Assembly (NCBI GenBank): GCA_022508465.1
Contig: JAFLVB010000002.1
Coordinates: 628 to 64,627 of the forward strand
Direction: 5' to 3'
Length of the DNA: 64,000 bases
Source: Clostridiales bacterium
GTDB lineage: Bacteria; Bacillota; Clostridia; Christensenellales; Pumilibacteraceae
Part shown: one piece after another, positions 1 through 64,000 of the stretch
Numbering within the stretch: the first letter of the stretch is position 1
How the letters are laid out: each line of letters begins with the position of its first letter
Notes under the pieces: generated by a model
The model's input: the letters and a program-made list of their open reading frames with translations, nothing else
The model's database searches: none
What the model was told of the DNA's origin: nothing
Made by a program: the position numbers and the translations under genes

Positions 1-199
1 CTCCGTGGCGTTCGGCACTTCGTGCCTCGGCTACAGCGCATGAAAAGTACATTTGGTTAGATAGCTTTTAAATACGCACTATGCCTACATCCTGCAGCTT
101 TTAGGTGCGAATAACTTTTAACATTAAAACAGTCCCTCAGTCTGCTTCGCAGCCAGCTCCCCTTGCACAGGGGAGCCTTATATTGTTCGGTCGAACATA

Positions 200-227
200 A
201 AGAAAAGACCCTTATATAAGGGCCTTT
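200..227 (-). terminator. Rho-independent terminator after asnS
   Basis: Palindrome CCCTTAT/ATAAGGG (209-222) lies about 20 nt downstream of the asnS stop. It is followed on the minus strand by TCTTTTCTTT. Confidence 0.55.
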
Positions 228-243
228 GGGTTATAATTATCAA

Positions 244-1614
244 TTACTTAAGATCTCCTACGGTACGCGGGAAGAGTTGAACGTCTCTTATGTTACCAAG
301 TCCGGTGACATAGAGTAAGATACGCTCGAGTCCGAGACCAAATCCGCTATGCGGACAAGCACCGAACTTTCTTAAAGCCATATAGTTTTCGTACTCGGAT
401 ACCGTCATATGTCTTTCTTCCATAACGGCGATAAGCTTCTCTGTATCGACTTCACGCTCGCTGCAGCCTATAATTTCGCCTATGCCCGGTACCAAAAGGT
501 CGGTAGCGGCAACCGTCTTGCCGTCGGGATTTTGCTTCATATAGAACGATTTAATGTCCTTAGGATAGTTGGTGACAAACACCGGCTTGTTGAACACCTC
601 TTCGGTTATATATCTTTCGTGCTCGGTCTGCAAATCGCAACCCCACTCTACCGGATATACAAATTCCTTGCCCGACTTTTTGAGAATTTCCACGGCCTCT
701 GTATAATCCAAAACTTTAAACTCGCTCTCAACTACGCGGCGAAGTTTTTCGGTAAGACCTTTTTCAAATCTCTCGTCAAAGAAGGCTATCTCGTCTGCGC
801 ACTCTGTAAGCACGGCGTTTATTATATACTTTATAAGCTCCTCTGCGATCTCTATAATATCGTCAAGCTCGGCAAAAGCAACCTCCGGTTCAATCTGCCA
901 GAATTCGGCAGCGTGGCGTGTTGTATTGCTGTTCTCGGCGCGGAAGGTAGGTCCAAAGGTGTAAATCTTACCCATTGCCATTGCCGCCATCTCGCCCTCG
1001 AGCTGACCCGAAACGGTCAGTCCCGCCTTTTGGCCAAAGAAGTCGTTATCATAGTATTCCTTTTGCGTCTTGGCGGTGTCGTTCCAGTTATGAGTAGTAA
1101 CTCTGAATATTTCGCCTGCACCCTCGCAGTCGCTGCCCGTGATTATCGGGGTGTGCACATAGACATAGCCGTTTTCCTGAAAATATCTATGGATAGCATA
1201 CGAAAGCACGCTGCGCACTCTGAGCATTGCGTTAAAGGTATTCGTCCTCACGCGCAAATGCGGTATGGTACGCAAATACTCCATTGTATGCCTCTTTTTC
1301 TGCATAGGATAGTCGGGTGGGCAATCACCAAGCAAAGTCACATTTGAGGCATTGACTTCTACTCCATTACCCGAAACTGCCTTTACAAGCGTGCCCTCTG
1401 CCTTTATTGCGCTGCCAAGTGCCGTACAATTTTCGTAACCTGTCGTTACAGATTTATCTATAACAACCTGCAGATGTTTAAGCGATGTTCCGTCGTTGAT
1501 TTCCAAAAACGCCATGTTCTTGGAATCGCGGCAGGTGCGAATCCAACCGCAAACGGTAACTTTTTGACCCACTAACGAGCCATCAAATAGTTTTTTAATA
1601 TCAATATGTTTCAT
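244..1614 (-). CDS. asnS: Asparagine--tRNA ligase
   Basis: Class II aaRS with the AsnRS signature FRAENSNTTRHAAEFWQIEPEVAF and GFGLGLERL. The ORF track begins at TTG 1623. I prefer ATG 1614 (MKHIDIKK), which has AAGG 9 nt upstream. Confidence 0.93.
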   Translation of the reverse strand: MKHIDIKKLFDGSLVGQKVTVCGWIRTCRDSKNMAFLEINDGTSLKHLQVVIDKSVTTGYENCTALGSAIKAEGTLVKAVSGNGVEVNASNVTLLGDCPPDYPMQKKRHTMEYLRTIPHLRVRTNTFNAMLRVRSVLSYAIHRYFQENGYVYVHTPIITGSDCEGAGEIFRVTTHNWNDTAKTQKEYYDNDFFGQKAGLTVSGQLEGEMAAMAMGKIYTFGPTFRAENSNTTRHAAEFWQIEPEVAFAELDDIIEIAEELIKYIINAVLTECADEIAFFDERFEKGLTEKLRRVVESEFKVLDYTEAVEILKKSGKEFVYPVEWGCDLQTEHERYITEEVFNKPVFVTNYPKDIKSFYMKQNPDGKTVAATDLLVPGIGEIIGCSEREVDTEKLIAVMEERHMTVSEYENYMALRKFGACPHSGFGLGLERILLYVTGLGNIRDVQLFPRTVGDLK

Positions 1615-1678
1615 AGCTTTCAACCTTAAATAGTATTGTATTAAGTATACAGCTTCCTTTTGCTTTTGTCAAACGAAT

Positions 1679-1942
1679 TTACCCAAGCCAAATGGCAATA
1701 AGTATCATTACTATGGTAAACGCCGCTGCCGCCACTATCAGCATTGGCAAAAATGCTGTAACTGCGCCCATATACATAGCAAACTTTTCCTTATGCGTCA
1801 GCTTAAGGTCCTTCATCTTTTTACGCTTTTCGTCGTTTTCTTCCTTATTTTCCTCGTACCAGGGCATGCCATCGACATTCATATTGGCAACAGTTCTGCC
1901 GTCGTCGTCATCATATTTCTTTTTCTTCTTTTTCTTGAACAT
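1679..1942 (-). CDS. Small membrane protein of unknown function (87 aa)
   Basis: N-terminus is MFKKKKKKKYDDDD, with one C-terminal hydrophobic helix (AFLPMLIVAAAAFTIVMILIAIWL). SD AAGGAG lies upstream. It sits 55 nt upstream of asnS, so it is probably co-transcribed. Confidence 0.55.
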   Translation of the reverse strand: MFKKKKKKKYDDDDGRTVANMNVDGMPWYEENKEENDEKRKKMKDLKLTHKEKFAMYMGAVTAFLPMLIVAAAAFTIVMILIAIWLG

Positions 1943-2180
1943 AAAAGCTCCTTATTGAATAGCGGCTTAGCCGCCTTTTGCTTTGTTTTACAAGCATTGT
2001 CATCCCTACAGGGATAGTGCACATAACCTTGCAATTATATTTTACTATAAGCAAAATTGTTTGCCCCTCTGGGCATTTTTGCGTAGCCGTCAAGACTATT
2101 GCATTGTCCGTTAGGACAATAAATCTCGTAAGAGATTAAAGGCGCATAGCGACTTTGTAATTATATTATTAACAAAATAT

Positions 2181-2198
2181 GGGCGGAAATTTCCGCCC
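2181..2198 (-). terminator. Rho-independent terminator ending the Opp-like operon
   Basis: Perfect palindrome GGGCGGAAATTTCCGCCC lies 20 nt after the 2218 stop. It is followed on the minus strand by ATATTTTGTT. Confidence 0.7.
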
Positions 2199-2217
2199 AC
2201 ACTTTATTAAATCTAAA

Positions 2218-3213
2218 TTAATCCTGACTGTATAAGTGGCACGCACAGAAATGATTAGGTTCGTACTCCTTGTAAACAGGTGCAACCTCTTTACATATAT
2301 CCATACACTTTGTGCAACGAGTATGGAATTTGCAACCCTTAGGCGGATTTGCGGGAGACGGAATATCACCTTTAAGAATGATACGATTCATCTTTACGTT
2401 AGGATCGGGTACAGGTACTGCAGAGAACAATGCCTGCGTGTACGGATGTAACGGATTGGCAAATATCTTTGTCTTATCTCCGCTTTCCACCATGCTACCG
2501 AGGTACATAACACCGATTTCGTCCGAAATATGTTCTACGACGGACAAGTCGTGCGAAATGAACACATAGGTAAGTCCCAATTCGTTCTGGAGGTCCTCAA
2601 GCAAGTTGATGATCTGAGCCTGAATACTAACGTCGAGCGCCGATACAGGTTCGTCGCATATAACGAGCTTGGGATTGAGTGCCAATGCTCTTGCAATACA
2701 AATACGCTGACGCTGACCACCCGAGAACTCATGCGGATAACGCTCATAGTAGTGATCCTGAAGTCCGCACTTGTGCATGATGTCCAAGATGTATTCCTTG
2801 TAATGAGCTTGGTCAACAAGCTTATGCGCAAGTACTGCCTCACCTATTATTTCGCCGACGGGAAGTCTGGGCGAAAGCGATGAATACGGGTCTTGGAATA
2901 TCATCTGTATTTGCGGTCTGATTCTACGCAACTGTTCGTGCGAAAGCTCTCTGATGTTGATACCGTTAAAGAGTACATCACCGTCGGTTATCTCATGCAA
3001 ACGCAGTATGCAACGACCCATAGTGGTCTTGCCGCAACCCGACTCACCAACGATACCGATAGTCTTACCCTTTCTGACCGTAAACGAAACGTCATCTACG
3101 GCTTTGAGGAATCTGGTCGGTTTACCAAAAAAGTTAGTGGCAATCGGGAAATATTTTTTAAGATGTCTGACGTCAAGAATAACGTCATTCTTTGCTGCAT
3201 TATTGTTTTCCAT
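2218..3213 (-). CDS. Opp/Dpp-family ABC transporter ATP-binding protein (OppF-like, 331 aa)
   Basis: Walker A GESGCGKT, signature FSGGQRQR, Walker B LVICDEPVSALD, HPYT C-terminal oligopeptide motif, and C-terminal Cys cluster CKFHTRCTKCMDIC...CACH. SD GGAGGA present. Confidence 0.92.
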   Translation of the reverse strand: MENNNAAKNDVILDVRHLKKYFPIATNFFGKPTRFLKAVDDVSFTVRKGKTIGIVGESGCGKTTMGRCILRLHEITDGDVLFNGINIRELSHEQLRRIRPQIQMIFQDPYSSLSPRLPVGEIIGEAVLAHKLVDQAHYKEYILDIMHKCGLQDHYYERYPHEFSGGQRQRICIARALALNPKLVICDEPVSALDVSIQAQIINLLEDLQNELGLTYVFISHDLSVVEHISDEIGVMYLGSMVESGDKTKIFANPLHPYTQALFSAVPVPDPNVKMNRIILKGDIPSPANPPKGCKFHTRCTKCMDICKEVAPVYKEYEPNHFCACHLYSQD

Positions 3214-3216
3214 CGC

Positions 3217-5907
3217 TTAATCCTCCTTCTCGTACAGGTGACAGGATACCTTATGAGTCGGGCTAACCTGTATCATATCGGGATAATCGCCGTTACACTT
3301 GCCGCAGCGCTTATCGCATCTGTCACGGAAGTAGCAGTAGTTGGGCATGTTGATCGGGTTGGGAACGTTACCCGGAATGCTGTACAATCTGTCCACCTTC
3401 TTGTTAACCGCGGGCTTGCTCTTTTGGAGACCCATGGTGTACGGGTGCATCGGATTGTCGAAGATTTCCTTAGCGGTACCCATTTCGATAACACGGCCTG
3501 CGTACATAACTACGACATAGTCTGCCATTTCGGCAATAACACCAAGGTCGTGAGTGATGAACATAATGGAGCCGTTGATCTTCTTCTTAACATCTCTAAG
3601 GAGGTCAAGAATCTGTGCCTGAATTGTAACGTCAAGCGCGGTTGTCGGCTCGTCGGCAATGATAAGCTTGGGATTGCACGAAAGCGCCATTGCTATCATA
3701 ACTCTCTGACGCATACCACCCGAAAGCTCGTGCGGATAGCGGTCATATACGTTTTCGGGAATAATGCCTACGAGCTTGAGCATTTCAAACGTTCTTGCCT
3801 TAGCCATTTCCTTGGTAGCGCCCGGAACGTGTAAGAATACAACTTCGTCGAGCTGATTACCGATAGTGAATATCGGGTTAAGGCTGGTCATGGGCTCTTG
3901 GAATATCATGGTAATTTCGCGACCGCGAATCTTACGCATAACTTCGGTAGGCATCTTAGCTACGTTGTAAACCTTTTCTTCTGTTTCAAAGAGAGGTACA
4001 CCGTTAATATCTTTCTTTTGCACCTTTTCGATAACAGGCTTACCGTCTTTGTCCAAAACGGGCTTACCCTTATGCATCTTGGGTGCGGTTACGTAAACGG
4101 GATTGCCGTTTTCGTCTTTGATTTCGTTGCCGTTTTCGTCAACCTTTACTTCGTAAACGGGGATGTTGTTACCGTTTTCGTCCTCTTTGTAGACTGTGGA
4201 CTTAAAGCGGATTTCACTACCCTTCATAACCTGACCCTTGGGTGCTTGAACAAGCTGCATAAGGGAAAGCGAAGTTACAGACTTACCGCAACCGGACTCA
4301 CCGATTACGCCCACGGTGCTACCTTGCGGAATGTTGAATGATACACCGTTAACGGCCTTTACAACACCTGCATCGGAGAAGAAGTATGTATGAAGATTTT
4401 CAAACTCAACAATGTTTCTGTCGTCTTTCATCTGAGTAACGTACTCGGACTCGGGAACGTTCTTACGTTTCTTTGCCTTTTCGTACTCTTTGATGGTGCG
4501 CATATTTTCTTTGGCAATACGACGGCTTTCCTTACTGGAAATATAATGCGAATCTTTGGCATTGGGGGAGAAAAGCTCCTTAACGCCGTTAACCGCTCTA
4601 CCGAAGTTGTCTTCACCAAATATAGTAGCGGGATTGTAAATCTCGGCATCCTCTACTCTGTTTTCCGCAACTCTGACGATACGAACTGCAAAAGTTACAC
4701 AAATAAGCACAACAAGTGCAATCCAGTTGAGAAGCTTAAGAACGGAGAAGAATTGGATTGTCGGAATAATTGCAAGGATTGCAAACACACAAAGTGCGAA
4801 CAATACCCAGTCACCTGCCACTATACTGCGACGCTTAGCCGAAGCAAGCAATCCGGCAAACAGAATAAGTACCGACAAATCGAGAATAAGTAAGAATCCT
4901 GCAGTAACAACAGTCTCAACCTCTCTAAAGGCATTGATTGCTATCAAGCTATACATTACGATAAAGCCGAGGATAGCGATTACTGCCGCAAATATAAGGT
5001 TGTACTTTTGCGCAAGCTGCTTAAAGTAAACTTTAAGACCTCTGTTGCCTGTGCTCTTTTCCGTGCGAGGAGCAAGTTTCTCGATATAAGTGTTCTTTAT
5101 AAGGAGAACTGCAAAGAATACAAGCACGCATAAAGCTACAAGCCAAATTACGAGCTTAGCTACCGTAAAGTTCATAAACAAGGGAATTGCATAAAGTACA
5201 GCTGCCGGGATAGCAAGCGCGATAACCGCGTCAACCTGTCCCATGCGCTTAGAAGCAATTCTGCCCGGAAGATTAAAGATCACGGTCGCTATAATAAGCA
5301 CAATAGATATTATTGTAAGGTATGTCCAGCCATTGCTGCCCGTAATCTCGACTCCATCAAACAAATAAAGGAGAGCCAAGATTGCGATGCCTACAAAGGC
5401 AAGAACAAGGATGTTAAATCTTTTAATAAACGCTGCAAAGTACGACTTAACCGTTGCATTGGGAGTTTTGTTTTCGTACAAAGTCTTTGCAATCGGTCTT
5501 GCTACTGCCATACGAACCATCGTAAGCGCAGCTACGATGAGGAGCGCTACAATGTAAAGTACGATCTGGAGCGTTGTGCTCGGCATAAAGATCAACTCTA
5601 TAAGGAACAACACAAGAAGAAGATTTGCAACATAAACGACAAAGTCTACTGCGTTGATCTTTCTGCTGCCCAGCCTTGACACAAAATAGTACAAAGCAAG
5701 CAAAGTGCAAAGTCCAAGGAATATACCGACAACAACTACAGCTGCACTCGATCTGTACTCTAACTCACCCAACACATCAAAGCTGCCGGCAGAGAGCAAT
5801 ACAACAAAGGCAACAAGAGCGGCAACAATGGGAGCGATAGTACCGTACTTATTGAGTACGGACGAATAATATTTGCCTAAACGGCTGTTTTTAAAACCTG
5901 TCAACAT
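3217..5907 (-). CDS. OppD/DppD-type ABC ATPase fused to an N-terminal ~12-TM membrane domain (896 aa)
   Basis: Residues 498-896 carry Walker A GESGCGKS, LSGGMRQR, LIIADEPTTALD, HPYT and a Cys cluster. Residues ~20-411 form about 12 hydrophobic segments. It is a single ORF with SD GGAGGG before ATG 5907. Confidence 0.85.
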   Translation of the reverse strand: MLTGFKNSRLGKYYSSVLNKYGTIAPIVAALVAFVVLLSAGSFDVLGELEYRSSAAVVVVGIFLGLCTLLALYYFVSRLGSRKINAVDFVVYVANLLLVLFLIELIFMPSTTLQIVLYIVALLIVAALTMVRMAVARPIAKTLYENKTPNATVKSYFAAFIKRFNILVLAFVGIAILALLYLFDGVEITGSNGWTYLTIISIVLIIATVIFNLPGRIASKRMGQVDAVIALAIPAAVLYAIPLFMNFTVAKLVIWLVALCVLVFFAVLLIKNTYIEKLAPRTEKSTGNRGLKVYFKQLAQKYNLIFAAVIAILGFIVMYSLIAINAFREVETVVTAGFLLILDLSVLILFAGLLASAKRRSIVAGDWVLFALCVFAILAIIPTIQFFSVLKLLNWIALVVLICVTFAVRIVRVAENRVEDAEIYNPATIFGEDNFGRAVNGVKELFSPNAKDSHYISSKESRRIAKENMRTIKEYEKAKKRKNVPESEYVTQMKDDRNIVEFENLHTYFFSDAGVVKAVNGVSFNIPQGSTVGVIGESGCGKSVTSLSLMQLVQAPKGQVMKGSEIRFKSTVYKEDENGNNIPVYEVKVDENGNEIKDENGNPVYVTAPKMHKGKPVLDKDGKPVIEKVQKKDINGVPLFETEEKVYNVAKMPTEVMRKIRGREITMIFQEPMTSLNPIFTIGNQLDEVVFLHVPGATKEMAKARTFEMLKLVGIIPENVYDRYPHELSGGMRQRVMIAMALSCNPKLIIADEPTTALDVTIQAQILDLLRDVKKKINGSIMFITHDLGVIAEMADYVVVMYAGRVIEMGTAKEIFDNPMHPYTMGLQKSKPAVNKKVDRLYSIPGNVPNPINMPNYCYFRDRCDKRCGKCNGDYPDMIQVSPTHKVSCHLYEKED

Positions 5908-5918
5908 ATTATTCCCTC

Positions 5919-7196
5919 CTATCTGCTAGCTTTGGGGTCAAACGCATCGCGCAGACCGTCGCCGATAAAGTTGAAGCCTAACACCGCAAGCACTATAAGG
6001 ATACCGGCAGGAATCCAAAGGTTTGGATAATACTGCAAGATTTCGGGCTTTTGCGCCGCACTTATCATAGTACCCCAAGCTGCGTACGGTTTGGGAATAC
6101 CGATACCCAAGTAGCTAAGCGTTGACTCGGTAAGAATGATACCACCAAGACCAAGCGTCATCTGAACTATAAGCTGCGGCATGATGTTGGGCACAAGGTG
6201 CCTTACAATTTTACGTGTAGTGCTAAGTCCGAGCGCCTCGGCAGCAACCATATATTCTTGCTCACGCAGGAAGAGTATCTGTCCACGCACGACACGCGCA
6301 ACGCCCGTCCAACCGAGCACTGTCATTATAATCATTAGGTAATAGATCTGATATCTCTGATTGATATCCGCATCCTCGAGCACCGCACCTAAGATCAAAA
6401 GTATGGGGAACTGAGGAACGCAACCGAAGATATCTACTATTCTCATTATAAGCTGGTCAACCCACTTACCGAAGTAACCGGCAAGACCACCGAACAAGAT
6501 ACCAAGGAATGTCTCTAAGAATACGACTACGAAACCAAGTGTAAGAGAGATTCTTCCGCCATACATAAGACGTACAAATACGTCCATACCGTACTCGTCG
6601 GTACCCAGCCAGTGATTGGCACTTATCTTACCCTTTTCATTGAATGTCTTACGGTCCCAAGTATATTCTGCGTATGTATAGGGAATTTTTGTACCATATT
6701 CATCACTAACATAAGCAGCTGCACTTGAGCCTGTCTGCAACATAAAGTATACCGGTTCGCCGGTAGCAGCATCTGTATAGTGTCCATATCTATTGCCGGC
6801 TTCACTATATCCGTCAAAGACAACACCGGGCAACAGCTTGGACTCATCATTAGATACTTTGCCATCTACAAAGAGAAGCGAAGCATCGATTCTTTCGTTA
6901 TAAGTTTCGGTTTTAACAACTTCACGCTTTTCTTCGGGAATAGACAAGTCTATCTCTATTTCACCCCATTGATTATAGAACACAGGGCCTAAAAACGCGA
7001 ACAAGAACAAAACTATAATAGTTACAAGTCCTATCATCGAAAGACGTGAGCGGAAAAATCTTTTTGCCACAAGGCGTCCTGGTGAAACGACTTTTACGCT
7101 GTCCGCAAGAAATTCTTCTTTCTCTTGTAAAGCAGCGTTATTTTCTTTTTCCATATTGTCCTCCTCAAGCACGGAGGTAACTTTATCTTTTTCCAT
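5919..7196 (-). CDS. Opp/Dpp-family ABC permease (OppC-like) with enlarged extracytoplasmic loop
   Basis: BPD-transporter core is present (LREQEYMVAAEALGLSTTRKIVRHLVPN). Start chosen at ATG 7196 (MEKDKV), preceded by GGAGGT. The ORF track extends to 7244 and would overlap the upstream gene. Confidence 0.88.
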   Translation of the reverse strand: MEKDKVTSVLEEDNMEKENNAALQEKEEFLADSVKVVSPGRLVAKRFFRSRLSMIGLVTIIVLFLFAFLGPVFYNQWGEIEIDLSIPEEKREVVKTETYNERIDASLLFVDGKVSNDESKLLPGVVFDGYSEAGNRYGHYTDAATGEPVYFMLQTGSSAAAYVSDEYGTKIPYTYAEYTWDRKTFNEKGKISANHWLGTDEYGMDVFVRLMYGGRISLTLGFVVVFLETFLGILFGGLAGYFGKWVDQLIMRIVDIFGCVPQFPILLILGAVLEDADINQRYQIYYLMIIMTVLGWTGVARVVRGQILFLREQEYMVAAEALGLSTTRKIVRHLVPNIMPQLIVQMTLGLGGIILTESTLSYLGIGIPKPYAAWGTMISAAQKPEILQYYPNLWIPAGILIVLAVLGFNFIGDGLRDAFDPKASR

Positions 7197-7206
7197 ACTG
7201 ACCTCC

Positions 7207-8286
7207 TTACTTGGTAATCTTGACGCGCGGGTCAACGACCGCATACATCAGGTCGGACAAAAGCGTACCTATTACACCCAATATCGCAATGAACATGTTG
7301 TAACCCATAATGAATGGGATATCACCAACGACAAGGGCCTGATATGCTTTATTACCTATACCGGGCAAATCGAATACCTGCTCGGTAATCATAGCACCAC
7401 CAAACAATCCGGGCAAAATTCCCGCTATCATTGTTACGATGGGGATAAGTGTGTTACGGAAAGCATGGCGATAAATTACAGTCTTTTCCGAACAACCTTT
7501 TGCTCGAGCAGTACGTATGTAGTCTGCATTTAAAACTTCGAGCACGTTGGTACGCGTATATCGCATAAAACCGCCTATACCCAAAATTACAAGCGCAACC
7601 ATAGGCAATACCATATGATGCAAAATGTCTAACATTCGCGCCACACCTGTATAGTTCGCTCCTGGAGATTCCATACCTACATATGGGAACCACCCTAACT
7701 GCAATGAGAACACTCTTAAGAGTAAGTTAGCAAAGAAGAATGATGGAAGCGAAATACCCATAAGTACAAGTACCGTTGCGGTATAGTCCATAACGCTATA
7801 CTGATGAGTTGCCGCCGCTATACCAAGCGCAATTGCTATAAAGAACTGCATCACCATGGCTACAAGCGCTATCCAGAACGATATCCACATACTTTGCCAC
7901 ATAACTTCGGAAACCGGCGCACCATATTTAAACGACAAGCCGAGGTCACCTTTGAATGTGGTACTCAACCACTTCCAATAACCTTCAAAGTAGTTAAATA
8001 CAGTACAGAGAGTACGCTGTCCGCTTGTAAGGCTTTCTTTTACATTCGCTTTGTCGTATTCCCATCCAAACTTGATGGCATAATCTTCATACTTGATAAT
8101 TAGACCATACAAATCCTTTTGACGGTCTACTTCCGCTTGTGTTATGGTACCTTGAGCAATTTGCGAAGCAAACTTTCTGTCAAAGTAGTCCATAGGCATA
8201 AGACGGACAAGCATGTATGTTATTATCGATACGCCAACAAGTATAAGGACCGACAATAGCAATCTTTTTATAATATATTTTACCAT
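7207..8286 (-). CDS. Opp/Dpp-family ABC permease (OppB-like, 359 aa)
   Basis: N-terminus MVKYIIKRLLLSVLILVGVSIITY is typical of OppB/DppB. It also has the motif YIRTARAKGCSEKTVIYRHAFRN. Confidence 0.9.
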   Translation of the reverse strand: MVKYIIKRLLLSVLILVGVSIITYMLVRLMPMDYFDRKFASQIAQGTITQAEVDRQKDLYGLIIKYEDYAIKFGWEYDKANVKESLTSGQRTLCTVFNYFEGYWKWLSTTFKGDLGLSFKYGAPVSEVMWQSMWISFWIALVAMVMQFFIAIALGIAAATHQYSVMDYTATVLVLMGISLPSFFFANLLLRVFSLQLGWFPYVGMESPGANYTGVARMLDILHHMVLPMVALVILGIGGFMRYTRTNVLEVLNADYIRTARAKGCSEKTVIYRHAFRNTLIPIVTMIAGILPGLFGGAMITEQVFDLPGIGNKAYQALVVGDIPFIMGYNMFIAILGVIGTLLSDLMYAVVDPRVKITK

Positions 8287-8300
8287 ATCTCTCCATCCAT

Positions 8301-8333
8301 TGTATTATGAGGGAGTAACTCCCTCATAATACA
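8301..8333 (-). promoter_or_regulatory. Intercistronic stem-loop between the binding-protein and permease genes
   Basis: A 15-bp perfect stem, TGTATTATGAGGGAG-TAA-CTCCCTCATAATACA, sits in the 73-nt spacer. No U-run follows it. Confidence 0.6.
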
Positions 8334-8359
8334 TTATAATGTTTTTTGTAAGTGGTTAA

Positions 8360-11300
8360 TTATTTGCACTTAACTTCCCAGAATCTCGACAAAGGTCCAC
8401 TGTACGGCGATCTGTCACTATTGAAAGTATTATCGTCAAACACGTTAGAATTGTACGCATAAACGTTAACACGTTGATATGTCGGGAGCTCAACTGCGAG
8501 ATCCATAATAAGATCATAAGCCTTAGCATAAGTTGCAGCACGTGAAGCATTATCAAGAGTGCTACGGCCTTGGTCTATCAAGTCGGCAAGGCTATTGATA
8601 ATACCTCTTTCTTCCTTATAAAGATCGGTGCTATCATTAAGAATTTCGGGATAACCCCAGTTTCTTACAGAAGTAGCCTGACTGTCTTTATGGTAAACCT
8701 GATACATATCGGGATCTACACCGGAGCCCCAAGCTGCTGCCCAAACAGTAAGAGTACCTGCAGCCAACTTACTAAGAGCGTTGGTATCTGTCTTAACGGT
8801 GATCTTAAATCCATGATCATTAAGGATATTTGCAGCATTTTGCATTGCGGTATAAGCCGGGTGATCATCGGTAGCACCTGCGATTGTAAAGGTGTACTCG
8901 AGCTTATGCTGTGTACCATCGGGAAGAGTTCTAACACCTACTTGAGTTCCGTTTTTAGTGTCATAACCTGCTTTTTGTACCAAGATATCTATTTGAGTAC
9001 CTTTTGGATCATACGAATAGTAAGGCTCTTGCTTAAATGTACTATAAATTCCGGCCGGGTTATCCGGGTTCTGCGGAGAAGCCCAAGATACGCTGGATAT
9101 GGGACGATAGATAAGCGAAGCGAAGTCAGCATAGTATGCCTTGATAAGTCTTGTATCGATAGCATGCATTATAGCCTGACGGATCTTAAGGTCGGGAACA
9201 TATTTAGCATTTATACCTATATAACCATAACCGTTATTAGGAATTGTACCCGATTTAACCGTAGAGCTTGCATTAAGCTGGTTCATGTTTTCGGTTGTTG
9301 CAGACGGATCACCATAGTCGATAGCGCCGGTCAACAACGCGTTAAGAAGCTTAGAAGTATTAACTACCTGATAACGAACATACTTGATCTTGCAGTTAGT
9401 TATAGGCGACTTATTAGCTATAGCTTCGTCATTGCTTGCATATCCTTGACCCGAAGTTGTATAGAAGTACGGGTTACGGATATAGTATACAATGTTATTG
9501 GAAAGGAATTCGGAGAATGTAGGTCTCTCTTCGGGAGTATAATCTTCCTTAGTAAAATCTCTCTTGGAAACTTTATACATACCTGCACCAACAGGTACGG
9601 AAAGAATTTTACCGGACTTAAGAACTTTGTCAAAGTAGTCCTTATCTGCAAACGGGCGGCCTACCGAGATAGGCTTTTTCGGATCATAGCCCGGACAACC
9701 CTCATAGTTAAACGAATGATAGTCAACGGCAGAAGTATATTTACCTGTTGTATCGTTAGTTGCATTGGAATAATAATGCATCGGAGTTACGGTAAAGCTG
9801 AAGTTCCAAATAGCTTGGGGGTCAACTCTATCAATAACTATTTGAAGTACATACATATCTTCCTTGAGAGTAGTAGTACCCATACGGCCTTCGAATGTAG
9901 AACCTGCAGGAAGCTGTTTTACTGTAATACCCTTAATCGTATCAACCGATTCATCGTTATGCTCCTCGAACCATTTACTCTTTTCTTCTGCAGTAAACTG
10001 ATCCAAAGCATTATTACCGGTACCCCAGTATGTAACGATCTCAGCAAGATTACTTGTAAGATTAGTTGAAGTCCAAAGAAGATTCCAGTAATTCTCATCT
10101 GAATCACTTGACTTTAAGCTGCTACGGATTGCCTTACCGTACGTATCGGTCACGATATCGCACTTGGGAGCATCAGCCTCGGATGCGGGAGCTTTATTGC
10201 CATCGGCATCTTCTTTTGTATTATCATTAGCAAGGATATTACCATTGTCGCCGATACCCATTTTAAGGTTAAATGCAATCTTGATCAAAGAATCTCTATC
10301 ATGCCACCATTTCCAAGCATTACCATAGTCGATCATCTTGTCATTCTTTTTAAGCTCTTTACCGTTTTTATCGTAATGACCACTTGCATCACTATCGGTC
10401 TTGTAGGTGTCTATTGTACCATCGCTCTTATAGTCGGCAGTTATATATCCCTCATTATAAAGGAATACTTCCCAAACCTCGGTAAAGCCAAGCGCAACAG
10501 CCTCCAACTTAGCCTTTCTTTCGGCATCCTTTTCGTTCTTGATCTTTTCGTTTTCTTCGATATAGCTATCAAGCTCGGAAATCGCACTACGGTAATCGCT
10601 GTTGATTTCATCCCAGAACATAAATCTTATAGACTCTACGTCCTCAAGAATTTCTTTTCTGTCAGCAAGCTCCTCATATCCTTGGCGATTAACTGCTCTT
10701 TTGTCGTCATCCTTAGCATACATTTCACGGATTTTTGCAAGTCTGAGGTTTGCATTTCCGCTTACAGTCTTATTGAACGATTCGTTATAAGCTTCGTTAG
10801 CATTCTCACTCTGAGTACGATACGCCAACAATCCTTGAATTGCCGTAGAGTATATAGTCGACGAACCTGTGTATACGGGATCGAGATATGTATACAAGTT
10901 AAAGATTACGTCGTTAATCGTAAGCGGCTGCCCATCGCTGAACTTAATATTGTTCTTAATAAGGAACTGATAAGTTGTGTAATAGTCGCTAGCAGGAATA
11001 TTAGCCGGCTTTCTGTCACCCAACTTGGGAGCTTCATCCTTATAATCTTTACCTTCCAAAGTTATAACCTGACTGTAGTTGAGTGCTACTGTAGGCTCAT
11101 CTTCGCCACAATATGGCTGACCGCTTGAATCTGAAGACATCATGCCAATCTGCGTTTGACCGATAATCTCATTATCGTAAGCAGATGTGGAGAAGAAGCT
11201 GTTGAATACGTTGTCAAGCTCGCCTGTGCTGAAAACAACTGCTTTTTCGTCGTCTACCTTGCCGGGCTTATCTCCAGGACCCGGGCATGCAGTCAACAAA

Positions 11301-11365
11301 ACAGTTGATGTTCCCAAAATCACAGCAAGCAAAGCAACACAAAGTATTCTTGCAAATTTTTTCAT
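8360..11365 (-). CDS. Family-5 (Opp/Dpp) substrate-binding lipoprotein, enlarged (1001 aa)
   Basis: Signal peptide with lipobox LLTAC. N-terminal SBP_bac_5-like block (IKFSDGQPLTINDVIFNLYTYLDP) and C-terminal lobe (YGYIGINAKYVPDLKIRQAIMHAID). A long insertion lies between the two. Confidence 0.85.
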   Translation of the reverse strand: MKKFARILCVALLAVILGTSTVLLTACPGPGDKPGKVDDEKAVVFSTGELDNVFNSFFSTSAYDNEIIGQTQIGMMSSDSSGQPYCGEDEPTVALNYSQVITLEGKDYKDEAPKLGDRKPANIPASDYYTTYQFLIKNNIKFSDGQPLTINDVIFNLYTYLDPVYTGSSTIYSTAIQGLLAYRTQSENANEAYNESFNKTVSGNANLRLAKIREMYAKDDDKRAVNRQGYEELADRKEILEDVESIRFMFWDEINSDYRSAISELDSYIEENEKIKNEKDAERKAKLEAVALGFTEVWEVFLYNEGYITADYKSDGTIDTYKTDSDASGHYDKNGKELKKNDKMIDYGNAWKWWHDRDSLIKIAFNLKMGIGDNGNILANDNTKEDADGNKAPASEADAPKCDIVTDTYGKAIRSSLKSSDSDENYWNLLWTSTNLTSNLAEIVTYWGTGNNALDQFTAEEKSKWFEEHNDESVDTIKGITVKQLPAGSTFEGRMGTTTLKEDMYVLQIVIDRVDPQAIWNFSFTVTPMHYYSNATNDTTGKYTSAVDYHSFNYEGCPGYDPKKPISVGRPFADKDYFDKVLKSGKILSVPVGAGMYKVSKRDFTKEDYTPEERPTFSEFLSNNIVYYIRNPYFYTTSGQGYASNDEAIANKSPITNCKIKYVRYQVVNTSKLLNALLTGAIDYGDPSATTENMNQLNASSTVKSGTIPNNGYGYIGINAKYVPDLKIRQAIMHAIDTRLIKAYYADFASLIYRPISSVSWASPQNPDNPAGIYSTFKQEPYYSYDPKGTQIDILVQKAGYDTKNGTQVGVRTLPDGTQHKLEYTFTIAGATDDHPAYTAMQNAANILNDHGFKITVKTDTNALSKLAAGTLTVWAAAWGSGVDPDMYQVYHKDSQATSVRNWGYPEILNDSTDLYKEERGIINSLADLIDQGRSTLDNASRAATYAKAYDLIMDLAVELPTYQRVNVYAYNSNVFDDNTFNSDRSPYSGPLSRFWEVKCK

Positions 11366-11431
11366 TTTGGTTTGTCCTCCTAAAAATTTTATATTTAATA
11401 ATTTTTAAAAAATTACTAATTACTATATTAA

Positions 11432-12997
11432 TTATTCCTCATCGGTGGTAGCTTCACCTTGGTCGCCCTCGGTTTCATCGCCCTCATCAGAACCGCCCGG
11501 GGTCTCACTCGGATCTTGTCCTTCCTCGCCACCGGGAGTTTCTTCGTCGGGAGTGTTCGGTTTTTGCTCTTCACCTTTTTTTGTAAAGCTAATAGAGCAG
11601 TCATCCGCAATATTGTTGCCCTCCGACTTAATCGCCTGCCATCCATCAACATATACAGTTACATCGTAGTCATTTTCAACATAACCACCCTGCAACTTAT
11701 TGTTCTCGTCACGCCAAGTCTTATAAATTTCCTTACGAGTAACTTCATACTCTGCATTAATGTTTACATTAACGAGTGTGCAGTTTTCCATAGACTTAGC
11801 AAAGATACCAACATAACATTCTCTGTCTACATCACTGCCCTCAGTCTTTCTCTCGGCATCAGGGTCTACTCCGATTTCAAATGTTACGATAGTATTTATC
11901 GTAAGATTTTTGATTGTCGCATTTTCGAGTGCTCCAAAGATTCCGCCATAGGTGTTGCCTTCGCTTGATTCACCCGTCCAATGAACTTGATTAATTGTGG
12001 TTTTGCCACCGCTAAGTGTATAACCATTACCCTCAATAGTACCGGTGTAGACAGCATCGACAACAGTATATTTACCCAATTCGATATCCTTAAGCAAATA
12101 TACATTAAGATTGTTTTTAATAGCATTCGTAAAATCCACAGCGTCGTTTACGAGTTCAAATACGCCGTCGATTTCCTTATAGTAAACAACCGTTACCAAT
12201 TTATCTGCGGCAATCGGGAATTCCATCTCGTTTTCGCACTCTTTGTCATAGTAAAACTTTAACGCCGTATTATTGGGACGCGCTACTTTATATGAATTTT
12301 TAACATCATCATTGGATATTTGAGCTCCTCCGTTATAAGTAGCATCAACCAATCTGTCAGCATATTGCTTATAAACAGCAGATTCAAATGTAAAGCTGTC
12401 ATCTGTAAGCGCTTCAAGGTTCTCCCACTCGTCGTTATTATGGTCGGCTATAATGAACTTATTATACTCAGCCCAAATAGCAACCAAAACAACGTCTTTT
12501 GTAACACGGTCACGAGTAAACACCCATTCGGTATCTTCGTAATCGTAATATTTAAGCACAACGTCCTTATAGTTAGGTATATCGCTCTCGGCAATAGCGT
12601 CGCCTGTACCGTTCTCGGTAACATAAACGCCACCGTCGGTAGATGATATCGCAGTATCACGAAGCAACGGCTTGCCGTTTTCGTCAACTTTACATACTTT
12701 CCAGCCGACAAATCTATATGCAGGTCTAACAACCGGCTCAATCACGCTTGTGCCCCCAAACGGGTCAAAGGCATGAACATCATCCTGCACATAAATATAG
12801 CGCTCAACCTTATTGTTAATCATACCACCATTACCGCAATATGTAACTAAATGATCCACTTCCGGCGGTATATAGATACCTCCACCGATGGAGCAACCGG
12901 CCAGTATGCCCGTTGCAAGTATTGCGATTAGCGATACCATCAAAAGACACTTAAATTTTCTCATAATAGTCTCCAATTTAAATTTCGTTTCTGCCAA
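11432..12997 (-). CDS. Lipoprotein of unknown function with Listeria-Bacteroides-type repeat and acidic tail (521 aa)
   Basis: Lipobox LAGCS. Flg_new-like segment is VTYCGNGG...YRFVGWKV. GLUG-like segment is GGIFGALENATIKNL. C-terminal ~50 aa are rich in E, D, G, P and T. It is the first gene of the operon. Confidence 0.6.
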   Translation of the reverse strand: MAETKFKLETIMRKFKCLLMVSLIAILATGILAGCSIGGGIYIPPEVDHLVTYCGNGGMINNKVERYIYVQDDVHAFDPFGGTSVIEPVVRPAYRFVGWKVCKVDENGKPLLRDTAISSTDGGVYVTENGTGDAIAESDIPNYKDVVLKYYDYEDTEWVFTRDRVTKDVVLVAIWAEYNKFIIADHNNDEWENLEALTDDSFTFESAVYKQYADRLVDATYNGGAQISNDDVKNSYKVARPNNTALKFYYDKECENEMEFPIAADKLVTVVYYKEIDGVFELVNDAVDFTNAIKNNLNVYLLKDIELGKYTVVDAVYTGTIEGNGYTLSGGKTTINQVHWTGESSEGNTYGGIFGALENATIKNLTINTIVTFEIGVDPDAERKTEGSDVDRECYVGIFAKSMENCTLVNVNINAEYEVTRKEIYKTWRDENNKLQGGYVENDYDVTVYVDGWQAIKSEGNNIADDCSISFTKKGEEQKPNTPDEETPGGEEGQDPSETPGGSDEGDETEGDQGEATTDEE

Positions 12998-13060
12998 TCA
13001 AACTACAGCCTTACATTAGAAAAATCCATCATCACATAAAACTGCAGATTAGGTATATTA

Positions 13061-13089
13061 AGTATATCAAAATCTATAATCGTTGTCAA
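13061..13089 (-). promoter_or_regulatory. Sigma-70-type promoter of the lipoprotein/Opp-like operon
   Basis: On the minus strand: TTGACA (13084-13089), 17-nt spacer, TATACT (13061-13066). It lies about 65 nt upstream of ATG 12997. Confidence 0.6.
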
Positions 13090-13351
13090 TAAATATTGAG
13101 TTAAATTTTTGTGTAAATTTTGGCTATTGTGATTTTTGTTTTAAATGCTGCTTTTTAATGACTATTCGGTGTAAAATGGCTATTATACAGCTGTTTTGAC
13201 TACAAAAATTCTTTTTTTTGTAAATATAAATGTTGTTTATAGAACTAAACTAATGCCACCTTTGACTAAAAACAAATTTGCAGTTTTTACCACAAAGATA
13301 AATGTTATTTAAGTGATATCCTTTTACCATATTATAATGGTTTTTTGACAG

Positions 13352-13382
13352 TAAAAAACAGCCCCGTTCGTTAGAACGGAGC
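13352..13382 (-). terminator. Rho-independent terminator after the giant protease gene
   Basis: On the minus strand: GCTCCGTTC-TAAC-GAACGGGGC followed by TGTTTTTT. It lies 17 nt after the stop at 13399. Confidence 0.7.
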
Positions 13383-13398
13383 CGTTTATAGTTAGCAA

Positions 13399-16300
13399 TT
13401 ATTTTTGTGCAGACTTCTTTTTGCGTAAGAGCACCACAAGGAGAGATACAAGCATTACAGCGAACAAGCCAACCATAAGGCCTGTGCCACCATTATTACC
13501 TGCTCCGAATGCTACTGTTCCGCAGCTACCGCAACCTTCTTTTTCGCCGCCTTTATCTTCAAGCTCACTGATCTTAGCTTCGCACTGCTCAAGCTTGGTA
13601 ACAAGAGCTGCGTTTTCAGTAGCAAATACAGACTGGTTAGTAGAAGTAAGAGCATCGTATGCCTCGCGTGCAGCCACTACAGCATCTTTATCTTTAAGTG
13701 TAATGTCAGCAGGATCGGGGAGCTCATTGATAAGATCTTTAACCGCCTGACGACGAGCAGCATCATTGCCATCGATCTCAGCCAATCTCTGTTCGCAAGC
13801 TTCAAGGCGATCAAGCAAGCCTTCCTTGATAACAAATACTTGTTGCTCAAAGCTGGACAAGCTGTCGTATCTACCACGAGCGCTTTCGATATCATCTCTA
13901 TGAGCTACGGTCACTTTATTCGCCTCGGGCAATGCGCGTATAAGATCCATAACAATTCTTGTCGTGTCTTCCATAAGTTCGGGCATAAGAAGCGTGCTAT
14001 CAAAGTAGTTAGCCCAAATGAAGTTGTCAAAGCCCTTAGCATTGGACGGTCTTTCTACTACCATACCATACGGATAGCCTGTGAATCCACCGCCTGTGTA
14101 AGACTCATTCTGTAATTGCATGGACGAATTCAAATCAACACGCTTATCATACTCATCATGCATACGTATACTGTTATACTTAAAGGCTCCGCCATCAGGT
14201 GAATATGTGAACGGTTGATAGAAGTTATTATACATCTGCCAGAAGTAAACATCGCCATTTTCGGTCTCTGTTGTTGCATAACCGGCTTCAAGCTCGGGCG
14301 CCTGCAAAGTTTCGAAATTGTAGATTCTTACATCGGAACTTGCAAATGCACCATCACCTATCCATCTTACGCTGTCGGGAATGTTTACCTTAAAGATATA
14401 CTGATTGAAGTAGAATGCATAATTGCCGATACGAATTGTACCATCCATTACAGTAAACTCTGTCGACTGTTGATATAATGTCGGAACAGCAACAAGCTCG
14501 TAACCGCCCTCTACGTATCTATAAAGAGCCAATTCATCAGACTGGAAGTATCTCGGATTTTCGCCGTAGAATACATATCCAAGTACCGAAGAAGCTATAA
14601 ATGCCGTCGGGTGAATATATTCGAGATCAGCACTCAATATACCCAAATAGCGGTAATATTCAGGAAGATCCAATTCTTTATCCGGATAAACCTGATTAAC
14701 TGCGGTATTTGCGAATGCATACATACCGATCGTTTTAGCTTGAGGCATATATACCTTAGTCAAGCTCGTGCATGAATAGAATGCTAAAGCACCGATTTCG
14801 GTACAAGCATCAAGCTCGATAGCCTCTAGCTTATTTTGATAATAGAACGCACCCGTACCTAATGTTTTAGCCATGGGGATATTAACCGTTTTAATCGTAG
14901 CTATCGACTCTCCGGTTTCCTCGTTATTTCCGGGAGCAAATGCATAGTCACCGATATAAGTTGCAACCCTAAGGTCAACACTTTCAAGGTTAGAGCAGCC
15001 TGCAAATGCTTGCTCCGCTATATAAGTACAATTGATAAGTCTGATAGACGGTATTGCAGTATAGCAGAATGCTCCGACACCTATACGTGTAATTCTGGTA
15101 AGGTTACCATTTTCGGTAAAACCACTATCCGCACTCGGCGATACGGTGTTGATAAGCGCAAGGCTTGAGCAGCCGTAGAATGTCGTGTCCGCAATTTCAG
15201 TTACATTGGAAGGCAAAGTAATCGCCTTGAGCTCAGTATTCTCGGCAAATGCACCCATACCTATTTCGGATATTGTATTAGGCAGCTCGATTCTCTCAAA
15301 TACTGTTTTATAGAACGCAAATTGACCTATCTTAGTAATCGGATCTCGAGTATCATCTATTGTTGCAGGGAAGTTAACATCTTTAAGGCTTGTGCACTCA
15401 TAGAACATTAAATCAGTTATATTATGCTGGGGAAGAGTAACCTCTGTAAGTGCAGAACACATAAAGAATATACCATCACCAAACTCCTCGATTCCGCTAA
15501 TGTCAGCTTTCTCGATATAAGTGTTAGCTCCGAATGCATAATCACCTATCTTGGTAACGCCGTCCAAAACATCGTTAGCATTTGTAAATTCTTTTGCGCC
15601 CGGAACGGCAATAAGCATATCGCCTTCTTTGTTATAAATAACACCGTTCTTAGAGGTCAAGTACGCGTTATCAGGTTCTACTTCAAATTCGGCAAGATTT
15701 TTGCATCCATAGAACGGAGTACCTGCCGAAGCGGAAACCTGTCCGTTTTCCGTAGTCCATTTGCAATTCTTATCTATAACTAACTTTCCGATATATTCAC
15801 ATTGCGAGAATGCAGCGGTACCTAATTTTTCAAGGCCTGCCGGCAACTTAAACTCGCCTGCTTCGCCATCTGCCGTTTTACCGATTTCGGTTGCAAAGAA
15901 TGCCTGGTTTCCGATTTCACGGCAGCCGTTTTTGAAGTTAATTTCCTCGATTTTACTATATGCAAACGCAGCTTCGCCTATCGAGTAAACAGGCTTCTCG
16001 AATGTTACTTTCTTTACACTGCTGTAAATGAATGCACCCATTTCGATAACTACATTGTCAGCAGTAAATGTTATTTCTTCCAACTCACCGATATAAGAGG
16101 GAGTGTATTTAGTTTCAACATCGGCATCCGGATTTTCCTGTTCTTCATCCTCATGAACATCCTCTTGTTCCTCGGTCAAGCCATAGAACATCTGAGCAGA
16201 TATTCTTCTCATGGGAAGAGTAACTTTACCTATACCGTTACCAACGAATGCAGCAATACCAGCATAAGTGTTTTCGCCAAATATTACATCGGCATATTTG

Positions 16301-19300
16301 GGACCGTTTTCGCCGTTAAAGTGGTTATGTAAGGACGAGCCGATATTGAAGAATGCACCAATACTTGCACCACGCAATCCGGTAAGGTCAAGCTTGGAAA
16401 CAAACGCCAAGTTAGCAAAAGCATATTTGTCAACAACTCTTACCATCTTAGTGTTAAACAACTCACGATCTGCTTCGCTTATAAGGACAATTTTATTCTT
16501 GCCATCTTTATCATCGCCAAAATCGAAATTAGCTTCTCCACCTGACGCCTTGATACTTGCTTCGATATCTACGCCGATATATTTTTGGTTAGCAAATGCA
16601 TAAGCTGCAATCTGTAACGGCTTAGCGCAGTCACTGGTGTCTACTATGGAAAGTCCCGGAACAGGACCCTCGGCAGCCGTCTCATATTTTGCTATAAATG
16701 CGTATTGGTCAATCTTTTGCAAAGTGGAGGGGAATTTTACTCTTCTCAAGTCAATCATGTATGCGCAAGCGGCTCTACCGATTGTCTCAAGTCCCTCGGG
16801 GAATATGATGTACTCAATACCTTTACGCTCGTAGAACAACGAAGAAGCAATAGTAGTAATATTGAGGTTAGACGGAATTGTCACCGTCATCAAACCTGTT
16901 TTTTCATCTAATATAGGCGTACCATGATATTCGGTAAGCTCATTACCCGTAGTAACAAACTCCTCATATACATAAGCCGCAAACTGTGCGGAATAAACGG
17001 TTGTGTCATACGCTCCGTATACAGGATCGTTGTTTTTGCCGTTTTCGGATATTTTGCAAAGCTGAGCAGTAACAGTAGCAAAAGCCGAGATATTCTTTAC
17101 ATATTCGCCATCATAGTCAGAGCCTCTGTTGGCAGTTACTACAGCCTTAAATATACTGTATTCCTCACCAAACTTAGCAGCATCCGCGCGAGTCATCGGC
17201 CTTACGGCTGCTACACGATCATTGCTCGAAGTCCAACGAATAAAGTATTTACCAGAGATAATATCACTTTCAAGCTCATAATACCATGGGTCATGCTCGA
17301 GCTCGATAATGTATTCTTCACCTGCATCGAAAGCCCAACCCGATACTTTAAACGACAACGAGTTAAGATTCTGGTCTGCCTGAAGTGTGCTTACGGGAAT
17401 TTTATACTTAGCTGCATCTTCGAGCGAGAGCACTTTTACGGTAAGGGTTGCCGAAGCATTGCGATTTACACGCGAGGTAATGGTTACAGTAGCCTCACCT
17501 GCTCCTTCTGCATATATCTCACCTGTTTCATCATTAACTCTGACGATTGCAGGTGCGCTGGATGTGAATACAAAGTCTTCACGCCAAGCTGTAGCCGGAG
17601 TGGGTACAACAGCCTTCATAAGTTCTATCTTTTGACCCTTGATAATAGTTACCGATCTGAGTGTCGAATCCTCCTTCGGGGTGTCATTATAAGATGTCAT
17701 TACGTTTACTTGGTTAGTAACATTATTTTCGGTATAAGAATAAGTAGCATAGTTACCGATATCGCCAAACTGAACGCTCTCCATGTACTCGTAAAGCTCC
17801 ATAAGGTCTATGGTATAGTACGAAGTATTAAACGCATAGTCATAAAGTGTAACCTTGAACTGAGTAAGATATGTACCAAGTTCGGGATGAGCAGCTATCG
17901 CAGCAGCATTATTGAGATTTTCAAGCTGATAAAGTATACCATCTTGAATCTGTTCCCACATATAAGTCAAGTTCAAAGATACAAGGGTTGTTGCATTACG
18001 TTGAGTAATAATCGGACGTAAAGTACCGTCCACAGGGTCAAACGTAGATACATATTCTTCCTTATCCTTATCGTAAGCAGTGAGCGACATTGCCTGTATA
18101 TAATGGTTATCTGTAAGATACATATCAAGATAATACGACGCATTATCAGAGCTGTCTCTTACTACACGAAGCTCGGTATTGGAAATGAACGGAGCATCTG
18201 TATCATACCAGAAATCAGTCGACCAGTAGTATCTGATTCTATTGTCTTCGCAAGCGCAATTTGCATCTTGGCAATCCTCATTGACAATGCATCTCTCCTT
18301 ATCCGAGCATTCGCAACGGCTAAGCATCTTGTTTATATTGTAATCAATTACATCCTGTTTAGTCTTAAATTGGTCAGCATGCCAGTCGAGCACAGGATAG
18401 CAAGTGAAGGTATACTTGTGGTTGTTGACAAAGTCCATTTGAGTCATATCGATCTCAAAGTAAGCACCGCCATATCCACTTGCAGCTGACGCTTTACGCG
18501 CCGAGCGGTAAGTTGAGCCGTAAATATAATCTCCTGTTACAGCATCGGTAATTTCCCAGAACAACCTTTTAGCACCACGAAGGAATCCGGCTACACCATA
18601 GATACCGCTTATAGCCGAATCTGTATTAAACGATACTGCAGCCTTATCTGCTTCTGCATCGGGTCCGGTATAACCTTCGGGCAAATTGAATACATATGAA
18701 CCCATCGGGAACGAATACTCTTGTCCGTTTTCTGTATATTTACCAAGGAGCTGAATGGGCTGAGCATTGCTGTAACGCTTATCGTCCTCGTCGATTGTAT
18801 CATCATTTAAATCCTTAGATGTCTCATAAATTTCATAGTCGATTATGGGTGCATCCGACCAGTCGCCATAGAATGCAAGATACGGAATGTTAAGGTCGAT
18901 ACCGTTTACCTTATCTTCATTTATAAGGCGAACAAAGCCATCTACATACATACCGTTTTTAAAGTTTGCAAGCCATTCTCTGTCCTTGTCGCCAAGAGTA
19001 ATTGTATAAGTAATTTTTACCGAAGACTTAGCTGCGACGGTAATAGTGCTATCCAATTCTTTAGCAACTCCATCCACCTTAAGAGCAGCGGTATAATCTG
19101 TAAGCATACGAGATTTTTCGGTAACCGTCTTCTCATCCGAAGATATACCCTCAGTCATAACATGGCTGCTTATTGTGTAGCTTGCAGACGAGCTACCTAC
19201 GTTTTTAACATAGAATTCTACGGTGTATTCGCCTTTTTTGGACGGATCGTCACCAAGCTCAACCTTGGTACGCTCCTGCTCTACGCCGTTTTTCATTACA

Positions 19301-21798
19301 TACAAATATTGTTCGGTCGTTTCCGATCTGTCAAGGTCGGCAAGACCTGCACCCTGCTTACGCGGAGAATACGGATTGTCTTCCTCGTTATGCGCTATGG
19401 TAGCGGTACTCATAAGAATTTGATATATTCTCTGCTCCATAATGTTAAGGTCAAGCTCACCGTCCTTGTAAAGCTCGAACTTAGCCGCAACATCCGCCTG
19501 TTTCATGTATTGACGAAGAAGGGTAACTACACCTGCCATGTTGGGACAAGCCATAGATGTACCGCTAAAGCGCGAGTATGCAGTCTCGTCACCGGGGATA
19601 GCCGAGTAAATTTCACCACCGTGAGCGGTTATTTCCGGCTTAAGTACAAGGTTAGGAAGCGGACCCCAGTTAGAGAAATCGCTCATAAACGGGCCTGCTT
19701 TCTTTTGCGGATTTACTGTAAAGTATGCTGCGCCACTATTGTCCTTGTTTTTGATAAGAGCAGCAACGTCCATTGTAATCGAGCAGGACGGAATAGTGAT
19801 GTTGTCACCTACCTGCATTCTGATTATACCTGCAGCATTGTTGAATACGATACAAGCAAGTGCACCCTGTCTTGTAGCTTCTTTAAGTTTATCTTCGAAG
19901 TTTATTTGACCACGAGATACAAGAGCTATCTTGTTCTTTACATCTTTACCTGCATAGTTACCGGTATTGCCGACACCGGAAATGGTAACATAAGGAATTT
20001 GCAACTCATATTCAACAAATTCGGAGCTGGCATCAACCAACCTCATCTTCTCTAATACATTGCTTAAATTGCTTAAAGTTATATCTTTCTTTTCGAATTG
20101 GGAATACTTCTTACCATCTTCTTTGGCAGTCGTACCGGCAGCGTCCTCATACATAAAGGAATTAATATAGCCAAGCAAAGTTGTCTTAACGCTATTATCA
20201 ATTTCCGGATCGCTGAGTTTGGTAACGAGAGTGTTCCAAATGTCTTCCATAAAGTTATACGAAGTACCATTAACCTTTGCAGACTCATTGTAATATGCGG
20301 TTGCAGTACCACCGTTATATGTAGCCTCAAGGTATTGCGATTTAACACCGCTTATGGAAGCTACCGCAAATGCCGCATCATACGATGCGGGAGAGCCTAC
20401 CGAACCCGAGTCGGGGTTAGATGTAAGGTTAAGACCGGCATGGCTGTTAAAGCTGGAGCTGTACTCGTTACCTGCTGCAACCAAAAGCGAAATACCTGCC
20501 CTACCTACGCTTTCATAAGCCCTATACACGCTGTTGTACGCACCTACATCTTCCTGGAAACCGGCCGTAGAACCCAAGCTCATGTTGATTACGTCTACAT
20601 CCAAAGTAATGCAGTCTTCAAGAGCGCCAAGCAAAGAGTAGCTGCTTGCACCACCTTCATAGTCCGAGAATACCTTGAATATAGCAAGCTGAGCCTGCGG
20701 TGCAACACCTGTTATACCGGTAATTATCTTACCGTCTTTATCATAAAGGGTCTCTCCGTGTTCGCCCTTAGGGTCATCACTGTGACCTGCGATAATACCT
20801 GCTACGTGAGTACCGTGAGCATTATCTACATGCGAGTTAACTTCGGTATCATAGTCTGCATAGTCAAATGTAAACGGAACCTTTTCATTTCTATAAACGT
20901 CATCTACAGTAAGAACGCCTGTTCCGTTTTCGCCGTCTTCAAATTTGTCTTTCATTTCGTCTTTATCGGAAACCTGATAGCTAAGCGAAAGCATGCCGTT
21001 AGCAAAAACAAGATCAGACAATCTAGACTTTACATAATCCTTTGTGAATTTTAAAGTATTGTTCTTCTTTTGATTCTCAAGATCGAAAAGCGGGTGAGAG
21101 GGATCAAATGCAATATGCTCCCAGTCAAGACCGGTATCGAGAACGGCTGCAACCATACCCTGTCCGGCAATCTTTAGTTCTTCTCGACTTCTTGTAGAAT
21201 CGAAAATACCGGTTCCCATTGCGGCAACGTGGTTTTCTACCGCTTGAATTTCCGGCGCATTATATGTTTCACTTATCATAGTACCCAATACGTTTGCTCT
21301 ATCAGCAATACCGTCGATAGCCTTACGGTCGCCATATCTAATCTCGATAGCAAAGCCGTTCAAGGTATTAACGTAGTTGTACTTAAGTGTTACGTCAACT
21401 TGACGTGCAATCTTATTATATAAAGCTTTTTGCTTATTAATAAGATTTTCGGCAGCATTCTTACCATCTGTGGACAGTCTGTAATCCGAGAATGATGAAT
21501 AGCTTCCCGGATTGGCAAGATATGTATCAATAAGCGTGTTCTCATCCATTGTGACAATCAAAACGACTTTGTCGTCTTTGCTAAGCGCCTTATTGGAGCT
21601 TACAATCTTGTCCGGATCGAGAGCTGACGCAAGATCACTCTCCGCCTGACCAGCTTGAATTGCCGAATTAGTCGAAACATTAGGGTTTATTATACTGTTT
21701 CCAATGAACGCCGTGAATGCCGCTGTGACACCCATCACGCCCACAAGAAGAAATACAACAAACGACGCTAAGTTCAGTCTGAAATTCTTTCTTTTCAT
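13399..21798 (-). CDS. Giant membrane-anchored S8 (subtilisin/cell-envelope-proteinase-like) peptidase with PA, Big_2-like and BspA-type LRR domains (2799 aa)
   Basis: Catalytic triad motifs are AAVLDTGLD, HGTHVAGII and SGTSMACPNMAG. A PA-like insert (KIALVSRGQINFEDKLKEATRQGALACIVFNN) is present. The Big_2-like block ends in ATVTITSRVNRNASATLTVKV. About 870 aa are LRR_5-type repeats (IG..AF..C..L..V..P). There is a C-terminal TM helix plus RKKK. Start ATG 21798 (MKRKNF) follows AGGAGG; the 33-codon track extension was rejected. Confidence 0.9.
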   Translation of the reverse strand: MKRKNFRLNLASFVVFLLVGVMGVTAAFTAFIGNSIINPNVSTNSAIQAGQAESDLASALDPDKIVSSNKALSKDDKVVLIVTMDENTLIDTYLANPGSYSSFSDYRLSTDGKNAAENLINKQKALYNKIARQVDVTLKYNYVNTLNGFAIEIRYGDRKAIDGIADRANVLGTMISETYNAPEIQAVENHVAAMGTGIFDSTRSREELKIAGQGMVAAVLDTGLDWEHIAFDPSHPLFDLENQKKNNTLKFTKDYVKSRLSDLVFANGMLSLSYQVSDKDEMKDKFEDGENGTGVLTVDDVYRNEKVPFTFDYADYDTEVNSHVDNAHGTHVAGIIAGHSDDPKGEHGETLYDKDGKIITGITGVAPQAQLAIFKVFSDYEGGASSYSLLGALEDCITLDVDVINMSLGSTAGFQEDVGAYNSVYRAYESVGRAGISLLVAAGNEYSSSFNSHAGLNLTSNPDSGSVGSPASYDAAFAVASISGVKSQYLEATYNGGTATAYYNESAKVNGTSYNFMEDIWNTLVTKLSDPEIDNSVKTTLLGYINSFMYEDAAGTTAKEDGKKYSQFEKKDITLSNLSNVLEKMRLVDASSEFVEYELQIPYVTISGVGNTGNYAGKDVKNKIALVSRGQINFEDKLKEATRQGALACIVFNNAAGIIRMQVGDNITIPSCSITMDVAALIKNKDNSGAAYFTVNPQKKAGPFMSDFSNWGPLPNLVLKPEITAHGGEIYSAIPGDETAYSRFSGTSMACPNMAGVVTLLRQYMKQADVAAKFELYKDGELDLNIMEQRIYQILMSTATIAHNEEDNPYSPRKQGAGLADLDRSETTEQYLYVMKNGVEQERTKVELGDDPSKKGEYTVEFYVKNVGSSSASYTISSHVMTEGISSDEKTVTEKSRMLTDYTAALKVDGVAKELDSTITVAAKSSVKITYTITLGDKDREWLANFKNGMYVDGFVRLINEDKVNGIDLNIPYLAFYGDWSDAPIIDYEIYETSKDLNDDTIDEDDKRYSNAQPIQLLGKYTENGQEYSFPMGSYVFNLPEGYTGPDAEADKAAVSFNTDSAISGIYGVAGFLRGAKRLFWEITDAVTGDYIYGSTYRSARKASAASGYGGAYFEIDMTQMDFVNNHKYTFTCYPVLDWHADQFKTKQDVIDYNINKMLSRCECSDKERCIVNEDCQDANCACEDNRIRYYWSTDFWYDTDAPFISNTELRVVRDSSDNASYYLDMYLTDNHYIQAMSLTAYDKDKEEYVSTFDPVDGTLRPIITQRNATTLVSLNLTYMWEQIQDGILYQLENLNNAAAIAAHPELGTYLTQFKVTLYDYAFNTSYYTIDLMELYEYMESVQFGDIGNYATYSYTENNVTNQVNVMTSYNDTPKEDSTLRSVTIIKGQKIELMKAVVPTPATAWREDFVFTSSAPAIVRVNDETGEIYAEGAGEATVTITSRVNRNASATLTVKVLSLEDAAKYKIPVSTLQADQNLNSLSFKVSGWAFDAGEEYIIELEHDPWYYELESDIISGKYFIRWTSSNDRVAAVRPMTRADAAKFGEEYSIFKAVVTANRGSDYDGEYVKNISAFATVTAQLCKISENGKNNDPVYGAYDTTVYSAQFAAYVYEEFVTTGNELTEYHGTPILDEKTGLMTVTIPSNLNITTIASSLFYERKGIEYIIFPEGLETIGRAACAYMIDLRRVKFPSTLQKIDQYAFIAKYETAAEGPVPGLSIVDTSDCAKPLQIAAYAFANQKYIGVDIEASIKASGGEANFDFGDDKDGKNKIVLISEADRELFNTKMVRVVDKYAFANLAFVSKLDLTGLRGASIGAFFNIGSSLHNHFNGENGPKYADVIFGENTYAGIAAFVGNGIGKVTLPMRRISAQMFYGLTEEQEDVHEDEEQENPDADVETKYTPSYIGELEEITFTADNVVIEMGAFIYSSVKKVTFEKPVYSIGEAAFAYSKIEEINFKNGCREIGNQAFFATEIGKTADGEAGEFKLPAGLEKLGTAAFSQCEYIGKLVIDKNCKWTTENGQVSASAGTPFYGCKNLAEFEVEPDNAYLTSKNGVIYNKEGDMLIAVPGAKEFTNANDVLDGVTKIGDYAFGANTYIEKADISGIEEFGDGIFFMCSALTEVTLPQHNITDLMFYECTSLKDVNFPATIDDTRDPITKIGQFAFYKTVFERIELPNTISEIGMGAFAENTELKAITLPSNVTEIADTTFYGCSSLALINTVSPSADSGFTENGNLTRITRIGVGAFCYTAIPSIRLINCTYIAEQAFAGCSNLESVDLRVATYIGDYAFAPGNNEETGESIATIKTVNIPMAKTLGTGAFYYQNKLEAIELDACTEIGALAFYSCTSLTKVYMPQAKTIGMYAFANTAVNQVYPDKELDLPEYYRYLGILSADLEYIHPTAFIASSVLGYVFYGENPRYFQSDELALYRYVEGGYELVAVPTLYQQSTEFTVMDGTIRIGNYAFYFNQYIFKVNIPDSVRWIGDGAFASSDVRIYNFETLQAPELEAGYATTETENGDVYFWQMYNNFYQPFTYSPDGGAFKYNSIRMHDEYDKRVDLNSSMQLQNESYTGGGFTGYPYGMVVERPSNAKGFDNFIWANYFDSTLLMPELMEDTTRIVMDLIRALPEANKVTVAHRDDIESARGRYDSLSSFEQQVFVIKEGLLDRLEACEQRLAEIDGNDAARRQAVKDLINELPDPADITLKDKDAVVAAREAYDALTSTNQSVFATENAALVTKLEQCEAKISELEDKGGEKEGCGSCGTVAFGAGNNGGTGLMVGLFAVMLVSLLVVLLRKKKSAQK

Positions 21799-21899
21799 AG
21801 GTCCTCCTTGACTTGATGAAATGTAAATTATTAATAGATCGTCAGGCTGTCGCCCGAGACTTATTACAGGATAAAATACCCGATAATACGAGTACAAGA

Positions 21900-21928
21900 A
21901 TTATATCATATGAATATATACTTTGCAA
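21900..21928 (-). promoter_or_regulatory. Sigma-70-type promoter of the protease gene
   Basis: On the minus strand: TTGCAA (21923-21928), 17-nt spacer, TATAAT (21900-21905). It lies about 100 nt upstream of ATG 21798. Confidence 0.6.
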
Positions 21929-21941
21929 CTAAAAATTTTCG

Positions 21942-21968
21942 GTTAAAAGTAATTTGTCTACTTTCAAC
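21942..21968 (-). terminator. Weak AT-rich hairpin after the glycogen operon
   Basis: On the minus strand: GTTGAAAGTA-GACAAAT-TACTTTTAAC, then CGAAAATTTTT. The stem is AT-rich and the U-run is interrupted. Confidence 0.3.
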
Positions 21969-21997
21969 ACTCAACCTACACAATTGTTTACATAAGG

Positions 21998-23761
21998 TCA
22001 TTTATTGTCGCCGCAAAAATGACGATAGATGAAAATTTGACTTTTATTTACATTTTTTACCACTAAAATCGCTTCATTATCGGGTATAAAGGCCCCTTCC
22101 TCACAGATGTCTTCACCGCTTAAATTGACAATTAAAGTAAGCGAAATGTCGCCATCACTCCTTACAATCTTAAAAACATTATTTGACGGGGACTCGTCTG
22201 TGCAAGATCCGCTAAAAACAGATGCATATTGTCTTCTTATCTCGCCAAGGCGCTTATAATGAGCTATCAGTTCGGCGTTTTCATTACCCCAGGGGTAGCA
22301 TTTTCGGCAAAACGGGTCCTCGTGCCCGCTAAGTCCCGCCTCATCTCCATAATATAGACATGGCACACCCGGCAGGATATACTGAATAAGCGAGGCGAGC
22401 TTCACCCGCTGCGCCGCCTCGATGATATCCGATTGAGTATATTCCGCTCTTTCGTCCTTGCTTTGCGGGCGCTCGTCGTTAGATAATGCCGTAATTATTC
22501 TATCCGTATCATGAGTGCCGAGTATATTCATCATAGACAAAAAGACCTCGGACGGGTAGTCGTTTATAAGCTCTCTTAACGTTTTTCTTAGCAGCGTATT
22601 ATCACCTGTCAATAAAAACTCTATTATTCCTGCTTTAAATGGATAATTTGTCACCCCGTCAAGCTGTTTTCCCAAAAAGTAGCTACGTCTACTGCCATAA
22701 GCGAATTTGCGAGCGGCGTTTTCCCATACTTCGCCAATTAGCGTGACATTAGTATCACTATGCAGCCTGTCCAAAAAGGCGCTATGCAGCTCGTCTGCAA
22801 CGTCAAGACGCCACCCCACTATACCTTTCCGCCCCCATCTCTCAATTACGCCATTACTGCCAAGCATAAAATCCATATATGAGGGCGACGCCTCATTGAC
22901 TTCGGGCAGAGTTTCAAATCCCCACCAACATTTATACTCGTTTGGATATCGGTTAAAACTGTACCACTCGTAGTATAGGCTTGACTGAGACTGATACGCT
23001 CCCAACGTATCATAATTGCCGTATCTATTAAAATATTTGCTATCGGCACCCGTATGCGAAAACACCCCGTCAAGGATAATACCAATACCTCGCTTTTTTG
23101 CCTCTAAAACGAGACTATCGAAATCCTCCTCGGTTCCTAATGTTGAGTCTATCTTTTCGTAGTCGCCCGTATCGTATCTATGACTGCTCGCCGCCTCGAA
23201 TATCGGATTTAAGTAGATATACGTTACACCTAAATCCTTTAGATAGTCGAGTTTTGATATAATGCCTTGTAAATTGCCGCCAAAAAACTCGTTGTTATAC
23301 TTGCCGCTTTCGTCAGGCAAATGTGACGGCACAGCATACCAGTCCTCTTGAAATTTAGCACCCGTCTTTATATTTGGCTTGCCCTCAATATAAAAACGGT
23401 CGGGCATTATCTGATAGATAACCCCGCCGCTTAGTGGTCTAAAGCTGCCCTCGTATACAAGCTGAAGATAGTCGCTACCATTTACAATCAAGTTTAAAAA
23501 CTCGTCGCTGCCATATCTGACGCCGTCAATCAAAAAATAGTAAAAATACAGCCCACAGGTAGTTATATTTAGGTTTACGGTAAAGCCGTCGTTAAACCTA
23601 TCCATATCGTAATAAACAGGCACATGTCCCTCGCCTTCCTTAGTAAGCACAAGGGTAGCAGAGTGCGCCTCGCCCAATATGTTTACGGTAAGAGGGTGGC
23701 CTGCTTTTACGCCACCCACTCTGCTCTTAAATCGACTATATAGTGGGCAATACTCAATCAT
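21998..23761 (-). CDS. GH13 alpha-amylase-family enzyme (neopullulanase/cyclomaltodextrinase-like, cytoplasmic)
   Basis: GH13 conserved regions are present: YQIMPDRF, GWRLDVADEL, IGEVWE, LGTHDTDR. No signal peptide. It overlaps glgP by 8 nt. Confidence 0.85.
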   Translation of the reverse strand: MIEYCPLYSRFKSRVGGVKAGHPLTVNILGEAHSATLVLTKEGEGHVPVYYDMDRFNDGFTVNLNITTCGLYFYYFLIDGVRYGSDEFLNLIVNGSDYLQLVYEGSFRPLSGGVIYQIMPDRFYIEGKPNIKTGAKFQEDWYAVPSHLPDESGKYNNEFFGGNLQGIISKLDYLKDLGVTYIYLNPIFEAASSHRYDTGDYEKIDSTLGTEEDFDSLVLEAKKRGIGIILDGVFSHTGADSKYFNRYGNYDTLGAYQSQSSLYYEWYSFNRYPNEYKCWWGFETLPEVNEASPSYMDFMLGSNGVIERWGRKGIVGWRLDVADELHSAFLDRLHSDTNVTLIGEVWENAARKFAYGSRRSYFLGKQLDGVTNYPFKAGIIEFLLTGDNTLLRKTLRELINDYPSEVFLSMMNILGTHDTDRIITALSNDERPQSKDERAEYTQSDIIEAAQRVKLASLIQYILPGVPCLYYGDEAGLSGHEDPFCRKCYPWGNENAELIAHYKRLGEIRRQYASVFSGSCTDESPSNNVFKIVRSDGDISLTLIVNLSGEDICEEGAFIPDNEAILVVKNVNKSQIFIYRHFCGDNK

Positions 23762-26162
23762 TACTTAGCCTCTTTAAGTGCCAAATATTACTTGCATACT
23801 CCTCTATACTGCGATCGGCAGCAAACACTCCCGCCCTCGCAATATTTATAAGCGACGACTTGTTCCATGCCGTCTTATCGGCATATTTAGCGTCCATCAA
23901 AGCTGCGGCACGCTTATAGTCGTCGTAATCTTTTAAACACATGTATGGGTCTGCCATGCCCCCACCTATTGTAAGGTACGTCGCTATGTCCACAAAGCTC
24001 TCGCCGGCAAAGCCCTTTTTGAGCCTATCCACCACGCGCCTTATTTCCTCCGAGCCAGAGTAAACAGCCGACGCGTCCACCTCGCTCCAAGCGCGCTGAG
24101 CCTCCGACGCCGTCAGACCAAAGGCAAACATATTGTCCCTGCCAACGCGTTCGAGAATTTCCACGTTGGCGCCGTCCACGGTACCCAGCGTAAGCGCGCC
24201 GTTAAGCATAAGCTTCATATTTGACGTGCCGCTTGCCTCCTTGCCCGCAAGGCTTATCTGTTCGCTCACCTCGCTGGCGGGAATAAGCCGCTCCGCAAGT
24301 GTAACGTTATAGTTCTCGACAAACAGCACGCGCAGTTTGCCATATAAATCCTTATCAAGCGCCGTCTCTTTTGCAAGGCAGTTGATAAGCGTAATGACGC
24401 GTTTGGCGTGAGCATAACCACCCGCCGCCTTTGCGCCGAAAATAAAGGTCTGCGGTGAAAAATTTTTGCCCGGGTTGTCCTTTATCTCAAGGTAGTAACT
24501 TATAATTTTAAGCACATTCAAAAGCTGACGTTTATATTCGTGCAGTCGCTTTATCTGAACGTCAAATCGTGAATACGGGTCTATAATTTCGCCCGTTTCC
24601 CTCTTTACAAAAGAAGCAAAGTTTTCCTTGTTGGCTTGTTTGATTTCGCCCAATCTCTTTAGTACGCTATCGTCACTAACAAATTGCTCGAGTTTAAGCA
24701 GCTCGCTTGCGTCAAATTTATATTTATCGCCTATAAGCTCCCCTACGAGCTGAGCAAGCTTGGGGTTAGCCTGACAAAGCCAACGTCTATGCGCTATTCC
24801 GTTGGTCACATTGGTAAATCTATCCGGAAAAACAGCATATAGGTCTTTAAAAACATTGTTCTTGATAATGTCGCTGTGCAGTTGAGAAACACCGTTAGTG
24901 CTGTGTGAACCTATTACGCTCAAATTCGCCATACGCACCTGTCTGTCCCACAGTATGGCGGAGCTGTGCAAAATGCCGCCATTGCCGCTTTCTCGCATAT
25001 GAGAGCTAAACCGTCTGTCTATCTCGGCGATAATCATATATATGCGCGGCAGTCGCGACTGAAAAAGCTCTATATCCCACTTTTCGAGTGCCTCGGCAAG
25101 CACCGTATGATTGGTGTACGCTATGGTGTTTACCGTTATATCATAGGCCTCGTCCCAGCCAAAGCCGTGTTCGTCCATAAGTAGACGCATAAGCTCCGGT
25201 ATCGCAAGCGCGGGATGTGTGTCATTAATATGAATAGCCACCTTGTCACTTAGGTTTTTTAGCGACCCATACCACTTAATATGGTCTTTTAATATGCTTT
25301 GAAGCGACGCACTCACCAAAAAATATTGCTGGCTGAGTCTCAGCAGTTTGCCCTCATAATGGTCGTCTGAGGGATAAAGCACCTTGCTTATAAGCTCCGC
25401 CTCGGAGTCAGCTCGTATCGCTGTAAAATAGTCCCCGCGCGAGAACTTTTGCATATCAAAGCTACGGTAAGCCGAAGCCTTCCATAGCCTAAGTACGCTT
25501 ACGCCTTTGCCGCCCGCTCCGCTTATCATCACGTCGTACGGCGTTGCCTCTATCACCTCGGCGTCCTTGTGATTAAAGCACATCTTTCCGCCGTCCATAT
25601 AAGTCTCGACATATCCGCCGAGCGGAACTTTAAAATTCTTGTCAGAGCGCGGCAACATCCAAACTTCGCCCGACGGCAGCCATAGGTCAGGCAGTTCGAC
25701 CTGCATATTCTCTACAATCTTCTGCCTAAACAGCCCGTAGTCGTATCTTATCGAAAATCCCATAGCGGGATAGCCGAGCGTGGCAAGACTGTCCATAAAG
25801 CATGAAGCGAGTCGTCCCAAACCGCCGTTGCCAAGCCCGGGGTCTGCCTCAAGCTCACAAAGCTCGTTTAGGTCAAAGCCCAAAGAGGCGAGCGCCTCGT
25901 CAAAGCACTCTGTGAGTCCGAGATTAAAAAGGTTGTTTTTAAGACTACGTCCCACCAAAAATTCCATACACAGGTAGTAAACTCGCTTTAGTCCCTGCCT
26001 TTGAATTTCGGCATTGTTGATTTGCTTGCGGGATATGAGTAAATCGCGCAGCACAAGGCACGTCGCCTTATAAACCTGCTCTTTAGTGGCAGTTTCGGGC
26101 GATGTGGCAAAGCCTGCATTAAGCTTTTCGATGATAAGTTGTTTGTAATTATTCATATCCAT
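23754..26162 (-). CDS. glgP: Glycogen/maltodextrin phosphorylase (GT35)
   Basis: Motifs NGGLGRLASCFMDS and EASGTSNMKLMLNGALTLGTVDGANVEI (PLP-lysine region). Length 802 aa. Confidence 0.95.
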   Translation of the reverse strand: MDMNNYKQLIIEKLNAGFATSPETATKEQVYKATCLVLRDLLISRKQINNAEIQRQGLKRVYYLCMEFLVGRSLKNNLFNLGLTECFDEALASLGFDLNELCELEADPGLGNGGLGRLASCFMDSLATLGYPAMGFSIRYDYGLFRQKIVENMQVELPDLWLPSGEVWMLPRSDKNFKVPLGGYVETYMDGGKMCFNHKDAEVIEATPYDVMISGAGGKGVSVLRLWKASAYRSFDMQKFSRGDYFTAIRADSEAELISKVLYPSDDHYEGKLLRLSQQYFLVSASLQSILKDHIKWYGSLKNLSDKVAIHINDTHPALAIPELMRLLMDEHGFGWDEAYDITVNTIAYTNHTVLAEALEKWDIELFQSRLPRIYMIIAEIDRRFSSHMRESGNGGILHSSAILWDRQVRMANLSVIGSHSTNGVSQLHSDIIKNNVFKDLYAVFPDRFTNVTNGIAHRRWLCQANPKLAQLVGELIGDKYKFDASELLKLEQFVSDDSVLKRLGEIKQANKENFASFVKRETGEIIDPYSRFDVQIKRLHEYKRQLLNVLKIISYYLEIKDNPGKNFSPQTFIFGAKAAGGYAHAKRVITLINCLAKETALDKDLYGKLRVLFVENYNVTLAERLIPASEVSEQISLAGKEASGTSNMKLMLNGALTLGTVDGANVEILERVGRDNMFAFGLTASEAQRAWSEVDASAVYSGSEEIRRVVDRLKKGFAGESFVDIATYLTIGGGMADPYMCLKDYDDYKRAAALMDAKYADKTAWNKSSLINIARAGVFAADRSIEEYASNIWHLKRLSND

Positions 26163-27566
26163 TTAAATCAACTCGTTATACAGTTTATTATACGCCTTAG
26201 CGCTCTTGCGCCAGCTAAAATCTGACGTCATAGCATTATGACGAATTTCCTGCCAAGAAGGCGTATGATAAAGCTCGATAGCCTTTTTTACCGCAAAAAG
26301 AAAATCTTCGGTGGCGTACTTTTCAAACAAAAAGCCGTTACCGCCCTCTTGGTCATAGTTTATAATACTGTCTTTTAGTCCGCCCGTAGCGCGCACCACG
26401 GGAACGCTACCGTACCGACACGCTATCATCTGACTCAGACCGCACGGCTCGCTTTTGCTCGGCATAAGCAAAATGTCCGACCCTGCATACAGTTTTTGCG
26501 CCAAATCCTTGTTAAACGCAATAACGGTACACACTTTTCCGGGCGACGTTTGCTGCATATAGGTAAAATATTCCTCGTAATATCTGTCACCTTTACCCAA
26601 AATGACGATCTGCACGTCCTCTTTGAGAATATCGCCTATCGCGTACTTTATAAGGTCAAGACCTTTGTGCGATGCAAGGCGGGAAATAACAGCAATAAGC
26701 GGCGCATCGGTCACTGGCAGGTTCAAAAGTTTTTGCAGCTCGCGCTTGTTTTGCGCCTTGCCCTCCATATCATAAGGCCCATAGCTTGCAAAAACCGCCT
26801 TGTCTGTAAGCGGATCGTAAGCCTCACCTATGCCATTGAGTATACCTCTTAGCTTATGCCCATTGTTTTTTATGATAATACTCAGCCCCATTGCATAAAA
26901 ATCATCACTAAGCTGACTTGCGTAAGTGGGACTGACGGTAGTCAAAACGTCGCAGGTCTCAATAGCGCCCTTAATAAGATTTATGCAACCGTCAAAGTCC
27001 ACAACATTATAGTCGGCATAATCTATGCCAAAGACGTCGCCGAGAATCTCCTTGCCAAATTTGCCCTGATACTCGATATTGTGTATAGTAAATACGTCTT
27101 TTATACCACTTAAATCTTTATATATGAGCTTGTGATAAATAGGCACAAGCGCGGTCTGCCAATCGTTGCAATGAATAATATCCGGCTTCCAATCCAAAAA
27201 GCGAATGATCTCGAGTATCGCCCTCGAAAAGTACGCAAAGCGCTCCCCATCGTCATATTGACCATAGATAGTGGGACGCTTAAAATAATACTCGTTTTCG
27301 ACAAAATAGTACAATATCCCCTCTTTTTCGAGTGTGAATATGCCGCAATACTGATTACGCCAGGAAACGGGGACGTTTATCACTCCTATCTTTTGCAAAT
27401 TGTTTTTGTCTATGCCGTACTCATAAAGCGGCAAAATGACGCGCACGTCCACGCCTAAATTCCTTAGAGCACACGGCAAAGAGCCAATGACGTCACCCAG
27501 TCCGCCCGTCGCCCAAAACGGATTACATTCCGTCGCGGCAAATAAAACTTTCTTAGTCTTAATCAA
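26163..27566 (-). CDS. glgA: Glycogen synthase (ADP-glucose type)
   Basis: N-terminal motif KVLFAATECNPFWATGGLGDV. C-terminal motif is the GT5 type, SEPCGLSQM. Confidence 0.95.
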   Translation of the reverse strand: MIKTKKVLFAATECNPFWATGGLGDVIGSLPCALRNLGVDVRVILPLYEYGIDKNNLQKIGVINVPVSWRNQYCGIFTLEKEGILYYFVENEYYFKRPTIYGQYDDGERFAYFSRAILEIIRFLDWKPDIIHCNDWQTALVPIYHKLIYKDLSGIKDVFTIHNIEYQGKFGKEILGDVFGIDYADYNVVDFDGCINLIKGAIETCDVLTTVSPTYASQLSDDFYAMGLSIIIKNNGHKLRGILNGIGEAYDPLTDKAVFASYGPYDMEGKAQNKRELQKLLNLPVTDAPLIAVISRLASHKGLDLIKYAIGDILKEDVQIVILGKGDRYYEEYFTYMQQTSPGKVCTVIAFNKDLAQKLYAGSDILLMPSKSEPCGLSQMIACRYGSVPVVRATGGLKDSIINYDQEGGNGFLFEKYATEDFLFAVKKAIELYHTPSWQEIRHNAMTSDFSWRKSAKAYNKLYNELI

Positions 27567-27591
27567 AATCGTTCTCCCGTTATATTTTATG

Positions 27592-28704
27592 TCAAATTAC
27601 AGAATTTTTTCCAATCACATACGGATTTGTAGGATGCCCGCTTAGCATTCGCGATTCGAGGATATGTGCGTTCTTATCGGTTATAACGCAGTTGAGGAAT
27701 GTCCCTTCGCCCACCTCGGTGTCTTGGAATAGTATGCTGTTTTTTACCACCGCGTCCTCAGCAACCTTTACCCCTCTAAAGAGTATGGAGTTTTCCACTC
27801 TGCCCTTAATCACGCACCCGTCCGCTATAATCGAGTTTTTGACCGACGAGGATGCCGCAAATCTGCACGGCGCGCTGTCACGCACCTTGGTGTAAATGTT
27901 AGCGCCGTCGTTATCAAACAGCATAGCGCACTTGTTGCGGTCGAGTAGTTCCATCGAATGGTGGTAGTAGTTTGCCACCGAATCTATGCTTGCAAAGTAC
28001 CCCGTATGCTCGTAGCCGTATATGCGATAGTCCCTTACACCTCTGCAAATGACGTCTCGGTCAAGGTTCCAAATATTAAGCTCCTCGCTATTATCGAGGA
28101 GTGAGCACAAAAATTCGCGACCCATTATATACATATACGTGCCTACGTTTTGTTCGCCCTTAAACTTATCGCTCTTGGCGGCGTCCGTAACAAGCCCGTC
28201 ATCATCTATCGTAAAGCAAATCTTGTTCTTTTCGTTACCGTCGCCAAGGTCCTTTTTGCGATAGATGACGGTAATGTCGCTCATTCTGTCCTCGTGGAAG
28301 GCGAGCGCCTTGCTAAAATCGAAGTTGCATACACAGTCGCCGTCGGCAAGCACTACATAGCGCTCGTCCGAGTTTTTTATAAAGCTTACAGAGTATTTTA
28401 ATGCCTCCCACCTCGTATTGTAAACCTTGTCGATACTGGGCGGCAAAATTCTGAGTCCGCCTATCTTGCGCGAGAGATCCCAAGACTTGCCGCTGCCCAC
28501 GTGCTGCATAAGCGATTGATAGTTGCTGCGCGTTATCACCCCTACGTTGTATATGCCGCTGTTTGCCATGTTTGACAGATTGAAATCTATAAGTCTGTAT
28601 CTGCCGCCAAACGGGACGCTCGCAAGAGTTCTGCCCGCCGTCAACGTACCTATCTGCTTTTCATTGATATTGCTAAAAATGACCCCCATTGCCTTATTAT
28701 TCAT
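27592..28704 (-). CDS. glgD: Glucose-1-phosphate adenylyltransferase, GlgD subunit
   Basis: Motif [22 protein letters not shown] without the catalytic GGxGxRL motif. It sits directly after glgC, as in Bacillus-type operons. Confidence 0.88.
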
Positions 28705-29884
28705 GATCCGCCTCCTGCTCTACTATGCGGCCGGACGATATTTCCGCCCCGCTTTCGATTTCCACGCCTCTGCCTATAAGCGCAATTTTATGCTTACTCG
28801 AATTATCGTCGCCAATCACCGCACCGTCGCCGATAGTTACGTCCTCGTCGACTATGGCATAGCTAAGCGACGCGTTTTCGCCTATAATAGTGCCCTTCAT
28901 GATAATACTGTTTTCGACTACGGCGCCCTTTGCCACCGTCACCTTTTCGCTAAGCACCGAGTTGATTACCGTGCCGTAAATTTCACAGCCCGACGTGACG
29001 AGCGAGTTTACCACTTCGCCCTCCTCGCCCACAAAGCAGGGTGGCAGCGCCTCATTGCGCGAGTAGATTTTAAAGCTTTGGTCGCTAAGGTCAAAGCGAG
29101 AGTCAAGCAGGTCCATATTCGCCTCCCACAACGACGTTACCGTGCCGACGTCCTTCCAGTATCCGTCAAACTGATAAGCGTACAGCCGGTATCCCTTTTT
29201 CAGCATAGTGGGTATGATATTTTTGCCAAAATCGTTGCTTGACAGCTCGTCCTTTTCGTCCTCTATCAGCTCCTCTTTTAACACATCTTTGCGGAAGATG
29301 TATACACCCATGCTCGCATGATTGCTTTTTGGGAAGGTCGGCTTTTCTTCAAACGAGGTGATAAGTTTATCCTCGTCATAGTCCATTATTCCAAAGCGGC
29401 TTGCCTCCTCCTTGGGTACGTCGATAACGGCTATCGTGCAGTCTGCCTTGCATCTTATATGCTCGCGCAAAAGGTCTGAGTAGTCCATCTTGTAAATATG
29501 GTCGCCGCTCAAAATAAGCACGTGTTCGCTGTCGTACTTGTCCAAAAAGTGCATATTCTGATAAATCGCATTAGCTGTCCCCTTGTACCACTCCCCGCCT
29601 TTTTTGGCTTGGTAGGGCGGCAAAACGTGAACACCGCCGTTGGCTCTATCGAGGTCCCACGGTTCGCCTCCGCCTATATACTCGTTGAGGATGAGCGGCT
29701 GGTACTGCGTTAGCACTCCCACCGTCGTTATGCCCGAATTACAGCAGTTGGACAGTGTAAAGTCTATAATGCGGTACTTGCCGCCAAACGAAACGGCAGG
29801 TTTAGCTACTTTGGACGTGAGCGAATACAGCCTCGTCCCCTGTCCGCCTGCAAGAAGCATAGCGATACATTTTTTCTTCTTCAT
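28697..29884 (-). CDS. glgC: Glucose-1-phosphate adenylyltransferase
   Basis: Motifs [13 protein letters not shown] and [20 protein letters not shown], plus a left-handed beta-helix C-terminus. Confidence 0.95.
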
Positions 29885-31662
29885 AATTTCTTCTCCTTCG
29901 GACTGCGTAAAATTATAACGGCATAGCCGCCTATGCTTAAACTCATTCCTTTTGGTATATATTTAAGTTTAGTCTTTATATTCTCAAGGTTATCGTCAAG
30001 CAAAATTTTGTAATTTGTCCTTGACGTTTCTATATAATATCCGTCGTAACTTACGGGTGAAAAGTTAACTACTATCAAAATGCTCTCGCCCTTATATTTC
30101 CGCTCTATGGCAAAGATGTTGCGGTCCCTGTCATCGACGACCTTCCACCCAAACCCGTTCCAACTGTCGTCGGCATAAAAAGGCTTATACTTACAATATA
30201 TGTTATTGAGCTTTTTTACATACCCGTGTAGCATTTTGTGGCTGTCATAGCCCAGTAAATTCCAGCCTATTTCGCCTTTAAAATTCCACTCGTCAAACTG
30301 CCCAAGCTCCGTCCCCATAAACAAGAGTTTTTTGCCGGGGTGCGCGTACATCATTGCAAGATATGCTTTAACCGCACCGAACTTGTGCTCATAGCACCCG
30401 GCCGCCTTGTTTATAAGCGAACATTTGCCGTACACCACCTCGTCGTGAGATATGGGCAAAACGTACTTTTCGCTAAACGCATACATAAGCGAAAAGGTCA
30501 TCTTGTTATGCTCGTATCTGCGGAATATAGGGTCTGTCTTTAAATACGCCAAAGTGTCGTGCATCCACCCCATATTCCACTTAAAATCGAACCCCAGTCC
30601 GTTATTTTTATCCGTGACGCCCGCCCAAGTCGTCGATTCCTCGGCAACAGTAAACGCGCCCTTATGCGTATGCACGGCACTATTGAATTGCCGCAAAAAC
30701 TCTACCGCGTGCAAATTCTCCTTGCCACCGTACTCGTTGGGGATCCACTCGCTTCTGCCATAATCGAGGTAGAGCATGCTTGCCACCGCGTCTACGCGCA
30801 GCCCGTCTATATGATACTCTTTAAGCCACATCATTGCAGCCGAAATAAGAAAGCTCCTTACCTCGTTACGGGCGTAATCAAAGCAACACGTCCCCCACTC
30901 TTTGTGCTCGCCCATTGCGCCTTGCCGCTCATACAGTTCGCCACCGTCAAAGCGGAACAGGCCCTCTTCGTTGCGCGGGAAGTGTCCGGGCACCCAGTCA
31001 AGAATAACGCCTATATCAAAAGAGTGCAGCTTGTCTACAAGATATGCAAAGTCGCTGTTTTCGCCGTACCGACGCGTGGGCGAAAAGTAGCCCGTCACCT
31101 GATACCCCCAAGAGTCGTCAAACGGATACTCGCTTATGCCCATAAGCTCTATATGCGTGTACCCCATATCCTTTAAGTACGGCGCTATTTGGTCTGCGAA
31201 CTGACGATAGCTTAAGCCTTTTTTCCAAGAGCCGATATGTGCCTCGTAAATGTTCATTGGGCTTGTAAAAATGTTACGTCTATTCCTGCGTTTAAGATAC
31301 TCGCCGTCCGTCCAATCAAACTTATGCTCGGACACTATGCTGTTTGTAAACTCGCGAGTATTTGTTTGCTTGGCATACGGGTCGGACTTATAATGCTTGC
31401 CGGCACTCGAATATATAACAAACTTATACTCCTGCCCTTTTTTGATGCCTGTTTTACACAGCTCCCATATACCGTTCTTTGTTATCCTAAAAAGTTCTTC
31501 TTCCGTCCAGTCGTTAAAGTCGCCGATGATTGCGACCTTGCTTGCAGACGGAGCCCATACCCTAAAAATCGTATTTTGCTCATGCCAAATACAACCCATA
31601 TAGTTATATGCGTCGTAGAGCGTCCCTTGATGAAACAAATATTCATACTCTTTGTCAGTCAT
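29881..31662 (-). CDS. glgB: 1,4-alpha-glucan branching enzyme
   Basis: GH13_9 motifs [31 protein letters not shown] and ISHDEVV. Length 593 aa. Confidence 0.95.
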
Positions 31663-31669
31663 CTTTACT

Positions 31670-31698
31670 ATTGTACCACATTATTTGTCACTATGCAA
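31670..31698 (-). promoter_or_regulatory. Candidate promoter of the glg operon, positioned for a leaderless transcript
   Basis: On the minus strand: TTGCAT (31693-31698), 17 nt, TGgTACAAT (-10 at 31670-31675). Only 7 nt (AGTAAAG) follow before ATG 31662. Confidence 0.45.
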
Positions 31699-31741
31699 TG
31701 CTTTTTCTAACAAATTTTGTAATAAAGTTTTAATATAGGAG

Positions 31742-31771
31742 TGTAAACCTTTGCCACGCAAATGGTTGACA
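31742..31771 (+). promoter_or_regulatory. BirA operator (inverted repeat)
   Basis: TGTAAACC-N14-GGTTGACA, 7 of 8 palindromic. It overlaps the -35 box of the birA-bioY promoter. Confidence 0.7.
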
Positions 31772-31794
31772 ATTTGACATATCCCTGTTATATT
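31766..31794 (+). promoter_or_regulatory. Promoter of birA-bioY-DUF1284
   Basis: TTGACA (31766-31771), 17-nt spacer, TATATT (31789-31794). It lies 19 nt upstream of ATG 31813. Confidence 0.6.
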
Positions 31795-31812
31795 ATATGT
31801 CGGAGGGATCAG

Positions 31813-32772
31813 ATGAATACAAAAGATCAGCTAATATCTCTTTTTGAAAACAATAAAGGCGAATATCTGTCGGGCGAGGCCATTGCCGAAAAGCTAACTA
31901 TATCAAGAGCGGCTGTTTGGAAGGCTGTACAGTCCTTGCGTAGTGAAGGATATAACATCTGTGCCGTGCCAAACAAGGGGTACAGCCTCTCACTCGAGAC
32001 CGACATCGTCTCGCCGCAAGGGATAGCTAAATATTTGAATGTACCGGTAAAAATAGAGGTTTATCCCACACTTAGCTCCACCAACACGACCGCGCGTGAA
32101 AAGGCGATTCAAGGTGGGCCCGAGTGCGTTGTTATCGCTAATTCGCAAACGGGCGGCAAAGGCAGAAACGGACATACTTTTTACGCGCCAAGTGACACCG
32201 GGCTGTATATGAGCATATTACTCCGACCGCATAACTACCCCGCTTATCGGGCTGTGAAACTTACGACAATAGCCGCCGTTGCAACCTGCGAGGCGATTGA
32301 GGCAATCTCGGACGTGCATGCCGAAATCAAATGGGTAAACGATATTTTCGTAAATGGAAAAAAGGTATGCGGCATACTCACGGAGGCGGGGATAGGCGTA
32401 GAAAACGGCTTTTTGGAGTACGCCGTCGTAGGTATAGGAATCAACCTATCGCCGCCTAAAGGTGGCTTCCCCGACGATATAAAGGATATTGCGGGGACGA
32501 TATTCGATGGACCTCAAAGCGACGGCAAAAACAGGCTTGCCGCCGAGGTGCTAAATCGCTTTTTGTCTTATTACGAGCATGGCAGCACCGACTATGTAGA
32601 CAGTTATCGCCGCCGTAGTCTTGTAATAGGCAAAGAGATAAACGTTATTAAGCCGGATAGTATAGTTAAGGCAATCGCTCTCGACGTAGACGACGACTGC
32701 CACCTTATTGTGCGATATGGGGATGGGAAAACGGAAAGTTTGTCCTCGGGCGAAATTAGCGTCAAGCTGTAA
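31813..32772 (+). CDS. birA: Bifunctional biotin--[acetyl-CoA-carboxylase] ligase / biotin operon repressor
   Basis: N-terminal wHTH (LSGEAIAEKLTISRAAVWKAVQSLRSEGYNI) and ligase motif QTGGKGRNGHTFY. Start is ATG 31813 after GGAGGG; the track extension from 31762 was rejected. Confidence 0.92.
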   Translation: MNTKDQLISLFENNKGEYLSGEAIAEKLTISRAAVWKAVQSLRSEGYNICAVPNKGYSLSLETDIVSPQGIAKYLNVPVKIEVYPTLSSTNTTAREKAIQGGPECVVIANSQTGGKGRNGHTFYAPSDTGLYMSILLRPHNYPAYRAVKLTTIAAVATCEAIEAISDVHAEIKWVNDIFVNGKKVCGILTEAGIGVENGFLEYAVVGIGINLSPPKGGFPDDIKDIAGTIFDGPQSDGKNRLAAEVLNRFLSYYEHGSTDYVDSYRRRSLVIGKEINVIKPDSIVKAIALDVDDDCHLIVRYGDGKTESLSSGEISVKL

Positions 32773-32783
32773 AGGAGTAAGCT

Positions 32784-33323
32784 ATGTCTACTAAAACGAA
32801 AACTTTGGACTTAGTGTATATCGCAATGTTTGCGGTAATAATAACGATATGCTCGTGGATAGCAATACCTACAACCATTCCGTTTACGCTTCAAACATTC
32901 GGCGTGTTTTTGACGTTAGGTATGCTGGGCGGCAAAAGAGGAACTTTTTCTGTATTCATCTATATTCTACTCGGAGTAATCGGGATACCTGTCTTTGCAG
33001 AGTTTACAGGCGGGCTGGGCATTGTTTTAGGCCCGTCCGGCGGATACATAATAGGATTTTTATTTACCGCACTTGTGATGTGGGGTATGGAAAAGATTGG
33101 CGACAAGAAATGGGTACTGCCGCTATCTATGGTCATTGGGCTTATAGTATGCTATGCTTTTGGTACTGTTTGGTTTATGATAGTGTATTCAAAAACGACC
33201 GAGGCAATAGGCTTATGGACGGCACTTATGTGGTGCGTTATTCCGTTTATACTCCCCGACGCTATAAAAATTTCTCTCGCAGTTATTCTATGTAACCGAC
33301 TAAAGAAGGTAATCAAAAAATGA
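32784..33323 (+). CDS. bioY: Biotin transporter BioY (ECF S-component)
   Basis: Six-TM, 179-aa protein with IPFTLQTFGVFL and GPSGGYIIGF motifs. It lies directly after birA. Confidence 0.9.
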   Translation: MSTKTKTLDLVYIAMFAVIITICSWIAIPTTIPFTLQTFGVFLTLGMLGGKRGTFSVFIYILLGVIGIPVFAEFTGGLGIVLGPSGGYIIGFLFTALVMWGMEKIGDKKWVLPLSMVIGLIVCYAFGTVWFMIVYSKTTEAIGLWTALMWCVIPFILPDAIKISLAVILCNRLKKVIKK

Positions 33324-33694
33324 AAGAACCTATTAAATTACGCGCACATCACGGCATGTGCCTAAGGTATTTTGTCGGCAAAGGGTACAGTAACGACTTT
33401 GTCAAAAACATGCTTAACATTAAAGAAGAGCTAAAAACTAACCCACGGGTGCTTATTACTGCATCGCCCGATGTCATTTGCAAGTTTTGTCCAGGTAATG
33501 TCGGCGGCATTTGCGATAGTCAAGACAAGGTTGATTTTTACGACAAAGCGGTTTTATCTATGTGCAATATCTCGGACGGAACTGTCATGCAATATCTCGA
33601 CTTTGAGAACTTAGTCCATAAAAATATCCTATCGCAAGGTAGGCGCAAGGAAATTTGCAGGGGCTGTGAGTGGGATGAGCTTTGCAATGATTAA
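33320..33694 (+). CDS. DUF1284-like Cys-rich protein (124 aa)
   Basis: N-terminus LRAHHGMCLRYFVGKGYS, plus CKFCPGNVGGIC and CRGCEWDELC. ATGA overlap with the bioY stop suggests translational coupling. Family assignment is from memory. Confidence 0.55.
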   Translation: MKEPIKLRAHHGMCLRYFVGKGYSNDFVKNMLNIKEELKTNPRVLITASPDVICKFCPGNVGGICDSQDKVDFYDKAVLSMCNISDGTVMQYLDFENLVHKNILSQGRRKEICRGCEWDELCND

Positions 33695-33718
33695 GTATAG
33701 ATAACCATATAAAAAATC

Positions 33719-33745
33719 AGGGGTAGGATTTTTAATCCTGCCCCT
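33719..33745. terminator. Bidirectional terminator hairpin
   Basis: AGGGGTAGGATT-TTT-AATCCTGCCCCT lies between convergent genes, flanked by an A-run and a T-rich stretch. Confidence 0.6.
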
Positions 33746-33758
33746 ATTTACATAAAAC

Positions 33759-34025
33759 TTATTGCATATCGATTTTTAAATTATTTTCATTGTTTTCGTT
33801 TTCTAAGAAATTGATTATCTTTACTAAATAGTTCCTAATAAATAAGAACAGGACAAACTCGACTATTCCAATCGAAGCAACAATTAAACCAAGCCAAAAA
33901 ATAGCACCATAAACTATACAAAAAACAATTCCGATAATCAACCATATTACAGAAGTAATAGGCATAGCTACTTTTAGCATTTTCAAAAAGGATTTACATT
34001 GTTCTAACAAACTAAAATTTTTCAT
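33759..34025 (-). CDS. Small membrane protein of unknown function (88 aa), AT-rich
   Basis: Two hydrophobic helices (MPITSVIWLIIGIVFCIVYGAIFWLGLIVASIGIVEFVLFLFI). No strong SD was checked. Composition is much more AT-rich than the neighbours. Confidence 0.45.
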   Translation of the reverse strand: MKNFSLLEQCKSFLKMLKVAMPITSVIWLIIGIVFCIVYGAIFWLGLIVASIGIVEFVLFLFIRNYLVKIINFLENENNENNLKIDMQ

Positions 34026-34103
34026 TTAATCCTCTTTAACAAATAAATTTTATCCAATGTTAGTAAAGCGGCAATTAAATTATTACATGCTAATAGGCGT
34101 TCT

Positions 34104-35528
34104 TCATGGTCTCATTAAGTCGGACAACGACTCGGATATCGATTTTTTACCTTGCCTGCCGTATTGATCTACCTGAGCTTTATTTTTAGCGCCGTGCGAT
34201 AAACATCCCGCACCGCCTATGCAGCCGCCGTCGCATGCCATGCCCTCTATAAAGTTGGCACTGAGCATATCCCTGCTCTTTCTGGCAAGTGCGGCACGGC
34301 ACTCCTCTATGCCGTTACAAACACACGCATTAAGCTTAAAGTCGCTACCATGTTCCATAAGCCCTTGCTCGACCGCACCCGCAACGCCGCCGCTGCCCGC
34401 AAAATTTCTGCCGTAGTACGATGCACTCTCTATCGTCTCTTCCTCGAGCGTGGAGATGTCTATGTCGCGACTGTCAAACAAGGCTTGAAGCTCCTCATAC
34501 GTCAGTACAGAATCGACATAGGGCTTTACGGTATCGAGCTGAATTTCGGCTTTTTTGGCGGTACACGGTCCTATAAACACCACTTTGGCGCTATCATTCT
34601 TATCCTTAAGATATTTGGCTATTGTCGCCATTGGGGACAGATTGCTCGACACATACGGCAATAACTCGGGATATGCCGACTTAATATACTTTACAAATGC
34701 CGGACAGCACGAAGAAGTCAAAAAGCCCTTTTCGGCAAGCTCCTCAGCCTCACTCTGCGCGACCATATCCGCACCAAGCGCTACCTCTACCACCTCACTA
34801 AACCCGAGTTTTTTAAGTCCGGATATCACCTGACCGAGCTTGGCATATGTAAATTGTCCGTAGATAGACGGAGCTATAACCGCATACAGCTTGTGCTCGC
34901 CGCGCAAACTCTTTTTGAGCATATCAATGACGTTAAGAATAAACGACTTATCCATAATAGCGCCAAACGGGCATTGATAAATACACGCTCCGCACGCAAT
35001 ACACTTGTCGGCATCAATAGACGCTATGTTTTCCTCATTGATGGAAATCGCCTTGATCTTGCAAGCGTTTTGGCAAGGGCGCTTGCGATTGACGATAGCG
35101 GAAAACGGGCATACGCTTGCGCATTTGCCGCATTCTATGCACTTGGTTTTGTCTATATGGGCAGCGTGAGCGTAGTCAAAGGAAATCGCCCCCGACTTAC
35201 AAACACTCTCGCAGCGGTGCGCAAGACAGCCTCTGCACGAAGCGGTGACATCATAGCCTGCCGCGGGACACTCATCGCACGCGATACTGATAACTTCAAT
35301 AACATTGTGGTTATCCTTGTTGCCGCCCATAGCGAGTTTGACACGCTTGGTCAAAATTGCGCGTTCTTTATAGACGCAGCAACGCATGGTGGGAACTTTG
35401 CTCGGGTGGATGATCTTGGGGATATCCAACAGATTTTCGAGCAGAGTATCGTTCCAAGCCTGCTTTGCCACTTCGCGCAGCACTCTGTATTTTAAATTTT
35501 CGACATATGTATCAAATTCTCTCGTCAT
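34104..35528 (-). CDS. [FeFe]-hydrogenase-like protein with N-terminal ferredoxin-type clusters (474 aa)
   Basis: H-cluster motifs TSSCCPAF, GPCTAKKAE and EGMACDGGCIGGAGC. Two CxxCxxCxxxCP motifs upstream. SD AGAGGAG present. Confidence 0.85.
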   Translation of the reverse strand: MTREFDTYVENLKYRVLREVAKQAWNDTLLENLLDIPKIIHPSKVPTMRCCVYKERAILTKRVKLAMGGNKDNHNVIEVISIACDECPAAGYDVTASCRGCLAHRCESVCKSGAISFDYAHAAHIDKTKCIECGKCASVCPFSAIVNRKRPCQNACKIKAISINEENIASIDADKCIACGACIYQCPFGAIMDKSFILNVIDMLKKSLRGEHKLYAVIAPSIYGQFTYAKLGQVISGLKKLGFSEVVEVALGADMVAQSEAEELAEKGFLTSSCCPAFVKYIKSAYPELLPYVSSNLSPMATIAKYLKDKNDSAKVVFIGPCTAKKAEIQLDTVKPYVDSVLTYEELQALFDSRDIDISTLEEETIESASYYGRNFAGSGGVAGAVEQGLMEHGSDFKLNACVCNGIEECRAALARKSRDMLSANFIEGMACDGGCIGGAGCLSHGAKNKAQVDQYGRQGKKSISESLSDLMRP

Positions 35529-35540
35529 TATAACTCCTCT

Positions 35541-35645
35541 TACTTTTTTTGTAAAAAAGTAAGCAAAAAACTTTTAAAGATATAGGTTTGAGCTGTAGCC
35601 CGAAAAGCAGGCTTGCCTGCCAAAAAACTTTTAAGGGAATATGTT
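35541..35645. repeat. Intergenic repeat element, single copy of the family also found at 61829-62130
   Basis: TACTTTTTTTGTAAAAAAGTAAGCAAAAAACTTTTAA ... GAGCTGTAGCCC ... GCAGGCTTGCCTGCC. The first 36 nt are near-identical to the copy at 62051, differing only by one extra T in the T-run. Confidence 0.8.
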
Positions 35646-35782
35646 TATAGTTCAAAATGCAAACTTGTTTGCTTTGCAATTATATTCTAACATAAAATAA
35701 AAAAAATTTCAACAAGAAATTACAGGAAATCTCGACATAAAATTTTATATACAAAAATGATTATAATAATCAATCTTTTTTA

Positions 35783-35811
35783 TTGCTTTTTAACTTATTA
35801 ACTGATATAAT
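35783..35811 (+). promoter_or_regulatory. Promoter of DUF3737-patB
   Basis: TTGCTT (35783-35788), 17 nt, TATAAT (35806-35811). It lies 34 nt upstream of ATG 35846. Confidence 0.55.
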
Positions 35812-35845
35812 TGTTACAGAAAACCCTAAAGAAGGAGCAATAGAA

Positions 35846-36697
35846 ATGAAAGAGATTAAAAGACAATTTTTGACGGGCGAGCGCAGCCTCTTTTGCGGTA
35901 AAGACCTCTATATTGAGGACTCAATCTTCGCAGACGGAGAATCTCCGCTTAAAGAAGCAAGCGACATTACACTTGAAAACTGTATGTTTAAGTGGAAGTA
36001 TCCCCTTTGGTACTGCAAGAATGTCAAAGTAAACAACAGTTACTGGTTTGAAATGGCACGCTCCGGTATTTGGTACACCGACAATATCAGCATGACCAAC
36101 ACCGTTGTCGAAGCTCCCAAAAATTTTAGACGTGCAAGCAATATTTATCTCGAAAACGTAAACTTTGTTAACGCTGCCGAAATGCTTTGGTCGTGCCGCG
36201 ACATCAAAATCAAAAACGTGACCGCTAAGGGCGACTACTTTGGTATGAACAGCGAAAACGTCGATATCGACGGGCTCACCCTTGTGGGCAACTATATGCT
36301 TGACGGCGCTAAAAATATCACCGTTCGTAACAGTAAATTGATGTCTAAGGACGCATTCTGGAATGTAGAAAACGCCACCGTTTACGACTCTGTAATACTC
36401 GGCGAGTATCTCGGCTGGAACTCCAAAAATCTTACATTCATCAATTGCACAATCGAGAGCTTACAAGGCCTGTGCTACATAGACAACCTTGTTATGAAGA
36501 ACTGCAAGCTTATAAACACTACCCTTGCATTTGAATATTGCTCTGATATAGACGCCGAAATCGTAGGCAAGATTGACAGCGTACTCAACCCTACAAGCGG
36601 CACAATCACCGCCGATCACATCGACGAGCTTATCATTCAAAAAGACAAGGTCGATCCGAGTAAAACTCGCATCATTTGTAAGAATGGGGATAAATAA
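35846..36697 (+). CDS. DUF3737-like beta-helix protein (283 aa)
   Basis: GERSLFCGKDLYIEDSIFADGESPLKEASDITLENCMFKWKYPLWY and repeated N..V/I turns. Start is ATG 35846 after GAAGGAG. Family assignment is from memory. Confidence 0.6.
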   Translation: MKEIKRQFLTGERSLFCGKDLYIEDSIFADGESPLKEASDITLENCMFKWKYPLWYCKNVKVNNSYWFEMARSGIWYTDNISMTNTVVEAPKNFRRASNIYLENVNFVNAAEMLWSCRDIKIKNVTAKGDYFGMNSENVDIDGLTLVGNYMLDGAKNITVRNSKLMSKDAFWNVENATVYDSVILGEYLGWNSKNLTFINCTIESLQGLCYIDNLVMKNCKLINTTLAFEYCSDIDAEIVGKIDSVLNPTSGTITADHIDELIIQKDKVDPSKTRIICKNGDK

Positions 36698-37854
36698 TGT
36701 ACGATTTTGATACCGTAGTTAACCGCTTTGGCACTTCATCGCTCAAGTGGGATATAAAGGAAAACGAGCTTCCAATGTGGGTAGCCGACATGGACTTTTT
36801 GGTTGCCCCGCCCATCACCGCCGCCATTAAAAAGCGCATAGAGCATGGGATATTCGGCTACTCCGTATTGCCCGATGAGTGGTACGACGCGATCATAAGC
36901 TGGTGGAAGCGCAGACATGGGTTAGAAATCCAAAAGAATTGGCTACAATTTACGACCGGCATAGTGCCCGCCATCTCGTGCATAGTCAAGCGCGTGACAA
37001 ACATAGGCGACAACGTTGCCGTAATGAGCCCGGTATACAACATCTTTTATAACTCTATCGAGAACGCCGGCAGACACACCTTAGAGTGCAGGATCCCATA
37101 TGACGGCAATAAATACTCTATCGACTTTGTTGCCCTCGAAAAGGTGCTTGCCCACCCGCTCACCACCTTGCTTATACTGTGCAATCCGCACAACCCTATC
37201 GGCAAAATTTGGAGCAAGGACGAGCTGGCGAAAATCGGTGCGCTTTGCCACAAGCACGGCGTTGTCGTAATAAGCGACGAGATCCATTGTGACCTTACCG
37301 AACCGGGTAAAAAGTACACCCCATTCGCTTCTATCAATGACGAGTGTAAAAATAACAGCATTACATGCGTATCGGCAAGCAAAGCGTTTAATATAGCGGG
37401 CTTGCAATCGGCGGCTGTTGTAGTCCCCAACCCCATATTACGAAATAACGTTGTCAGGGGGCTAAATTCGGACGAAGTGGCAGAGCCTAACTGCTTTGCG
37501 GTTGCCGCTACGGTTGCCGCATTTAACGAGGGTGAGCAGTGGTTAAACGAGCTTAACGCTTATATCGCAGAAAACAGACGTACGGTAAAGGATTATCTTG
37601 CTCGCATCCCCGAAGTGCATCTTGTGCAAAGCGATTGCACATATCTACTGTGGATCGATTGCGGCAAGATAACAAAGTCATCGATTGACTTATGTAATCA
37701 TATTCGTACAGAAACGGGATTGTTCCTCTCTAATGGCGCAGGCTACCGAGGAGACGGAAATGTTTTTGTAAGAATGAATATCGCCTGCCCTCGCAGCCGT
37801 TTATTAGACGGGCTCTCCCGCTTCGAGAAGGGTATAAAGAGTTATAAAGAATAA
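36697..37854 (+). CDS. patB: MalY/PatB-family PLP-dependent C-S lyase (cystathionine beta-lyase type)
   Basis: N-terminus YDFDTVVNRFGTSSLKWD, PLP-lysine motif SASKAFNIAGL. Overlaps the upstream stop by 1 nt (TAATG). Confidence 0.85.
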   Translation: MYDFDTVVNRFGTSSLKWDIKENELPMWVADMDFLVAPPITAAIKKRIEHGIFGYSVLPDEWYDAIISWWKRRHGLEIQKNWLQFTTGIVPAISCIVKRVTNIGDNVAVMSPVYNIFYNSIENAGRHTLECRIPYDGNKYSIDFVALEKVLAHPLTTLLILCNPHNPIGKIWSKDELAKIGALCHKHGVVVISDEIHCDLTEPGKKYTPFASINDECKNNSITCVSASKAFNIAGLQSAAVVVPNPILRNNVVRGLNSDEVAEPNCFAVAATVAAFNEGEQWLNELNAYIAENRRTVKDYLARIPEVHLVQSDCTYLLWIDCGKITKSSIDLCNHIRTETGLFLSNGAGYRGDGNVFVRMNIACPRSRLLDGLSRFEKGIKSYKE

Positions 37855-37888
37855 TTTAAAACAATATGTTACTAATTAAATTATAAAA

Positions 37889-37909
37889 GGGTCAAGAATT
37901 TCTTGACCC
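37889..37909. terminator. Bidirectional terminator between patB and the LRR lipoprotein gene
   Basis: GGGTCAAGAA-T-TTCTTGACCC, flanked by AAAA on one side and TTTTG on the other. Confidence 0.7.
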
Positions 37910-37934
37910 TTTTGATTTATTCCGATTGCTTTAC

Positions 37935-40900
37935 TCAATTACGATGCGCCTTACCATCTTTGTCGACATAGCCATCTTTACAATAAACGTTGTAATTCTT
38001 TACGCCATAATCCCAACCATACCCTTTTTTAATATTGTTCCACTCATTAATCGTACCGTCGTAATTGATAGTATTCAAGCTATAACAATTATAGAAAGCA
38101 TAATCATCGATTGTTTTCAAATCGTGGCCCAATGTCACGGTTGTAAGTTTATAGCAATTGCCAAACGCATCATAAGCAATACTTTTTGCGTCTGACAAAT
38201 CTATACTTTGCATTTCAGGGCAATAATAGAATGACTCTTTTCCGATCGAGGTAACACTACCGTATATGATGACGCTCTGCAGTTTTTCGCAGCTGTAAAA
38301 CACGTTTTTGCCCATACTATTGATGTTGGCATAAATTTCGACCTTAGTCAAATCGGTACACCAATAAAATATACTGTCTGCTATACTATTGACATTTTTA
38401 GGTATAATTATATTTACTAATCCCGTCATACTAAAAGCGCTGTCACCTAATGATTTAAGGCTTTGAGGTAAAGTGATTTTAGTCAATGCACTGCAGCCGC
38501 TAAATGCACAAATTTTGATTTCAAGTAAACCTTCGGGCAAAATTACTTCGCTTAGACTCCTACAATTGGAAAATACCCAATCAGATAACACGCTTATGCT
38601 TTGAGGAATAACTATGCTTACCAAACCGCTCTGGCTAAACGCAAAAGATTCTATATTGGTCAAGGTGTTAGGCAACACTATTTGAGTCAATTTTTCGCAC
38701 TCACGGAAAGCATGGCTGCCTATTGTTTTAAGCTCACTGTCTTTATCAAAAGTAACATTTTCCAATTGAGTACAATCTCTAAATGCGTAATTTCCTATAT
38801 ATGTCAGCGCTTTATTAAAGTTTATACTTTTTAAAGCCGTGCAATTGAAAAACGCATATGGCCCTATTTCTTTTAGCCCCGCCCCAAATGTAACGTTTGA
38901 CAATTGACTACAACCGCTAAATGCGCTATCACCTATTTTAACAACGCTATCCGGAAGATCTATTTCCCGAATATCGATATCAAGAAATGCGATATTTCCG
39001 ATAGCGGTTACACCGTTTGGAATAATACTTGTTTTACAGCCAAAGACTACTGTGTTCGACTGCGAATCGATCAAACAATTTGATTCCGCTCTGTACTTAG
39101 CTCCGCCATTAGCTACCGAAATGCGCTGTAAGTCAAAGCATCTATAAAAGGCATTGGAAGAAATATATGTTAAACTGCTCGGCAAATTTATTTCCTCTAT
39201 GGCGCAATCTCTGAATGCTTCATAATCAATAGATTCAAGGCCTTCTCTCAGCGTCAATTCTTTTAAAGAATCACAATAATAAAATGCTCTTTCGCCTATC
39301 GATACAACTCCTGCTATATCAAGTTCTGTAATTGCACAAAACTCAAAAGCGCTGATACCTATTTGTACATTAATAGCCCCGCTGTTAAATGTTATCTTTG
39401 CAAGATTTAAGCATCTGTTAAACGCATAAGTCTCTATCGTAGTAAGAGATACAGGGAAAACCACCTCGGTTATGCCTTGCATTTGATAGAAAGTGTATTG
39501 GCTTATGGTAGAAACACCACTTGGGATATCAACTTTACCTGTCATGCAATATGGAGCATAATAGACGGTAGTGCTACTGCCATTTAAAAGCAATCCGTTT
39601 TTAGAGGAATAATTAACGCAACCTTTAGCCACATTAATTTCTTTTAATGCAGTACATCCTACAAACGTTGTTACATTAGGGTCGTAGGTGTTTTCTACCT
39701 CCCAAACAATAGATATTAAGCGCGAAGGCAAGGTTATAGTTTCCAAGCTCGTACAATTTTCAAAAGCAAGCCTGCCGATGGTCAGTTCCACACTCGAATC
39801 GACAAATGTAACATTGCTAAGATTTGCACAACCGGAGAAAGCTCTGCCCTCTATCAAGCAAACTTTGGCGGGAATAACCACTTCGCGTATAAGCGAGTTC
39901 CCGAATGCGTTTATGCCTATGATATCTACATCGTTTGGTATCGTATATGAGCCTTTTTTACCTGCCGGATATACCTCCAATACCTTTTTATTTACATCGT
40001 CTTCGATTATATCGCTAAACAATATGCCGTCTCGCGAATAGTATGTGGGATGTGTTGTTCCTGTAACATTATACACATTTATTTCCTCTAATGAGCTGCA
40101 ACCTGCAAAGGCGTCGATGCCGATTCCGGTTAAATTTTCCGGAATGTTTACTTTTAGCAAGTTTGCCTTATTACGAAATGCGTATGCATCTATTTGGAGT
40201 ACGGGTAATGCCGCATCATCTTCTTCACCCTTATAATATGCCGGAACAGTCGCCTCGGAGAAATAATCTAATCCATCAGCCGCAATTACTGCATAAGTAT
40301 TTTCATCAGTTCGCTTATCGAAGACGAAAATCCGCACCCAACGTGCATAAACTGTCGTGTCATTAGCTATATCCCAGGTTTTCAAACTTCTTCCATTTTC
40401 ATCGGTGAGCAGTTCTTCTTCATTTTCCTTGTACCATCCAATAAAGCCCATTGCTACATCTTTGGTTTGAGGTATAGGCAAAGTAAAATGCTCTCCGTAT
40501 AACACTTCTGCTTCTTTGATGGCTTGATCTCCGTATGGCGCACATTCCAATGACACTTTAAAGGTTTTGGGCAGATAGTCTGCATACAAGGCAATGTCGT
40601 CCTTGCCGCGGAATACTTTGTCGGTAAACTCCGCACCGTTACCCTTTGCTCCAAACGGAGTATTATACCAGCCTGCAAAGTCATAGCCGGCTTTCTCGCT
40701 ATCGCTCGGCAATGTTATCTTGTCGCCGTTTACCTTGTATTGTACGTCTATAATTCCTCCCTCTTTGTCATAAAATATTAACGTCTTTGCTTCTACTTCT
40801 ATGCTTGCCGACTCATAATATCCGTCCTCGAAGTAGCATCTTACCGTTATTGCATTGTATCCCGCTTGAGTCAATTCTACCTCATAGCTATTGCTGTCTG

Positions 40901-42800
40901 TTATGTGGACAATTGTTTCGTTTTCCTCTAACGTTACTCCGTTTACATATACTACATAGTATGCCGCTCCTACTACAGGCTGCCAGCTTACTACGCTGCC
41001 CTTGTACCTAAGGGTGCCGTACATCGTGTTGTTAAACACTCTTATCTCCTCGCTCCTAAGCGATTCGCTGCTACCCTTTGCCACTACGTATACTCTATGC
41101 TCGCTTCCGTCGCTCCAGGATGCTGCCTTGTCCGCAATATCAAGCTCGGTCGTTCCTGCGGCTACATCTGTCTTTTCGCCATCAATATATACCGAATATC
41201 CGTTGGTCGCACCTGTTACTGCTTCCCAACTGATTGTCTTGCCGAGTACCTTTATTTCCTTGGGCGAAGCCGGCTTTGTGCGAGTATAACTTATGCTTGT
41301 ATAGTCCGGGGCATAATAGCCCGAAGCTATTGCACGTACATTGAATGTTATCTCTCCACTATACTCTTTAAAGTCATAGCTCGTCTTATTGCCTATCTCC
41401 TCTTCCTTAGAGGTTGTTCCGTCGCTTATAGCTACTATGTAGCTGCTTGCAAACGGTACTTCTGCCCAAGTTACAAGTCCGCTCTCTTCGTCAAACTTGA
41501 TGCTTGCCTCACTTATCTGCTCCAATGCACGCTCAAGTTTATACTCTCTTGTCGAGCTGATATAGCCGTCGGCCTCAGCCTCTACCGTGAAGATGATTCC
41601 GCCCTCTTTCTGCGGGCAAGAAGCAAAGTTATATGTCGTAGACAAGCCGTTATCTACCTTACTGTGGTTGTGGCGTTCATTGCCACACTCTACGCTTATT
41701 ACATATCTCTCTGCATTTGCTATCTTATTGAATACCAAATCGGTACCTACTACGCTAAAGAGCGATACTCTATCGAGTGCTTTATTGTTGTAGTATCTTG
41801 TCGCTCTGCTCGTTGAAGCGCCTGCGCTTACAATTACCTCTACCTTGTATTCGCCTGCCGCCTTGTCGCTAAACGCATATGTAAGACTGCCACCTGTTAC
41901 GTTGGGCGTCTCGGTGCTTCCGTCGGGTGCCGTGATCTTTACCGTCGAGGTTGACCCTATACCTGCTGTCCAACTGATCTCGTTGCCTTTTATCTCAAGG
42001 TCGAGCTCATCTGCCCAGTTGGCATAAAGTGTTGTACTCTCGGCAAATACCGTTTCGCTCTCACTATATTTGCAGGTCAGCTTTCCGCTCTCGCGCGAAC
42101 TGCTTATCCACCAACCGTTGAAGGTATGTCCCTCCCACTTCGGTTCCTCTACATTGTACAGCTTTCCGCCTATTGTCTCTTTGGCATTGAGTCTTGTGCC
42201 CGTGTACCCTTCGCCGTAGTTGAACTCTATCCTGTATTCTGCCTCGCTCGGTAATGTTTCCGTCCACTTAGCGAACAATATGATATTGTTCTCTACCCTT
42301 TCTATTCCAAAGGCATATGGAGTCTTATACTCCCTATCTTTGTACCAGCCAAGGAATACTCTGCCTTCGTATGTCGGATCTTCCGGCTTAATTACCGTCC
42401 TGCCCCCCAATACACTTTGAGTTTCGGTTCCGTTGCCTTTGTCAAAAGTTACCGTGTATGTCACTTTGCGCCTGAATTCCAAGTTAATGCCATCATAAGT
42501 AAACGTAATCCTTTCGTTCTCATATTTGGCATTTATCTCGGATTCTTCTGTTTTCAGCGTAAGACTTGCATCTACTAATTCGTATTTGCCTGTCTTTTGC
42601 TCGCCTTTGATCTCGAAGATGAACCTATCTCCACCAAGAAGTGACAATGTGTACTCTTCGCCGCCAACAGCATCGCAGAAGTATATGCCCGTCTCCGGAC
42701 CTTCTTTGGTCTGCTCTTTCTTTTGGCACGCTACCGCAAAGATTGCTACCATTGCAATCATTATTACAAGCAGCGCGCACAATACTTTGTTTGCTTTCAT
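37935..42800 (-). CDS. Large surface lipoprotein with Listeria-Bacteroides repeats, five Fn3-like modules and BspA-type LRRs (1621 aa)
   Basis: Lipobox FAVAC. Flg_new-like segments (FLGWYKD, FNGWWIS, FAGWYNT, FIGWYKE). Fn3-like modules carry the W..V..A..Y.V pattern. About 720 aa are LRR_5-type repeats. Start is ATG 42800, 8 nt after GGAGG. Confidence 0.85.
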   Translation of the reverse strand: MKANKVLCALLVIMIAMVAIFAVACQKKEQTKEGPETGIYFCDAVGGEEYTLSLLGGDRFIFEIKGEQKTGKYELVDASLTLKTEESEINAKYENERITFTYDGINLEFRRKVTYTVTFDKGNGTETQSVLGGRTVIKPEDPTYEGRVFLGWYKDREYKTPYAFGIERVENNIILFAKWTETLPSEAEYRIEFNYGEGYTGTRLNAKETIGGKLYNVEEPKWEGHTFNGWWISSSRESGKLTCKYSESETVFAESTTLYANWADELDLEIKGNEISWTAGIGSTSTVKITAPDGSTETPNVTGGSLTYAFSDKAAGEYKVEVIVSAGASTSRATRYYNNKALDRVSLFSVVGTDLVFNKIANAERYVISVECGNERHNHSKVDNGLSTTYNFASCPQKEGGIIFTVEAEADGYISSTREYKLERALEQISEASIKFDEESGLVTWAEVPFASSYIVAISDGTTSKEEEIGNKTSYDFKEYSGEITFNVRAIASGYYAPDYTSISYTRTKPASPKEIKVLGKTISWEAVTGATNGYSVYIDGEKTDVAAGTTELDIADKAASWSDGSEHRVYVVAKGSSESLRSEEIRVFNNTMYGTLRYKGSVVSWQPVVGAAYYVVYVNGVTLEENETIVHITDSNSYEVELTQAGYNAITVRCYFEDGYYESASIEVEAKTLIFYDKEGGIIDVQYKVNGDKITLPSDSEKAGYDFAGWYNTPFGAKGNGAEFTDKVFRGKDDIALYADYLPKTFKVSLECAPYGDQAIKEAEVLYGEHFTLPIPQTKDVAMGFIGWYKENEEELLTDENGRSLKTWDIANDTTVYARWVRIFVFDKRTDENTYAVIAADGLDYFSEATVPAYYKGEEDDAALPVLQIDAYAFRNKANLLKVNIPENLTGIGIDAFAGCSSLEEINVYNVTGTTHPTYYSRDGILFSDIIEDDVNKKVLEVYPAGKKGSYTIPNDVDIIGINAFGNSLIREVVIPAKVCLIEGRAFSGCANLSNVTFVDSSVELTIGRLAFENCTSLETITLPSRLISIVWEVENTYDPNVTTFVGCTALKEINVAKGCVNYSSKNGLLLNGSSTTVYYAPYCMTGKVDIPSGVSTISQYTFYQMQGITEVVFPVSLTTIETYAFNRCLNLAKITFNSGAINVQIGISAFEFCAITELDIAGVVSIGERAFYYCDSLKELTLREGLESIDYEAFRDCAIEEINLPSSLTYISSNAFYRCFDLQRISVANGGAKYRAESNCLIDSQSNTVVFGCKTSIIPNGVTAIGNIAFLDIDIREIDLPDSVVKIGDSAFSGCSQLSNVTFGAGLKEIGPYAFFNCTALKSINFNKALTYIGNYAFRDCTQLENVTFDKDSELKTIGSHAFRECEKLTQIVLPNTLTNIESFAFSQSGLVSIVIPQSISVLSDWVFSNCRSLSEVILPEGLLEIKICAFSGCSALTKITLPQSLKSLGDSAFSMTGLVNIIIPKNVNSIADSIFYWCTDLTKVEIYANINSMGKNVFYSCEKLQSVIIYGSVTSIGKESFYYCPEMQSIDLSDAKSIAYDAFGNCYKLTTVTLGHDLKTIDDYAFYNCYSLNTINYDGTINEWNNIKKGYGWDYGVKNYNVYCKDGYVDKDGKAHRN

Positions 42801-43006
42801 AAGCAAAACCTCCTTATGGGTGCTAATGCATATGATATCACATTTTGATAAAATTGAAAAGCAAAAATGAGCACTTTTTTAAAATAGTTAAAAATATCCT
42901 GTTTTGCACTCACATTTATCACATATGTTTTGCGATTTTATTTAACACTAATTTCACAATATTGACGATAATCTCTCCACCTTATCTAATTTAGGGCATA
43001 CAAAAA

Positions 43007-43027
43007 AGCACCTGAAATTCAGGTGCT
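43007..43027 (-). terminator. Rho-independent terminator after rplQ
   Basis: AGCACCTGAA-T-TTCAGGTGCT is followed on the minus strand by TTTTTTG. It lies 19 nt after the rplQ stop. Confidence 0.75.
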
Positions 43028-43045
43028 TTTATTTGTTTTAGTTAA

Positions 43046-43558
43046 TTAAACCAACTCGATTACAGCCATTTCTGCAGCATCGCCGCGACGGAAGCCCGTC
43101 TTGATGATTCTGGTATATCCGCCGTAATTGTTGTTGCTGCTCTTTGCTCTCTCATCGTACTTGGGAGCGTACTCGTTAAAGATCTTCTCAACCAAGGGAT
43201 GCTTGATATTATGAGTTCTTGCCTTAAACGATTCCGGAGTCTCCTTTTCTTGACGGAGTTCGGGGATATCATATAAAACCTTCATAATAGCGCGACGAGC
43301 GGCAAGCTTTTTCGGGCCGTCGTTTACGAGCTCTACTTGAACTTCCTTGCCCTTAGCGTCCTTACGAGTCTCTACCTTTTTAGCGGTATCGAGGTAAGTA
43401 TTGATAGCCTTTGTCAAAAGCTTCTCGGTCATACGAGCGACCTCCTTAGCTCTATCTAAAGTAGTTTCTATACGTCCATACCACAAAAGTTGTGTTGTTT
43501 GATTTCTGAGCAGCGCCATTCTTTGGTCGGTAGCTCTACCTAATTTTCTCTGTTCCAT
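43046..43558 (-). CDS. rplQ: 50S ribosomal protein L17 (long form, 170 aa)
   Basis: RKLGRATDQRMALLRNQ... and the C-terminal GGYTRIIKTGFRRGDAAEMAVIELV. It is the last gene of the alpha operon. Confidence 0.93.
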   Translation of the reverse strand: MEQRKLGRATDQRMALLRNQTTQLLWYGRIETTLDRAKEVARMTEKLLTKAINTYLDTAKKVETRKDAKGKEVQVELVNDGPKKLAARRAIMKVLYDIPELRQEKETPESFKARTHNIKHPLVEKIFNEYAPKYDERAKSSNNNYGGYTRIIKTGFRRGDAAEMAVIELV

Positions 43559-43570
43559 TGTCGTATCTCC

Positions 43571-44524
43571 TTAATCTTCATTGCTCTTAAGACCTAAGCC
43601 GTAGCTATGCAACTTGGCAATAACTTCGTCAAGCGACTTGCGGCCGAGGTTACGAACCTTAAGCATATCGTCTTCAGTCTTTTTGGTCAAATCCTCGACG
43701 GTATGGATGTTGGCACGCTTTAAGCAGTTGTAGCTGCGAACGGACAAATCCATATCTTCGATATTCATTTCGAGAATCTGAGTCTTGGGGTTAGCCTGCG
43801 ACTCGATAAGAATTCCCATTTTGGAAATCGTATCACTAAGCGACACGAAAATTCTTATATGATCCTCGATTGCCTTTGCGGCAAGCGACAATACGTCGCG
43901 CGCGGACAGCGATCCGTCTGTCTTAACCTCGATGGTAAGCTTATCGTAGTCGATGCTCTGTCCCACGCGAGTAGTCGTTACCGAATAGCTCGCTGCTTTT
44001 ACGGGGGTAAAGATAGAATCAATTGCGATGTATCCTATCGGTTGCGAAGCGTCCTTGTTGTTTTCTGCAACGACGTAACCACGTCCCTGCGCAACAACAA
44101 GCTCCATATTAAGCTTTGCGCCCTCGTCAAGCGTACAAATGTAAAGGTCGGGGTTAAGAATCTCGATTTCGGGATCTTGCTCGATGTCCGCAGCGGTAAC
44201 GATACCCGGTTCGCTCTTTTCGATTCTTAAACTCTTTTTTAAGGTGCGATCGGCATAATGTGCTTTAAGGTTAAGTCCCTTTAAGTTAAGAATTATATCC
44301 GCAACATCTTCCTTTATACCCTTTATCGTGCTGAACTCATGGCTAACGCCATCAATCATGATGCCGACAACAGCAGTACCGGGAAGTGCCGACAAAAGCA
44401 CCCTTCTCAGAGCATTGCCCAAAGTTATACCGTAACCACGCTCCAAAGGCTCTACGACAAACTTTCCATATCTAAAATCCGCGCTTTCCTCCAGTGTGAT
44501 TTCCGGTCTTTCGATTTCCATCAT
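43571..44524 (-). CDS. rpoA: DNA-directed RNA polymerase subunit alpha
   Basis: N-terminal domain has GKFVVEPLERGYGITLGNALRRVLLS. C-terminal domain has the LSVRSYNCLKRANI helix-hairpin-helix. Confidence 0.96.
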   Translation of the reverse strand: MMEIERPEITLEESADFRYGKFVVEPLERGYGITLGNALRRVLLSALPGTAVVGIMIDGVSHEFSTIKGIKEDVADIILNLKGLNLKAHYADRTLKKSLRIEKSEPGIVTAADIEQDPEIEILNPDLYICTLDEGAKLNMELVVAQGRGYVVAENNKDASQPIGYIAIDSIFTPVKAASYSVTTTRVGQSIDYDKLTIEVKTDGSLSARDVLSLAAKAIEDHIRIFVSLSDTISKMGILIESQANPKTQILEMNIEDMDLSVRSYNCLKRANIHTVEDLTKKTEDDMLKVRNLGRKSLDEVIAKLHSYGLGLKSNED

Positions 44525-44572
44525 TATAAATCATTCTCCTTATATAGGTATGCTTTGATATTAAATTATCTA

Positions 44573-45193
44573 TTACTTGGAATACAACTCTACTATAAGC
44601 TGCTCATTGATGTTAAGGTCGATATCCTCGCGTTTGGGAAGCTCAATAATCTTACCTACAAAGGTCTCGGTATTGAAGTCAACCCACTTAGGCATAACAA
44701 TCTTTGCTCCGCGGAGTTCTTTGAACATTGCGTTGTCCTGCTTGTTCTCCTTGATAGCGATTTCGTCGCCCGCCTTTACGATAAAGCTGGGGATGTTGAC
44801 TGTTCTACCGTTTACCGTAATATGTCCGTGATTTACGATCTGACGGGACTGAGCACGGCTACTGCCGATACCCATACGGTAAATAACATTGTCAAGTCTG
44901 CATTCAAGGAGCATAAGCATATTCTCGCCGGTAACGCCCTTGATGCGGGTAGCTCTGTCATAATACGAACGGAATTGCTTTTCGAGCAAACCGTAAGCGC
45001 GCTTAGCCTTCTGCTTTTCGCGAAGCTGAACGGCATATTCGGAATTCTTTTTTCTTGCTGCGCCGTGCTGTCCCGGAGGAACCGGTCTACGCTCCATAGC
45101 GCACTTTTTGGAGGTGCAACGCTCTCCCTTTAAGAAAAGCTTTTGACCCTCTCTTCTGCATTTTTTGCAATCTGCACATCTGATTCTTGCCAT
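44573..45193 (-). CDS. rpsD: 30S ribosomal protein S4
   Basis: Canonical S4 sequence (LFLKGERC...PPGQHG, S4 RNA-binding domain) in the conserved operon position. Confidence 0.96.
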   Translation of the reverse strand: MARIRCADCKKCRREGQKLFLKGERCTSKKCAMERRPVPPGQHGAARKKNSEYAVQLREKQKAKRAYGLLEKQFRSYYDRATRIKGVTGENMLMLLECRLDNVIYRMGIGSSRAQSRQIVNHGHITVNGRTVNIPSFIVKAGDEIAIKENKQDNAMFKELRGAKIVMPKWVDFNTETFVGKIIELPKREDIDLNINEQLIVELYSK

Positions 45194-45208
45194 AAACTTT
45201 GCTCCTCC

Positions 45209-45598
45209 TTATACTCTGCGGCGTTTGGGCGCTCTGCATCCGTTGTGCGGGATGGGCGAAACGTCGGTAATCGACGTAACCGTAAGACCTGCAACTTCGA
45301 GTGCGCGAATGGAAGATTCGCGTCCGGAGCCCGGACCCTTTACAAATACATCTACGCTCTTTAAGCCGTGCTCTTTAGCGGTAAGTGCTGCCTTTTCGCA
45401 AGCCTGTTGTGCTGCGAACGGGGTCGACTTTCTCGAACCCTTAAAGCCCAATGCACCTGCGCTGCACTGTGTGATCGCGTTACCTTGATCGTCTGTCACG
45501 GTAATAAGAGTATTGTTAAAAGAGGACTGGATATGAACCTGACCCTTGTCAATATTCTTTGTTATCTTTTTTCTTGTTGTAGTCTTTTTAACTGCCAT
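45209..45598 (-). CDS. rpsK: 30S ribosomal protein S11
   Basis: Canonical S11 sequence ([18 protein letters not shown]...[15 protein letters not shown]). Confidence 0.96.
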
Positions 45599-45609
45599 GG
45601 TACTGCCTC

Positions 45610-45984
45610 CTACTTATCCTTCTTGGATCTTCCGACTGTACGCTTGGGACCCTTGCGAGTTCTTGCGTTCTGTTTGGTGCTCTGTCCTCTTACAGGTAAG
45701 CCCTTTCGGTGACGTACACCACGGTAGCAGCCTATTTCCATAAGCCTTTTGATATTAAGAGCGTGTTCACGATGTAAATCACCCTCTGTCTTAACATTAT
45801 GCTCGATGTAGCTTCTAAGTGCGTTAACCTGATCTTCGGTAAGATCTTTAACGCGAATATCCGGATTAACTCCGGTAGCTTGCAAAATCTTATTTGCCAT
45901 CGGTCTTCCGATACCGTAGATATAGGTAAGACCTATCTCTACGCGTTTTTCTCTCGGCAAATCTATACCAGCAATTCTTGCCAC
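45610..45984 (-). CDS. rpsM: 30S ribosomal protein S13 (GTG start)
   Basis: Canonical S13 ([25 protein letters not shown]). The start codon reads GTG at 45982-45984, after AAGGAG. Confidence 0.95.
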
Positions 45985-46106
45985 GTTTTTTTCTCCTTAA
46001 AAAATAAAAATAATAAAAATGTTATATATATATTGCCTTAGCGCCGCTTTAGCGCACGTCTGGAATGCTACGTGCGAAAAATAAGGCGAGTATATTCTAA
46101 CTTAAA

Positions 46107-46223
46107 CTAACCCTGTCTTTGCTTGTGGTTGGGATATTTGGAACAAATAACCATAACCTTTCCATGACGTTTAATAACCTTGCATTTGTCGCACATAGGC
46201 TTTACAGAAGTTCTAACTTTCAT
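46107..46223 (-). CDS. rpmJ: 50S ribosomal protein L36 (Zn-binding form, 38 aa)
   Basis: Not in the ORF track because it is too short. Hand translation gives [38 protein letters not shown]. It lies between infA and rpsM as expected. Confidence 0.9.
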
Positions 46224-46239
46224 AACTCCTCCTAAAAAA

Positions 46240-46461
46240 TTAGTTTTTGTTTCTATACGTAATTCTGCCCTTTGTTATATCATAGGGAGACATTTCGATC
46301 TTTACAGTGTCGCCTTCGAGAATTTTTATATAGTGCATACGAATCTTGCCGGATATCGTACAAGTAACGATATGGCCGTTGCTTAATTTTACCTTAAAAG
46401 TCGCATTTCGTAAACACTCTACTACGGTGCCTTCGGCTTCGATGTTATCTTCTCTTGGCAT
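46240..46461 (-). CDS. infA: Translation initiation factor IF-1
   Basis: S1-like fold sequence [24 protein letters not shown]...[16 protein letters not shown]. Confidence 0.95.
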
Positions 46462-46702
46462 TTTGTTCCTCCACTGCCTTTTTTATTGTAATGTCGTCGG
46501 TCGCATCTGTCTTACAAATAAATTTAAGATGTTTGCGACGTTTTTGCTTGGGATTGTCTGTTAATCTATACTTACCGTCGGCTACAAGCACAAAGTCGCT
46601 ACTTAGCTCTGCGACAACGATATACAGTCTATCCTTGTCGTGACCTGCGAGGCTAACTGCCATATCTCCGACCGATAAATTAACATTGCACAATTTACCC
46701 AT
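46445..46702 (-). CDS. KOW-domain protein of unknown function (85 aa)
   Basis: KOW-like motif [20 protein letters not shown]. The position between map and infA is typical of Clostridia (from memory). There is no SD, and a promoter abuts the ATG. Confidence 0.7.
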
Positions 46703-46708
46703 TTTGCT

Positions 46709-46737
46709 ATTATACCATAAATTTCAACGCTTGTAAA
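46709..46737 (-). promoter_or_regulatory. Internal promoter positioned for a leaderless KOW-infA-rpmJ transcript
   Basis: On the minus strand: TTTACA (46732-46737), 17 nt, TGgTATAAT (-10 at 46709-46714), then AGCAAA and ATG 46702. Confidence 0.55.
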
Positions 46738-46792
46738 CTAAATTTTACCTAAAATTTATTCACAAAGTATATTTTTTACGAAGCATACCTGT

Positions 46793-47536
46793 TTACAAAG
46801 TTAAAATTTCGACATCATTATCGGTAATTATTACCGTATTTTCGTAATGTGCGCTGGGGCTACCGTCCCTCGTCCTGCACGTCCAGCCATCTCTATCAAT
46901 CGTTATGTGATAGTCGCCAAGAGTTATCATCGGCTCGATAGCGAGGGCGTAACCTTTTCTTAACGTGAATCCGGTACCTGCCGTCCCGTAATTGGGAATA
47001 CTCGGATCTTCGTGAAGCCTACGACCTATGCCGTGTCCCACCATCTCGCGCACAACCCCATAGCCATACTTTTCCACATACGCTTGGATTGCGTGCGACA
47101 CATCTCCGAGCTTGCCGCCTATTTTTACAAATTTAAGTCCTTCAAAAAACGATTGCTTTGTTACGTCTATGAGCTTTTGCTTAGCGGGAGAAATTTCTCC
47201 GACCGCAAAAGTTCTTGCCGCATCGCCGTGAAATCCGTTTTTGTAAGCGCCAACGTCTATGCTTACAATCTCGCCCTCTTTAAGCAATCTTATCGAGGGG
47301 ATACCGTGAACTACGACGTCGTCCACCGAAATGCAAGCTGCCGCCGGAAAACCGTTATAGTTTTTAAATGACGGGGTTGCACCTTCGGACAAGATGATTT
47401 CTTCGACAATCGAATTTAATTCGAGCGTACTTACGCCGGGCTTGACATATGCCTCTATCTCTCTCAGCACTTTGCCGACGACCCTTCCGGGTTCTCTCAT
47501 CAAGGCTAATTCTTCATCGGTTTTTACTTTGATCAT
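46793..47536 (-). CDS. map: Type I methionine aminopeptidase
   Basis: Metal-ligand context VSIDVGAYKNGFHGDAARTF, HGIGRRLHEDP and EPMIT. Length 247 aa. Confidence 0.95.
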   Translation of the reverse strand: MIKVKTDEELALMREPGRVVGKVLREIEAYVKPGVSTLELNSIVEEIILSEGATPSFKNYNGFPAAACISVDDVVVHGIPSIRLLKEGEIVSIDVGAYKNGFHGDAARTFAVGEISPAKQKLIDVTKQSFFEGLKFVKIGGKLGDVSHAIQAYVEKYGYGVVREMVGHGIGRRLHEDPSIPNYGTAGTGFTLRKGYALAIEPMITLGDYHITIDRDGWTCRTRDGSPSAHYENTVIITDNDVEILTL

Positions 47537-48140
47537 TTAACGCCTTCTGTATTCTTTTGAATACCTGTTGTATGCTGCCGTGACCGTCTATATCGACAAG
47601 GTTGCCCTTAGCCTTATAGTGGTCTATAATCGGCATAGTCTCTGCGGCATACACCGCTAACCTCTCCCTTACTATCTCTTCCGTGTCGTCCTTACGCAAG
47701 GTAAGTGTCGCGCCACAGTCGCAAACCTCGGTGGAGTGGAGTTTTTTACTGAAATTTTTGCCGCAGACAGAGCAAACCATTCGGTTGACAATCCTGTCTA
47801 CAACCGACTCGTCGTCGATTTGTATATTGAGCACGACGTCGATATCGGTAATCGTATCGAGTAGCTCTGCTTGAGGTAAAGTCCTCGGGTAGCCGTCGAG
47901 CAAAAATCCGTTTTTGCACTTAGCCAATTCCTCTCTGAGAATCTCACCTACAATATCGTCGGGGGCAAGTTTGCCGCGCTCGATAAATCCGAGCGCGACA
48001 AGCCCTATTTTTGTTTTCTCCTCGATATGTTTACGAAGCAATGCGCCCGTAGAAATATGAGGTAATTCATAAATATTCGAGATTTCGTTTGCCTGAGTGC
48101 CCTTTCCTGCACCCGGGGGTCCGAATAAAACGATTTTCAT
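47514..48140 (-). CDS. adk: Adenylate kinase (Cys-containing lid)
   Basis: P-loop GPPGAGKGTQ. The lid carries CSVCGKNF...CDCG. It overlaps map by 23 nt. Confidence 0.95.
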   Translation of the reverse strand: MKIVLFGPPGAGKGTQANEISNIYELPHISTGALLRKHIEEKTKIGLVALGFIERGKLAPDDIVGEILREELAKCKNGFLLDGYPRTLPQAELLDTITDIDVVLNIQIDDESVVDRIVNRMVCSVCGKNFSKKLHSTEVCDCGATLTLRKDDTEEIVRERLAVYAAETMPIIDHYKAKGNLVDIDGHGSIQQVFKRIQKALNDQSKNR

Positions 48141-48154
48141 GATCTCTCCTGATT

Positions 48155-49480
48155 TTATTTGAGGAAGCCTCTTGTCCTCTTCATCATCAGTAAGCCTTCG
48201 AGCTGTTTGTCAAGCTCAAGCGCTACCGATACAACGATCAAAAGTCCTGTTGCGGTAAACGCATTTATAAGGTTCATGTTGCTGATAACACCTGCTGTTT
48301 GAAGTGCTTGGAACAATACCGACGGAACGATTGCGATTATCATAAGGAACAATGCTCCGAAGAATGTCAAGCGCTTGGAAACCTTGTTAAGGTATTCTGC
48401 TGTCGGTCTGCCCGGGCGTATACCTTGTATCGATCCGCCGTACTGTTGAAGGTTACGAGCGATTTCGTCGGGCTTGAACTGAATGGTCGTATAGAAGAAG
48501 CTGAACGCCATTATAAGCACGCCGAGGAGCACAAAGTACGCTATACTGCCCGTACCGAGCCACTTTGTCCACCAAGCGTAAAAGCCTTTGGTGTAGTCGG
48601 TAGTGAACATTCTTGCTATCATCTGCGGGAAGGTAAGTATAGCCGTCGAGAAGATGATGGGCAATACGCCGTTAGCATTGATCTTGATGGGTATATTGCT
48701 CGACTGTCCGCCGTACTGCTTGCGACCCTTAACCTGCTTAGCGTAGTTAACTACGATTCTGCGTTCCGAAAGGTCGATGAACACGATGAACAAGAAGATA
48801 AGAACAACAAGCACCAAGAAGATCAAAAGTCCCCAGAACGCCAATGTTCCTGCCTCGCCACCGCCAATAATCTGCTCGATTGCAGTTGCGATTGCAAGAC
48901 CTGCGGTTGATACGATACCTACAAAGATTATAAGGCTTATACCGTTACCAACGCCCAACTCGGTAATTCTGTCGCCGAGCCACATTGTTACCATAGAGCC
49001 TGCAACGAGCATAGCTGCAACGAATACCGATATCCAAATGCGGTTATCTGCCGACGAGAATATTGCGTCGCTTATACCACCACCTTGATACCAGCTGATT
49101 GCGATACCTACTGACTGAGCAATGGCAAGCAAAAGGGTTACAACCTTGGTAACAATAGATATTTTCTTTCTACCCTCCTCGCCCTGACGCGACCAGCGTT
49201 CGAGCGCAGGAATGGCAACTGTCAGTAATTGAACTATAATTGACGCATTGATGTACGGTGTAATACCGAGTGCAAGGAATGCGCCGTTTTGAAGTGCATT
49301 ACCACCAATCTGCGAGAGCAAGCTCATAAGAGTATCGCCTTCGTCGATGAGGTAGTTGCCGCTTATGCCCGGAATGGGCAACCAGCATCCAAGTCTATAA
49401 ACGAACAAAAGAGCGAGTGTAATAAGAATTTTATTTCTTATTTCCTTATTCTTGAAAGCGTTGATGAGGTTTTTAAGCAT
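48155..49480 (-). CDS. secY: Preprotein translocase subunit SecY
   Basis: Ten-TM protein, 441 aa, in the canonical position between rplO and adk. Confidence 0.96.
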   Translation of the reverse strand: MLKNLINAFKNKEIRNKILITLALLFVYRLGCWLPIPGISGNYLIDEGDTLMSLLSQIGGNALQNGAFLALGITPYINASIIVQLLTVAIPALERWSRQGEEGRKKISIVTKVVTLLLAIAQSVGIAISWYQGGGISDAIFSSADNRIWISVFVAAMLVAGSMVTMWLGDRITELGVGNGISLIIFVGIVSTAGLAIATAIEQIIGGGEAGTLAFWGLLIFLVLVVLIFLFIVFIDLSERRIVVNYAKQVKGRKQYGGQSSNIPIKINANGVLPIIFSTAILTFPQMIARMFTTDYTKGFYAWWTKWLGTGSIAYFVLLGVLIMAFSFFYTTIQFKPDEIARNLQQYGGSIQGIRPGRPTAEYLNKVSKRLTFFGALFLMIIAIVPSVLFQALQTAGVISNMNLINAFTATGLLIVVSVALELDKQLEGLLMMKRTRGFLK

Positions 49481-49926
49481 TATAACACCTCAACTTTGCC
49501 ACCAATCTTTTCGATCTTCTCCTTAGCCGCGCCTGTAAACTTTTTGGCTTTAACGGTAACTTTTTTGGTGAGCTCTCCGTTACCTAAAACCTTAAGTCCA
49601 TACTGTTCTATTTTCTTAATAAGTCCTCTTTCCTTGAGGATTTCTGCGGTAACCTCGTCACCGTCATTAAAGTTGTCCTCGATTACACTGATATTGATAA
49701 CCGAATATTCCTTCTTCCAGGCGTTATCAAAGCCGCGCTTGGGAAGTCTACGAGCAAGCGGCATCTGACCGCCCTCGAAGCCTACTCTTACGCCGCCGCC
49801 ACTACGCGCCCACTGACCTTTGTGACCCTTTGTAGAGGTTTTACCAAGTCCCGAGCCTATGCCTCGACCGATTCTTTTGGGAGCGGTACGAGCACCGGGT
49901 GCGGGGGATAAAGTGTGCATTTTCAT
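49480..49926 (-). CDS. rplO: 50S ribosomal protein L15
   Basis: Canonical L15 ([19 protein letters not shown]). Confidence 0.95.
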
Positions 49927-50109
49927 TTAAATTTCCTCCACCTTTACGAGATGTTTTACAACGTAAATCATGCCTCTTACGGCATCGTTGTCCGGTCTTA
50001 CAACGCAAGAACGGATTTTTCTAAGTCCGAGAGCCTCAACAGTTCTCTGTTGTTTTTCGAGGCAACCGTTTGTGCTCTTTATCAAAGTGATTTTTAATTG
50101 TTTTTCCAT
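49927..50109 (-). CDS. rpmD: 50S ribosomal protein L30
   Basis: Canonical L30 ([28 protein letters not shown]). Confidence 0.93.
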
Positions 50110-50120
50110 AATGCACCGCC

Positions 50121-50633
50121 TTAACCGAGAATTTCTTCCACGGTCTTGCCGCGGAGAGCTGCAATCTTTTCGGGCGAGCGAAGCGCCTTAAGTCCCTCGA
50201 AGGTTGCCTTTACGGTATTGATGGGGTTACGCGAGCCGTAGCTCTTGGTTGTGATATTCTTAATGCCCGCAAGCTCTACAACAGCTCTGACGCTGCTGCC
50301 TGCGATAACGCCTCGACCTTCGGGAGCAGGCATGAGCATAACTACGCTCTTGCCGAACTTACCGATAACTTCGTGAGGAATGGTGCTTTCGCCGAGCGAA
50401 ACCTTAACCATATTACGGCGTGCGATTTGTTCCGCCTTTTTGATAGCCTCGGGAACCTCGGTAGCCTTGCCTGTGCCGATGCCGACACTGCCGTTGCCGT
50501 CGCCTACTACCACGAGTGCAGCAAAACGCATATTGCGTCCGCCCTTAACAACCTTGGTAATACGGTTAACGCCGACAAGTCTGCTTTGAATTCCGTCGTC
50601 CTGCTTAACAACTTCTTGTTCTCTCTTTGCCAT
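50121..50633 (-). CDS. rpsE: 30S ribosomal protein S5
   Basis: Canonical S5 ([24 protein letters not shown]). Confidence 0.96.
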
Positions 50634-50644
50634 AATACTTCCTC

Positions 50645-51007
50645 CTAAAACTCAAGACCGGCTTCTCTTGCGCCGTCGGCGAGTGCCTTAACTCTTCCGG
50701 TATACAGGTAGCCGCCTCTGTCGAAAACGACCTTTTTTACACCAGCGTCCAAAGCACGCTTTGCAATAAATGCGCCTACTACCTTAGCAGCCTCGGTCTT
50801 GGTCATACCCTCAACGTTGATATCCTTAGCGATAGTGGAGCCGGATGTAATCGTAACTCCCTTAACGTCATCGATAATCTGAGCGTATATATGAGAAGTG
50901 CTGCGGTAAACGCAAAGGCGGGGCATTTCGGCACAACCCTTAAGGTGTGCTCTGATCCTAAGATGTCTTTTGGCTCTTACGCCGTTTTTATTAATCTTGT
51001 TTATCAT
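50645..51007 (-). CDS. rplR: 50S ribosomal protein L18
   Basis: Canonical L18 ([19 protein letters not shown]...[26 protein letters not shown]). Confidence 0.96.
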
Positions 51008-51019
51008 AATGCTCTCCTA

Positions 51020-51559
51020 TTATTTACCTTTCTTGCCTTCTTTCATGATGACAACTTCATCACTGTATCTGATACCGTACGAATGATACGGCTCAACCGG
51101 CCTCTTGGATTTGATGGTTGCTGCGGTCTGTCCCACAAGCTCCTTGCTTATACCCGAAACTACAATGGTATTCTGATCGGGGCAGGTAATGTTGATGCCC
51201 TCGGGAATATTGAAGTCTACGGGGTGGCTGTAACCTACGTTAAGAGTAAGCTTTTTGCCGCTGACTGCTGCCTTCCAGCCTACACCGTTTACGATAAGCG
51301 AACGGCTGAACGGAGTAACAACGCCTGCAACCATGTTGCTTATAAGCTGACGGTAAAGTCCGTGCTTGCTCTTAACTGATTTATCTTCTCTTGTGCGCTC
51401 TACATGAACTTCGGCACCTTCGATTTTAACATTAATGTTTCTGTCCGCAATTTCCTGACTGAGTGTACCTTTGGGGCCCTTAACGGTAACGATGTTATCC
51501 TTGTACTCCACGGTAACGCCTGCCGGAATAGCTACGGGTAATCTTCCTATTCTTGACAT
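51020..51559 (-). CDS. rplF: 50S ribosomal protein L6
   Basis: Canonical L6 (MSRIGRLPVAIPAGVTV). Confidence 0.96.
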   Translation of the reverse strand: MSRIGRLPVAIPAGVTVEYKDNIVTVKGPKGTLSQEIADRNINVKIEGAEVHVERTREDKSVKSKHGLYRQLISNMVAGVVTPFSRSLIVNGVGWKAAVSGKKLTLNVGYSHPVDFNIPEGINITCPDQNTIVVSGISKELVGQTAATIKSKRPVEPYHSYGIRYSDEVVIMKEGKKGK

Positions 51560-51568
51560 ATCGACCTC

Positions 51569-51967
51569 CTACCAGATATAGGCGAGAACTTCGCCGCCTA
51601 TCTTATCGGCACGAGCCTGCTTGTCGGTCATAATGCCCTTGGAAGTGGAGATGATTGCAATACCCAATCCGTTAAGCACCTTGGGAAGATCTTGATAGCC
51701 GCAGTATACTCTGAGACCGGGCTTAGAAATTCTTTTAAGGCTGGTTATAACCCTTTCGTTTTTCGCACCGTACTTTAAGGTAATATAAATATTTTTATGT
51801 CCGTCGTTTTCCACGATCTCGGCGCTCTTGATATATCCCTCGTTTACGAGAATATCAGCGATAGCCTTCTTCATTTTGGAACTCGGAACGGTAACAGTAT
51901 CGTGCTTTGCTGTCAAAGCGTTTCTGATTCTTGTGAGCAAATCTGCTATTGGATCATTAACTACCAT
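51569..51967 (-). CDS. rpsH: 30S ribosomal protein S8
   Basis: Canonical S8 ([13 protein letters not shown]...GGEVLAYIW). Confidence 0.96.
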
Positions 51968-51979
51968 ACTTATACCTCC

Positions 51980-52165
51980 TTACCAGCTCGACTTCTTAAC
52001 GCCGGGGATTTCTCCCTTGTACGCAAGTTCTCTGAAACAAATTCTGCAAATACCGTACTTACGTAAAACCGAATGCGGTCTGCCGCAAATCTTACAACGA
52101 GTGTAAGCGCGGGTAGAGTATTTTGCAGGCTTTTGCTGCTTATTTATCATTGCTTTCTTTGCCAT
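51980..52165 (-). CDS. rpsN: 30S ribosomal protein S14, type Z (Zn-binding, 61 aa)
   Basis: [20 protein letters not shown] with the short 61-aa form. Confidence 0.95.
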
Positions 52166-52186
52166 AAATAATTCTCCTTATCCCTG

Positions 52187-52741
52187 TTAGTTCTTGAAAG
52201 GCATTCCAAGCTTAACAAGGAGTGCTTTCGCTTCGTCGTCGGTCTTTGCGGTTGTTACCACGCAAACGTCGAAGCCTCTTACTTTTTCTACCTGCTCGTA
52301 CGGAACTTCGGGGAAGATAATCTGTTCCTTGATGCCGACAGCATAGTTACCTCTGCCGTCAAAGGACTTACCCGAAATACCTCTGAAGTCTCTTACACGG
52401 GGGAAGGCTACCGATACGAGCTTGTCAAAGAACTCGTACATTTTGTCGCCGCGAAGGGTGACTTTGATACCTATCGATTGACCTTCTCTCAGCTTGAAGT
52501 TAGCTACCGACTTTTTCGCCTTGCAAAGGATAGCCTTTTGTCCGGCGATAGCCTCGAGCTCATTCATGGCAATTTGGACGCTCTTGCTGTTGTCTTTTAT
52601 ATCGCCCAATCTCATATTGAGTATGATTTTATCGAGCTTGGGTACTTCCATAACGTTCTTGTAGCCGCGTTCCTTGATGAGCGCAGGTACGATTTCCTGG
52701 GTGTACCTTGTCTTAAGTCTGTTTCTTTGAAGTTCAGCCAT
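52187..52741 (-). CDS. rplE: 50S ribosomal protein L5
   Basis: Canonical L5 ([10 protein letters not shown]...[10 protein letters not shown]). SD GGGAGGA present. Confidence 0.96.
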
Positions 52742-52753
52742 AACGTCCTCCCA

Positions 52754-53197
52754 TTACTTCTCTGCGCTGTCGCTGTCTTTTTGCGACTTACGCGTACGCT
52801 TTACTCTGCTTGTAGAAGTCTTTTCGGTCTTTTCGTCTGCCTTTGCGCTTCTCTTCTTGGTCTCCTTCTTTTCTGCCTTCTTGGAGTCGATATCAAAGCC
52901 GCAATGCTTGCACTGACGGTGATTTTTGCCGTCCACTTCTATCGTAGCTATGCGGGTTGCCTTCTCGCAGGAGGGGCAAACAAGCATTACGTTACTAATG
53001 TTGATGTTACCTTCCATCTTGATGATGCCGCTCTGCTCTTGAGCAGTGCGTCCCTTACGATGACGGCTAACCATATTGAGATTTTCTACCTTTACAAGGT
53101 TGGTTTTGGGATCTACGGCTATAACCTTACCGGTTTGGCCTTTGTCCGAGCCGGTAATGACCTTGACCGTGTCCCCTTTCTTGATTCGTAAACTCAT
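52754..53197 (-). CDS. rplX: 50S ribosomal protein L24, atypical form with CxxC...CxxC and Lys-rich tail (147 aa)
   Basis: KOW N-terminus IKKGDTVKVITGSDKGQTGKVIAV. It then has VMLVCPSCEKATRIATIEVDGKNHRQCKHCGFDI and a 44-aa K/E/S-rich extension. Confidence 0.93.
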   Translation of the reverse strand: MSLRIKKGDTVKVITGSDKGQTGKVIAVDPKTNLVKVENLNMVSRHRKGRTAQEQSGIIKMEGNINISNVMLVCPSCEKATRIATIEVDGKNHRQCKHCGFDIDSKKAEKKETKKRSAKADEKTEKTSTSRVKRTRKSQKDSDSAEK

Positions 53198-53208
53198 ATT
53201 CGTTCCTC

Positions 53209-53577
53209 CTACATAACCTCGGGCGCAAGGGAAATGATTTTCATATAGTCCTTGTCCCTGAGCTCTCTTGCGATAGGCCCGAATATACGCGTGCCTCTCG
53301 GTTGCTTTTGAGTATCGATAATAACCGCTGCGTTGTCGTCAAAACGAATATGACTGCCATCGGGACGATTAACGCCCTTGTGGCTGCGAACGATTACCGC
53401 TCTTACTACGTCGCCCTTCTTAACTGCGCCGCCCGGAGTTGCACTCTTTACGGACGCGATGATAACATCGCCGATGTTACCTGTGCGACGGAAGGAGCCG
53501 CCGAGTACACGAATACACATAATTTCTTTTGCGCCGCTGTTGTCTGCGACTTTGAGATAAGATTGTGGTTGTATCAT
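53209..53577 (-). CDS. rplN: 50S ribosomal protein L14
   Basis: Canonical L14 ([18 protein letters not shown]). Confidence 0.97.
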
Positions 53578-53588
53578 ATGCGTTCTCC

Positions 53589-53855
53589 TTATTTAGCCTT
53601 TTCGACAATGCGATTAAGTCTGAAGCACTTGTCTTTAGACAAAGGTCTTGTCTCGATGATTTCTACAATGTCACCGATGCCGGCTTCGTTGTTTTCGTCG
53701 TGAGCCTTGAACTTAGTCGTTCTGTTGATTGTCTTTTTATACAGAGGGTGCTTGGTCTTGTCTCTTACCGCAACAACGATGGTCTTATCCATCTTGTCGC
53801 TAACGACGATACCTACCCTTACCTTACGGTTGTTTCTTACTACTGTATCTGCCAT
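53589..53855 (-). CDS. rpsQ: 30S ribosomal protein S17
   Basis: Canonical S17 ([19 protein letters not shown]...[19 protein letters not shown]). Confidence 0.96.
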
Positions 53856-53867
53856 ATTACCCTCCGA

Positions 53868-54065
53868 TTACGCCTTCTTCGCAAGCTCGCGCTCACGAAT
53901 AACGGTTTTAACTCTTGCGATATCCCTCTTACATCTGCTGAGTTGAGTAGGATTAGCAAGCTGTCCAGTTGCGTGGCTGAAGCGTAAGTTGAACAACTCT
54001 TGCTTTAACTCCGCAAGTTTAGCGGTAAGCTCGCTGTCCTGTAAATCGCGAAATGTGGATTTCAT
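53868..54065 (-). CDS. rpmC: 50S ribosomal protein L29
   Basis: Canonical L29 ([17 protein letters not shown]). Confidence 0.94.
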
Positions 54066-54523
54066 TATGCTTCAACCTCCTTGTTTGTATCTATGTTTGC
54101 GTCAGCGCTTACAAGCTCATCCTTACGTGCGAATTTGCATCTAACGGGAAGCTTGTGGGACGCAAGTCTCAATGCCTCTTTTGCTACCTCTTCGGGTACG
54201 CCTGCCATCTCGAACAACACTCTGCCCGGCTTAACAACAGCTACCCAGAATTCGGGAGCACCCTTACCGGAACCCATACGAGTCTCGGCAGGCTTCTTTG
54301 TAACAGGCTTATGCGGGAATATGTTTATCCAAACCTGACCGCCACGCTTGATATATCTGGTCATAGCGATACGGGCAGCTTCGATCTGATTGGATTTGAT
54401 CCAACCCGGATCCAAAGAAACAAGTCCATATTCGCCGTAAGCAATAACATTACCTTTGTTAGCCTTGCCCTTCATTCTGCCACGTTGAACGCGACGTCTT
54501 TTAACTCTCTTCGGCAATAACAT
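54065..54523 (-). CDS. rplP: 50S ribosomal protein L16
   Basis: Canonical L16 ([19 protein letters not shown]), with a short acidic C-terminal extension. Confidence 0.96.
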
Positions 54524-55182
54524 CAGTGTTGCCCTCCTTCCTTAAGCTGGGGAATTACCTCGCCCTTATATACCCATACCTTGATACCGATCTTACCGAA
54601 TGTGGTGTTAGCCTCTGCCTCGGCATAGTCGATATCCGCACGGAGTGTTTGAAGCGGTATAGAACCGTCGTGATAGCTTTCGCTACGAGCGATTTCCGCT
54701 CCGTCCAATCTACCGGACACCATAATCTTAACACCCTTAGCACCGCTGCGCATTACTCTGCCCATCGCTTGCTTCATACTGCGACGGAAAGATGCACGCT
54801 TTTCGAGCTGAGCTGCAATGTTTTCTGCTACGAGCTGAGCGTCCATATCCGGACGTTTAACTTCCATAATGTTGATATGGATGATTCTGCCCTTAGCTAC
54901 AATCTTGCTAAGCTCCTTTTTGAGCTGCTCTACGCCTGCGCCCTTAACGCCTATAAGCATACCGGGTTTGGATGTAAAGATGTTTACGGTAACCTTGCCC
55001 TGCGCTCTCTCGATAGTCGTCTTGGAAATTCCGAAGGTGTAATACTTATTCTTAATGAATTCGCGGATTTTGTAGTCTTCTACCAAAAATTCCGAGAAAT
55101 CTCTTTTATTTGCATACCATTGAGCGTCCCATCCCTTGATAACGCCGACTCTGAGTCCGTGGGGATTAACTTTCTGTCCCAT
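54523..55182 (-). CDS. rpsC: 30S ribosomal protein S3
   Basis: Canonical S3 ([21 protein letters not shown] domain). Confidence 0.97.
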
Positions 55183-55184
55183 AA

Positions 55185-55589
55185 TTACTTGTCCTCCTTT
55201 TTGGTGTCGAGTATTACCGTAATATGGCTGGTACGCTTATTAATACGGTGTGCTCTGCCCTTAGAAACGGGGTTCATTCTCTTGAGAATGGGACCGCCGT
55301 CCGCAAATATCTCCGCTACATAAAGGTCTGCTCTCGACAAGCCCTTTACTTCGGCGTTAGCTGCCGCAGACTTAATGAGCTTATATGTTACCTCTGCGGA
55401 TGCATTGGGGATAGCTTCGAGCATTGCAAGTGCCTCGTTAACCGACTTGCCTCTAACAACGTCAAGTACGATTCTAACCTTGCTGGGAGAAATTCTGATA
55501 TATCTGGCACGAGCGAACGGACGCATTTCTCTCTTGGTCTCGTTTCTTTCCTGCTTTATTTGAGTTCTACTTTTGCTTGTATTAGCCAT
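55185..55589 (-). CDS. rplV: 50S ribosomal protein L22 (about 20-aa N-terminal extension)
   Basis: [32 protein letters not shown], preceded by a basic extension. Confidence 0.94.
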
Positions 55590-55600
55590 TATCTTTCTCC

Positions 55601-55879
55601 TTATCTGCCTTTGGTTGTCTTTTCGCCGGCGTGACCCTTGAATGTGCGGGTGGGGGCGAATTCACCAAGCTTATGCCCAACCATTTCTTCGGTGCAGTAT
55701 ACGGGAACGTGCTTACGTCCGTCGTGAACCGCGATGGTCTGTCCAATGAATTCCGGGTAAATAGTAGAACTTCTTGACCAAGTTTTGATTACTTTTTTAT
55801 CCGTTGTATCCATTTGGGCGCAAACCCTGTTATACAATCTTTCCTCTACATAAGGACCTTTTTTCAAACTTCTACTCAT
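55601..55879 (-). CDS. rpsS: 30S ribosomal protein S19
   Basis: Canonical S19 ([13 protein letters not shown]...[16 protein letters not shown]). Confidence 0.97.
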
Positions 55880-55890
55880 AATTTACCTCG

Positions 55891-56718
55891 CTAATTTATG
55901 CGCTTAACAATAAATTTGTTGCTGTTCTTGTGCTTGTTTCTGGTCTTGTAACCGAGTGCCGGCTTACCCCAAGGAGTAACAGGACCGGGACGACCGATAG
56001 GCGACTTACCTTCACCACCACCGTGCGGGTGATCGCAGGGGTTCATAACTACACCGCGGACGGTGGGCTTGATACCCATGTGACGTTTACGTCCTGCCTT
56101 ACCGATAGAAACAAGTTCGTGGTCGAGGTTACCTACCTGACCGATTGTTGCCTTGCAAGTGAGAAGGATCATTCTCATTTCGCCGCTGGGAAGACGAAGT
56201 GTTGCATACTTGCCTTCCTTAGCCATGAGCTGAGCTGCTGCGCCTGCGGTCTTAACCATCTTGCCGCCTCTACCCGGCTGCATCTCTATGTTATGAACAA
56301 GAGTACCTACGGGGATAGATGCGAGCGGCAAAGCGTTACCTGTCTTGATATCGCAATCGCTGCCCGATACAACGGTGTCGCCTACTTGAAGTCCAAGAGG
56401 AGCGAGAATGTATCTCTTTTCGCCGTCTACATAGTGAAGTAATGCAATGTATGCGGTGCGGTTGGGATCGTACTCAATGGTCGCAACCTTTGCGGGAACA
56501 TTGTCCTTGTCCCTCTTAAAGTCGATGATACGCAACTTGCGGCGATTGCCTCCGCCGATGTGACGAACGGTAATTCTACCATAGCTGTTGCGGCCGCCTT
56601 TGCGGTTTATGCTTTTTAAAAGCGATTTTTCGGGAACATCGGTTGTGATCTCGCTGAACGAGCTAACCGTCTTAAATCTCGTACCCGGAGTAATCGGTTT
56701 AAATCTTTTTATACCCAT
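55891..56718 (-). CDS. rplB: 50S ribosomal protein L2
   Basis: Canonical L2 ([19 protein letters not shown]...[15 protein letters not shown]). Confidence 0.97.
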
Positions 56719-56730
56719 GATGTCCTCCCA

Positions 56731-57021
56731 TTAACCTAAGCTCTCAAAGAACTCGATGGCTTTGCTGTCAGCGGTGAGCTGAACGTAAGCCTTTTTGATA
56801 TCGGACGTATAACCTTGAGTGCGTCCCTGTCTTTTGAGCTTTCCTTTTATATTTACCGTGTTGACCTTAGCAACCTTAACCTTAAAGATCTCTTCGACAG
56901 CCTTTTTGATATCTGTCTTAGTTGCGTTGTTGTCAACTATAAAGCCGTACTTTTTCATATTGATGCCCGAATAACTCTTTTCGGAAGTAACAGGCTTTTT
57001 GATTACGTCGTAAACGTTCAT
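56731..57021 (-). CDS. rplW: 50S ribosomal protein L23
   Basis: Start is at [16 protein letters not shown] (ATG 57021), forming an ATGA overlap with the rplD stop. The 17-codon track extension was rejected. Confidence 0.94.
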
Positions 57022-57641
57022 GCTTTGTATGCCTCCTCGATTTTCTTGATAGCCGGCACAGTCATTATGCATTTAGCGTTAGCTACGAGCTCTCTTACGT
57101 TGATTTGCTCTGCCGGAAGAACTCGTACGAACGGAATGTTGTTAGTTGCTCTAAGGAACATTTCGTTTTCGCCGTCAACTACGATCAAAACTCTCTTTTC
57201 GATGTTGAGCGCCTTGAGTATTGCAGCAGCTTCCTTAGTCTTGCCGCCAACCTCAAACTTGTCAACTGCGATCATATCTCCGTCGCTGAGCTTAGCGCTG
57301 AGCGCGCTTCTTAATGCGTTACGTCTTGCCTTGATGTTAACCTTTTGCGAAAAGTCTCTCGGCTTGGGTGCAAATACGACGCCACCCTTAATCCACTGGG
57401 GAGCTCTTATAGAGCCTTGACGTGCATGACCTGTACCCTTTTGTCTCCAGGGCTTGCGACCGCCGCCTCGAACTTCGGTTCTGGTAAGCGTGCATTTTGT
57501 TCCCTGTCTTGCATTGTTTGCCTGCGCTACAACAACCTGATGAATAAGCCCTTCGTTATATTCAGCTCCGAATACGCTTTCGTCGAGCTCTAATTCTCCG
57601 GTCTGAGCGCCTTTTTGATTATAAACTTTAATGCTTGGCAT
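57018..57641 (-). CDS. rplD: 50S ribosomal protein L4
   Basis: Canonical L4 ([26 protein letters not shown]). Confidence 0.97.
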
Positions 57642-57650
57642 ACCTTCCTC

Positions 57651-58283
57651 CTAATGCTTAACGGCTTCTTTAACCGTAACTAAACCGCCCTTGGGGCCCG
57701 GAATCGCACCCTTAATCAAAAGTACATTGCGTTCCGTATCAACCTTTATAATCTTAAGGTTTTTGATAGTAACTCTTTCATGACCGTAATGACCTGCCAT
57801 ATGCAATCCCTTGATTACCTTACTGGGAGTGCTGTTCGCACCCGAGGAACCACGCTCGCGGTGAACAGGTCCGGTACCGTGGGTCATCTTAAGACGATGT
57901 TGATTCCATCTCTTGATAGCGCCAGTAAAACCGCGACCTTTTGTAATACCTACAACGTCAACGGTGTCGCCACCCGAGAAGATATCGCACTTGATTACGT
58001 CTCCGATCTTATATTTGCTGCAATCGTCAAATCTGAATTCTCTGAGTACGCGCTTATACGGTACACCGGCTTTTTTCATCTGACCGGCAACGGGCCTACT
58101 GAGCTTGCGCTCCTCGACATCCTCGAATCCGCAAACTACTGCGTCGTGAGTGTCCTTGCCCTTAACCTTTATACCTACAACCACCAGAGGACCGGCCTCT
58201 ACTACTGTTGCCGGAACAGCCAAGCCCGTTTCGTCAAAGACTTGAAGCATTCCGAGCTTTTTACCTAATATAGCTTTTTCCAT
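57651..58283 (-). CDS. rplC: 50S ribosomal protein L3
   Basis: Canonical L3 (ILGKKLGMLQVFDE...GITKGRGFTGAIKRWN). Confidence 0.97.
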   Translation of the reverse strand: MEKAILGKKLGMLQVFDETGLAVPATVVEAGPLVVVGIKVKGKDTHDAVVCGFEDVEERKLSRPVAGQMKKAGVPYKRVLREFRFDDCSKYKIGDVIKCDIFSGGDTVDVVGITKGRGFTGAIKRWNQHRLKMTHGTGPVHRERGSSGANSTPSKVIKGLHMAGHYGHERVTIKNLKIIKVDTERNVLLIKGAIPGPKGGLVTVKEAVKH

Positions 58284-58303
58284 AATTCGTTCCCTCCGAT
58301 GCC

Positions 58304-58612
58304 TTATAACTTAATCTGGATATCTACACCGGCGGGTAAATCTAACTTCATAAGCGAATCAACCGTCTTTGCCGAAGGACTGTAAATATCTATCAGTCTT
58401 TTATGAGTTCTTAACTCGAACTGCTCGCGCGAATCCTTATATTTGTGTACGGCGCGCAGAATTGTGACAACTTCTTTGTCTGTGGGAAGCGGAATAGGTC
58501 CACTCACCTTGATACCCGTCTTTTTGGCCGTCTCTACGATTCGAGCGGCGCTTTGATCGATCAGGTCATGGTCATAAGCCTTAAGCTTAATTCTGATTTT
58601 TTGACTTGCCAT
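58304..58612 (-). CDS. rpsJ: 30S ribosomal protein S10
   Basis: Start is at [15 protein letters not shown] (ATG 58612) after GGAGGT. The upstream 69 codons of the track ORF are leader sequence. Confidence 0.96.
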
Positions 58613-58835
58613 TTTTAACCTCCATAGCAATCGACTCCGAACAACTCCGTCGTGTGTGTTAAACTCGCCTTTTAATTTAGACCGCTTTACGGTCCTACAT
58701 TCGACGATCCGAAGTCCGCACGGCTTTTGCCGCACTTGTCCGCCTGAGTTCTCCGCAATAATGCTAATTTTTAGTGCGGTAACCTCCGACATCAACCCCT
58801 CGGCGAGCATACTGCGCATAATGCACAGCTTACCT

Positions 58836-58864
58836 ATTATAATTTATCTGTCAAGGATTGTCAA
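58836..58864 (-). promoter_or_regulatory. Consensus sigma-70 promoter of the S10 operon
   Basis: On the minus strand: TTGACA (58859-58864), 17 nt, TATAAT (58836-58841). This predicts a leader of about 215 nt before rpsJ. Confidence 0.7.
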
Positions 58865-58967
58865 CGATTTTAATGGGATTTACTAAAAAAATTTTACTTT
58901 TTTTTGTAAAACCTTGCCATTTGATTTAGAAATTTGATTTGCCGCAATAAAATATGCTATAAATTTG

Positions 58968-58996
58968 TTTACTTTTTACTATAAAGGTGCTATAAT
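58968..58996 (+). promoter_or_regulatory. Candidate mscL promoter
   Basis: TTTACT, 17 nt, TATAAT (58991-58996). The -35 match is weak. Confidence 0.35.
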
Positions 58997-59025
58997 CCTT
59001 GTATAATAATTAAAGGAGTAACACA

Positions 59026-59589
59026 ATGAAGAAATTTTTCCGTGAATTTAAAGAGTTTATTTCTCGCGGCAACATTCTCGACCTTGCCGTAGGCATGATT
59101 ATCGGTGCTGCATTCACCGCAATCGTAACCGCATTAACAGCAAATATTCTTCAGCCGCTCATCAATTTTGCCCTCGTGAAGATTTTGGGCGGAGAAGGAC
59201 TCGAAGCTGCAATCACAATGCTCTCGCCCGCATATACGATAGTAGAAGGCAAAGAAGTTATTGATCTTGCCAATTCCATCTATATTGACTGGGGTGCATT
59301 TGTTGCCGCAATCATCAACTTTATCTTGATAGCACTTGTTCTGTTCATCATCATCAAGGTGCTTATGCGCGCAAAGGGCGCATCCGCTCCCAAGTATGGT
59401 CAGACTATCACCAAAGAGCAGTACAAAGCATATCGTAAGCAAGGCAAGAGCAAGGAAGAGATCGCTAAAATCGACGCAGAGCTCACCGCCGCTAAGAAAG
59501 CCGAAGAAGAAAAGGCTGCTGCCGAAGCTGCTGCAAACTCCACCGAAGCATTGCTTAAAGATATAAGAGACCTTTTGAAAAACAAATAA
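59026..59589 (+). CDS. mscL: Large-conductance mechanosensitive channel (long C-terminal tail, 187 aa)
   Basis: FKEFISRGNILDLAVGMIIGAAFTAIVTALTANIL, and a second TM followed by a K/E/A-rich tail. SD AAAGGAG present. Confidence 0.92.
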   Translation: MKKFFREFKEFISRGNILDLAVGMIIGAAFTAIVTALTANILQPLINFALVKILGGEGLEAAITMLSPAYTIVEGKEVIDLANSIYIDWGAFVAAIINFILIALVLFIIIKVLMRAKGASAPKYGQTITKEQYKAYRKQGKSKEEIAKIDAELTAAKKAEEEKAAAEAAANSTEALLKDIRDLLKNK

Positions 59590-59613
59590 GAGTTTAAATT
59601 ACTAATAACGAAA

Positions 59614-59645
59614 ACCGCCCGACCAAAGTCGAGCGGTTTTATTTT
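59614..59645 (+). terminator. Rho-independent terminator after mscL
   Basis: ACCGCCCGAC-CAAA-GTCGAGCGGT followed by TTTTATTTT. Confidence 0.75.
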
Positions 59646-59705
59646 GCTTTTCAACCAATAGAAAACAAATCCCTCTTTTTATATCTTTACTCCTATGTGA
59701 AATGT

Positions 59706-60212
59706 TTATATTGTTTTCATATCCGTTATTCCGAGTATATCTGCTTTATTTATTTCAATTATTATTGTTGTGTATTCAAGCCATAGCGCATGTCCATGTT
59801 TATATTCTTTATAATTAATATCCAATATTAGTTCTTTATTCTTTACGTATATTTTTTTTATTTTAAATCGTTTTGAATTACCGGTAGTAGAAAATATTAT
59901 AACTGCTTTGTCCGAAAAATATGTACCGTCATATTCTCGAAGTTTGGCACCCATTGAAGTTAAATAAGCAAAATATTCTTCTGAAAAAGCGGGATTGTCA
60001 TATGTATCACATATTTCTTTTAGCTCATCTAAAGAAGTAACTAATTCAAAAATTCCTTCCTCTGTATCTTGCCAACCAAACCTGCCTCCAAAAATATGAG
60101 CTTTATACCAAATCCTACCAGAAAGCCCTACGCCCAAACCCACGCCAAGTCCTATTGCCACAACTGCCAAGATAGATGAAACAACGATTATCCACTTCTT
60201 TTTCTTGCTCAC
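59706..60212 (-). CDS. Membrane-anchored protein of unknown function (168 aa), strongly AT-rich
   Basis: GTG start at 60212, 8 nt after GGAGG. N-terminal TM is WIIVVSSILAVVAIGLGVGLGVGL. I recognised no family. Confidence 0.55.
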   Translation of the reverse strand: MSKKKKWIIVVSSILAVVAIGLGVGLGVGLSGRIWYKAHIFGGRFGWQDTEEGIFELVTSLDELKEICDTYDNPAFSEEYFAYLTSMGAKLREYDGTYFSDKAVIIFSTTGNSKRFKIKKIYVKNKELILDINYKEYKHGHALWLEYTTIIIEINKADILGITDMKTI

Positions 60213-60369
60213 TTATTTTACCTCCTATTGGATAATTTTTTTGTAAAATGTTTTGTTATATATCACAATCATATCATACAATATTGCAGTTTGTCAATAT
60301 TTTTTTGAAATAATGTAAAAAAGTCTATTTATATGACTACCACACAGCAACTATATGCTAATGCACCGC

Positions 60370-60400
60370 AAAAGCCCCCGCGCAGTAGTTGCGAGAGGGC
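60370..60400 (-). terminator. Probable terminator after cysS
   Basis: Imperfect GC-rich stem GCCCTCTCGC / GCGCGGGGGC (2 mismatches), followed on the minus strand by TTTTG. Confidence 0.45.
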
Positions 60401-60435
60401 TTAAGTAAGCTATTTAAATCTTATTTATTTACTAT

Positions 60436-61815
60436 CTAATTCTTTTTTATATCGTAGCCGTCTTTTTTGTCGACAACGGTGTAGCCGAGGGCGGCTATTT
60501 GGTCGCGCAGAGCATCGCTAAGCGCCCAGTCTTTATTTTTACGCGCCTCTAACCTCTTGTCCGCAAGTTCTGCCACCTCGTCAGGGACCTCTATCTTCTC
60601 CTCCTGCGGGAGCGTGTCGAGGCGAAGTCCGAACACGGTATCGAACTTTTGCACAAGCTCGTAAATCTGCTTGGACGCAGGTTCTTTAAGCATATTCCAT
60701 AACACGCCGAGCGCGAGCGGAATATTTATGTCGTCGCTTATCGCATCGGTAAAATCTTTTTCGTACTTAGCAAGGGTTTCTTTCGGCGTTTCGGCTTTAC
60801 CGTTACGGTGCTCGTTTATCGCCGACAACAGCCTTGTATACGCCGTCTTAGCAGCGTCCATTGCGGCAAATGTAAAGTTGAGCGTCTTGCGGTAGTGCGT
60901 GTTGAGGCAGAAGTATCTGAACACCATTGGCGAGTAACCTTTTGCCTCGAGGTCGGCAACTGTATAAGTGTTGCCCAGCGACTTACTCATCTTGCCGCCG
61001 TCCACCTGCATAAATTCGCCATGCATCCAGTAGTTGACCGTTTGATGTCCTTCGAGCGCCTCGCTTTGCGCGATCTCGTTTTCGTGATGGACGGGGATAT
61101 GGTCGACGCCGCCTGTATGGATATCAAAGCGGTCGCCGAGATACTTCTTGCTCATTGCACTGCACTCTATATGCCAGCCGGGATAACCCATACCCCAGGG
61201 CGACGGCCATTGCATAATATGCTCCTTGGGCGCCTTTTTCCATAAAGCGAAATCGGCAGGGTGACGCTTTTCGTCGTTGACGTCAACGCGCGCGCCTGCT
61301 ATCTGATTGTCGAGGTTAAGTCCGCTCAGCTTGCCATATGTCGGGAATTTAGCTATATCGAAGTAAATTCCGTCGCTTGTCTCGTAGCCGTAGCCGAGGT
61401 CGACAAGTTTTACTACATAGTTAAGCATATCGTCGATATGCTCGGTCGCCTTGGCAATTATTTCGGGCTTGCCTATATTGAGCTTATTAAGGTCGTCCAT
61501 AAACGCCTTTGTATACATTTCGGCAATCTCGTAAACAGACTTTTGCTGTTCACGGCTCGCCTTAGCCATCTTGTCTTCACCCTCGTCGCCGTCGCTGAGT
61601 AGATGACCGACATCGGTGATATTCATAACGCCCTTGATCTTGTAACCGTTGTATTTAAGCGCACGCCTAACGCTGTCCATAAAGATGTACGCGCGCATAT
61701 TGCCTATGTGAGCGTAGTTATAAACGGTGGGACCGCACGAATACATAGTTACTGTTTTGCCAAGCGGCACGAATTCTTCCTTCTTGCGCGAAAGAGTGTT
61801 GTAAAGTTTTACCAT
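60436..61815 (-). CDS. cysS: Cysteine--tRNA ligase
   Basis: HIGN motif ([10 protein letters not shown]), KMSKS motif ([10 protein letters not shown]), and Zn-ligand context WHIECSAM. Confidence 0.96.
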
Positions 61816-61828
61816 AACTTCTCCTTGT

Positions 61829-62130
61829 TACTTTTTTGTAAAAAAGTAACCACCTACTTTTTTGTAAAAAAGTAGGCAAAAAACTTTTAATGTGGTTATA
61901 AACTGCTTATTTCTAAGCCCGGTCTTTAGCCCTATATGCAAGCTCGCTTGCTTACTTTTTTGTAAAAAAGTAGGCAAAAAACTTTTAATGTGGTTATAAA
62001 CTGCTTATTTCTAAGCCCGAGCTGTAGCCCTATATGCAAGCTCGCTTGCTTACTTTTTTGTAAAAAAGTAAGCAAAAAACTTTTAAGGATATATGCTCGG
62101 GCTGTTGCCCTAAATGCAGACTTGCCTGCC
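61829..62130. repeat. Tandem intergenic repeat array (98-bp period, about 3 units) with AT-rich perfect hairpins
   Basis: TACTTTTTTGTAAAAAAGTA occurs at 61829, 61855, 61953 and 62051. Units 61855-61952 and 61953-62050 differ at 3 positions. The third unit diverges after CTTTTAA and resembles the 35541 copy. Confidence 0.9.
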
Positions 62131-62151
62131 GCATAGCGACCTGCAATCGAA

Positions 62152-62562
62152 TTACAAAAATGACAGAACGTCGACTGCCTCATCGAGTGCCTTATACGCC
62201 TTGTCATATTCATCGGCAGGAAAAGCCTTCTTCATAGCCGTTTCTATTGTAGACAGTCTTGCGTCCAAGTATGCCTTGCCTGCATCGGTCAGCGAGTAGT
62301 AAACCACTCGTTTGTCGTACTGTTGCTTATCTTTTGTAATAAGCCCATCCTTAGCCATTTCGCTTGTTAAGAGCGCGAGATTGGTCTTGGCAAGATGCAA
62401 CGTAGTCATGATGTCCACGGGCGGCAAGCTTTTATCTCTGAGTAAGAATAAGATTTTGGTCTTGAGTGATAGAGTGTTTTTCGGTTTTCCACTCACGCTT
62501 TCGCACATGGTGGCACTACGCGTGGCAATTCTGAGCTCAACAAGTTTTTCGGCTAAATTCAT
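62152..62562 (-). CDS. MarR-family transcriptional regulator
   Basis: 136 aa with a wHTH pattern (ILFLLRDKSLPPVDIMTTLHLAKTNLALLTSEMAKDGLITK...DKRVVYYSLT). Confidence 0.8.
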   Translation of the reverse strand: MNLAEKLVELRIATRSATMCESVSGKPKNTLSLKTKILFLLRDKSLPPVDIMTTLHLAKTNLALLTSEMAKDGLITKDKQQYDKRVVYYSLTDAGKAYLDARLSTIETAMKKAFPADEYDKAYKALDEAVDVLSFL

Positions 62563-62600
62563 ATTTATCCCCTTATTATGCTAATTATGCAAGTATATAT

Positions 62601-62630
62601 ATTATATCCACTTTAATGCCGTTTTGTCAA
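62601..62630 (-). promoter_or_regulatory. Promoter of the MarR gene
   Basis: On the minus strand: TTGACA (62625-62630), 18 nt, TATAAT (62601-62606). Confidence 0.55.
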
Positions 62631-62766
62631 GGGGTAAAGGTAAATTCTAAGGCTGAAATTTAATTGCTTTATTCCATTATACCCGAGTAAAGCGTAACGA
62701 AATCTTTTAACTCTGCGAGTTCTCGGTTAAGGAGGGTGTGATTGGGTTATCCCCACCCCAAAACAT

Positions 62767-62794
62767 AAAACCCGTAAGTTGTCTTACGGGTTTT
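62767..62794. terminator. Bidirectional rho-independent terminator
   Basis: AAAACCCGTAAG-TTGT-CTTACGGGTTTT. It lies about 165 nt downstream of the LRR gene stop. Confidence 0.7.
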
Positions 62795-62960
62795 ACGTGG
62801 ACTTATGATCCGTTAACAAAAGGAGATCAAATATCACCAAGGATATTATTTAGTCTTTTTGTTACCCTCAACCGTCATTCGCTTTATGCATACCCCGACT
62901 ATACATTTATACATAGTATTAGTGAGAGGACTATATGGTTGCGGGTGTGATAATTACTGT

Positions 62961-64000
62961 TTAGTTCCAGGAAGTGGGCACCCCATTAACATAACGCCAA
63001 TAGTTACCCGACTTTTTGGACTTAGAATAGTAGTAAACCGTGATGTCGCTTTCGAGCGAAACGCCAAGCGGGTTCCATTGCGAGCTTGCAGAGCCTCTAA
63101 AGTAAATAGCTCTCAACTTATATCTATCTGCTCCCTTGATGATAAAGAATGCTGAAGGAGAAACTTTTTTGAGAACCTGATCGGCAGCAGACTTGCTTTC
63201 GCTTCCCACAACGATCCACTCGAGGTTGTAGCACATATAGAAGGTTTGCGCGCCGATTTCCTTAAGGCTTTCAGGCAAGATAATGCTTTTAAGAGCTTTA
63301 CACTCACCAAAGGCATAACTGAATCCGCCGTTAATAGCCTCGTCTGCGCCCAAAGATTCCAACTTGCTGTTTTCGCCGAAGTTAACACTTTGGAGCGACT
63401 CACAATTGTTGAATGCGCCACTATAAATAGTCTTAACGCTATCGGGAATATTAATCGTTTTAAGATTTGTGCAACAATAGAATGCGCAAACATCGATGTA
63501 CTCACATATGCTGTTTTCTTCAAAGGTAATACTGGTCATTACACCGGCACTTTCAAACGCATACTTACCAATATATTTTACGGTATTGGGAATGACTATT
63601 TCCTTAATCGAAATACAGTATGAGAAAACACGATCCTCGATAGACGTAATTCTGCCAAGATTAATAGTCTCGAGAACCTTACATTGCTGGAACGCATTTT
63701 GGCCTATGTAAGTGACAGTATCTGGAAGATTAATAAAGATTAAGTCAGAACAACCGGCGAATGCATACCTACCTACATACTCTAAGGTTTCGCCGAGGAT
63801 ATCAACACTTACAAGTCTTGTACCGCTAAACGCAAAATCACCGATAGTGGTAACGCTGGCAGGAATCATAATGCTTGCTATCTTGGAGTTGTAGTAGAAT
63901 GCATACGGAGCTATCGAATACTGCATTCCGTTAATACTGTTTGGCAATGCAAGCGCATGATCGTCACCATTGTATCCGATAAGGAATGCTTCGTTTTCGT
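62961..64000 (-). CDS. BspA-type leucine-rich-repeat surface protein, 5'-truncated by the window edge
   Basis: LRR_5-type repeats (IGDFAFSGT.L, VGRYAFAGCSDL, IGQNAFQQCKVL, and others). The reading frame stays open upstream of the TTG at 63947 all the way to position 64000. Confidence 0.8.
   Translation of the reverse strand, partial: ENEAFLIGYNGDDHALALPNSINGMQYSIAPYAFYYNSKIASIMIPASVTTIGDFAFSGTRLVSVDILGETLEYVGRYAFAGCSDLIFINLPDTVTYIGQNAFQQCKVLETINLGRITSIEDRVFSYCISIKEIVIPNTVKYIGKYAFESAGVMTSITFEENSICEYIDVCAFYCCTNLKTINIPDSVKTIYSGAFNNCESLQSVNFGENSKLESLGADEAINGGFSYAFGECKALKSIILPESLKEIGAQTFYMCYNLEWIVVGSESKSAADQVLKKVSPSAFFIIKGADRYKLRAIYFRGSASSQWNPLGVSLESDITVYYYSKSKKSGNYWRYVNGVPTSWN

Follow-up and report, generated by a model that had tools for sequence, protein, structure and literature searches.

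In textbook type I ABC importers the ATPases are soluble subunits, bound to their permeases solely via coupling helices. Among eukaryotic ABC transporters, ABCC/SUR proteins carry an extra N-terminal membrane domain, TMD0. TMD0 is likewise found in TAP, where such autonomous N-terminal membrane domains serve as interaction hubs (PMC3437018). The described systems closest to the locus studied here are importers of the PepT family, E. coli OppBCDF (8z21) and DppBCDF (8z1v) and M. tuberculosis OppABCD (8j5q). In E. coli DppD, cysteines spaced C-x5-C-x6-C-x17-C are the ligands of a [4Fe-4S] cluster (PMC12136057).

The window (the whole stretch of 64,000 nucleotides that was analysed) contains an operon that resembles those of the PepT family in encoding OppB, OppC, OppF and a family-5 substrate-binding protein (SBP), and its OppD shares with PepT-family proteins the motifs of the nucleotide-binding domain (NBD), the oligo_HPY domain and four cysteines. 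Compared with PepT-family OppD/DppD, however, it adds 497 N-terminal residues, comprising a domain of 12 transmembrane (TM) helices (hereafter the TMD) and a linker, and a β-ribbon of ~75 aa between Walker A and Q-loop. The TMD is like the TMD0 of TAP1/TAP2 in being extra, N-terminal, apparently autonomous and outside the core translocation unit. TMD0 consists of 4-5 helices before an exporter core TMD, whereas the 12 helices here lead into the NBD of a type I importer; the domain matches the TMD0 of TAP or ABCC in neither sequence nor fold, and the likeness is functional and conceptual only.

The fusion gene and its operon

The operon runs in the order lipoprotein-SBP-OppB-OppC-OppD-OppF on the minus (-) strand, to which all coordinates below refer. 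Its first gene, conserved in synteny, encodes a 521-aa lipoprotein without family (11432..12997), and is followed by the family-5 substrate-binding lipoprotein of 1001 aa (8360..11365). The separate membrane subunits that a preliminary description of the sequence had placed here are both present, OppB with 359 aa (7207..8286) and OppC with 425 aa in the ENA call (5919..7196; the longest ORF reaches 7244). The fusion gene comes next, and the partner ATPase OppF, which has neither insertion nor TMD, completes the series (331 aa; 2218..3213). The best promoter-like site, TTGACA-17-TGnTATACT, 5' of the operon (13061..13089), and a hairpin or terminator-like site 3' of oppF (2183..2200) are consensus matches only. 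A giant cell-envelope subtilase adjoins the operon.

The fusion gene (3217..5907, stop codon 3217-3219) is the single ORF of 896 codons originally described; ORF calling in the window found no internal stop, and the identical 896-aa protein is also called on ENA contig k141_789916. A Shine-Dalgarno (SD) sequence, AGGAGG(G) (5914..5920), overlaps the oppC stop codon and places AGGAGG/GGAGGG ~7 nt 5' of the ATG. The SD GGAGGG had been reported for this start, together with its lack at internal Met codons ahead of the NBD, and both observations hold: no SD-like sequence precedes the in-frame Met469 or Met493. GenBank entry MCH5163447.1 is a 428-aa ABC ATP-binding protein with 100 % identity to residues 469-896; its start is the internal Met469, and the N-terminal membrane domain was missed.

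The conservation check proposed for the fusion was run, and the same ORF recurs in independent genomes: it is found as one ORF in five further species-level genomes (L005, L006, L007, L008 and L010) and also in L033, a strain with 88 % identity. In L009/L001 the TMD is its own gene of 425 aa, joined by an ATGA overlap to a 487-aa oppD that has a GGAGG to itself; the break is flanked by a duplicated VYAPG motif. Whether fused, or adjacent and translationally coupled, the TMD has kept its association with oppD in at least seven species-level lineages at saturated synonymous divergence. Orthologues are 25-65 % identical in the TMD versus 89-97 % in the NBD. Species-level orthologues are unsuited to dN/dS because their dS is saturated, and a close pair was used in their place, in which the TMD has a dN/dS of 0.33 at dS 0.40 (115 non-synonymous and 96 synonymous differences, no indel) and the NBD 0.024; purifying selection is thus ~14-fold weaker on the TMD than on the NBD.

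The GenBank annotation, at 428 aa and a perfect match to residues 469-896, would suit an internal start at Met469 with an NBD-only product, or an apparent fusion produced by mis-assembly or frameshift. We regard either as exceedingly improbable, given that the frame stays open in seven independent assemblies whose TMDs diverge by 35-75 % in amino acids, that the TMD dN/dS is 0.33, and that a perfect SD stands at Met1 with none at Met469 or Met493. Furthermore, the genuinely split version in L009 has a new SD and start codon, and the TMD coding region here holds no promoter-like match above chance. Open frames across genomes, the TMD dN/dS and an SD solely at the first ATG together indicate that the fusion is real and is translated.

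Linker, ATPase domain and insertion

The TMD is followed by a cytoplasmic linker of 77 aa (residues 421-497; 4417..4647), the first ~33 residues of which are predicted to be flexible (pLDDT below 50 at residues 421-453). The linker carries a conserved basic motif, SHYISSKESRRIAKENMRTIKEYEKAKKRKNVPESEYVTQ (residues 453-492; 4432..4551), and residues 458-479 of this motif are a confidently predicted helix right before the NBD. In many Clostridia, OppD proteins without the TMD have this motif as their N-terminus, and ~110 proteins matched the motif alone in an exhaustive HMMER search.

The OppD/DppD-type NBD with its oligo_HPY C-terminal domain occupies residues 498-896 (3220..4416), and its completeness, claimed at the outset, is borne out by Pfam (PF00005 ABC_tran, E 5e-25 in two stretches; PF08352 oligo_HPY, E 9e-18), by solved transporters and by its motifs. 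A PDB profile search matched 8j5q_D at E 1e-112 and also 8z21_C, and in Foldseek the predicted fold resembles E. coli OppD/DppD (8z21_C/8z1w_C, E 1e-31, TMt 0.87). The catalytic motif set is complete: Walker A GESGCGKS (residues 536-543; 4279..4302), Q-loop MIFQEP with Gln at Q670 (residues 667-672; 3892..3909), ABC signature LSGGM (residues 728-732) to Walker B IIADEP (residues 749-754; together 3646..3726) and the H-loop, H786. The conserved Cys858, Cys864, Cys871 and Cys889 (3241..3336) have the spacing C-x5-C-x6-C-x17-C and are putative [4Fe-4S] ligands. The NBD misses the cut-offs for OppD (NF007010; 311.6 versus 575 bits) and for DppD (NF008246; 308.3 versus 541 bits), and by its sequence the fusion protein is a member of the broad OppD/DppD (PepT, oligo_HPY) family and not an E. 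coli-type equivalog. We infer that the operon encodes an SBP-dependent ABC importer, with peptides as its probable substrate, a qualification that we keep because OppD falls short of these equivalog cut-offs.

The NBD is interrupted by an insertion of ~75-85 aa (residues ~566-650; 3958..4212) in a β-hairpin of the ABC-β subdomain. It carries reiterated D-E-N-G-N / P-V-Y units and is predicted to be an ordered β-ribbon, with pLDDT ~88-93 and a β-bridge pattern. The fusion OppD has 126 aa between Walker A and the Gln of the Q-loop, versus 43 aa in the OppF of the same operon and 53-55 aa in those proteins of the fusion's OppD subfamily that lack the insertion, and alignment to solved OppD leaves ~77 surplus residues. 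The insertion of ~80 aa with DENGN/PVY units that had been noted is therefore present, at a size of ~72-85 aa depending on the comparator, though not exclusive to fused proteins: P0151, L011-L015 and L022 have the same insertion, and in P0156 and P0203 it has grown into long tandem repeats. OppD/OppF proteins of Mollicutes (NF043079, MMSYN1_0167; NF043078) also have surplus residues between Walker A and Q-loop, a likeness by position, and they are without an N-terminal TMD; residues 651-891 align to positions 293-534 of the 561 in the NF043079 profile, and the fusion protein misses its cut-off (300.2 versus 740 bits).

The 12-helix membrane domain and its relatives

The TMD (residues 1-420; 4648..5907) is predicted from hydropathy, the positive-inside rule and AF2 to be a 12-TM domain with both termini in the cytoplasm. 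A Kyte-Doolittle scan found 12 hydrophobic segments within residues 22-414, in agreement with the approximately 12 first counted at residues ~20-411. Predicted cytoplasmic loops hold 28 K+R and outer loops 3, and we therefore assign an N-in/C-in topology, with the NBD cytoplasmic. Outer loops are just 5-16 aa long. The AF2 model is all-helical, with pLDDT 80 and pTM 0.75.

The domain is built of three tandem 4-TM repeats, which hhalign matched to one another at a probability of 99 % (E 1e-17 to 1e-19). Repeat 1 (residues 1-143; 5479..5907) has Y13 in an amphipathic pre-helix, D88 at the start of TM3 and R132 at the end of TM4; repeat 2 (residues 144-286; 5050..5478) has pre-helix Y156, R216, D226 and T273, and repeat 3 (residues 287-420; 4648..5049) pre-helix Y294/F295, D366 and R409. 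The strongly conserved polar residues of the TMD (Y13/Y156/Y294, D88/D226/D366 and R132/R216/R409) all lie at the cytoplasmic interface, and no strongly conserved polar residue was found mid-membrane. Cytoplasmic and outer helix halves do not differ significantly in conservation (p = 0.27), and individual polar positions alone are informative. The TMD of L010/P0001 is without two helices of repeat 3, including the otherwise invariant D366, and its helix number stays even.

The suggestion of a third, unassigned membrane module, separate from OppB and OppC and outside every described family, is upheld by Pfam, NCBIfam, PDB and Foldseek searches alike. Pfam gave nothing for residues 1-497 (E 0.01) or for 10 homologues (E 0.1), with PF00528 (BPD_transp_1), the type I importer permease family, unmatched in both sets; NCBIfam gave no match for the TMD, and a PDB profile search with the TMD nothing below E 0.5. 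The Foldseek comparison proposed for the N-terminal region found no analogous fold in the PDB, the best match to the TMD model being at only E 0.95 (TMq 0.18). ABC exporter types (ABC_membrane, ABC2, FtsX) were considered and rejected, with no Pfam match and Foldseek exporter matches at E >=3 and TMq ~0.1. Kinship with Piezo was also rejected as noise, Piezo1 being found by Foldseek only at E 6.4-7.7 and TMq 0.12; only the abstract pattern of 4-TM repeats with pre-helices is shared with Piezo THU arrays.

Relatives of the TMD were recovered by exhaustive HMMER search. Word-indexed searches returned two proteins with the TMD alone and one with a 19-sequence TMD profile, because hydrophobic words saturate the candidate list, and the GTDB genome scan used a 4-sequence alignment seeding on the linker motif, with distant TMD paralogues outside its reach. 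Paralogues include stand-alone proteins of 412-482 aa and others fused to a different cytosolic module, among them a Ribosomal_L27A/uL15-like domain; these fused paralogues lie outside opp operons. These paralogues and the split gene of L009/L001 suggest that the TMD is an autonomous module. As an addition to OppD, the TMD occurs in uncultured Clostridia of the herbivore gut that form a small clade.

A transporter or channel that the fused OppD powers or gates, and that would give the system a second translocation path (such as export or flipping in addition to import), would account for a 12-TM size common among transporters, for direct fusion to an ABC ATPase in the style of half-transporters, and for the invariant Asp of every repeat. 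However, the TMD resembles neither any type of ABC TMD nor any other family of transporters, its conserved Asp, Arg and Tyr residues are found at the boundary with the cytoplasm, outside the membrane core, and no conserved cytoplasmic loop resembling a coupling helix is evident. Its paralogues stand alone or carry domains other than ATPases, the 77-aa linker with ~33 flexible residues first contrasts with the tight TMD-NBD coupling of exporters, and the OppD NBD is already required for pairing with OppF on OppBC. We consider a second path very unlikely because the TMD conserves no polar residue within the membrane and evolves fast, and because two helices have been lost in one species.

The nearest relatives of the locus have the same synteny, including a small membrane protein and AsnS, and the same basic linker motif. 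They comprise Christensenellaceae-type OppD (L011-L028) and a sister lineage, P0151/L032 (138 cluster members), in which P0151 OppD (492 aa) is 84 % identical over linker and NBD. Where the fusion has 12 TM helices, these proteins have a short amphipathic or basic peptide at the N-terminus. That of P0151/L032, MEKIKEFFNKVGNWFVKVGHWFAKIGKDLYNKVKNWI, has the sequence properties of a cationic amphipathic helix, with a hydrophobic moment of 0.62 that 11/2000 shuffles reached. Membrane association at the OppD N-terminus may thus recur in the subfamily. The order in which additions arose is the basic helical extension, widespread in Clostridia OppD, then the β-ribbon, in a subset, and then the 12-TM domain.

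The stand-alone and other fused members of the TMD family in unrelated contexts, and the existence of a split form, would also agree with an unrelated passenger, a stand-alone membrane gene that landed between oppC and oppD and fused in frame with its own function kept. This we find rather improbable: the association with oppD has been retained in at least seven species-level lineages at saturated synonymous divergence, fusion enforces 1:1 stoichiometry and co-localisation and is rarely neutral, and a helix of membrane-binding type occupies this site in the sister lineage.

A possible anchor for OppD

Of the scaffold, sensor and second-path options raised in the preliminary description, we favour a scaffold or anchor and disfavour a second path; with outer loops of just 5-16 aa, we also disfavour sensing of ligands from outside the cell. 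Our main reading, to which we give a probability of about one half, is that the TMD is a TMD0-like integral anchor or scaffold that would keep OppD at the membrane. The autonomous 12-TM domain would insert N-in/C-in, tethered to the NBD via the ~77-aa linker with its flexible start, and would hold OppD permanently at the membrane alongside OppBC, which the canonical NBD presumably drives in the usual way. The repeated Y...R...D...R constellation would form a conserved cytoplasmic-face surface that may serve lateral or docking contacts, and the TMD would not be a substrate pathway. The domain would be a stronger substitute, in the same position, for the cationic amphipathic N-terminal helix of the sister lineage. 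We prefer an anchor to a channel because the TMD is divergent compared with the NBD, helices are lost in L010, the polar residues are interfacial and the outer loops are short.

Several points count against an anchor. The NBDs of ABC importers are ordinarily held by coupling helices, and 12 helices far exceed what anchoring requires. The invariant Asp/Arg/Tyr triads, present three times, could be a functional site for binding of an ion, lipid or partner and not a structural latch, and a TMD dN/dS of 0.33 shows real constraint.

Alternatively, the TMD might sense the state of the membrane (tension, lipid composition or potential) and gate the OppD ATPase or its assembly through the linker helix. 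The domain is almost wholly intramembrane with short loops, its conserved residues are grouped at the cytoplasmic interface beside the linker, a conserved and confidently predicted basic helix lies immediately before the NBD, and its 4-TM repeats with cytoplasmic amphipathic pre-helices are superficially like Piezo units. Nevertheless, the Piezo matches (Foldseek E 6-8, TMq ~0.1) amount to noise, most relatives carry the linker helix without any TMD, and rapid evolution of the TMD with loss of two helices in L010 is ill-suited to fine tuning; we hold such a sensor to be possible, if unlikely.

A more speculative proposal, to which we give little credence, is that the 3 x 4-TM domain belongs to an undescribed bacterial membrane family that actively partners cytosolic machines, and in Opp links hydrolysis of ATP, or dimerisation of the NBDs, to another membrane process. 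That process could be the movement of lipids or ions, mechanosensing, or recruitment of the adjacent cell-envelope protease and of lipoproteins into a peptide-harvesting supercomplex, and in the uL15-like paralogues the domain would hold ribosome- or RNA-related modules at the membrane.

We found nothing relevant in the literature on TMD-fused or membrane-anchored OppD. An OppD with its own conserved 12-helix domain departs from the textbook pattern of soluble importer ATPases, and the TMD, with no family, no solved analogue, unusual 3 x 4-TM repeats and ribosomal-protein-like fusions, is a candidate new domain family. Such N-terminal fusions can be concealed by homology-guided start selection, as the GenBank entry shows, where a start at an internal Met turns this gene into an ordinary ATPase of 428 aa. 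If the TMD were an active partner, this would be the first case in which a TMD0-type accessory domain of a type I importer ATPase does more than anchor. The fused and split forms together constitute a natural system in which to ask whether importer function is limited by retention of the NBD at the membrane, by assembly of the complex or by lateral organisation.

The fusion gene and its conservation

The fusion gene is one 896-codon open reading frame (3217-5907, minus strand), with AGGAGG(G) ~7 nt upstream of its ATG, sharing bases with the oppC stop codon; upstream of the internal codons Met469 and Met493 we looked for a Shine-Dalgarno sequence and saw none. The preliminary description had reported this frame, its ribosome-binding site and the internal Met codons without one, and its observation is confirmed in every respect. 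The window sequence corresponds to ENA metagenome contig k141_789916. GenBank protein MCH5163447.1, identical to 3217-4503 (minus strand), is annotated as a 428-aa ABC ATP-binding protein starting at Met469; it omits 468 N-terminal codons, including the whole membrane domain (TMD), which is therefore invisible in public annotation.

In a scan of one genome per GTDB species, six metagenome-assembled genomes (MAGs) of uncultured Clostridia, from rabbit and sheep gut, carried the N-terminal region (residues 1-497) in full. In five (loci L005, L006, L007, L008 and L010) the fusion is an uninterrupted frame of 841-906 aa in a common gene order (lipoprotein, ~1000-aa substrate-binding protein (SBP), OppB, OppC, fusion, OppF, with AsnS further downstream), and a strain with 88 % identity (P0269/L033) has a gap-free frame of 896 aa. 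The fusion is thus conserved, a question raised in the preliminary description: it is a single frame in five MAGs and the close strain, and split in the sixth MAG. Judged by sequence, the TMD-OppD fusion is real. Comparison of the window gene with that of the close strain gave 115 non-synonymous and 96 synonymous differences in the TMD (dS 0.40, dN/dS 0.33), 7 and 15 in the linker (dN/dS 0.09), 3 and 15 in the insertion within the nucleotide-binding domain (NBD; dN/dS 0.04), and 5 and 48 in the NBD (dN/dS 0.024). These values indicate that the TMD is translated and constrained, with a constraint ~14 times weaker than on the ATPase; between species, identity is 25-65 % in the TMD versus 89-97 % in the NBD. 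We give almost no credence to the alternative that the long frame is an artefact, or that the NBD alone is translated, as the GenBank start would have it.

In the sixth MAG (L009, on the contig of L001) the TMD is a separate 425-aa gene whose stop overlaps the start of a 487-aa oppD (ATGA), with a new GGAGG 6 nt upstream of that start. At the break point (L001 9985-10060; L009 ~9259-9330) GTGTATGCTCCCGG and GTATATGCTCCCGG, an imperfect direct repeat coding for VYAPG in both copies, bracket a ~45-nt segment that brings the stop codon, the GGAGG and the new ATG. By their gene structure, the split and fused genes are a true pair related by gene fission or fusion, and the separate gene shows the TMD to be, at the level of gene architecture, an autonomous domain.

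Anatomy and relatives of the membrane domain

By hydropathy analysis, residues 22-414 contain 12 transmembrane segments, in agreement with the ~12 hydrophobic segments first described, and Lys+Arg number 28 in predicted cytoplasmic loops versus 3 in outer loops. From this bias we predict an N-in/C-in topology, with the following ATPase in the cytoplasm. When 1.84 billion representatives were searched exhaustively with HMMER, ~20 TMD relatives emerged, and alignment A1, built from 19 of them, reveals three tandem units of ~140 residues that match each other at 99 % probability (E 1e-17 to 1e-19) in profile-profile comparison. Each begins with a cationic amphipathic pre-helix bearing a conserved Tyr (Y13, Y156, Y294), continues through two helices to a basic cytoplasmic turn, the last residue of which is an invariant Asp that opens the third helix (D88, D226, D366), and finishes with two further helices, mostly closed by Arg (R132, R409). 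One orthologue (L010/P0001) is missing two repeat-3 helices, D366 included, and its helix count is still even. Strongly conserved polar positions all lie at the cytoplasmic interface, none being seen in the membrane core or outer face, and the outer loops span 5-16 residues; that these helices form a second translocation path seems very unlikely to us.

An AlphaFold2 model of the TMD from A1 is all-helical (pLDDT 80, pTM 0.75). The suggested Foldseek comparison with the PDB reached E 0.95 and TMq 0.18 at best, a PDB profile search gave no match, and Pfam and NCBIfam gave no family; by these searches the TMD fits neither a known class of ABC TMD nor any other known family, bearing out its earlier description as a third, unassigned membrane module.

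The relatives comprise stand-alone proteins (412-482 aa), OppD fusions, and proteins with an acidic linker and then an unrelated cytosolic region. Four of the last group (P0009, P0010, P0015 and P0029, with which P0013, P0124 and P0133 are grouped) end in a Ribosomal_L27A/uL15-like domain above the Pfam threshold (PF00828, E 3e-6 to 6e-5, above gathering score), separated from the TMD by an acidic low-complexity linker and a ~150-aa region without assignment; L030 7412-9700 is an example of this odd combination of a ribosomal-protein-like domain with a membrane protein. The uL15-like proteins and stand-alone genes lie outside opp operons, and the window holds one TMD copy only. We regard the TMD as a candidate new domain family. 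That it is a passenger on OppD, with an unrelated function, we consider rather improbable.

The ATPase and its elaborations

Residues 498-896 match ABC_tran (two stretches), oligo_HPY and solved OppD/DppD subunits (8j5q_D, E 1e-112; also 8z21_C and 8z1v_C) and retain all catalytic motifs, as expected of the complete OppD/DppD NBD recognized earlier. Four Cys are spaced like the [4Fe-4S] ligands of E. coli DppD (PMC12136057). The ATPase falls below E. coli-type equivalog cut-offs; its profile matches assign it to the broad OppD/DppD family. The long Walker A to Q-loop segment also stood up: 126 residues to the Q-loop Gln, versus 43 in the same operon's OppF and 53-55 where members of the subfamily lack the insertion. 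The insertion, predicted by AlphaFold2 as a beta-bridge-rich ribbon (pLDDT ~90), lies in the hairpin that follows the Walker A helix, a site at which the OppD profile of Mollicutes likewise carries additional residues. In P0156 (585 aa) and P0203 (723 aa) it has grown into extended tandem arrays (KEPVWDDDEEGNPVYEPVMKQTG five times and PVLGENGEPVTERRQKRDERGKKLFKPVLE three times, for example), so that, within the catalytic domain, the insertion acts as a repeat array able to expand.

A further ~110 HMMER matches among the 1.84 billion representatives cover residues ~450-496 alone. In many Clostridia, Christensenellaceae included, ordinary OppD proteins lacking the TMD begin with this basic linker motif, (H)YISxKESRRIAKEN...KKRKNVPESEY; AlphaFold2 predicts a confident helix at 458-479 after a flexible stretch. 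The insertion also occurs in TMD-less L011-L015, L022 and P0151, and is absent from other TMD-less relatives. The presence of both elements in TMD-less proteins indicates accretion in the order linker motif, hairpin insertion, TMD.

The syntenic sister protein P0151 (492 aa) comes from a 138-member cluster, one member of which is seen on as many as 495 contigs. Over linker and NBD, P0151 shares 84 % identity with the fusion protein, and its locus has the same synteny, small membrane protein and AsnS included. In place of the TMD the protein starts with MEKIKEFFNKVGNWFVKVGHWFAKIGKDLYNKVKNWI, a cationic, Trp/Phe-rich segment; its helical hydrophobic moment is 0.62, a value that just 11 of 2000 shuffles attained. 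Helices of this type usually bind in-plane to the membrane. Elsewhere among the relatives, the N-terminus is a KIKxWY-type segment of shorter length or a Lys/Thr/Ser/Ala-rich tail of 220 aa. In the OppD orthologues P0161/P0164 (Pumilibacter muris and relatives) this ~220-aa low-complexity region is histone-H1-like and is followed by an acidic stretch, then the same basic linker motif. Taken with the P0151 helix, these N-termini make membrane association of OppD look like a recurrent theme, with the TMD its most extreme form.

The Opp system and the role of the membrane domain

The canonical NBD sits in a complete Opp operon with a promoter-like site upstream and a hairpin downstream. Its first gene (11432-12997, minus strand) encodes a 521-aa lipoprotein with an acidic Gly/Glu/Thr/Pro-rich tail and no family in Pfam or NCBIfam; the 1001-aa SBP (8360-11365, minus strand), about twice normal size, matches SBP_bac_5 in two stretches (best at residues 587-893). 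OppC, too, has an extracytoplasmic insertion (~130 aa), and the system as a whole is decorated to an unusual degree. An 87-aa frame (1679-1942, minus strand) has a poly-Lys/Asp N-terminus (MFKKKKKKKYDDDDG...), one C-terminal transmembrane helix and no family; genes of like size (85-90 aa) lie between oppF and asnS in L001, L002, L004, L032 and L033. Directly upstream of the operon, beyond a strong terminator-like hairpin (13356-13387), a 2832-aa secreted S8 subtilase (13399-21897, minus strand; Peptidase_S8, PA, Fn3-like, Big_2 and BspA-type LRR_5 domains) is probably a cell-envelope protease feeding the importer, recalling the pairing of cell-envelope protease and Opp in lactic acid bacteria. 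A glycogen metabolism cluster (21998-31662, minus strand) encodes an alpha-amylase family protein, glycogen phosphorylase, starch/glycogen synthase, two GlgC/GlgD-type nucleotidyltransferases and branching enzyme, and a 1623-aa surface protein (37935-42806, minus strand; eight BspA-type LRR_5 stretches and Listeria-Bacteroides repeats) is the window's second giant LRR_5 protein after the subtilase.

The system is an Opp importer to which a novel membrane domain has been added as an accessory. The 12-TM module is shown to be autonomous, fast-evolving and conserved on its cytoplasmic face, and is joined by a long linker, predicted to be flexible in its first part. We suggest, with a probability of about one half, that it is a TMD0-like anchor or scaffold, which would keep OppD at the membrane beside OppBC and may offer a docking surface. 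Its analogue in the literature is the TMD0 of TAP, an interaction hub (PMC3437018); the likeness is one of concept, not of sequence or fold. That the module is a sensor or regulator of membrane state we think unlikely. We found no description of an OppD fused to a membrane domain in the full-text literature, an absence of evidence under incomplete coverage. Narrow in distribution and inferred in role, a membrane-domain-fused OppD would surprise ABC-transporter specialists, and it is directly testable.

Follow-up and report, generated by a model that had tools for sequence, protein, structure and literature searches.

This locus raises the question of what purpose is served by a giant surface subtilase that is fused to a long array of leucine-rich repeats (LRRs) and encoded beside an importer of the oligopeptide type. 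It was addressed in a window of 64,000 nucleotides from the Clostridiales bacterium contig JAFLVB010000002.1, for which a sequence-only reading had proposed that protease and importer form a proteolysis-uptake module. The elements that define the protease gene are as follows.

13399..21798, minus strand: gene of the 2799-aa surface subtilase-LRR protein (ORF, Pfam, nr, Shine-Dalgarno)
21900..21928, minus strand: sigma-70-like promoter of the protease gene, TTGCAA-17-TATAAT with an extended -10 TG (consensus match only)
13346..13387, minus strand: intrinsic terminator 3' of the protease gene, 14-bp stem and T-run (terminator scan)

The longest open reading frame for the protease in the ORF list, 13399..21897 on the minus strand, opens at a TTG, while the ATG at 21798 is favoured as the start because an AAGGAGG Shine-Dalgarno sequence lies 6 nt before it; an identical 2799-aa product is found in nr and among the called genes of the source contig. 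The 2799-aa S8 peptidase/LRR fusion read earlier at 13399-21798 is therefore backed by ORF calls, Pfam and nr alike, and the gene's own terminator, read at 13352-13382, was located there. Of the promoter assigned to 21900-21928, the consensus site is present, but it counts as a consensus match only, since shuffled sequence gives promoter-like matches about as often (29, against 34 here).

The amino-terminal part of the product, which would constitute the catalytic head, is composed of the following elements.

21184..21798, minus strand: putative signal peptide (aa 1 to ~33) and propeptide-like region (to ~aa 205), from the sequence
19345..21165, minus strand: Peptidase_S8 catalytic domain, aa 212-818 (Pfam PF00082, E 2.5e-39)
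21136-21138, minus strand: catalytic D221, invariant in the homologue alignment
20815-20817, minus strand: catalytic H328, invariant in the homologue alignment
20467-20469, minus strand: oxyanion N444, invariant in the homologue alignment
19555-19557, minus strand: catalytic S748, invariant in the homologue alignment
19759..19968, minus strand: PA domain between His and Ser, aa 611-680 (Pfam PF02225, E 8e-13)
18877..19236, minus strand: fn3_5 (Fn1-type) domain, aa 855-974 (Pfam PF06280, E 1e-9)

The signal-like N-terminus is visible by sequence, and the propeptide-like region gives a sub-threshold match to Inhibitor_I9 (13.1 bits against a cut-off of 21.2), PF05922 being present in several homologues of the protease. 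Asp, His and Ser are present in subtilase order together with the oxyanion Asn, the nucleotide positions that had been read for the triad coinciding exactly with D221, H328 and S748, and the PA-like insert noticed between His and Ser corresponds to PF02225 lying inside PF00082. The fn3_5 domain directly follows the protease domain and is itself succeeded by further beta-sandwiches, as observed with Pfam, AF2 and Foldseek.

Sequence comparison with the PDB placed C5a peptidase, SpyCEP or a cell-envelope proteinase (CEP) at all of the top 11 positions (E 1e-46 to 1e-49), followed by the next S8 protein at 1e-22 and the subtilisins at about 1e-6. The best solved matches are the streptococcal C5a peptidase (ScpA/ScpB) and SpyCEP (ScpC), represented by 7edd, 1xf1, 3eif and 5xyr at E ~1e-48; the likeness covers S8, PA and Fn1, the alignment to C5a peptidase extending to ~aa 993, and identity is confined to the catalytic module. 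These matches support the CEP/C5a-peptidase type, rather than other S8 groups, as the nearest solved relatives, and the assignment to the PrtP/C5a-peptidase type made earlier agrees with both the Pfam architecture and the PDB matches. Among NCBIfam models the best match is NF040553, which describes the LPXTG-anchored serine peptidases SGO_0316/SGO_0317 and shares S8, PA and Fn, although at 217.9 bits against a cut-off of 1400 and with no LPXTG the protease is not a member.

The position of C5a peptidase and SpyCEP as the closest solved relatives speaks for a host-directed role, which we nevertheless regard as unlikely: the protease would cleave host chemokines, complement, immunoglobulins or mucins, the LRRs would adhere in the manner of BspA and HupY/LrrG, and Opp would either scavenge the products only or be linked for unrelated reasons. 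C5a peptidase and SpyCEP are LPXTG-anchored proteins of about 1100-1650 aa without LRRs, which cleave specific host factors, and to our knowledge their genes (scpA, cepA) are not linked to Opp. Within the protease, the catalytic core is the best conserved region (49-62% identity against 33% for the LRRs), which argues against this role.

Beyond the catalytic head, the chain continues into a stalk, a repeat array and a membrane anchor.

16939..18876, minus strand: stalk of ~5-6 Ig/Fn-like beta-sandwich domains, aa 975-1620 (AF2, Foldseek, Pfam)
18238-18321, minus strand: lineage-specific Cys-rich insertion in the stalk, aa 1160-1187 (sequence)
17449-17658, minus strand: Big_2 domain in the stalk, aa 1381-1450 (Pfam, E 3e-5)
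14308..16938, minus strand: BspA-type LRR_5 array of ~20 repeats, aa ~1621-2497 (Pfam and repeat count)
13564..14307, minus strand: conserved post-LRR region with two helical 'LP..T..D....A...Y..L' repeats, aa 2498-2745 (sequence, alignment)
13402..13563, minus strand: C-terminal anchor, aa 2746-2799, with a GCGSCG Gly/Cys motif, a TM helix (aa 2773-2791) and an RKKKSAQK tail (sequence)

For aa 975-1640, AF2 gives an all-beta model with a pLDDT of 83.5, whose Foldseek matches are generic multi-Ig proteins, with TM-scores that are low because the query is multi-domain; the model thus supports an Ig-like stalk and nothing beyond it. Several details of this region had been read from the letters alone and were recovered: the Cys-rich stretch maps exactly to aa 1160-1187, the Big_2-like domain placed at ~17428-17655 is recognised by Pfam, the LRR_5-type array placed at ~14308-16935 ends at 16938, and the acidic loop that interrupts it occupies aa 1876-1895. 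The LRR_5 match amounts to 246.6 bits against a gathering threshold of 27.7 (E 5e-74) in six stretches, with ~20 units of the IGxxAF type. An array of this type is shared with the BspA-type LRR proteins (Tannerella BspA, Treponema LrrA, GBS HupY/LrrG); in contrast with those adhesins, where the LRRs are the functional head, they form an internal module of the protease here. The LRR region also matches the adhesin HupY/LrrG at a sub-threshold 87 bits, a point in favour of the host-directed role.

A protein-family profile search of the post-LRR region (aa 2498-2745) returned no match. The C-terminus contains no LPXTG: the LPXTG_anchor model covers the TM and tail part only, at 12.7 bits against a cut-off of 15.9, and no other NCBIfam CTERM/sortase model matches the protease, in which neither an LPXTG nor a SlpA-type domain for cell-wall attachment was found. 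Most of the homologues listed end in a TM helix and basic residues, some carry a longer acidic tail, and a few are without the TM end.

The source organism is rich in LRR_5 and Flg_new surface proteins, two more being encoded in the window (37935-42806 and 62961-63947), and extra LRR-only paralogues stand beside the protease in several loci. Both observations could be taken to favour a structural or adhesive protein, whose LRR and Ig arm would serve attachment between cells or to particles, the protease acting in self-processing or shedding only and the Opp linkage being historical. We consider such a protein distinctly unlikely, since essentially no homologue has lost the triad, the oxyanion Asn or the GTSMA motif, and it is the catalytic core that is most conserved. 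Loss of the catalytic residues in orthologues had been set beforehand as a test that could refute the module; among 195 homologues, D is retained in 193, H in 194, and N and S in 195 each, and the full triad is intact in 193, both exceptions being edge or truncated ORFs.

The S8-LRR fusion, which had been singled out as a feature of this gene, proved to be a real architecture, although not a one-off: it is common to more than 120 protein clusters, and relatives of the protease are encoded in at least 499 genome stretches. Among the best 80 of these, the protease is matched over nearly its full length where the contig is long enough, and nearly all derive from metagenome-assembled genomes of gut or rumen Clostridia. 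One carrier among the relatives has been cultured, Anaerocaecibacter muris CLA-AA-M11 (locus L020). The hosts of the loci comprise chicken, rabbit, mouse, human and ruminants including deer and yak, and every source that is named is animal gut, rumen or faeces. While the latter is consistent with a host-directed protease, a cluster that is uniform across chicken, rabbit, mouse, human, deer and yak is not expected of an enzyme specific for host factors, and a housekeeping role fits this breadth better than a host-specific one. A literature search conducted mostly outside subscription journals returned no description of the protease family or of the cluster that it forms with its neighbours.

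These neighbours lie on the same strand and are led by a lipoprotein gene, here called U.

13061..13089, minus strand: strong promoter-like site before the U-Opp operon, TTGACA-17-TATACT with TG, 11/12 (promoter scan)
11432..12964, minus strand: U, 510-aa conserved lipoprotein with an LAGC lipobox (sequence, ORF clustering)
8360..11365, minus strand: giant family-5 substrate-binding lipoprotein (SBP), 1001 aa (profile search)
7207..8286, minus strand: OppB-type permease (profile search)
5919..7244, minus strand: OppC-type permease (OppC_N and BPD_transp_1), with the gene caller's start at 7196 (profile search)
3217..5907, minus strand: OppD-type ATPase, 896 aa (profile search)
2218..3213, minus strand: OppF-type ATPase (profile search)

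The full Opp/Dpp (PepT) set is present, consisting of SBP_bac_5, two BPD_transp_1 permeases, one of them with OppC_N, and two ATPases with oligo_HPY, a composition shared with known Opp/Dpp importers, among them the Mollicutes type, whose subunits are enlarged. The stretch 2218-12997 had been read as an Opp-like importer, and every Opp component is indeed there, but the U gene had wrongly been folded into it. The OppD and Opp4A-type NCBIfam matches stay below the equivalog cut-offs, as does the match of OppD to the Mycoplasma OppD model MMSYN1_0167 (300 bits). Compared with Opp/Dpp, the system is distinguished by the enlarged SBP (821-1003 aa among the homologues called in flank ORF clustering), by the leader lipoprotein U, and by a family-wide insertion of ~100 aa after Walker A in the nucleotide-binding domain of OppD; an N-terminal polytopic membrane domain of ~435 aa with ~11 TM segments is fused to OppD in this contig only. 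Peptide specificity is assumed from this composition, since transporters with family-5 SBPs also carry nickel, opines and other solutes.

U is encoded directly upstream of the binding-protein gene in 50 of the 52 genome loci in which clustering called an SBP gene, the two exceptions without a called U gene being L038 and L042. It contains an InlB-B-repeat/Flg_new-like part, the B-repeat being of the type known from InlB, and a GLUG/Peptidase_M26_N-like region; 5 of the 43 members have a region in common with the N-terminal portion of M26 proteases specific for IgA1, which is a further point for the host-directed role. A word-based homologue search returned 3 proteins only, and the AF2 model computed from this 3-sequence alignment has a pLDDT of 36. 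Two identities for U were ruled out. A second binding protein was discarded because BLASTP of U against the SBP gave no similarity, and a PrtM-like maturase because U lacks a PPIase domain and its gene always accompanies that of the SBP, not that of the protease. No PrtM (PrsA-like) maturation lipoprotein was found beside the protease, where no further family recurs.

The linkage of protease and importer is tightly conserved when followed in either direction. Starting from the protease, in 80 species-representative genome loci taken as the best of at least 499 stretches, an adjacent Opp operon on the same strand is seen in 60 (48 downstream, 12 upstream), and in all 43 of those flanked by at least 8 kb on each side, in two gene orders; starting from the SBP, 46 of the 49 informative metagenome loci have the protease as neighbour. 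The partners lie apart in a few loci (L019, L030, L145/L146 and L150). Where the Opp genes lack a neighbouring protease (two loci, L145/L146 and L150), they are surrounded by unrelated genes only and by no alternative protease; in these loci, an ORF without a Pfam match (385 and 421 aa) stands directly before the SBP gene, at the usual position of U. Unbiased clustering of flanking ORFs yielded, besides the protease, five recurring families only, namely U, the giant SBP, OppB, OppC and OppD/F; the next commonest reaches 18 of 80 loci at most, and the glycogen operon near the protease is kept only in L003. Since most loci come from related gut Clostridia, part of this synteny reflects common ancestry. 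The linkage nonetheless survives rearrangement into two gene orders while other flanks decay, which does not suit a merely structural protein, and such tight two-way attachment to an importer is foreign to scpA or cepA, which counts against a host-directed one.

A linked protease and importer might alternatively serve peptide signalling, in which the protease would mature an exported peptide of the pheromone or bacteriocin type and Opp would re-import it for quorum sensing of the RRNPP type. Opp transporters do import signalling peptides in Firmicutes; still, the neighbourhood has no recurring regulator, small-peptide gene or modification enzyme, and the known pheromone-processing proteases do not resemble a CEP-type enzyme of 2799 aa that has a PA domain and a long stalk, so that we hold this to be highly improbable.

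Within the window, the protease gene and the U-Opp operon seem to be transcribed separately, since a terminator closes the former and a strong promoter precedes the latter; co-transcription thus appears unlikely, and any co-regulation is hypothetical. For CodY as a candidate common regulator, a search with its consensus gave no signal above chance (5 matches against 4.7 expected); three of the matches fall in the promoter/leader region of U, and the protease has none upstream.

In lactic acid bacteria, the combination of a CEP with Opp is an established route of protein nutrition (PMC2827410), and by analogy the functional logic here would be the same, leading from a surface proteinase through Opp to amino-acid supply. 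The CEPs of these bacteria (PrtP/lactocepin, PrtS, PrtH) resemble the protease, with its signal-like N-terminus and putative pro-region, in the PA-split S8 domain, Fn3_5 (Fn1), beta-sandwich tail and a helical segment before the anchor, and in both Fn3_5 is detected in the first beta-sandwich alone (PMC10535647). A difference is the LRR_5 array of ~877 aa inserted here between Ig tail and anchor, LRRs going unmentioned in the structural survey of CEPs (PMC10535647). A C-terminal TM helix would anchor the protease instead of LPXTG or SlpA, no PrtM/PrsA-type maturase is among its conserved neighbours, and the conserved lipoprotein U is additional. Protease and Opp are moreover adjacent in nearly all genomes here, whereas L. 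lactis SK11 carries prtP/prtM and oppABCDF2 on different plasmids (PMC2827410). The cluster extends the known CEP and Opp proteolytic system by a variant whose protease combines an LRR array with a TM anchor.

The seven genes, protease, U, giant family-5 binding lipoprotein, OppB, OppC, OppD and OppF, probably constitute a conserved module that digests proteins outside the cell and imports the peptides, with an active surface subtilase of the CEP/C5a type at its front. The signal peptide would export the subtilase and the TM helix hold it in the membrane, so that the head (S8, PA and Fn1) is carried outward on a long arm of Ig-like domains and ~20 BspA-type LRRs. The protease is predicted to cut extracellular proteins into oligopeptides, which the lipoprotein SBP would capture and the ABC transporter would import as a source of amino acids and nitrogen. 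For the LRR array or U, ligand or substrate capture, a spacer function or docking to the SBP may be envisaged. Neither of the two tests made on the relatives, for loss of the triad and for missing adjacency, refuted the module first proposed. A bolder version, which we think doubtful, treats the seven genes as one coupled surface machine, whose LRR arm would dock U and the giant SBP so that peptides pass directly from cleavage site to transporter. It would be a Gram-positive counterpart, for proteins, of a polysaccharide-utilisation locus, and the main route by which a large clade of gut Clostridia, for the most part uncultured, acquires nitrogen.

The cluster belongs to bacteria that occur widely in the guts of humans and animals and of which hardly any have been brought into culture. 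At present annotated only as 'leucine-rich repeat protein', the giant surface proteins of these bacteria can be given better annotation in hundreds of genes, and a CEP-type enzyme that has both an LRR array and a TM anchor widens the known architectures of this enzyme class. The cluster predicts a mode of feeding, extracellular proteolysis with peptide import, which bears on protein fermentation in the gut, and the cultured Anaerocaecibacter muris makes this prediction testable.

A very long minus-strand frame, opening with TTG, runs over 13399..21897; translation from the internal ATG at 21798, which has AAGGAGG 6 nt ahead of it, gives a product of 2799 aa. The same product was called as a gene on the 72.9-kb source contig (ENA ERZ27293306 k141_789916) and has an nr entry entitled 'MAG: leucine-rich repeat protein [Clostridiales bacterium]'. 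The protease ORF fused to leucine-rich repeats (LRRs) that the sequence-only reading had described is real and was correctly read. The promoter-like site that it assigned to the gene (21928..21900) is present and matches the consensus, such sites as a class being not enriched relative to shuffled sequences, and the terminator is found at 13387..13356 with a 14-bp stem. The features of the protein are as follows.

Features of the protease (aa numbers of the 2799-aa product; nt positions of the window)
aa 212-818, minus strand: Peptidase_S8 (Pfam)
aa 611-680, minus strand: PA, within the S8 span (Pfam)
aa 855-974, minus strand: fn3_5 (Pfam)
aa 1381-1450, minus strand: Big_2 (Pfam)
aa 1621-2497, minus strand: LRR_5 array of about 20 units (Pfam E 5e-74 and conserved columns)
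13402-13563, minus strand: Gly/Cys motif, TM helix and basic tail

The PA-like insert, the Big_2-like domain and the LRR_5 array proposed earlier were all recovered by Pfam annotation; the span proposed for the array agrees approximately with the Pfam match and the conserved columns, while the nucleotides named for the catalytic Asp, His and Ser correspond by alignment exactly to D221, H328 and S748, and the Cys-rich stretch and acidic loop were placed exactly. The N-terminus carries a signal-type sequence followed by a region resembling a subtilase propeptide, with a sub-threshold Inhibitor_I9 match of 13 bits. The closest solved structures to the catalytic module are those of C5a peptidases, SpyCEP and the cell-envelope proteinases (CEPs) of lactic acid bacteria (E 1e-46 to 1e-49), followed by the next S8 protein at E 1e-22 and classical subtilisins at about 1e-6. 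The stalk (aa 975-1640), modelled by AlphaFold2 from an alignment of 14 homologues, was predicted as a string of beta-sandwich domains (pLDDT 83.5), for which the Foldseek matches were multi-Ig proteins, among them S-layer proteins and Big_2 domains. Of the row of Fn-like domains in CEPs, Pfam detects the first alone (PMC10535647); the stalk model and the multi-Ig matches point to the same arrangement here. The catalytic half is thus assigned to the CEP/C5a-peptidase type of S8 enzyme, with which it shares the triad, the PA insert, Fn1, the beta-sandwich tail and the nearest relatives.

Within one stalk domain lies a seven-Cys insertion, SRCECSDKERCIVNEDCQDANCACEDNR (18238-18321, minus strand; aa 1160-1187), which forms a helical part of the model with the lowest confidence (block means 59-78). 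The segment holding it is missing from many aligned homologues, a similar motif being visible in one of 18 (P0009), and it may represent a disulfide or metal knot. The LRR array is followed by a conserved segment and a pair of helical repeats, and the protein ends in GCGSCG, a TM helix and RKKKSAQK; neither LPXTG nor a match to known C-terminal sorting models was found at this C-terminus. In the topology that we infer, the membrane anchor is C-terminal and the protease head distal.

The fusion of protease and LRRs is no curiosity and constitutes a family, since more than 120 homologue clusters of about 2250-2810 aa display the same make-up of S8, PA, LRR_5 and, variably, fn3_5 and Big_2. When a single genome per species was scanned, at least 499 stretches encoding a relative were found, the best 80 of which all come from Clostridia-type genomes, nearly all of them MAGs, with labels including Candidatus Coproplasma, Scatosoma, Borkfalkia and Gallimonas; the sources named are animal or human gut, rumen and faeces (sheep, goat, deer, yak, chicken, mouse, human), and the one cultured isolate is Anaerocaecibacter muris CLA-AA-M11 (Pumilibacteraceae). 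The triad and oxyanion residues are kept in 193-195 of 195 aligned homologues, the two triad exceptions being truncated or contig-edge ORFs; the substitution of catalytic residues that would have spoken against the proposed proteolysis-uptake module was not observed. Conservation is highest in the catalytic core, with 49-62% identity to the window protein, and the LRR array is 33% identical, mainly at structural positions. At the C-terminus most homologues have a TM helix with basic residues after it, in some cases with a longer acidic tail; a TM end is missing in a few. A Gly/Cys motif (GCGSCG, KKGCGS, KGCSGS) directly precedes the helix and basic tail in many of the homologues P0002-P0120 and is absent in others; it may be a signal for sorting or lipidation, and no match to it was found among the NCBIfam C-terminal sorting models.

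Downstream of the protease on the same strand lie the genes of lipoprotein U (510 aa, no Pfam match), a 1001-aa SBP_bac_5 substrate-binding lipoprotein (SBP), OppB, OppC, an 896-aa OppD and OppF. When the flanking ORFs of the best 80 loci were clustered without prior labels, the families occurring in at least 49 loci besides the protease itself (80/80) were SBP (52), U (50), OppB (50), OppC (50) and OppD/F (49), the next commonest reaching 18. By tblastn, Opp genes adjoin the protease in 60 of the 80, always on the same strand, in the order protease-U-SBP-B-C-D-F in 48 loci and U-SBP-B-C-D-F-protease in 12; where each flank extends over 8 kb or more, the operon is present in 43 of 43 loci. Most of the remaining loci are too short for a verdict; L019 and L030 are the best counter-examples, and the latter is perhaps a second copy, as it belongs to the same MAG as L051, which has the Opp operon. 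In the reverse direction, metagenome contigs were searched with the SBP alignment, yielding 80 loci with a 10-kb flank limit; the protease is adjacent in 46, comprising 41 with the S8 domain, two in which it is cut off by the flank limit and three with the LRR part at the contig end. It is absent from the long flanks of three (two distinct sequences, L145/L146 and L150), where an ORF without Pfam match directly precedes the SBP gene at the position of U. The linkage therefore holds both ways, and the proposed adjacency of protease and importer recurs in related genomes; it has outlived a rearrangement, while all other synteny decayed.

Several further neighbours were noted. A complete glycogen operon (21998-31662, minus strand: glgB, glgC, glgD, glgA, glgP and an alpha-amylase-family gene) immediately adjoins the protease on its upstream side and is shared, among the 80 loci, by the nearest relative L003 only. 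Between one and four additional ORFs (about 930-1400 aa) that cluster with the protease by BLAST stand beside it in ten loci (L008, L015, L017, L021, L025, L031, L052, L053, L059, L075), in some of which the ORF family c12 (~200-890 aa) recurs. A divergent gene pair, c8 (~500 aa) and c7 (~275 aa), is located immediately upstream of the protease in L014, L028, L029, L033, L037, L038, L042, L047, L055 and L060-L063.

Two transporter subunits are of unusual size.

Enlarged transporter subunits
3217-5907, minus strand: OppD, 896 aa
8360-11365, minus strand: SBP lipoprotein, 1001 aa, SBP_bac_5

The SBP is roughly double the normal length (called homologues have 821-1003 aa) and only partly covered by Pfam; an insertion of about 300 aa (~aa 185-500) seems to split its family-5 fold. 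The length of OppD is explained by a fused N-terminal membrane domain of about 435 aa with some 11 TM segments, which occurs in none of the other 80 loci, their OppD aligning from about aa 440 onward only; it could be a lineage-specific fusion or two merged genes. Behind Walker A, OppD has a charged insertion of ~100 aa with abundant Lys, Asp, Glu and Asn (aa ~560-680; ~3900-4230, minus strand), which is family-wide at 45-55% identity (L005, L015, L020 and others). Against the Mycoplasma-type OppD model MMSYN1_0167, OppD scores 300 bits, below the cut-off.

The N-terminus of U is lipoprotein-signal-like in 41 locus-derived alignment members, and the lipobox Cys is the sole invariant column across 43 sequences. 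The family profile matches the InlB B-repeat (E 5e-6), and individual members match Flg_new (20/43), the non-catalytic N-terminal region of M26 IgA1 protease (5/43), Pectate_lyase_5 (3/43) and GLUG (1/43); no PPIase domain was found in U, and its predicted structure had a pLDDT of only 36. A relationship to the SBP was considered and rejected, the two having no similarity. Where called, the U gene is located immediately before the SBP gene, irrespective of the side on which the protease lies, and U may be read as a surface lipoprotein accessory to the transporter.

In the window, the protease and Opp parts are separated by a terminator, a 330-nt AT-rich spacer and a predicted TTGACA-17-TATACT promoter, and look like separate transcription units. 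A CodY-box search of the window gave five matches, no more than expected by chance, and lent no support to co-regulation; three of them fall in the AT-rich Opp promoter, leader and U-SBP intergenic region (11400-11414, 12954-12968, 13105-13119).

The best-supported reading, by analogy, is that protease and importer would form a variant of the lactic-acid-bacterial proteolytic system, in which a surface proteinase is followed by Opp peptide uptake (PMC2827410): the surface CEP-type enzyme would break down external protein, and the Opp-type importer would take up the resulting peptides. What is observed is the architecture, the conservation of the catalytic residues, the make-up of the transporter and the gene linkage; enzyme activity, peptide specificity and a nutritional purpose may be presumed. 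The LRR array is compatible with a ligand-targeting part, as suggested earlier, with a rigid spacer in place of the CEP B/H domains, and with a docking surface for U and the SBP. BspA-type LRR_5 genes occur twice more in the window (37935-42806 and 62961-63947, both minus strand), the former encoding a protein of 1623 aa that contains two Flg_new repeats and eight LRR_5 stretches; both kinds of module appear to be standard parts of surface proteins in the organism.

Unlike CEPs, which are wall-anchored through LPXTG or SlpA, the window protein has neither anchor, and a PrtM partner like that of lactococcal PrtP is absent among the conserved neighbours; its score against the nearest NCBIfam family is 218 bits, far below the cut-off of 1400. 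LRRs are not mentioned in a survey of CEP architecture (PMC10535647), and L. lactis SK11 carries its proteinase and opp genes on different plasmids (PMC2827410). Set against these, the new elements are the fusion to LRRs, the anchor formed by a TM helix, the additional lipoprotein and a genomic coupling that is nearly obligate, and no description of the protease family or gene cluster was found in the literature searched, whose coverage was limited. The locus is a probable CEP-plus-Opp proteolytic system of distinct architecture, tightly clustered across many species of gut Clostridia. The concept is not very surprising and its comparative-genomic support is solid; the protease family is under-annotated in databases, and the prediction is directly testable in one cultured species.

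Follow-up and report, generated by a model that had tools for sequence, protein, structure and literature searches.

The hydrogenase locus and its repeat

The 64,000-nt stretch of DNA analysed here (the window) carries a gene whose product matches Fe_hyd_lg_C (PF02906, 4.5e-62) and 4Fe-4S ferredoxin (Fer4) domains in Pfam. It is divergent from a DUF3737 gene, a pairing that is kept in congeners without the repeat described below, and a sister locus with repeats of the same family lies before cysS. The features are as follows.

34104 to 35528, minus strand: [FeFe]-hydrogenase-type gene, 474 aa, with the repeat in its leader (ORF list; Pfam)
35534 to 35540, minus strand: Shine-Dalgarno (SD) sequence AGAGGAG, 5 nt upstream of ATG 35528, its first two bases belonging to the outermost stem pair (sequence)
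35539 to 35563, unstranded: core hairpin ct-TAC-T7-GT-A6-GTA-AG with an 11-bp A/T-rich stem, of the 'ct/AG' sub-lineage and with one T extra (sequence, folding, covariation)
35564 to 35577, plus strand: tail module 1, CAAAAAACTTTTAA (sequence matches)
35578 to 35620, plus strand: 'type A' module, AGATATAGGTT-TGAGCTGTAGCCC-GAAAA-GCAGGCTTGCCTGC (13 strict copies genome-wide; sequence)
35621 to 35634, plus strand: tail module 2 (CAAAAAACTTTTAA), the end of the type A module (sequence)
35659 to 35672, plus strand: third GC hairpin GCAAACTTGTTTGC, a partial type A module adjoining TTTGCAATTATATTCTAAC (sequence)
35684 to 35712, minus strand: best candidate hydrogenase promoter, TTGAAA-17-TAGAAT with a TG extension (consensus scan; match only)
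35846 to 36697, plus strand: divergent DUF3737 gene (Pfam PF12541, 1e-126)
61829 to 62130, plus strand: sister locus before cysS, a solo hairpin followed by 2.4 units of a 98-bp core + type A tandem array (sequence, repeat analysis)

The plus strand reads TACTTTTTTTGTAAAAAAGTAAGCAAAAAACTTTTAA at 35541–35577 (taken from the window sequence), and 62051–62086 in the cysS array is the same sequence with six T residues rather than seven. The tail at 35590–35621 (GAGCTGTAGCCCGAAAAGCAGGCTTGCCTGCC) is a variant of the tail at 62099–62130 (GGGCTGTTGCCCTAAATGCAGACTTGCCTGCC). An earlier sequence-only reading of this DNA had reported both the match and the related tail, with which the sequence agrees, and had missed a second tail copy (CCAAAAAACTTTTAA, 35620–35634) as well as the third GC hairpin at 35659–35672. 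The repeat-derived stretch before the hydrogenase gene reaches approximately 35672, and its order across 35539–35672 is hairpin, tail, type A, tail, partial type A. The TTTGCAATTATATTCTAAC motif is common to other copies that lie in a start context. In the window, the 20-mer palindrome with up to three mismatches gives nine strand-hits (five sites) where 0.03 are expected, and the tail 15-mer gives six matches where 0.47 are expected.

On the minus strand the hairpin runs without any gap into AGAGGAG (35540..35534), then TTATA and ATG 35528, such that the last two stem bases (AG) double as the first two of the SD purine run. The copy before cysS (61829–61848) has the same geometry, GTAAC-AAGGAG-AAGTT-ATG; the flush arrangement that had been described for both genes is therefore present in both. 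A search with Rfam found no T-box before cysS. Folding gives the hydrogenase hairpin a free energy of -7.9/-8.0 kcal/mol as DNA and -7.7 to -8.5 kcal/mol as RNA, and its stability in sequence context is not better than that of shuffled sequences.

Two conventional roles for this hairpin were rejected. An intrinsic terminator is not supported, as the stem has no U-tract after it and 35450–35900 contains no terminator-like site. Sequestration of the SD is not supported either: GGAG is left unpaired, and for the extended pairing the ensemble frequency is 0.03 and the z-score -0.6. Also on the minus strand (35527–35555), the palindrome centre TTTACA and a start-overlapping TATAAT-G together form an 11/12 match to a sigma-70 promoter with a 17-nt spacer, from which transcription would start a few bases inside the hydrogenase ORF. 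The consensus match TTGAAA-17-TAGAAT suggests that the repeat lies inside a hydrogenase leader of about 150 nt, in which it would be transcribed antisense to its tail-defined orientation.

A modular family with a covarying A/T hairpin

The genome to which the window belongs (G000) is a 1.55-Mb metagenome-assembled genome (MAG) in 88 contigs, 93% complete, with 43.8% G+C and 1431 ORFs. A regular expression recovers 45 core sites in it and an nhmmer profile 57 distinct copies, 55 of which are outside ORFs on a crude ORF map. The family core is 36–37 nt long and consists of an 11-bp A/T hairpin with CAAAAAACTTTTAA on one side, this tail invariably being on the side of the hairpin away from the adjacent coding sequence (CDS). 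With the tail used to set the orientation, all copies follow the pattern NN-TAC-T6-loop(GT, GA, GG, AGT or AGGC)-A6-GTA-N'N'-C-A6-C-TTTTAA. The core family has the short palindromic unit, the high copy number and the extragenic location that are among the marks of REP-type repeats.

The outer stem varies in a compensatory manner. In a set of 35 different cores drawn from several genomes, CG accounts for 20 of the 2/25 pairs, GC for 10, AU for three and UG for two, with none unpaired, and at 3/24 there are 13 UA, 12 CG, three UG and two GC pairs; over these two positions 92% of cells are paired. Position 1/26 is unpaired, and the stem is therefore 11 bp. The stem covariation score is 0.204, as compared to 0.058 for shuffled alignments and at most 0.07 with a slid partner. 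Alternative stems (GCAAC/GTTGC, GGAAC/GTTCC and CCCAC/GTGGG) are found around a T6-GA-A6 interior.

Further modules are attached to this core. The type A module contains GCTGTAGCCC ... GCAAGCTTGCTTGC and is closed by another copy of the tail; its terminal GC hairpin covaries between copies (GG/CC, AG/CT, AA/TT). Core and type A modules form tandem arrays with 57-, 94- and 98-nt units, and both doublets and arrays are head-to-tail, not inverted. The resulting structure, a core followed by (type A + tail) x n, has the terminal modules and variable number of internal modules by which BOX-type elements are recognised. A 'type B' module, in which the core is followed by GTAGG and a G+C-rich hairpin (for example GTAGGCCTCCCCCTTGAGGGGGAGGC or GTAGGGGTCGGCGTCCCCGACGACCC), occurs in G000 at C22:15012–15340, C20:177–300 and C45:18713–18900, at loci L050 and L060, and at JAZKZP loci. 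These type B modules resemble classical GTAG-tagged REPs.

Rfam returned no hits on the window, relaxed thresholds yielding sub-threshold chance matches to plant miRNA hairpins, and the core sequence string was not found in the literature searched. The A/T-hairpin mosaic repeat has apparently not been described before. Two side observations may be recorded here. At L048:2910–2950 and at 61930–61972 of the window, a G+C hairpin lies directly before a core whose T6 arm supplies a U-tract, and such junctions (AGGACGCTTAAAAAGCGTCCT-TACTTTTTT, GCAAGCTCGCTTGC-TTACTTTTTT) mimic an intrinsic terminator. Elsewhere, L001:981–1083, equivalent to G000 C3 ~28249–28351 on the minus strand, holds a TPP riboswitch with a score of 62.3 bits, which exceeds the gathering threshold; the core copy at C3:28766 is about 400 nt away.

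Placement at coding borders

The sequence-only reading had considered the location of the hairpin next to two ribosome-binding sites (RBS) to be hard to explain by chance, and the genome-wide statistics bear this out. Of the 42 repeat-bearing intergenic regions (IGRs; median length 304 nt), 26 have the hairpin edge no more than 10 nt from a CDS border, against 4.6 expected for uniform placement, and not one of 200,000 simulations gave as many as 26. The tail edge is that close in one of the 42. The polarity, CDS-hairpin-tail, is constant.

At least six genes have their SD flush with the hairpin, namely the hydrogenase gene, cysS and those for a lysyl-PG-synthase-like membrane protein, an M24 peptidase, a small lipoprotein and an esterase, while the starts of GluRS, a Y-family polymerase and Tex lie 23–56 nt from a core. 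Most copies, however, abut the 3′ rather than the 5′ ends of genes. The stop-flush genes include those for a Crp-family regulator, ABC-F, MntP, CorC, a GGGtGRT protein, ABC exporters, an M29 peptidase, Jag/KhpB, GyrA, IF-2, TspO, MscS, Veg, ProRS, ArgRS and a flavodiiron protein. In these 3′ contexts the gene's own terminator is beyond the core, and the core would therefore be transcribed. As a separate observation, four of about 30 core-touching genes encode aminoacyl-tRNA synthetases (GluRS, CysS, ProRS and ArgRS; in G000 at C1:46033, at C12 (window 60436–61815), C67:13125–14564 and C8:20223–21716), with a binomial p of ~8e-4 relative to ~20 in 1431 ORFs.

Where the sequence permits, the stop codon overlaps the base of the stem, as in T[AG]-TAC at infB. 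The registers are TA[G-T]-TAC in the gt/AC lineage and TAA|CT- or CC-TAC elsewhere, and TAA|NN-TAC recurs in ten copies from other genomes. Reading of the flanks in G000 shows that 15 of the 22 abutted stops are TAG, compared to 17% of stops genome-wide (p = 2e-7). In all four of the orthologue sets examined (infB, Jag/KhpB, argS and ABC-F) the last residue is the same and relatives mostly use TAA or TGA. The junction between infB and rbfA measures 4–18 nt in seven congeners and 81 nt in G000.

The orientation of the copies tracks the adjacent gene and not the direction of replication inferred from GC skew. We rejected a replication-strand polarity, the ratio of 29 leading to 15 lagging copies merely mirroring the 78% gene-strand bias, and also a strand-specific RNA signature, for which T·G outnumbers A·C at the stem base by 5:1 in G000 and all genomes together give four GU and seven AC. 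In G009 (a congener), SGB_4687, SIG685 and JAZKZP, most cores are flanked by further modules instead of CDS borders, and the border rule therefore applies to 'naked' cores.

Distribution in related genomes

We surveyed 41 related genomes with the strict 36-mer core. It occurs 27 times in G000, 28 times in G009 and once in each of two other genera, and is absent from eight of the ten genomes of the same genus. The exact core (32 specified bases) is nevertheless found at 47 loci in about 12 named, distantly related Oscillospiraceae/Clostridia assemblies, including Porcipelethomonas ammoniilytica, Oscillospiraceae SIG685, Eubacteriales SGB_4687, UMGS1771, a Hadza MAG and iMGMC-715, in which the flanking genes share 64–82% DNA identity with G000. 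The core is better conserved than housekeeping genes, which together with its flush placement and strict polarity leaves room for a host-selected function. In these assemblies it sits in species-specific flanking modules and tandem arrays. Contigs often end 40–190 nt past the core, and breaks fall within the element, which is what the assembly of a multi-copy repeat would be expected to produce. A wide occurrence in phages, plasmids and unrelated bacteria was rejected: blastn against phages and plasmids gave only marginal 38-nt A/T-palindrome matches (E ~2e-3), which we do not take as homology. The exact core is present in a single IMG/VR contig, the flanks of which are those of a Porcipelethomonas chromosomal contig.

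The spacer between the hydrogenase and DUF3737 genes allows a direct comparison. Two congeners with a hydrogenase 75–76% identical to that of G000 (G001 and G008) keep the divergent pair with a ~165-nt spacer from which the core is absent. They lack an SD, and exactly 6 nt separate the hydrogenase ATG from a perfect TTGACA-N17-TATAAT (L010 in G001 and L011 in G008, both at ~1455–1503), a spacing that looks like the geometry of a leaderless mRNA. In G000 and in a metagenomic sister (L105), by contrast, the gene is preceded by an SD and a long leader. The sister, with a 93% identical hydrogenase and the same patB-DUF3737-hydrogenase synteny, also has the element flush with the SD at this site, but there it includes one more module, of type B, and another palindrome, which bring the spacer to 463 nt compared to 317 nt in G000. 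Its promoter-like site upstream of the repeat, TTGGAA-17-TACAAT, is the counterpart of TTGAAA-17-TAGAAT in G000. In G009 a variant core, GGAAC-T6-GT-A6-GTTCC-ACAAAAAACTTTTAT, is found ~430 nt upstream of the hydrogenase gene (L014); its different position, after the terminator of another neighbour, indicates that it is probably an independent insertion.

Discussion

Our results identify the sequence at 35539–35672 as one copy of a non-coding, modular, dispersed intergenic repeat, which is most likely a mosaic of the REP/BOX-like kind, is probably mobile and is not an operator for cysteine or Fe-S genes. The family is patchy in close relatives yet near-identical in distant ones, and it therefore most likely spreads, or is homogenised, as semi-selfish DNA. 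Lineage-specific GC-hairpin modules are attached to the shared core, often as tandem arrays. The hydrogenase copy would have entered the hydrogenase/DUF3737 spacer after the split from the repeat-free congeners, and may now constitute most of the hydrogenase 5′ leader, between the TTGAAA-17-TAGAAT promoter-like site and the SD. As RNA, it would form a weak A/U hairpin directly 5′ of an RBS that is not sequestered, and any effect would therefore be generic (leader processing or protection of mRNA ends) and common to dozens of unrelated genes.

PF01797 (Y1/RAYT), PF01548 (IS110), PF07282 (TnpB) and PF13358 (IS630-type DDE_3) have no match in G000 or G009; these are MAGs of 93% and 87% completeness, from which multi-copy IS elements may be lost, and the missing transposases are therefore weak negative evidence. 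The only PF01797 match in the genus is a pseudogene in the repeat-free G001 (L065, C113:81–374), an IS200-type Y1 transposase with one in-frame TAA that happens to be on the same 4.7-kb contig as the DUF3737-hydrogenase pair. Minimal copies of the repeat at infB, C42 and argS have no flanking direct repeat, the nearest repeat-free spacers are too diverged to provide a clean empty site, and the only close relative, L105, is also filled at the hydrogenase position. The hairpin arms are the only inverted repeat in the element. Counting against a mobile repeat is the exact flush placement with strict polarity, which simple random insertion does not predict. The placement could result from targeted insertion, from successive deletions that ratchet up to an essential border and no further, or from selection for a hairpin that protects RNA ends.

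Another possibility, compatible with a mobile origin, is that the host exploits the repeat as an RNA module: an endonuclease of the RNase Y/E type would enter at the A/U-rich tail, and the CDS-side hairpin would remain to cap and protect upstream messages at their 3′ end or downstream ones at their 5′ end, which would account for its closeness to the coding sequence. Comparable RNA-level effects are documented for REP, ERIC, Correia and BOX elements (PMC3049150). Such a role is consistent with the CDS-hairpin-tail polarity, with the contrast between hairpin and tail edges at CDS borders (26 and one of the 42 IGRs, respectively), with orientation that follows the adjacent gene and not replication, with the likely transcription of cores ahead of terminators in 3′ contexts, and with the compensatory changes that maintain the hairpin. 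We nonetheless think it rather unlikely as the principal explanation, given that the hairpin is weak (~-8 kcal/mol) and not better than shuffles in context, that G·U pairs are not in excess over A·C, that eight congeners manage without the element, and that most cores in G009, JAZKZP and SIG685 are flanked by modules and not by CDS borders.

It is conceivable, if doubtful, that the core represents a 'coding-border-seeking' class of hairpin element not recognised before, for which structure-specific insertion or selection on transcripts sets the base of the stem on a stop or an SD, hairpin first, without the involvement of known REP or MITE enzymes. TAA or TGA would then be rewritten to TAG where the stem base allows. 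A more conventional TA-target/TSD insertion of the Tc1/IS630-like type into TAA could account for the TAG-T, TAA-CT and infB registers; we have not adopted this idea, as it fits neither the SD-flush copies nor TGAACC, and a DDE_3 gene is absent.

A portable promoter or UP-element cassette, with the hairpin centre providing a -35 box (TTGAAA/TTGTAA forward, TTTACA in reverse) and the A-tracts an UP element, might drive or boost the transcription of neighbouring genes or of small RNAs in the arrays. In its favour, copies in Porcipelethomonas, iMGMC-715 and UMGS1771 have a TATAAT-like box 19 nt past the core, the reverse reading at the hydrogenase gene gives an 11/12 match (TTTACA-17-TATAAT), and the tandem 57–100-nt units resemble multi-copy sRNA arrays. 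The cassette is improbable for several reasons: the spacing to the -10-like box varies between genomes, the sequence 17–19 nt downstream in G000 is TTTTAA or otherwise unlike a promoter, the reverse site would initiate inside the ORF, most copies face the ends of genes, and no Rfam family matches. Finally, the sequence-only reading had thought it conceivable that the hairpin is a shared regulatory element for cysteine and Fe-S chemistry (hydrogenase, cysS, patB), but the features in its favour (an identical SD-flush setting at hydrogenase and cysS, and a 20-bp palindrome of a size typical of operators) are overturned by a genome-wide catalogue in which some 57 copies lie mostly behind the stops of functionally unrelated genes, with no sulfur or Fe-S theme or enrichment and other SD-flush genes as diverse as those for the peptidase, esterase and lipoprotein, and by the absence of the family from eight of ten congeners and from orthologous hydrogenase spacers; these findings rule out a conserved control element of this kind, and a shared cis-regulatory operator or leader, which would show conservation at orthologous promoters, coherent targets and a fixed outer stem in place of one that covaries as if structure mattered more than sequence, is scarcely credible.

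Comparison with known repeat families

The closest parallels to the mosaic repeat are found in three groups. REP/BIME/REPIN elements of Proteobacteria, which are associated with RAYT transposases (Di Nocera 2013 PMC3733652; Bertels & Rainey 2011 PMC3116915), are similarly short palindromic units in tens of copies, extragenic and often just after genes, that form mosaics or arrays with other motifs, vary in abundance between species and are probably transcribed as hairpins. The core differs in that its stem, TAC-T6/A6-GTA, is almost pure A/T and not G+C-rich, and in that a consistent GTAG or CGTC tag is missing, GTAG arising only in the cc/GG sub-lineage via the stem base; some type B modules (GTAGG + GC hairpin) are more REP-like than the core itself. 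Doublets are direct here, unlike the inverted pairs of REPINs, and neither G000 nor G009 has a RAYT/Y1 gene.

The BOX elements of Streptococcus pneumoniae, with the structure boxA-boxB(n)-boxC (Croucher 2011 PMC3049150), are likewise modular repeats of Firmicutes with a variable number of internal units. They are transcribed as 5′ or 3′ extensions of operons, have no known dedicated transposase and were once mistaken for a regulon signal on account of their neighbours, features that the present repeat would share. Rfam searches detected no sequence relation. In contrast to BOX, a 20–26-nt A/T hairpin core is common across genera while the other modules are species-specific, and descriptions of BOX do not mention a placement flush with coding borders in a fixed polarity. 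As with the Correia elements of Neisseria and the ERIC sequences of enterobacteria, both MITEs with RNA-level effects (PMC2229807, PMC3184786), the repeats described here are small, non-autonomous intergenic repeats that fold as RNA, may have promoter-like ends and may create RNase sites. Terminal inverted repeats around an internal segment and a target-site duplication could not be demonstrated, and no IS630, IS110, IS200/605 or TnpB partner was found in G000 or G009.

Implications

For annotation, recognising the repeat does away with an attractive but mistaken regulon connecting hydrogenase, cysS and patB, and accounts for the breaks at such sites in assemblies of these gut Clostridia. The same A/T-hairpin repeat is common to many uncultured Oscillospiraceae and to one cultured species, Porcipelethomonas ammoniilytica. 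It has rebuilt the leaders of genes, as at the hydrogenase, which is seemingly leaderless in relatives and here has a module-built 5′ UTR and an SD, and it has rebuilt junctions between genes such as that of infB and rbfA. How small repeats choose the sites at which they are found, or survive there, is a puzzle made concrete and testable by the TAG bias and by the precise, polar way in which this one touches stop codons and ribosome-binding sites.

Follow-up and report, generated by a model that had tools for sequence, protein, structure and literature searches.

A strain-variable insertion of a dispersed palindromic repeat at the regulator–cysS junction of a Clostridiales bacterium

In a 64,000-nucleotide stretch of DNA from a Clostridiales bacterium, analysed here as a whole and referred to as the window, the gap in front of the cysteinyl-tRNA synthetase gene cysS is occupied by A/T-rich hairpins repeated in tandem. 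This arrangement raises the question of whether the array controls the gene that it precedes or whether it is a repeat that settled at this site, and the initial annotation had offered both readings, namely a miniature repeat element that has multiplied here or a cis-acting element controlling cysS.

The array and the genes on either side

The gene downstream of the array, cysS, encodes a cysteine--tRNA ligase of 459 aa (60436-61815, minus strand) and was identified from its ORF, the names of its homologues and the presence of Pfam tRNA-synt_1e in these homologues. Upstream of it lies a gene for a winged-helix regulator of 136 aa (62152-62562, minus strand), whose Pfam hits (PadR, HTH_27 and SarA/Rot) were weak and below the curated cut-offs. 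A gene for a BspA-type leucine-rich-repeat protein (62961-63947, minus strand) is located upstream of the regulator and was also present in an independent assembly (L001) and in two contigs from relatives (L007 and L008). The 336-bp gap between the stop codon of the regulator gene and the ATG of cysS is filled by the array, which as a whole spans 61829-62130 and is far above chance. Since cysS is on the minus strand, the array lies upstream of it in the minus-strand sense, and it is in this sense that its initial placement immediately upstream of cysS is correct.

A 20-mer (TACTTTTTTGTAAAAAAGTA) had been reported at four positions of the array, and we recovered all of them as exact matches on the + strand (61829, 61855, 61953 and 62051); when up to three mismatches were allowed, nine matches were obtained on both strands, compared with 0.03 expected from shuffles. 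Tandem Repeats Finder (TRF) detected a tandem array at 61855-62086 with a period of 98, 2.4 copies, 97% matches and a score of 436, and together with the direct-repeat comparison it bore out the two complete 98-bp units described previously, which occupy 61855-61952 and 61953-62050 on the + strand and differ at three positions. The terminal A/T hairpin (HP-a, 61827-61850), of the form GTTAC-T6-GT-A6-GTAAC, has an 11-bp stem and a computed RNA folding energy of -6.9 kcal/mol, and is devoid of the CA6C block. The core modules, all on the + strand, each join a hairpin to CAAAAAACTTTTAA: core module 1 (61853-61890) contains HP-b (61853-61876) and the motif at 61877-61890, with the first 98-bp unit beginning inside it at 61855; core module 2 (61948-61988) contains HP-c (61948-61977), the 14-nt arms of which are 93% complementary, and the motif at 61975-61988; and core module 3 (62046-62086) contains HP-d (62046-62075) and the motif at 62073-62086. 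The arms of HP-d are perfect over 14 nt (62046-62059 and 62062-62075), as had been claimed for the palindrome of the last unit, and the GC mini-hairpins were likewise present in the form described, GCAAGC-TC-GCTTGC, at 61938-61951 in unit 1 (GCAAGCTCGCTTGC) and at 62036-62049 in unit 2. The outer part of the insertion (62087-62151, + strand) is not tandem, reaches as far as the stop codon of the regulator gene and holds GGGCTGTTGCCC and the GC mini-hairpin GCAGACTTGCCTGC (62116-62129).

At the cysS end, two distances given in the initial annotation had to be corrected. The SD sequence AAGGAG (61821-61826, minus strand) is 5 nt, not 4 nt, before the ATG, and the 20-mer is separated from it by 2 nt, not 3 nt; as these 2 nt also pair, the 11-bp stem of HP-a abuts the SD directly with its base. 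The whole cysS spacer was 100% identical in L001, an independent assembly from another sample, indicating that the array is not an assembly artefact.

No sequence in the whole window reached the gathering score in Rfam, and a permissive scan (E≤10) of 61700-62300 returned nothing T-box-like, just generic hairpin noise, in agreement with the earlier statement that a T-box signature is absent. No sigma-70-like promoter was found on either strand of the cysS spacer, and the combinations of TTGAAA or TTGTAA with TTTTAA that were picked out by eye inside the array were rejected because they lack key −10 bases. As no sigma-70-like promoter was found inside it, the array must be transcribed if cysS still depends on the upstream promoter. 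On the sense strand, one A/U-rich hairpin followed by a U run scored as terminator-like, and no other did. On the + strand, antisense to cysS, the GC mini-hairpin of unit 1 is followed by TTACTTTTTT in a terminator-like arrangement; all terminator candidates of the window, both the 5-bp GC stems followed by this same sequence and the sense-strand A/U-rich hairpin, were weak. The array hairpins were computed as RNA at -7 to -13 kcal/mol, and RNA folding predicted an unpaired probability of 0.5-0.9 for the cysS SD, with the start codon also mostly unpaired. ORFs within the array relied on TTG starts inside hairpins, without an SD, and none joined the regulator gene to cysS; a coding potential of the repeat was ruled out by the 98-bp unit, which is not a multiple of 3, and by the variable loop lengths. 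A U.A-U triple helix formed by the T6 leader with the hairpin was discarded on geometrical grounds, by reasoning and not by computation, as a 1-nt linker would have to cross five base pairs.

Orthologous junctions and a second copy in the window

Relatives were fetched with the cysS protein, which yielded six related cysS genes at 78-88% identity (contigs L004-L009 and L161-L163) and placed the source, an uncultured member of the Clostridia, close to 'Firmicutes bacterium CAG:552'. In all of these relatives the gap between the regulator gene and cysS is 9-10 bp (TAAGGAGAAAATATG), without the repeat, and the stop codon of the regulator overlaps the cysS SD. Approximately 106 kb of their DNA contained no T6/A6 hairpin, no CAAAAAACTTTT and no module. 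Down to 78% cysS identity, the two genes at their 9-10-bp gap form a conserved regulator/aminoacyl-tRNA synthetase operon and, judging from the conserved gene order, the regulator gene is the ancestral operon partner of cysS.

Among strains whose cysS is 96% identical to that of the window, the junction itself differed. L002 has a gap of 128 bp with three hairpins, and L003 carries another mosaic upstream of cysS as well as an inverted copy (1587-1740), which follows the stop codon of cysS immediately and lies between cysS and the convergent mscL gene. The comparison of copy number among strains that had been suggested earlier gave 2.4 units of 98 bp in the window and in L001, against none in L002 and the differing mosaic of L003. 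The absence of the repeat in the relatives, together with its rearrangement in the 96% identical strains, indicates that the array is a recent and variable insertion at an operon junction and not a conserved leader.

The spacer between cysS and mscL varies as well. In the window it includes an ORF of 168 aa (59706-60212, minus strand) with a hydrophobic N-terminus, no Pfam match and its own TTGACA/TATGAT-like promoter (the region considered was 59706 with flanks to 60435). L002 shares the start of this spacer up to the end of its contig, and L003 lacks the 168-aa ORF and has the inverted repeat copy in its place.

The repeat search and alignment revealed that the element occurs once more in the window, at 35539-35680 on the + strand, in the same orientation as at cysS. 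This second copy is composed of a hairpin (35539-35563), CAAAAAACTTTTAA at 35564-35577 and again at 35621-35634, and GC mini-hairpins at 35607-35620 and 35659-35672, and its positions 35545-35621 were 88% identical to 62054-62130 over 77 nt. As observed at cysS, the base of the hairpin abuts an SD (AGGAG, 35534-35538, minus strand), in this case that of an [FeFe]-hydrogenase large-subunit-like gene located downstream (34104-35528, minus strand; Pfam Fe_hyd_lg_C, E = 4.5e-62). Upstream of the copy, a consensus match identified a sigma-70-like promoter (TTGAAA, 17 nt, TG-n-TAGAAT; 35684-35712, minus strand) which, if real, would place the copy in a 5′ UTR; no terminator-like sites were found at this second locus. 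The copy was confirmed in an independent assembly, the contig of which (L166) starts inside it, and contig L003 starts inside the cysS copy. Such contig ends are expected of a multicopy repeat, and they illustrate that these elements break short-read assemblies. The genes examined at both loci are mostly on the minus strand and almost all 2-kb bins of the window (1-64000) had a negative GC skew, with a cumulative skew that falls steadily; together, these features are consistent with a single replichore.

The module, its distribution and its gene context

We defined a 36-nt module in which an A/T hairpin (nnTAC-T6-NN-A6-GTAnn, 11-bp stem) is followed by C-A6-C-T4; the hairpin is a palindrome of 24 bp, of which the 64 kb contain five copies at two loci. 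Covariation in the stem was evaluated in 156 distinct copies at the two outer pairs, which the search pattern had left free, and these were paired in approximately 85% of the copies, as T-A or C-G and as C-G, G-C or A-T. In agreement with this, a more general scan recovered the alternative complementary stems GTTAC, GCTTC, GGTTC and GCGC, all enclosing the same T6-NN-A6 core and accompanied by the same C-A6-C-T4 tail. The hairpin is conserved through compensatory changes. Because the letters of the stem vary with pairing kept, the constant parts of the module are its homopolymer runs and their spacing, and the compensatory change points to a nucleic-acid hairpin more than to a protein half-site. 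On its outer side the stem is flanked by unpaired, non-conserved bases, and on the other side by C-A6-C; GTAG was found solely inside stems, in some copies.

The repeat is dispersed across genomes. A scan of species-representative genomes with a 26-base pattern (TACTTTTTT-N2-4-AAAAAAGTA-NN-CAAAAAAC, with exact TAC/GTA required) located the module in at least 114 stretches. By their record names, the matches listed span Clostridia, Bacteroidota, Chloroflexota and Proteobacteria, and include several families of Clostridia, Bacteroidaceae, Chitinophagaceae, Omnitrophota and Syntrophomonadaceae. Many copies were present in a closed Dehalococcoidia chromosome and in an Acetobacteraceae MAG, the latter with GC-rich flanks, and the module also occurred in isolates, namely Porcipelethomonas ammoniilytica, chromosomes of Acinetobacter baumannii, and plasmids of Pseudoroseomonas cervicalis and Acidiphilium multivorum. 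No match was found in complete genomes of E. coli. Matches in Borreliella plasmids and in a Staphylococcus casei plasmid were set aside as A/T-rich chance similarity or as ambiguous. On the Acidiphilium multivorum plasmid pACMV3 (L165:600-745), a degenerate full copy annotated as a hypothetical protein sits between ABC permease and ATPase genes, another insertion between genes of one operon.

The module was also found in 21 viral contigs, phages among them, and the hairpin followed by CA6C is carried by contigs of giant viruses (NCLDV), one of which (L127) encodes a major capsid protein. In the NCLDV contigs L131 (514-727), L138 (1273-1395) and L127, the module lies between convergent genes and there are tandem arrays with a 30-31-nt period. 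The 6.6-kb ssDNA phage MG945182 of the Microviridae (L160:666-790) has one intergenic module followed by a GC-rich hairpin.

The filler of the window array (the GC mini-hairpin, the stretch starting with GGGCTACAGC and TTAAAAGTTTTTTG) was confined to this species. A metagenome scan for it gave two matches, and since the one inspected (L158) is inside a long ORF, both were treated as chance. Rfam recognized nothing but one tRNA in 15 related loci, and a literature search with literal module sequences returned nothing relevant. The family appears to be undescribed and is unusually widespread, and the insertion of a repeat at cysS is in itself ordinary.

Three forms of the element were distinguished: solo copies, head-to-tail arrays with lineage-specific filler, and inverted pairs with a GC-rich hairpin between them. 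The element of Proteobacteria and their phages measures 130-200 bp and has two inverted modules on either side of a variable GC-rich hairpin, with purine-rich and pyrimidine-rich outer flanks. The centres of full copies fold at -25 to -101 kcal/mol and are closed by CUUUUG/CAAAAG, directly followed by T5-7. A layout of A6, hairpin and T6 is typical of a bidirectional intrinsic terminator, and a GC-rich hairpin with a T run on both strands is present in the proteobacterial full copies. In Clostridia the module is found more often at the head of tandem arrays, in which the filler measures 100-170 bp (L010, L017, L023, L091, L107 and L120); to these belongs the 98-bp array of the window, with all its modules in direct repeat. 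The array of an uncultured member of the Clostridia (L017:810-1560) has five units with an alternating spacing of 144 and 163 bp, each headed by the module, and extends up to the SD of a hydrolase-like gene.

For 125 distinct copies, the 30 nt outside the hairpin were surveyed for the ends and starts of crude ORFs with a minimum length of 80 codons. A stop codon was within this distance in 42 of the 125 copies (immediately adjacent in eight) and a start codon in 13, of which six also had an SD. The copies are mostly intergenic, with a few overlapping ORF ends, and they show a preference for intergenic sites near gene ends. As gene ends outnumber gene starts, the arrangement at cysS is a minority configuration. 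Among the neighbouring genes of 167 copies we found no recurrent protein family and no transposase, Y1 transposases included; no ORF was found between inverted modules, and seven full copies showed no consistent direct repeat that could represent a target-site duplication, with element ends that are not sharp. Copies adjoining host terminator hairpins amounted to 11 of 126, compared with 4.9% in controls, an enrichment too weak for insertion next to such hairpins to be used as an explanation.

Origin of the array and comparison with known systems

Taken together, these observations make it likely that a non-coding, dispersed palindromic repeat of the REP/MITE-like kind was recently inserted into the regulator–cysS junction and subsequently amplified. 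The repeat would have entered a junction otherwise 9-10 bp long, and part of the insertion would then have been amplified locally to 2.4 tandem units of 98 bp. The family is probably selfish, and may have spread as selfish DNA through a trans-acting or recombination-based mechanism that recognizes the hairpin; since no transposase, target-site duplication or sharp ends were defined, mobility is something that we infer. At cysS, the element would have no dedicated regulatory role. Its insertion before this essential gene may have been tolerated, given a sense transcript with an accessible SD and without a strong GC hairpin and U run, and its orientation would let transcription from the promoter of the regulator gene read through. 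Effects on cysS would be incidental, through mRNA structure, processing or the loss of translational coupling, and they are possible because the array is co-transcribed if cysS depends on an upstream promoter. Of the two readings offered initially, that of a miniature element multiplied at this site is the one favoured by the second copy (35539-35680), the bare junctions of the relatives, the variation among strains and the at least 114 foreign loci. Cis-acting control of cysS as a dedicated or conserved function was not sustained, as the element adjoins unrelated genes, gene ends more than gene starts, and is missing from orthologous cysS leaders, an outcome that had been named beforehand as refuting a regulatory role.

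Several functional explanations bear on the same observations. The hairpin at the SD, or the whole array, may have been domesticated to act on the operon mRNA, where it could serve as a processing or stabilizing hairpin or as a ribosome-binding-site insulator that uncouples cysS from the regulator, and the number of units could tune expression between strains. The direct contact of the SD with the base of the hairpin, seen at the two loci of the window and at L002, L003, L017, L100 and L120, is consistent with such a role, as are the moderate stability of the hairpins (-7 to -13 kcal/mol), the largely unpaired SD, the transcription that the array must undergo for want of an internal sigma-70-like promoter, and the copy number that differs between strains. 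However, approximately 5-10% of the family copies are at gene starts compared with about one-third at gene ends, the copy at L003:1587-1740 is reversed and downstream of cysS, and the relatives do without the element, so that we regard domestication as rather unlikely. A leader dedicated to cysS, be it an attenuator, a riboswitch or a T-box substitute that senses cysteine or tRNA-Cys, would fit the position directly upstream of an aminoacyl-tRNA synthetase gene, the alternative pairings that are possible between AAAAGU, ACUUUUUU and AAAAAAGU, and the terminator-like A/U-rich hairpin with its U run on the sense strand. It is very improbable given the lack of an Rfam match, the missing element at all orthologous cysS junctions at 78-88% identity, the different structures among strains 96% identical in cysS and the occurrence of the same module beside the hydrogenase-like gene and unrelated genes of other phyla.

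The presence of the palindrome in phyla and viruses with unrelated neighbouring genes also speaks against an operator array, in which the 20-bp palindromes would be binding sites of the adjacent winged-helix regulator. Dimeric regulators of the MarR/PadR type bind palindromes of 16-20 bp, which together with the adjacency of the regulator gene would suit this explanation, but the relatives keep the regulator with no palindromes in approximately 106 kb of their DNA, the stem positions covary with no single half-site sequence kept, and the sites are downstream of the regulator gene, away from its promoter; of all the explanations we give this one the least credence. The constant homopolymer runs (T6, A6-7, A6 and T4), their fixed spacing and the variable stem letters would be compatible with an element that works at the DNA level, as a hairpin, cruciform or A-tract used by a universal host factor, as proposed for BIMEs. 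A nucleoid protein, gyrase or the replication machinery would be candidates for this factor and would explain the conservation across phyla, and the element is present whatever the direction of transcription, in giant viruses too. Against it, no factor was identified, the A-tract spacing is out of helical phase by inspection, and the patchy occurrence among close relatives does not suit a housekeeping role; we consider it unlikely, both as a DNA-level element in general and with these candidates in particular, less so than a dedicated leader.

Two observations weigh against a purely selfish repeat. The position of the hairpin directly against the SD at several loci could point to a role in translation or mRNA stability rather than to chance, and the near-identical 36-nt core found across phyla and giant viruses, which is unusual among selfish repeats, hints at a constraint that selfish DNA leaves unexplained. 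We tentatively propose, as a possibility that we hold with clearly less confidence than the insertion itself, that the 36-nt module is the unit of propagation of an undescribed, non-autonomous hairpin super-family that crosses phyla, phages, Microviridae and giant viruses. Such a super-family could spread by means of a hairpin-recognizing enzyme or a replication or recombination mechanism, and the module could act as a portable bidirectional-terminator cassette.

In practice, the insertion has consequences for annotation, since the array should not be recorded as a riboswitch or leader of cysS. What it marks is a strain-variable insertion by which a tightly coupled regulator/aminoacyl-tRNA synthetase operon is split, and it may be of use as a strain-typing marker and as a natural test of operon polarity. 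Short palindromic repeats are generally regarded as largely genus-specific; a core that is nearly the same in Clostridia, Proteobacteria, Chloroflexota, Bacteroidota, phages and giant viruses would be a useful handle for studying how such repeats move and whether terminator function travels with them from one genome to another.

Compared with the T-box leaders of Firmicutes, the array resembles them solely in its position upstream of an aminoacyl-tRNA synthetase gene, whereas it has no specifier or T-box sequence, has no Rfam match and is not conserved in orthologues. Mycobacterial MIRUs, intercistronic tandem repeats reportedly described by Supply et al. in 1997, are closer to it, as both consist of 40-100-bp tandem units in an operon junction, in one orientation and in strain-variable number; however, MIRUs are not known to have an A/T hairpin, and their short ORFs overlap the stop and start codons of the genes on either side, whereas no such ORF links the two genes across the 98-bp units. 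MITEs share with the family a length of 100-200 bp, a non-coding, intergenic and multicopy nature and an occurrence common to hosts and their phages, and full copies (L030 and L056) have inverted terminal hairpin and CA6C modules, an inverted arrangement that the window array lacks. The family differs from them in that no target-site duplication or parent insertion sequence was detected, the centre of the element varies within one genome and the core is common to several phyla, whereas among 1.4 million bacterial MITEs a census detected no cluster common to different phyla (PMC11602168). Pithovirus M1 and M2 are palindromic, MITE-like non-coding arrays for which no transposase was identified and recombination was proposed as the means of expansion (PMC10664404); by description they resemble the module family in their palindromic non-coding units in arrays and lack of a transposase, but they are confined to pithoviruses.

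By analogy, the nearest concept for the family is the REP/REPIN class, in which GTAG- and CGTC-tagged super-families have short conserved tags shared across several phyla (PMC3733652, PMC3337134). REP palindromes carry the GTAG or CGTC tag unpaired at one end (PMC3733652), whereas the module has no such unpaired tag; its core is an A/T homopolymer and not GC-rich, with a fixed C-A6-C-T4 extension, and the family reaches Clostridia, phages and giant viruses. Furthermore, no RAYT association was seen among the neighbours of 167 copies, and the units of the window are arranged head to tail instead of inverted. The likeness lies in a short palindrome (24 bp here, compared with 20-40 bp in the REP class) that is non-coding, extragenic, present in several copies and mostly downstream of genes; in units that are often inverted around a spacer to form larger hairpins, as in the proteobacterial and viral copies; and in sub-families that have alternative complementary stem bases and keep a short motif conserved across several phyla.
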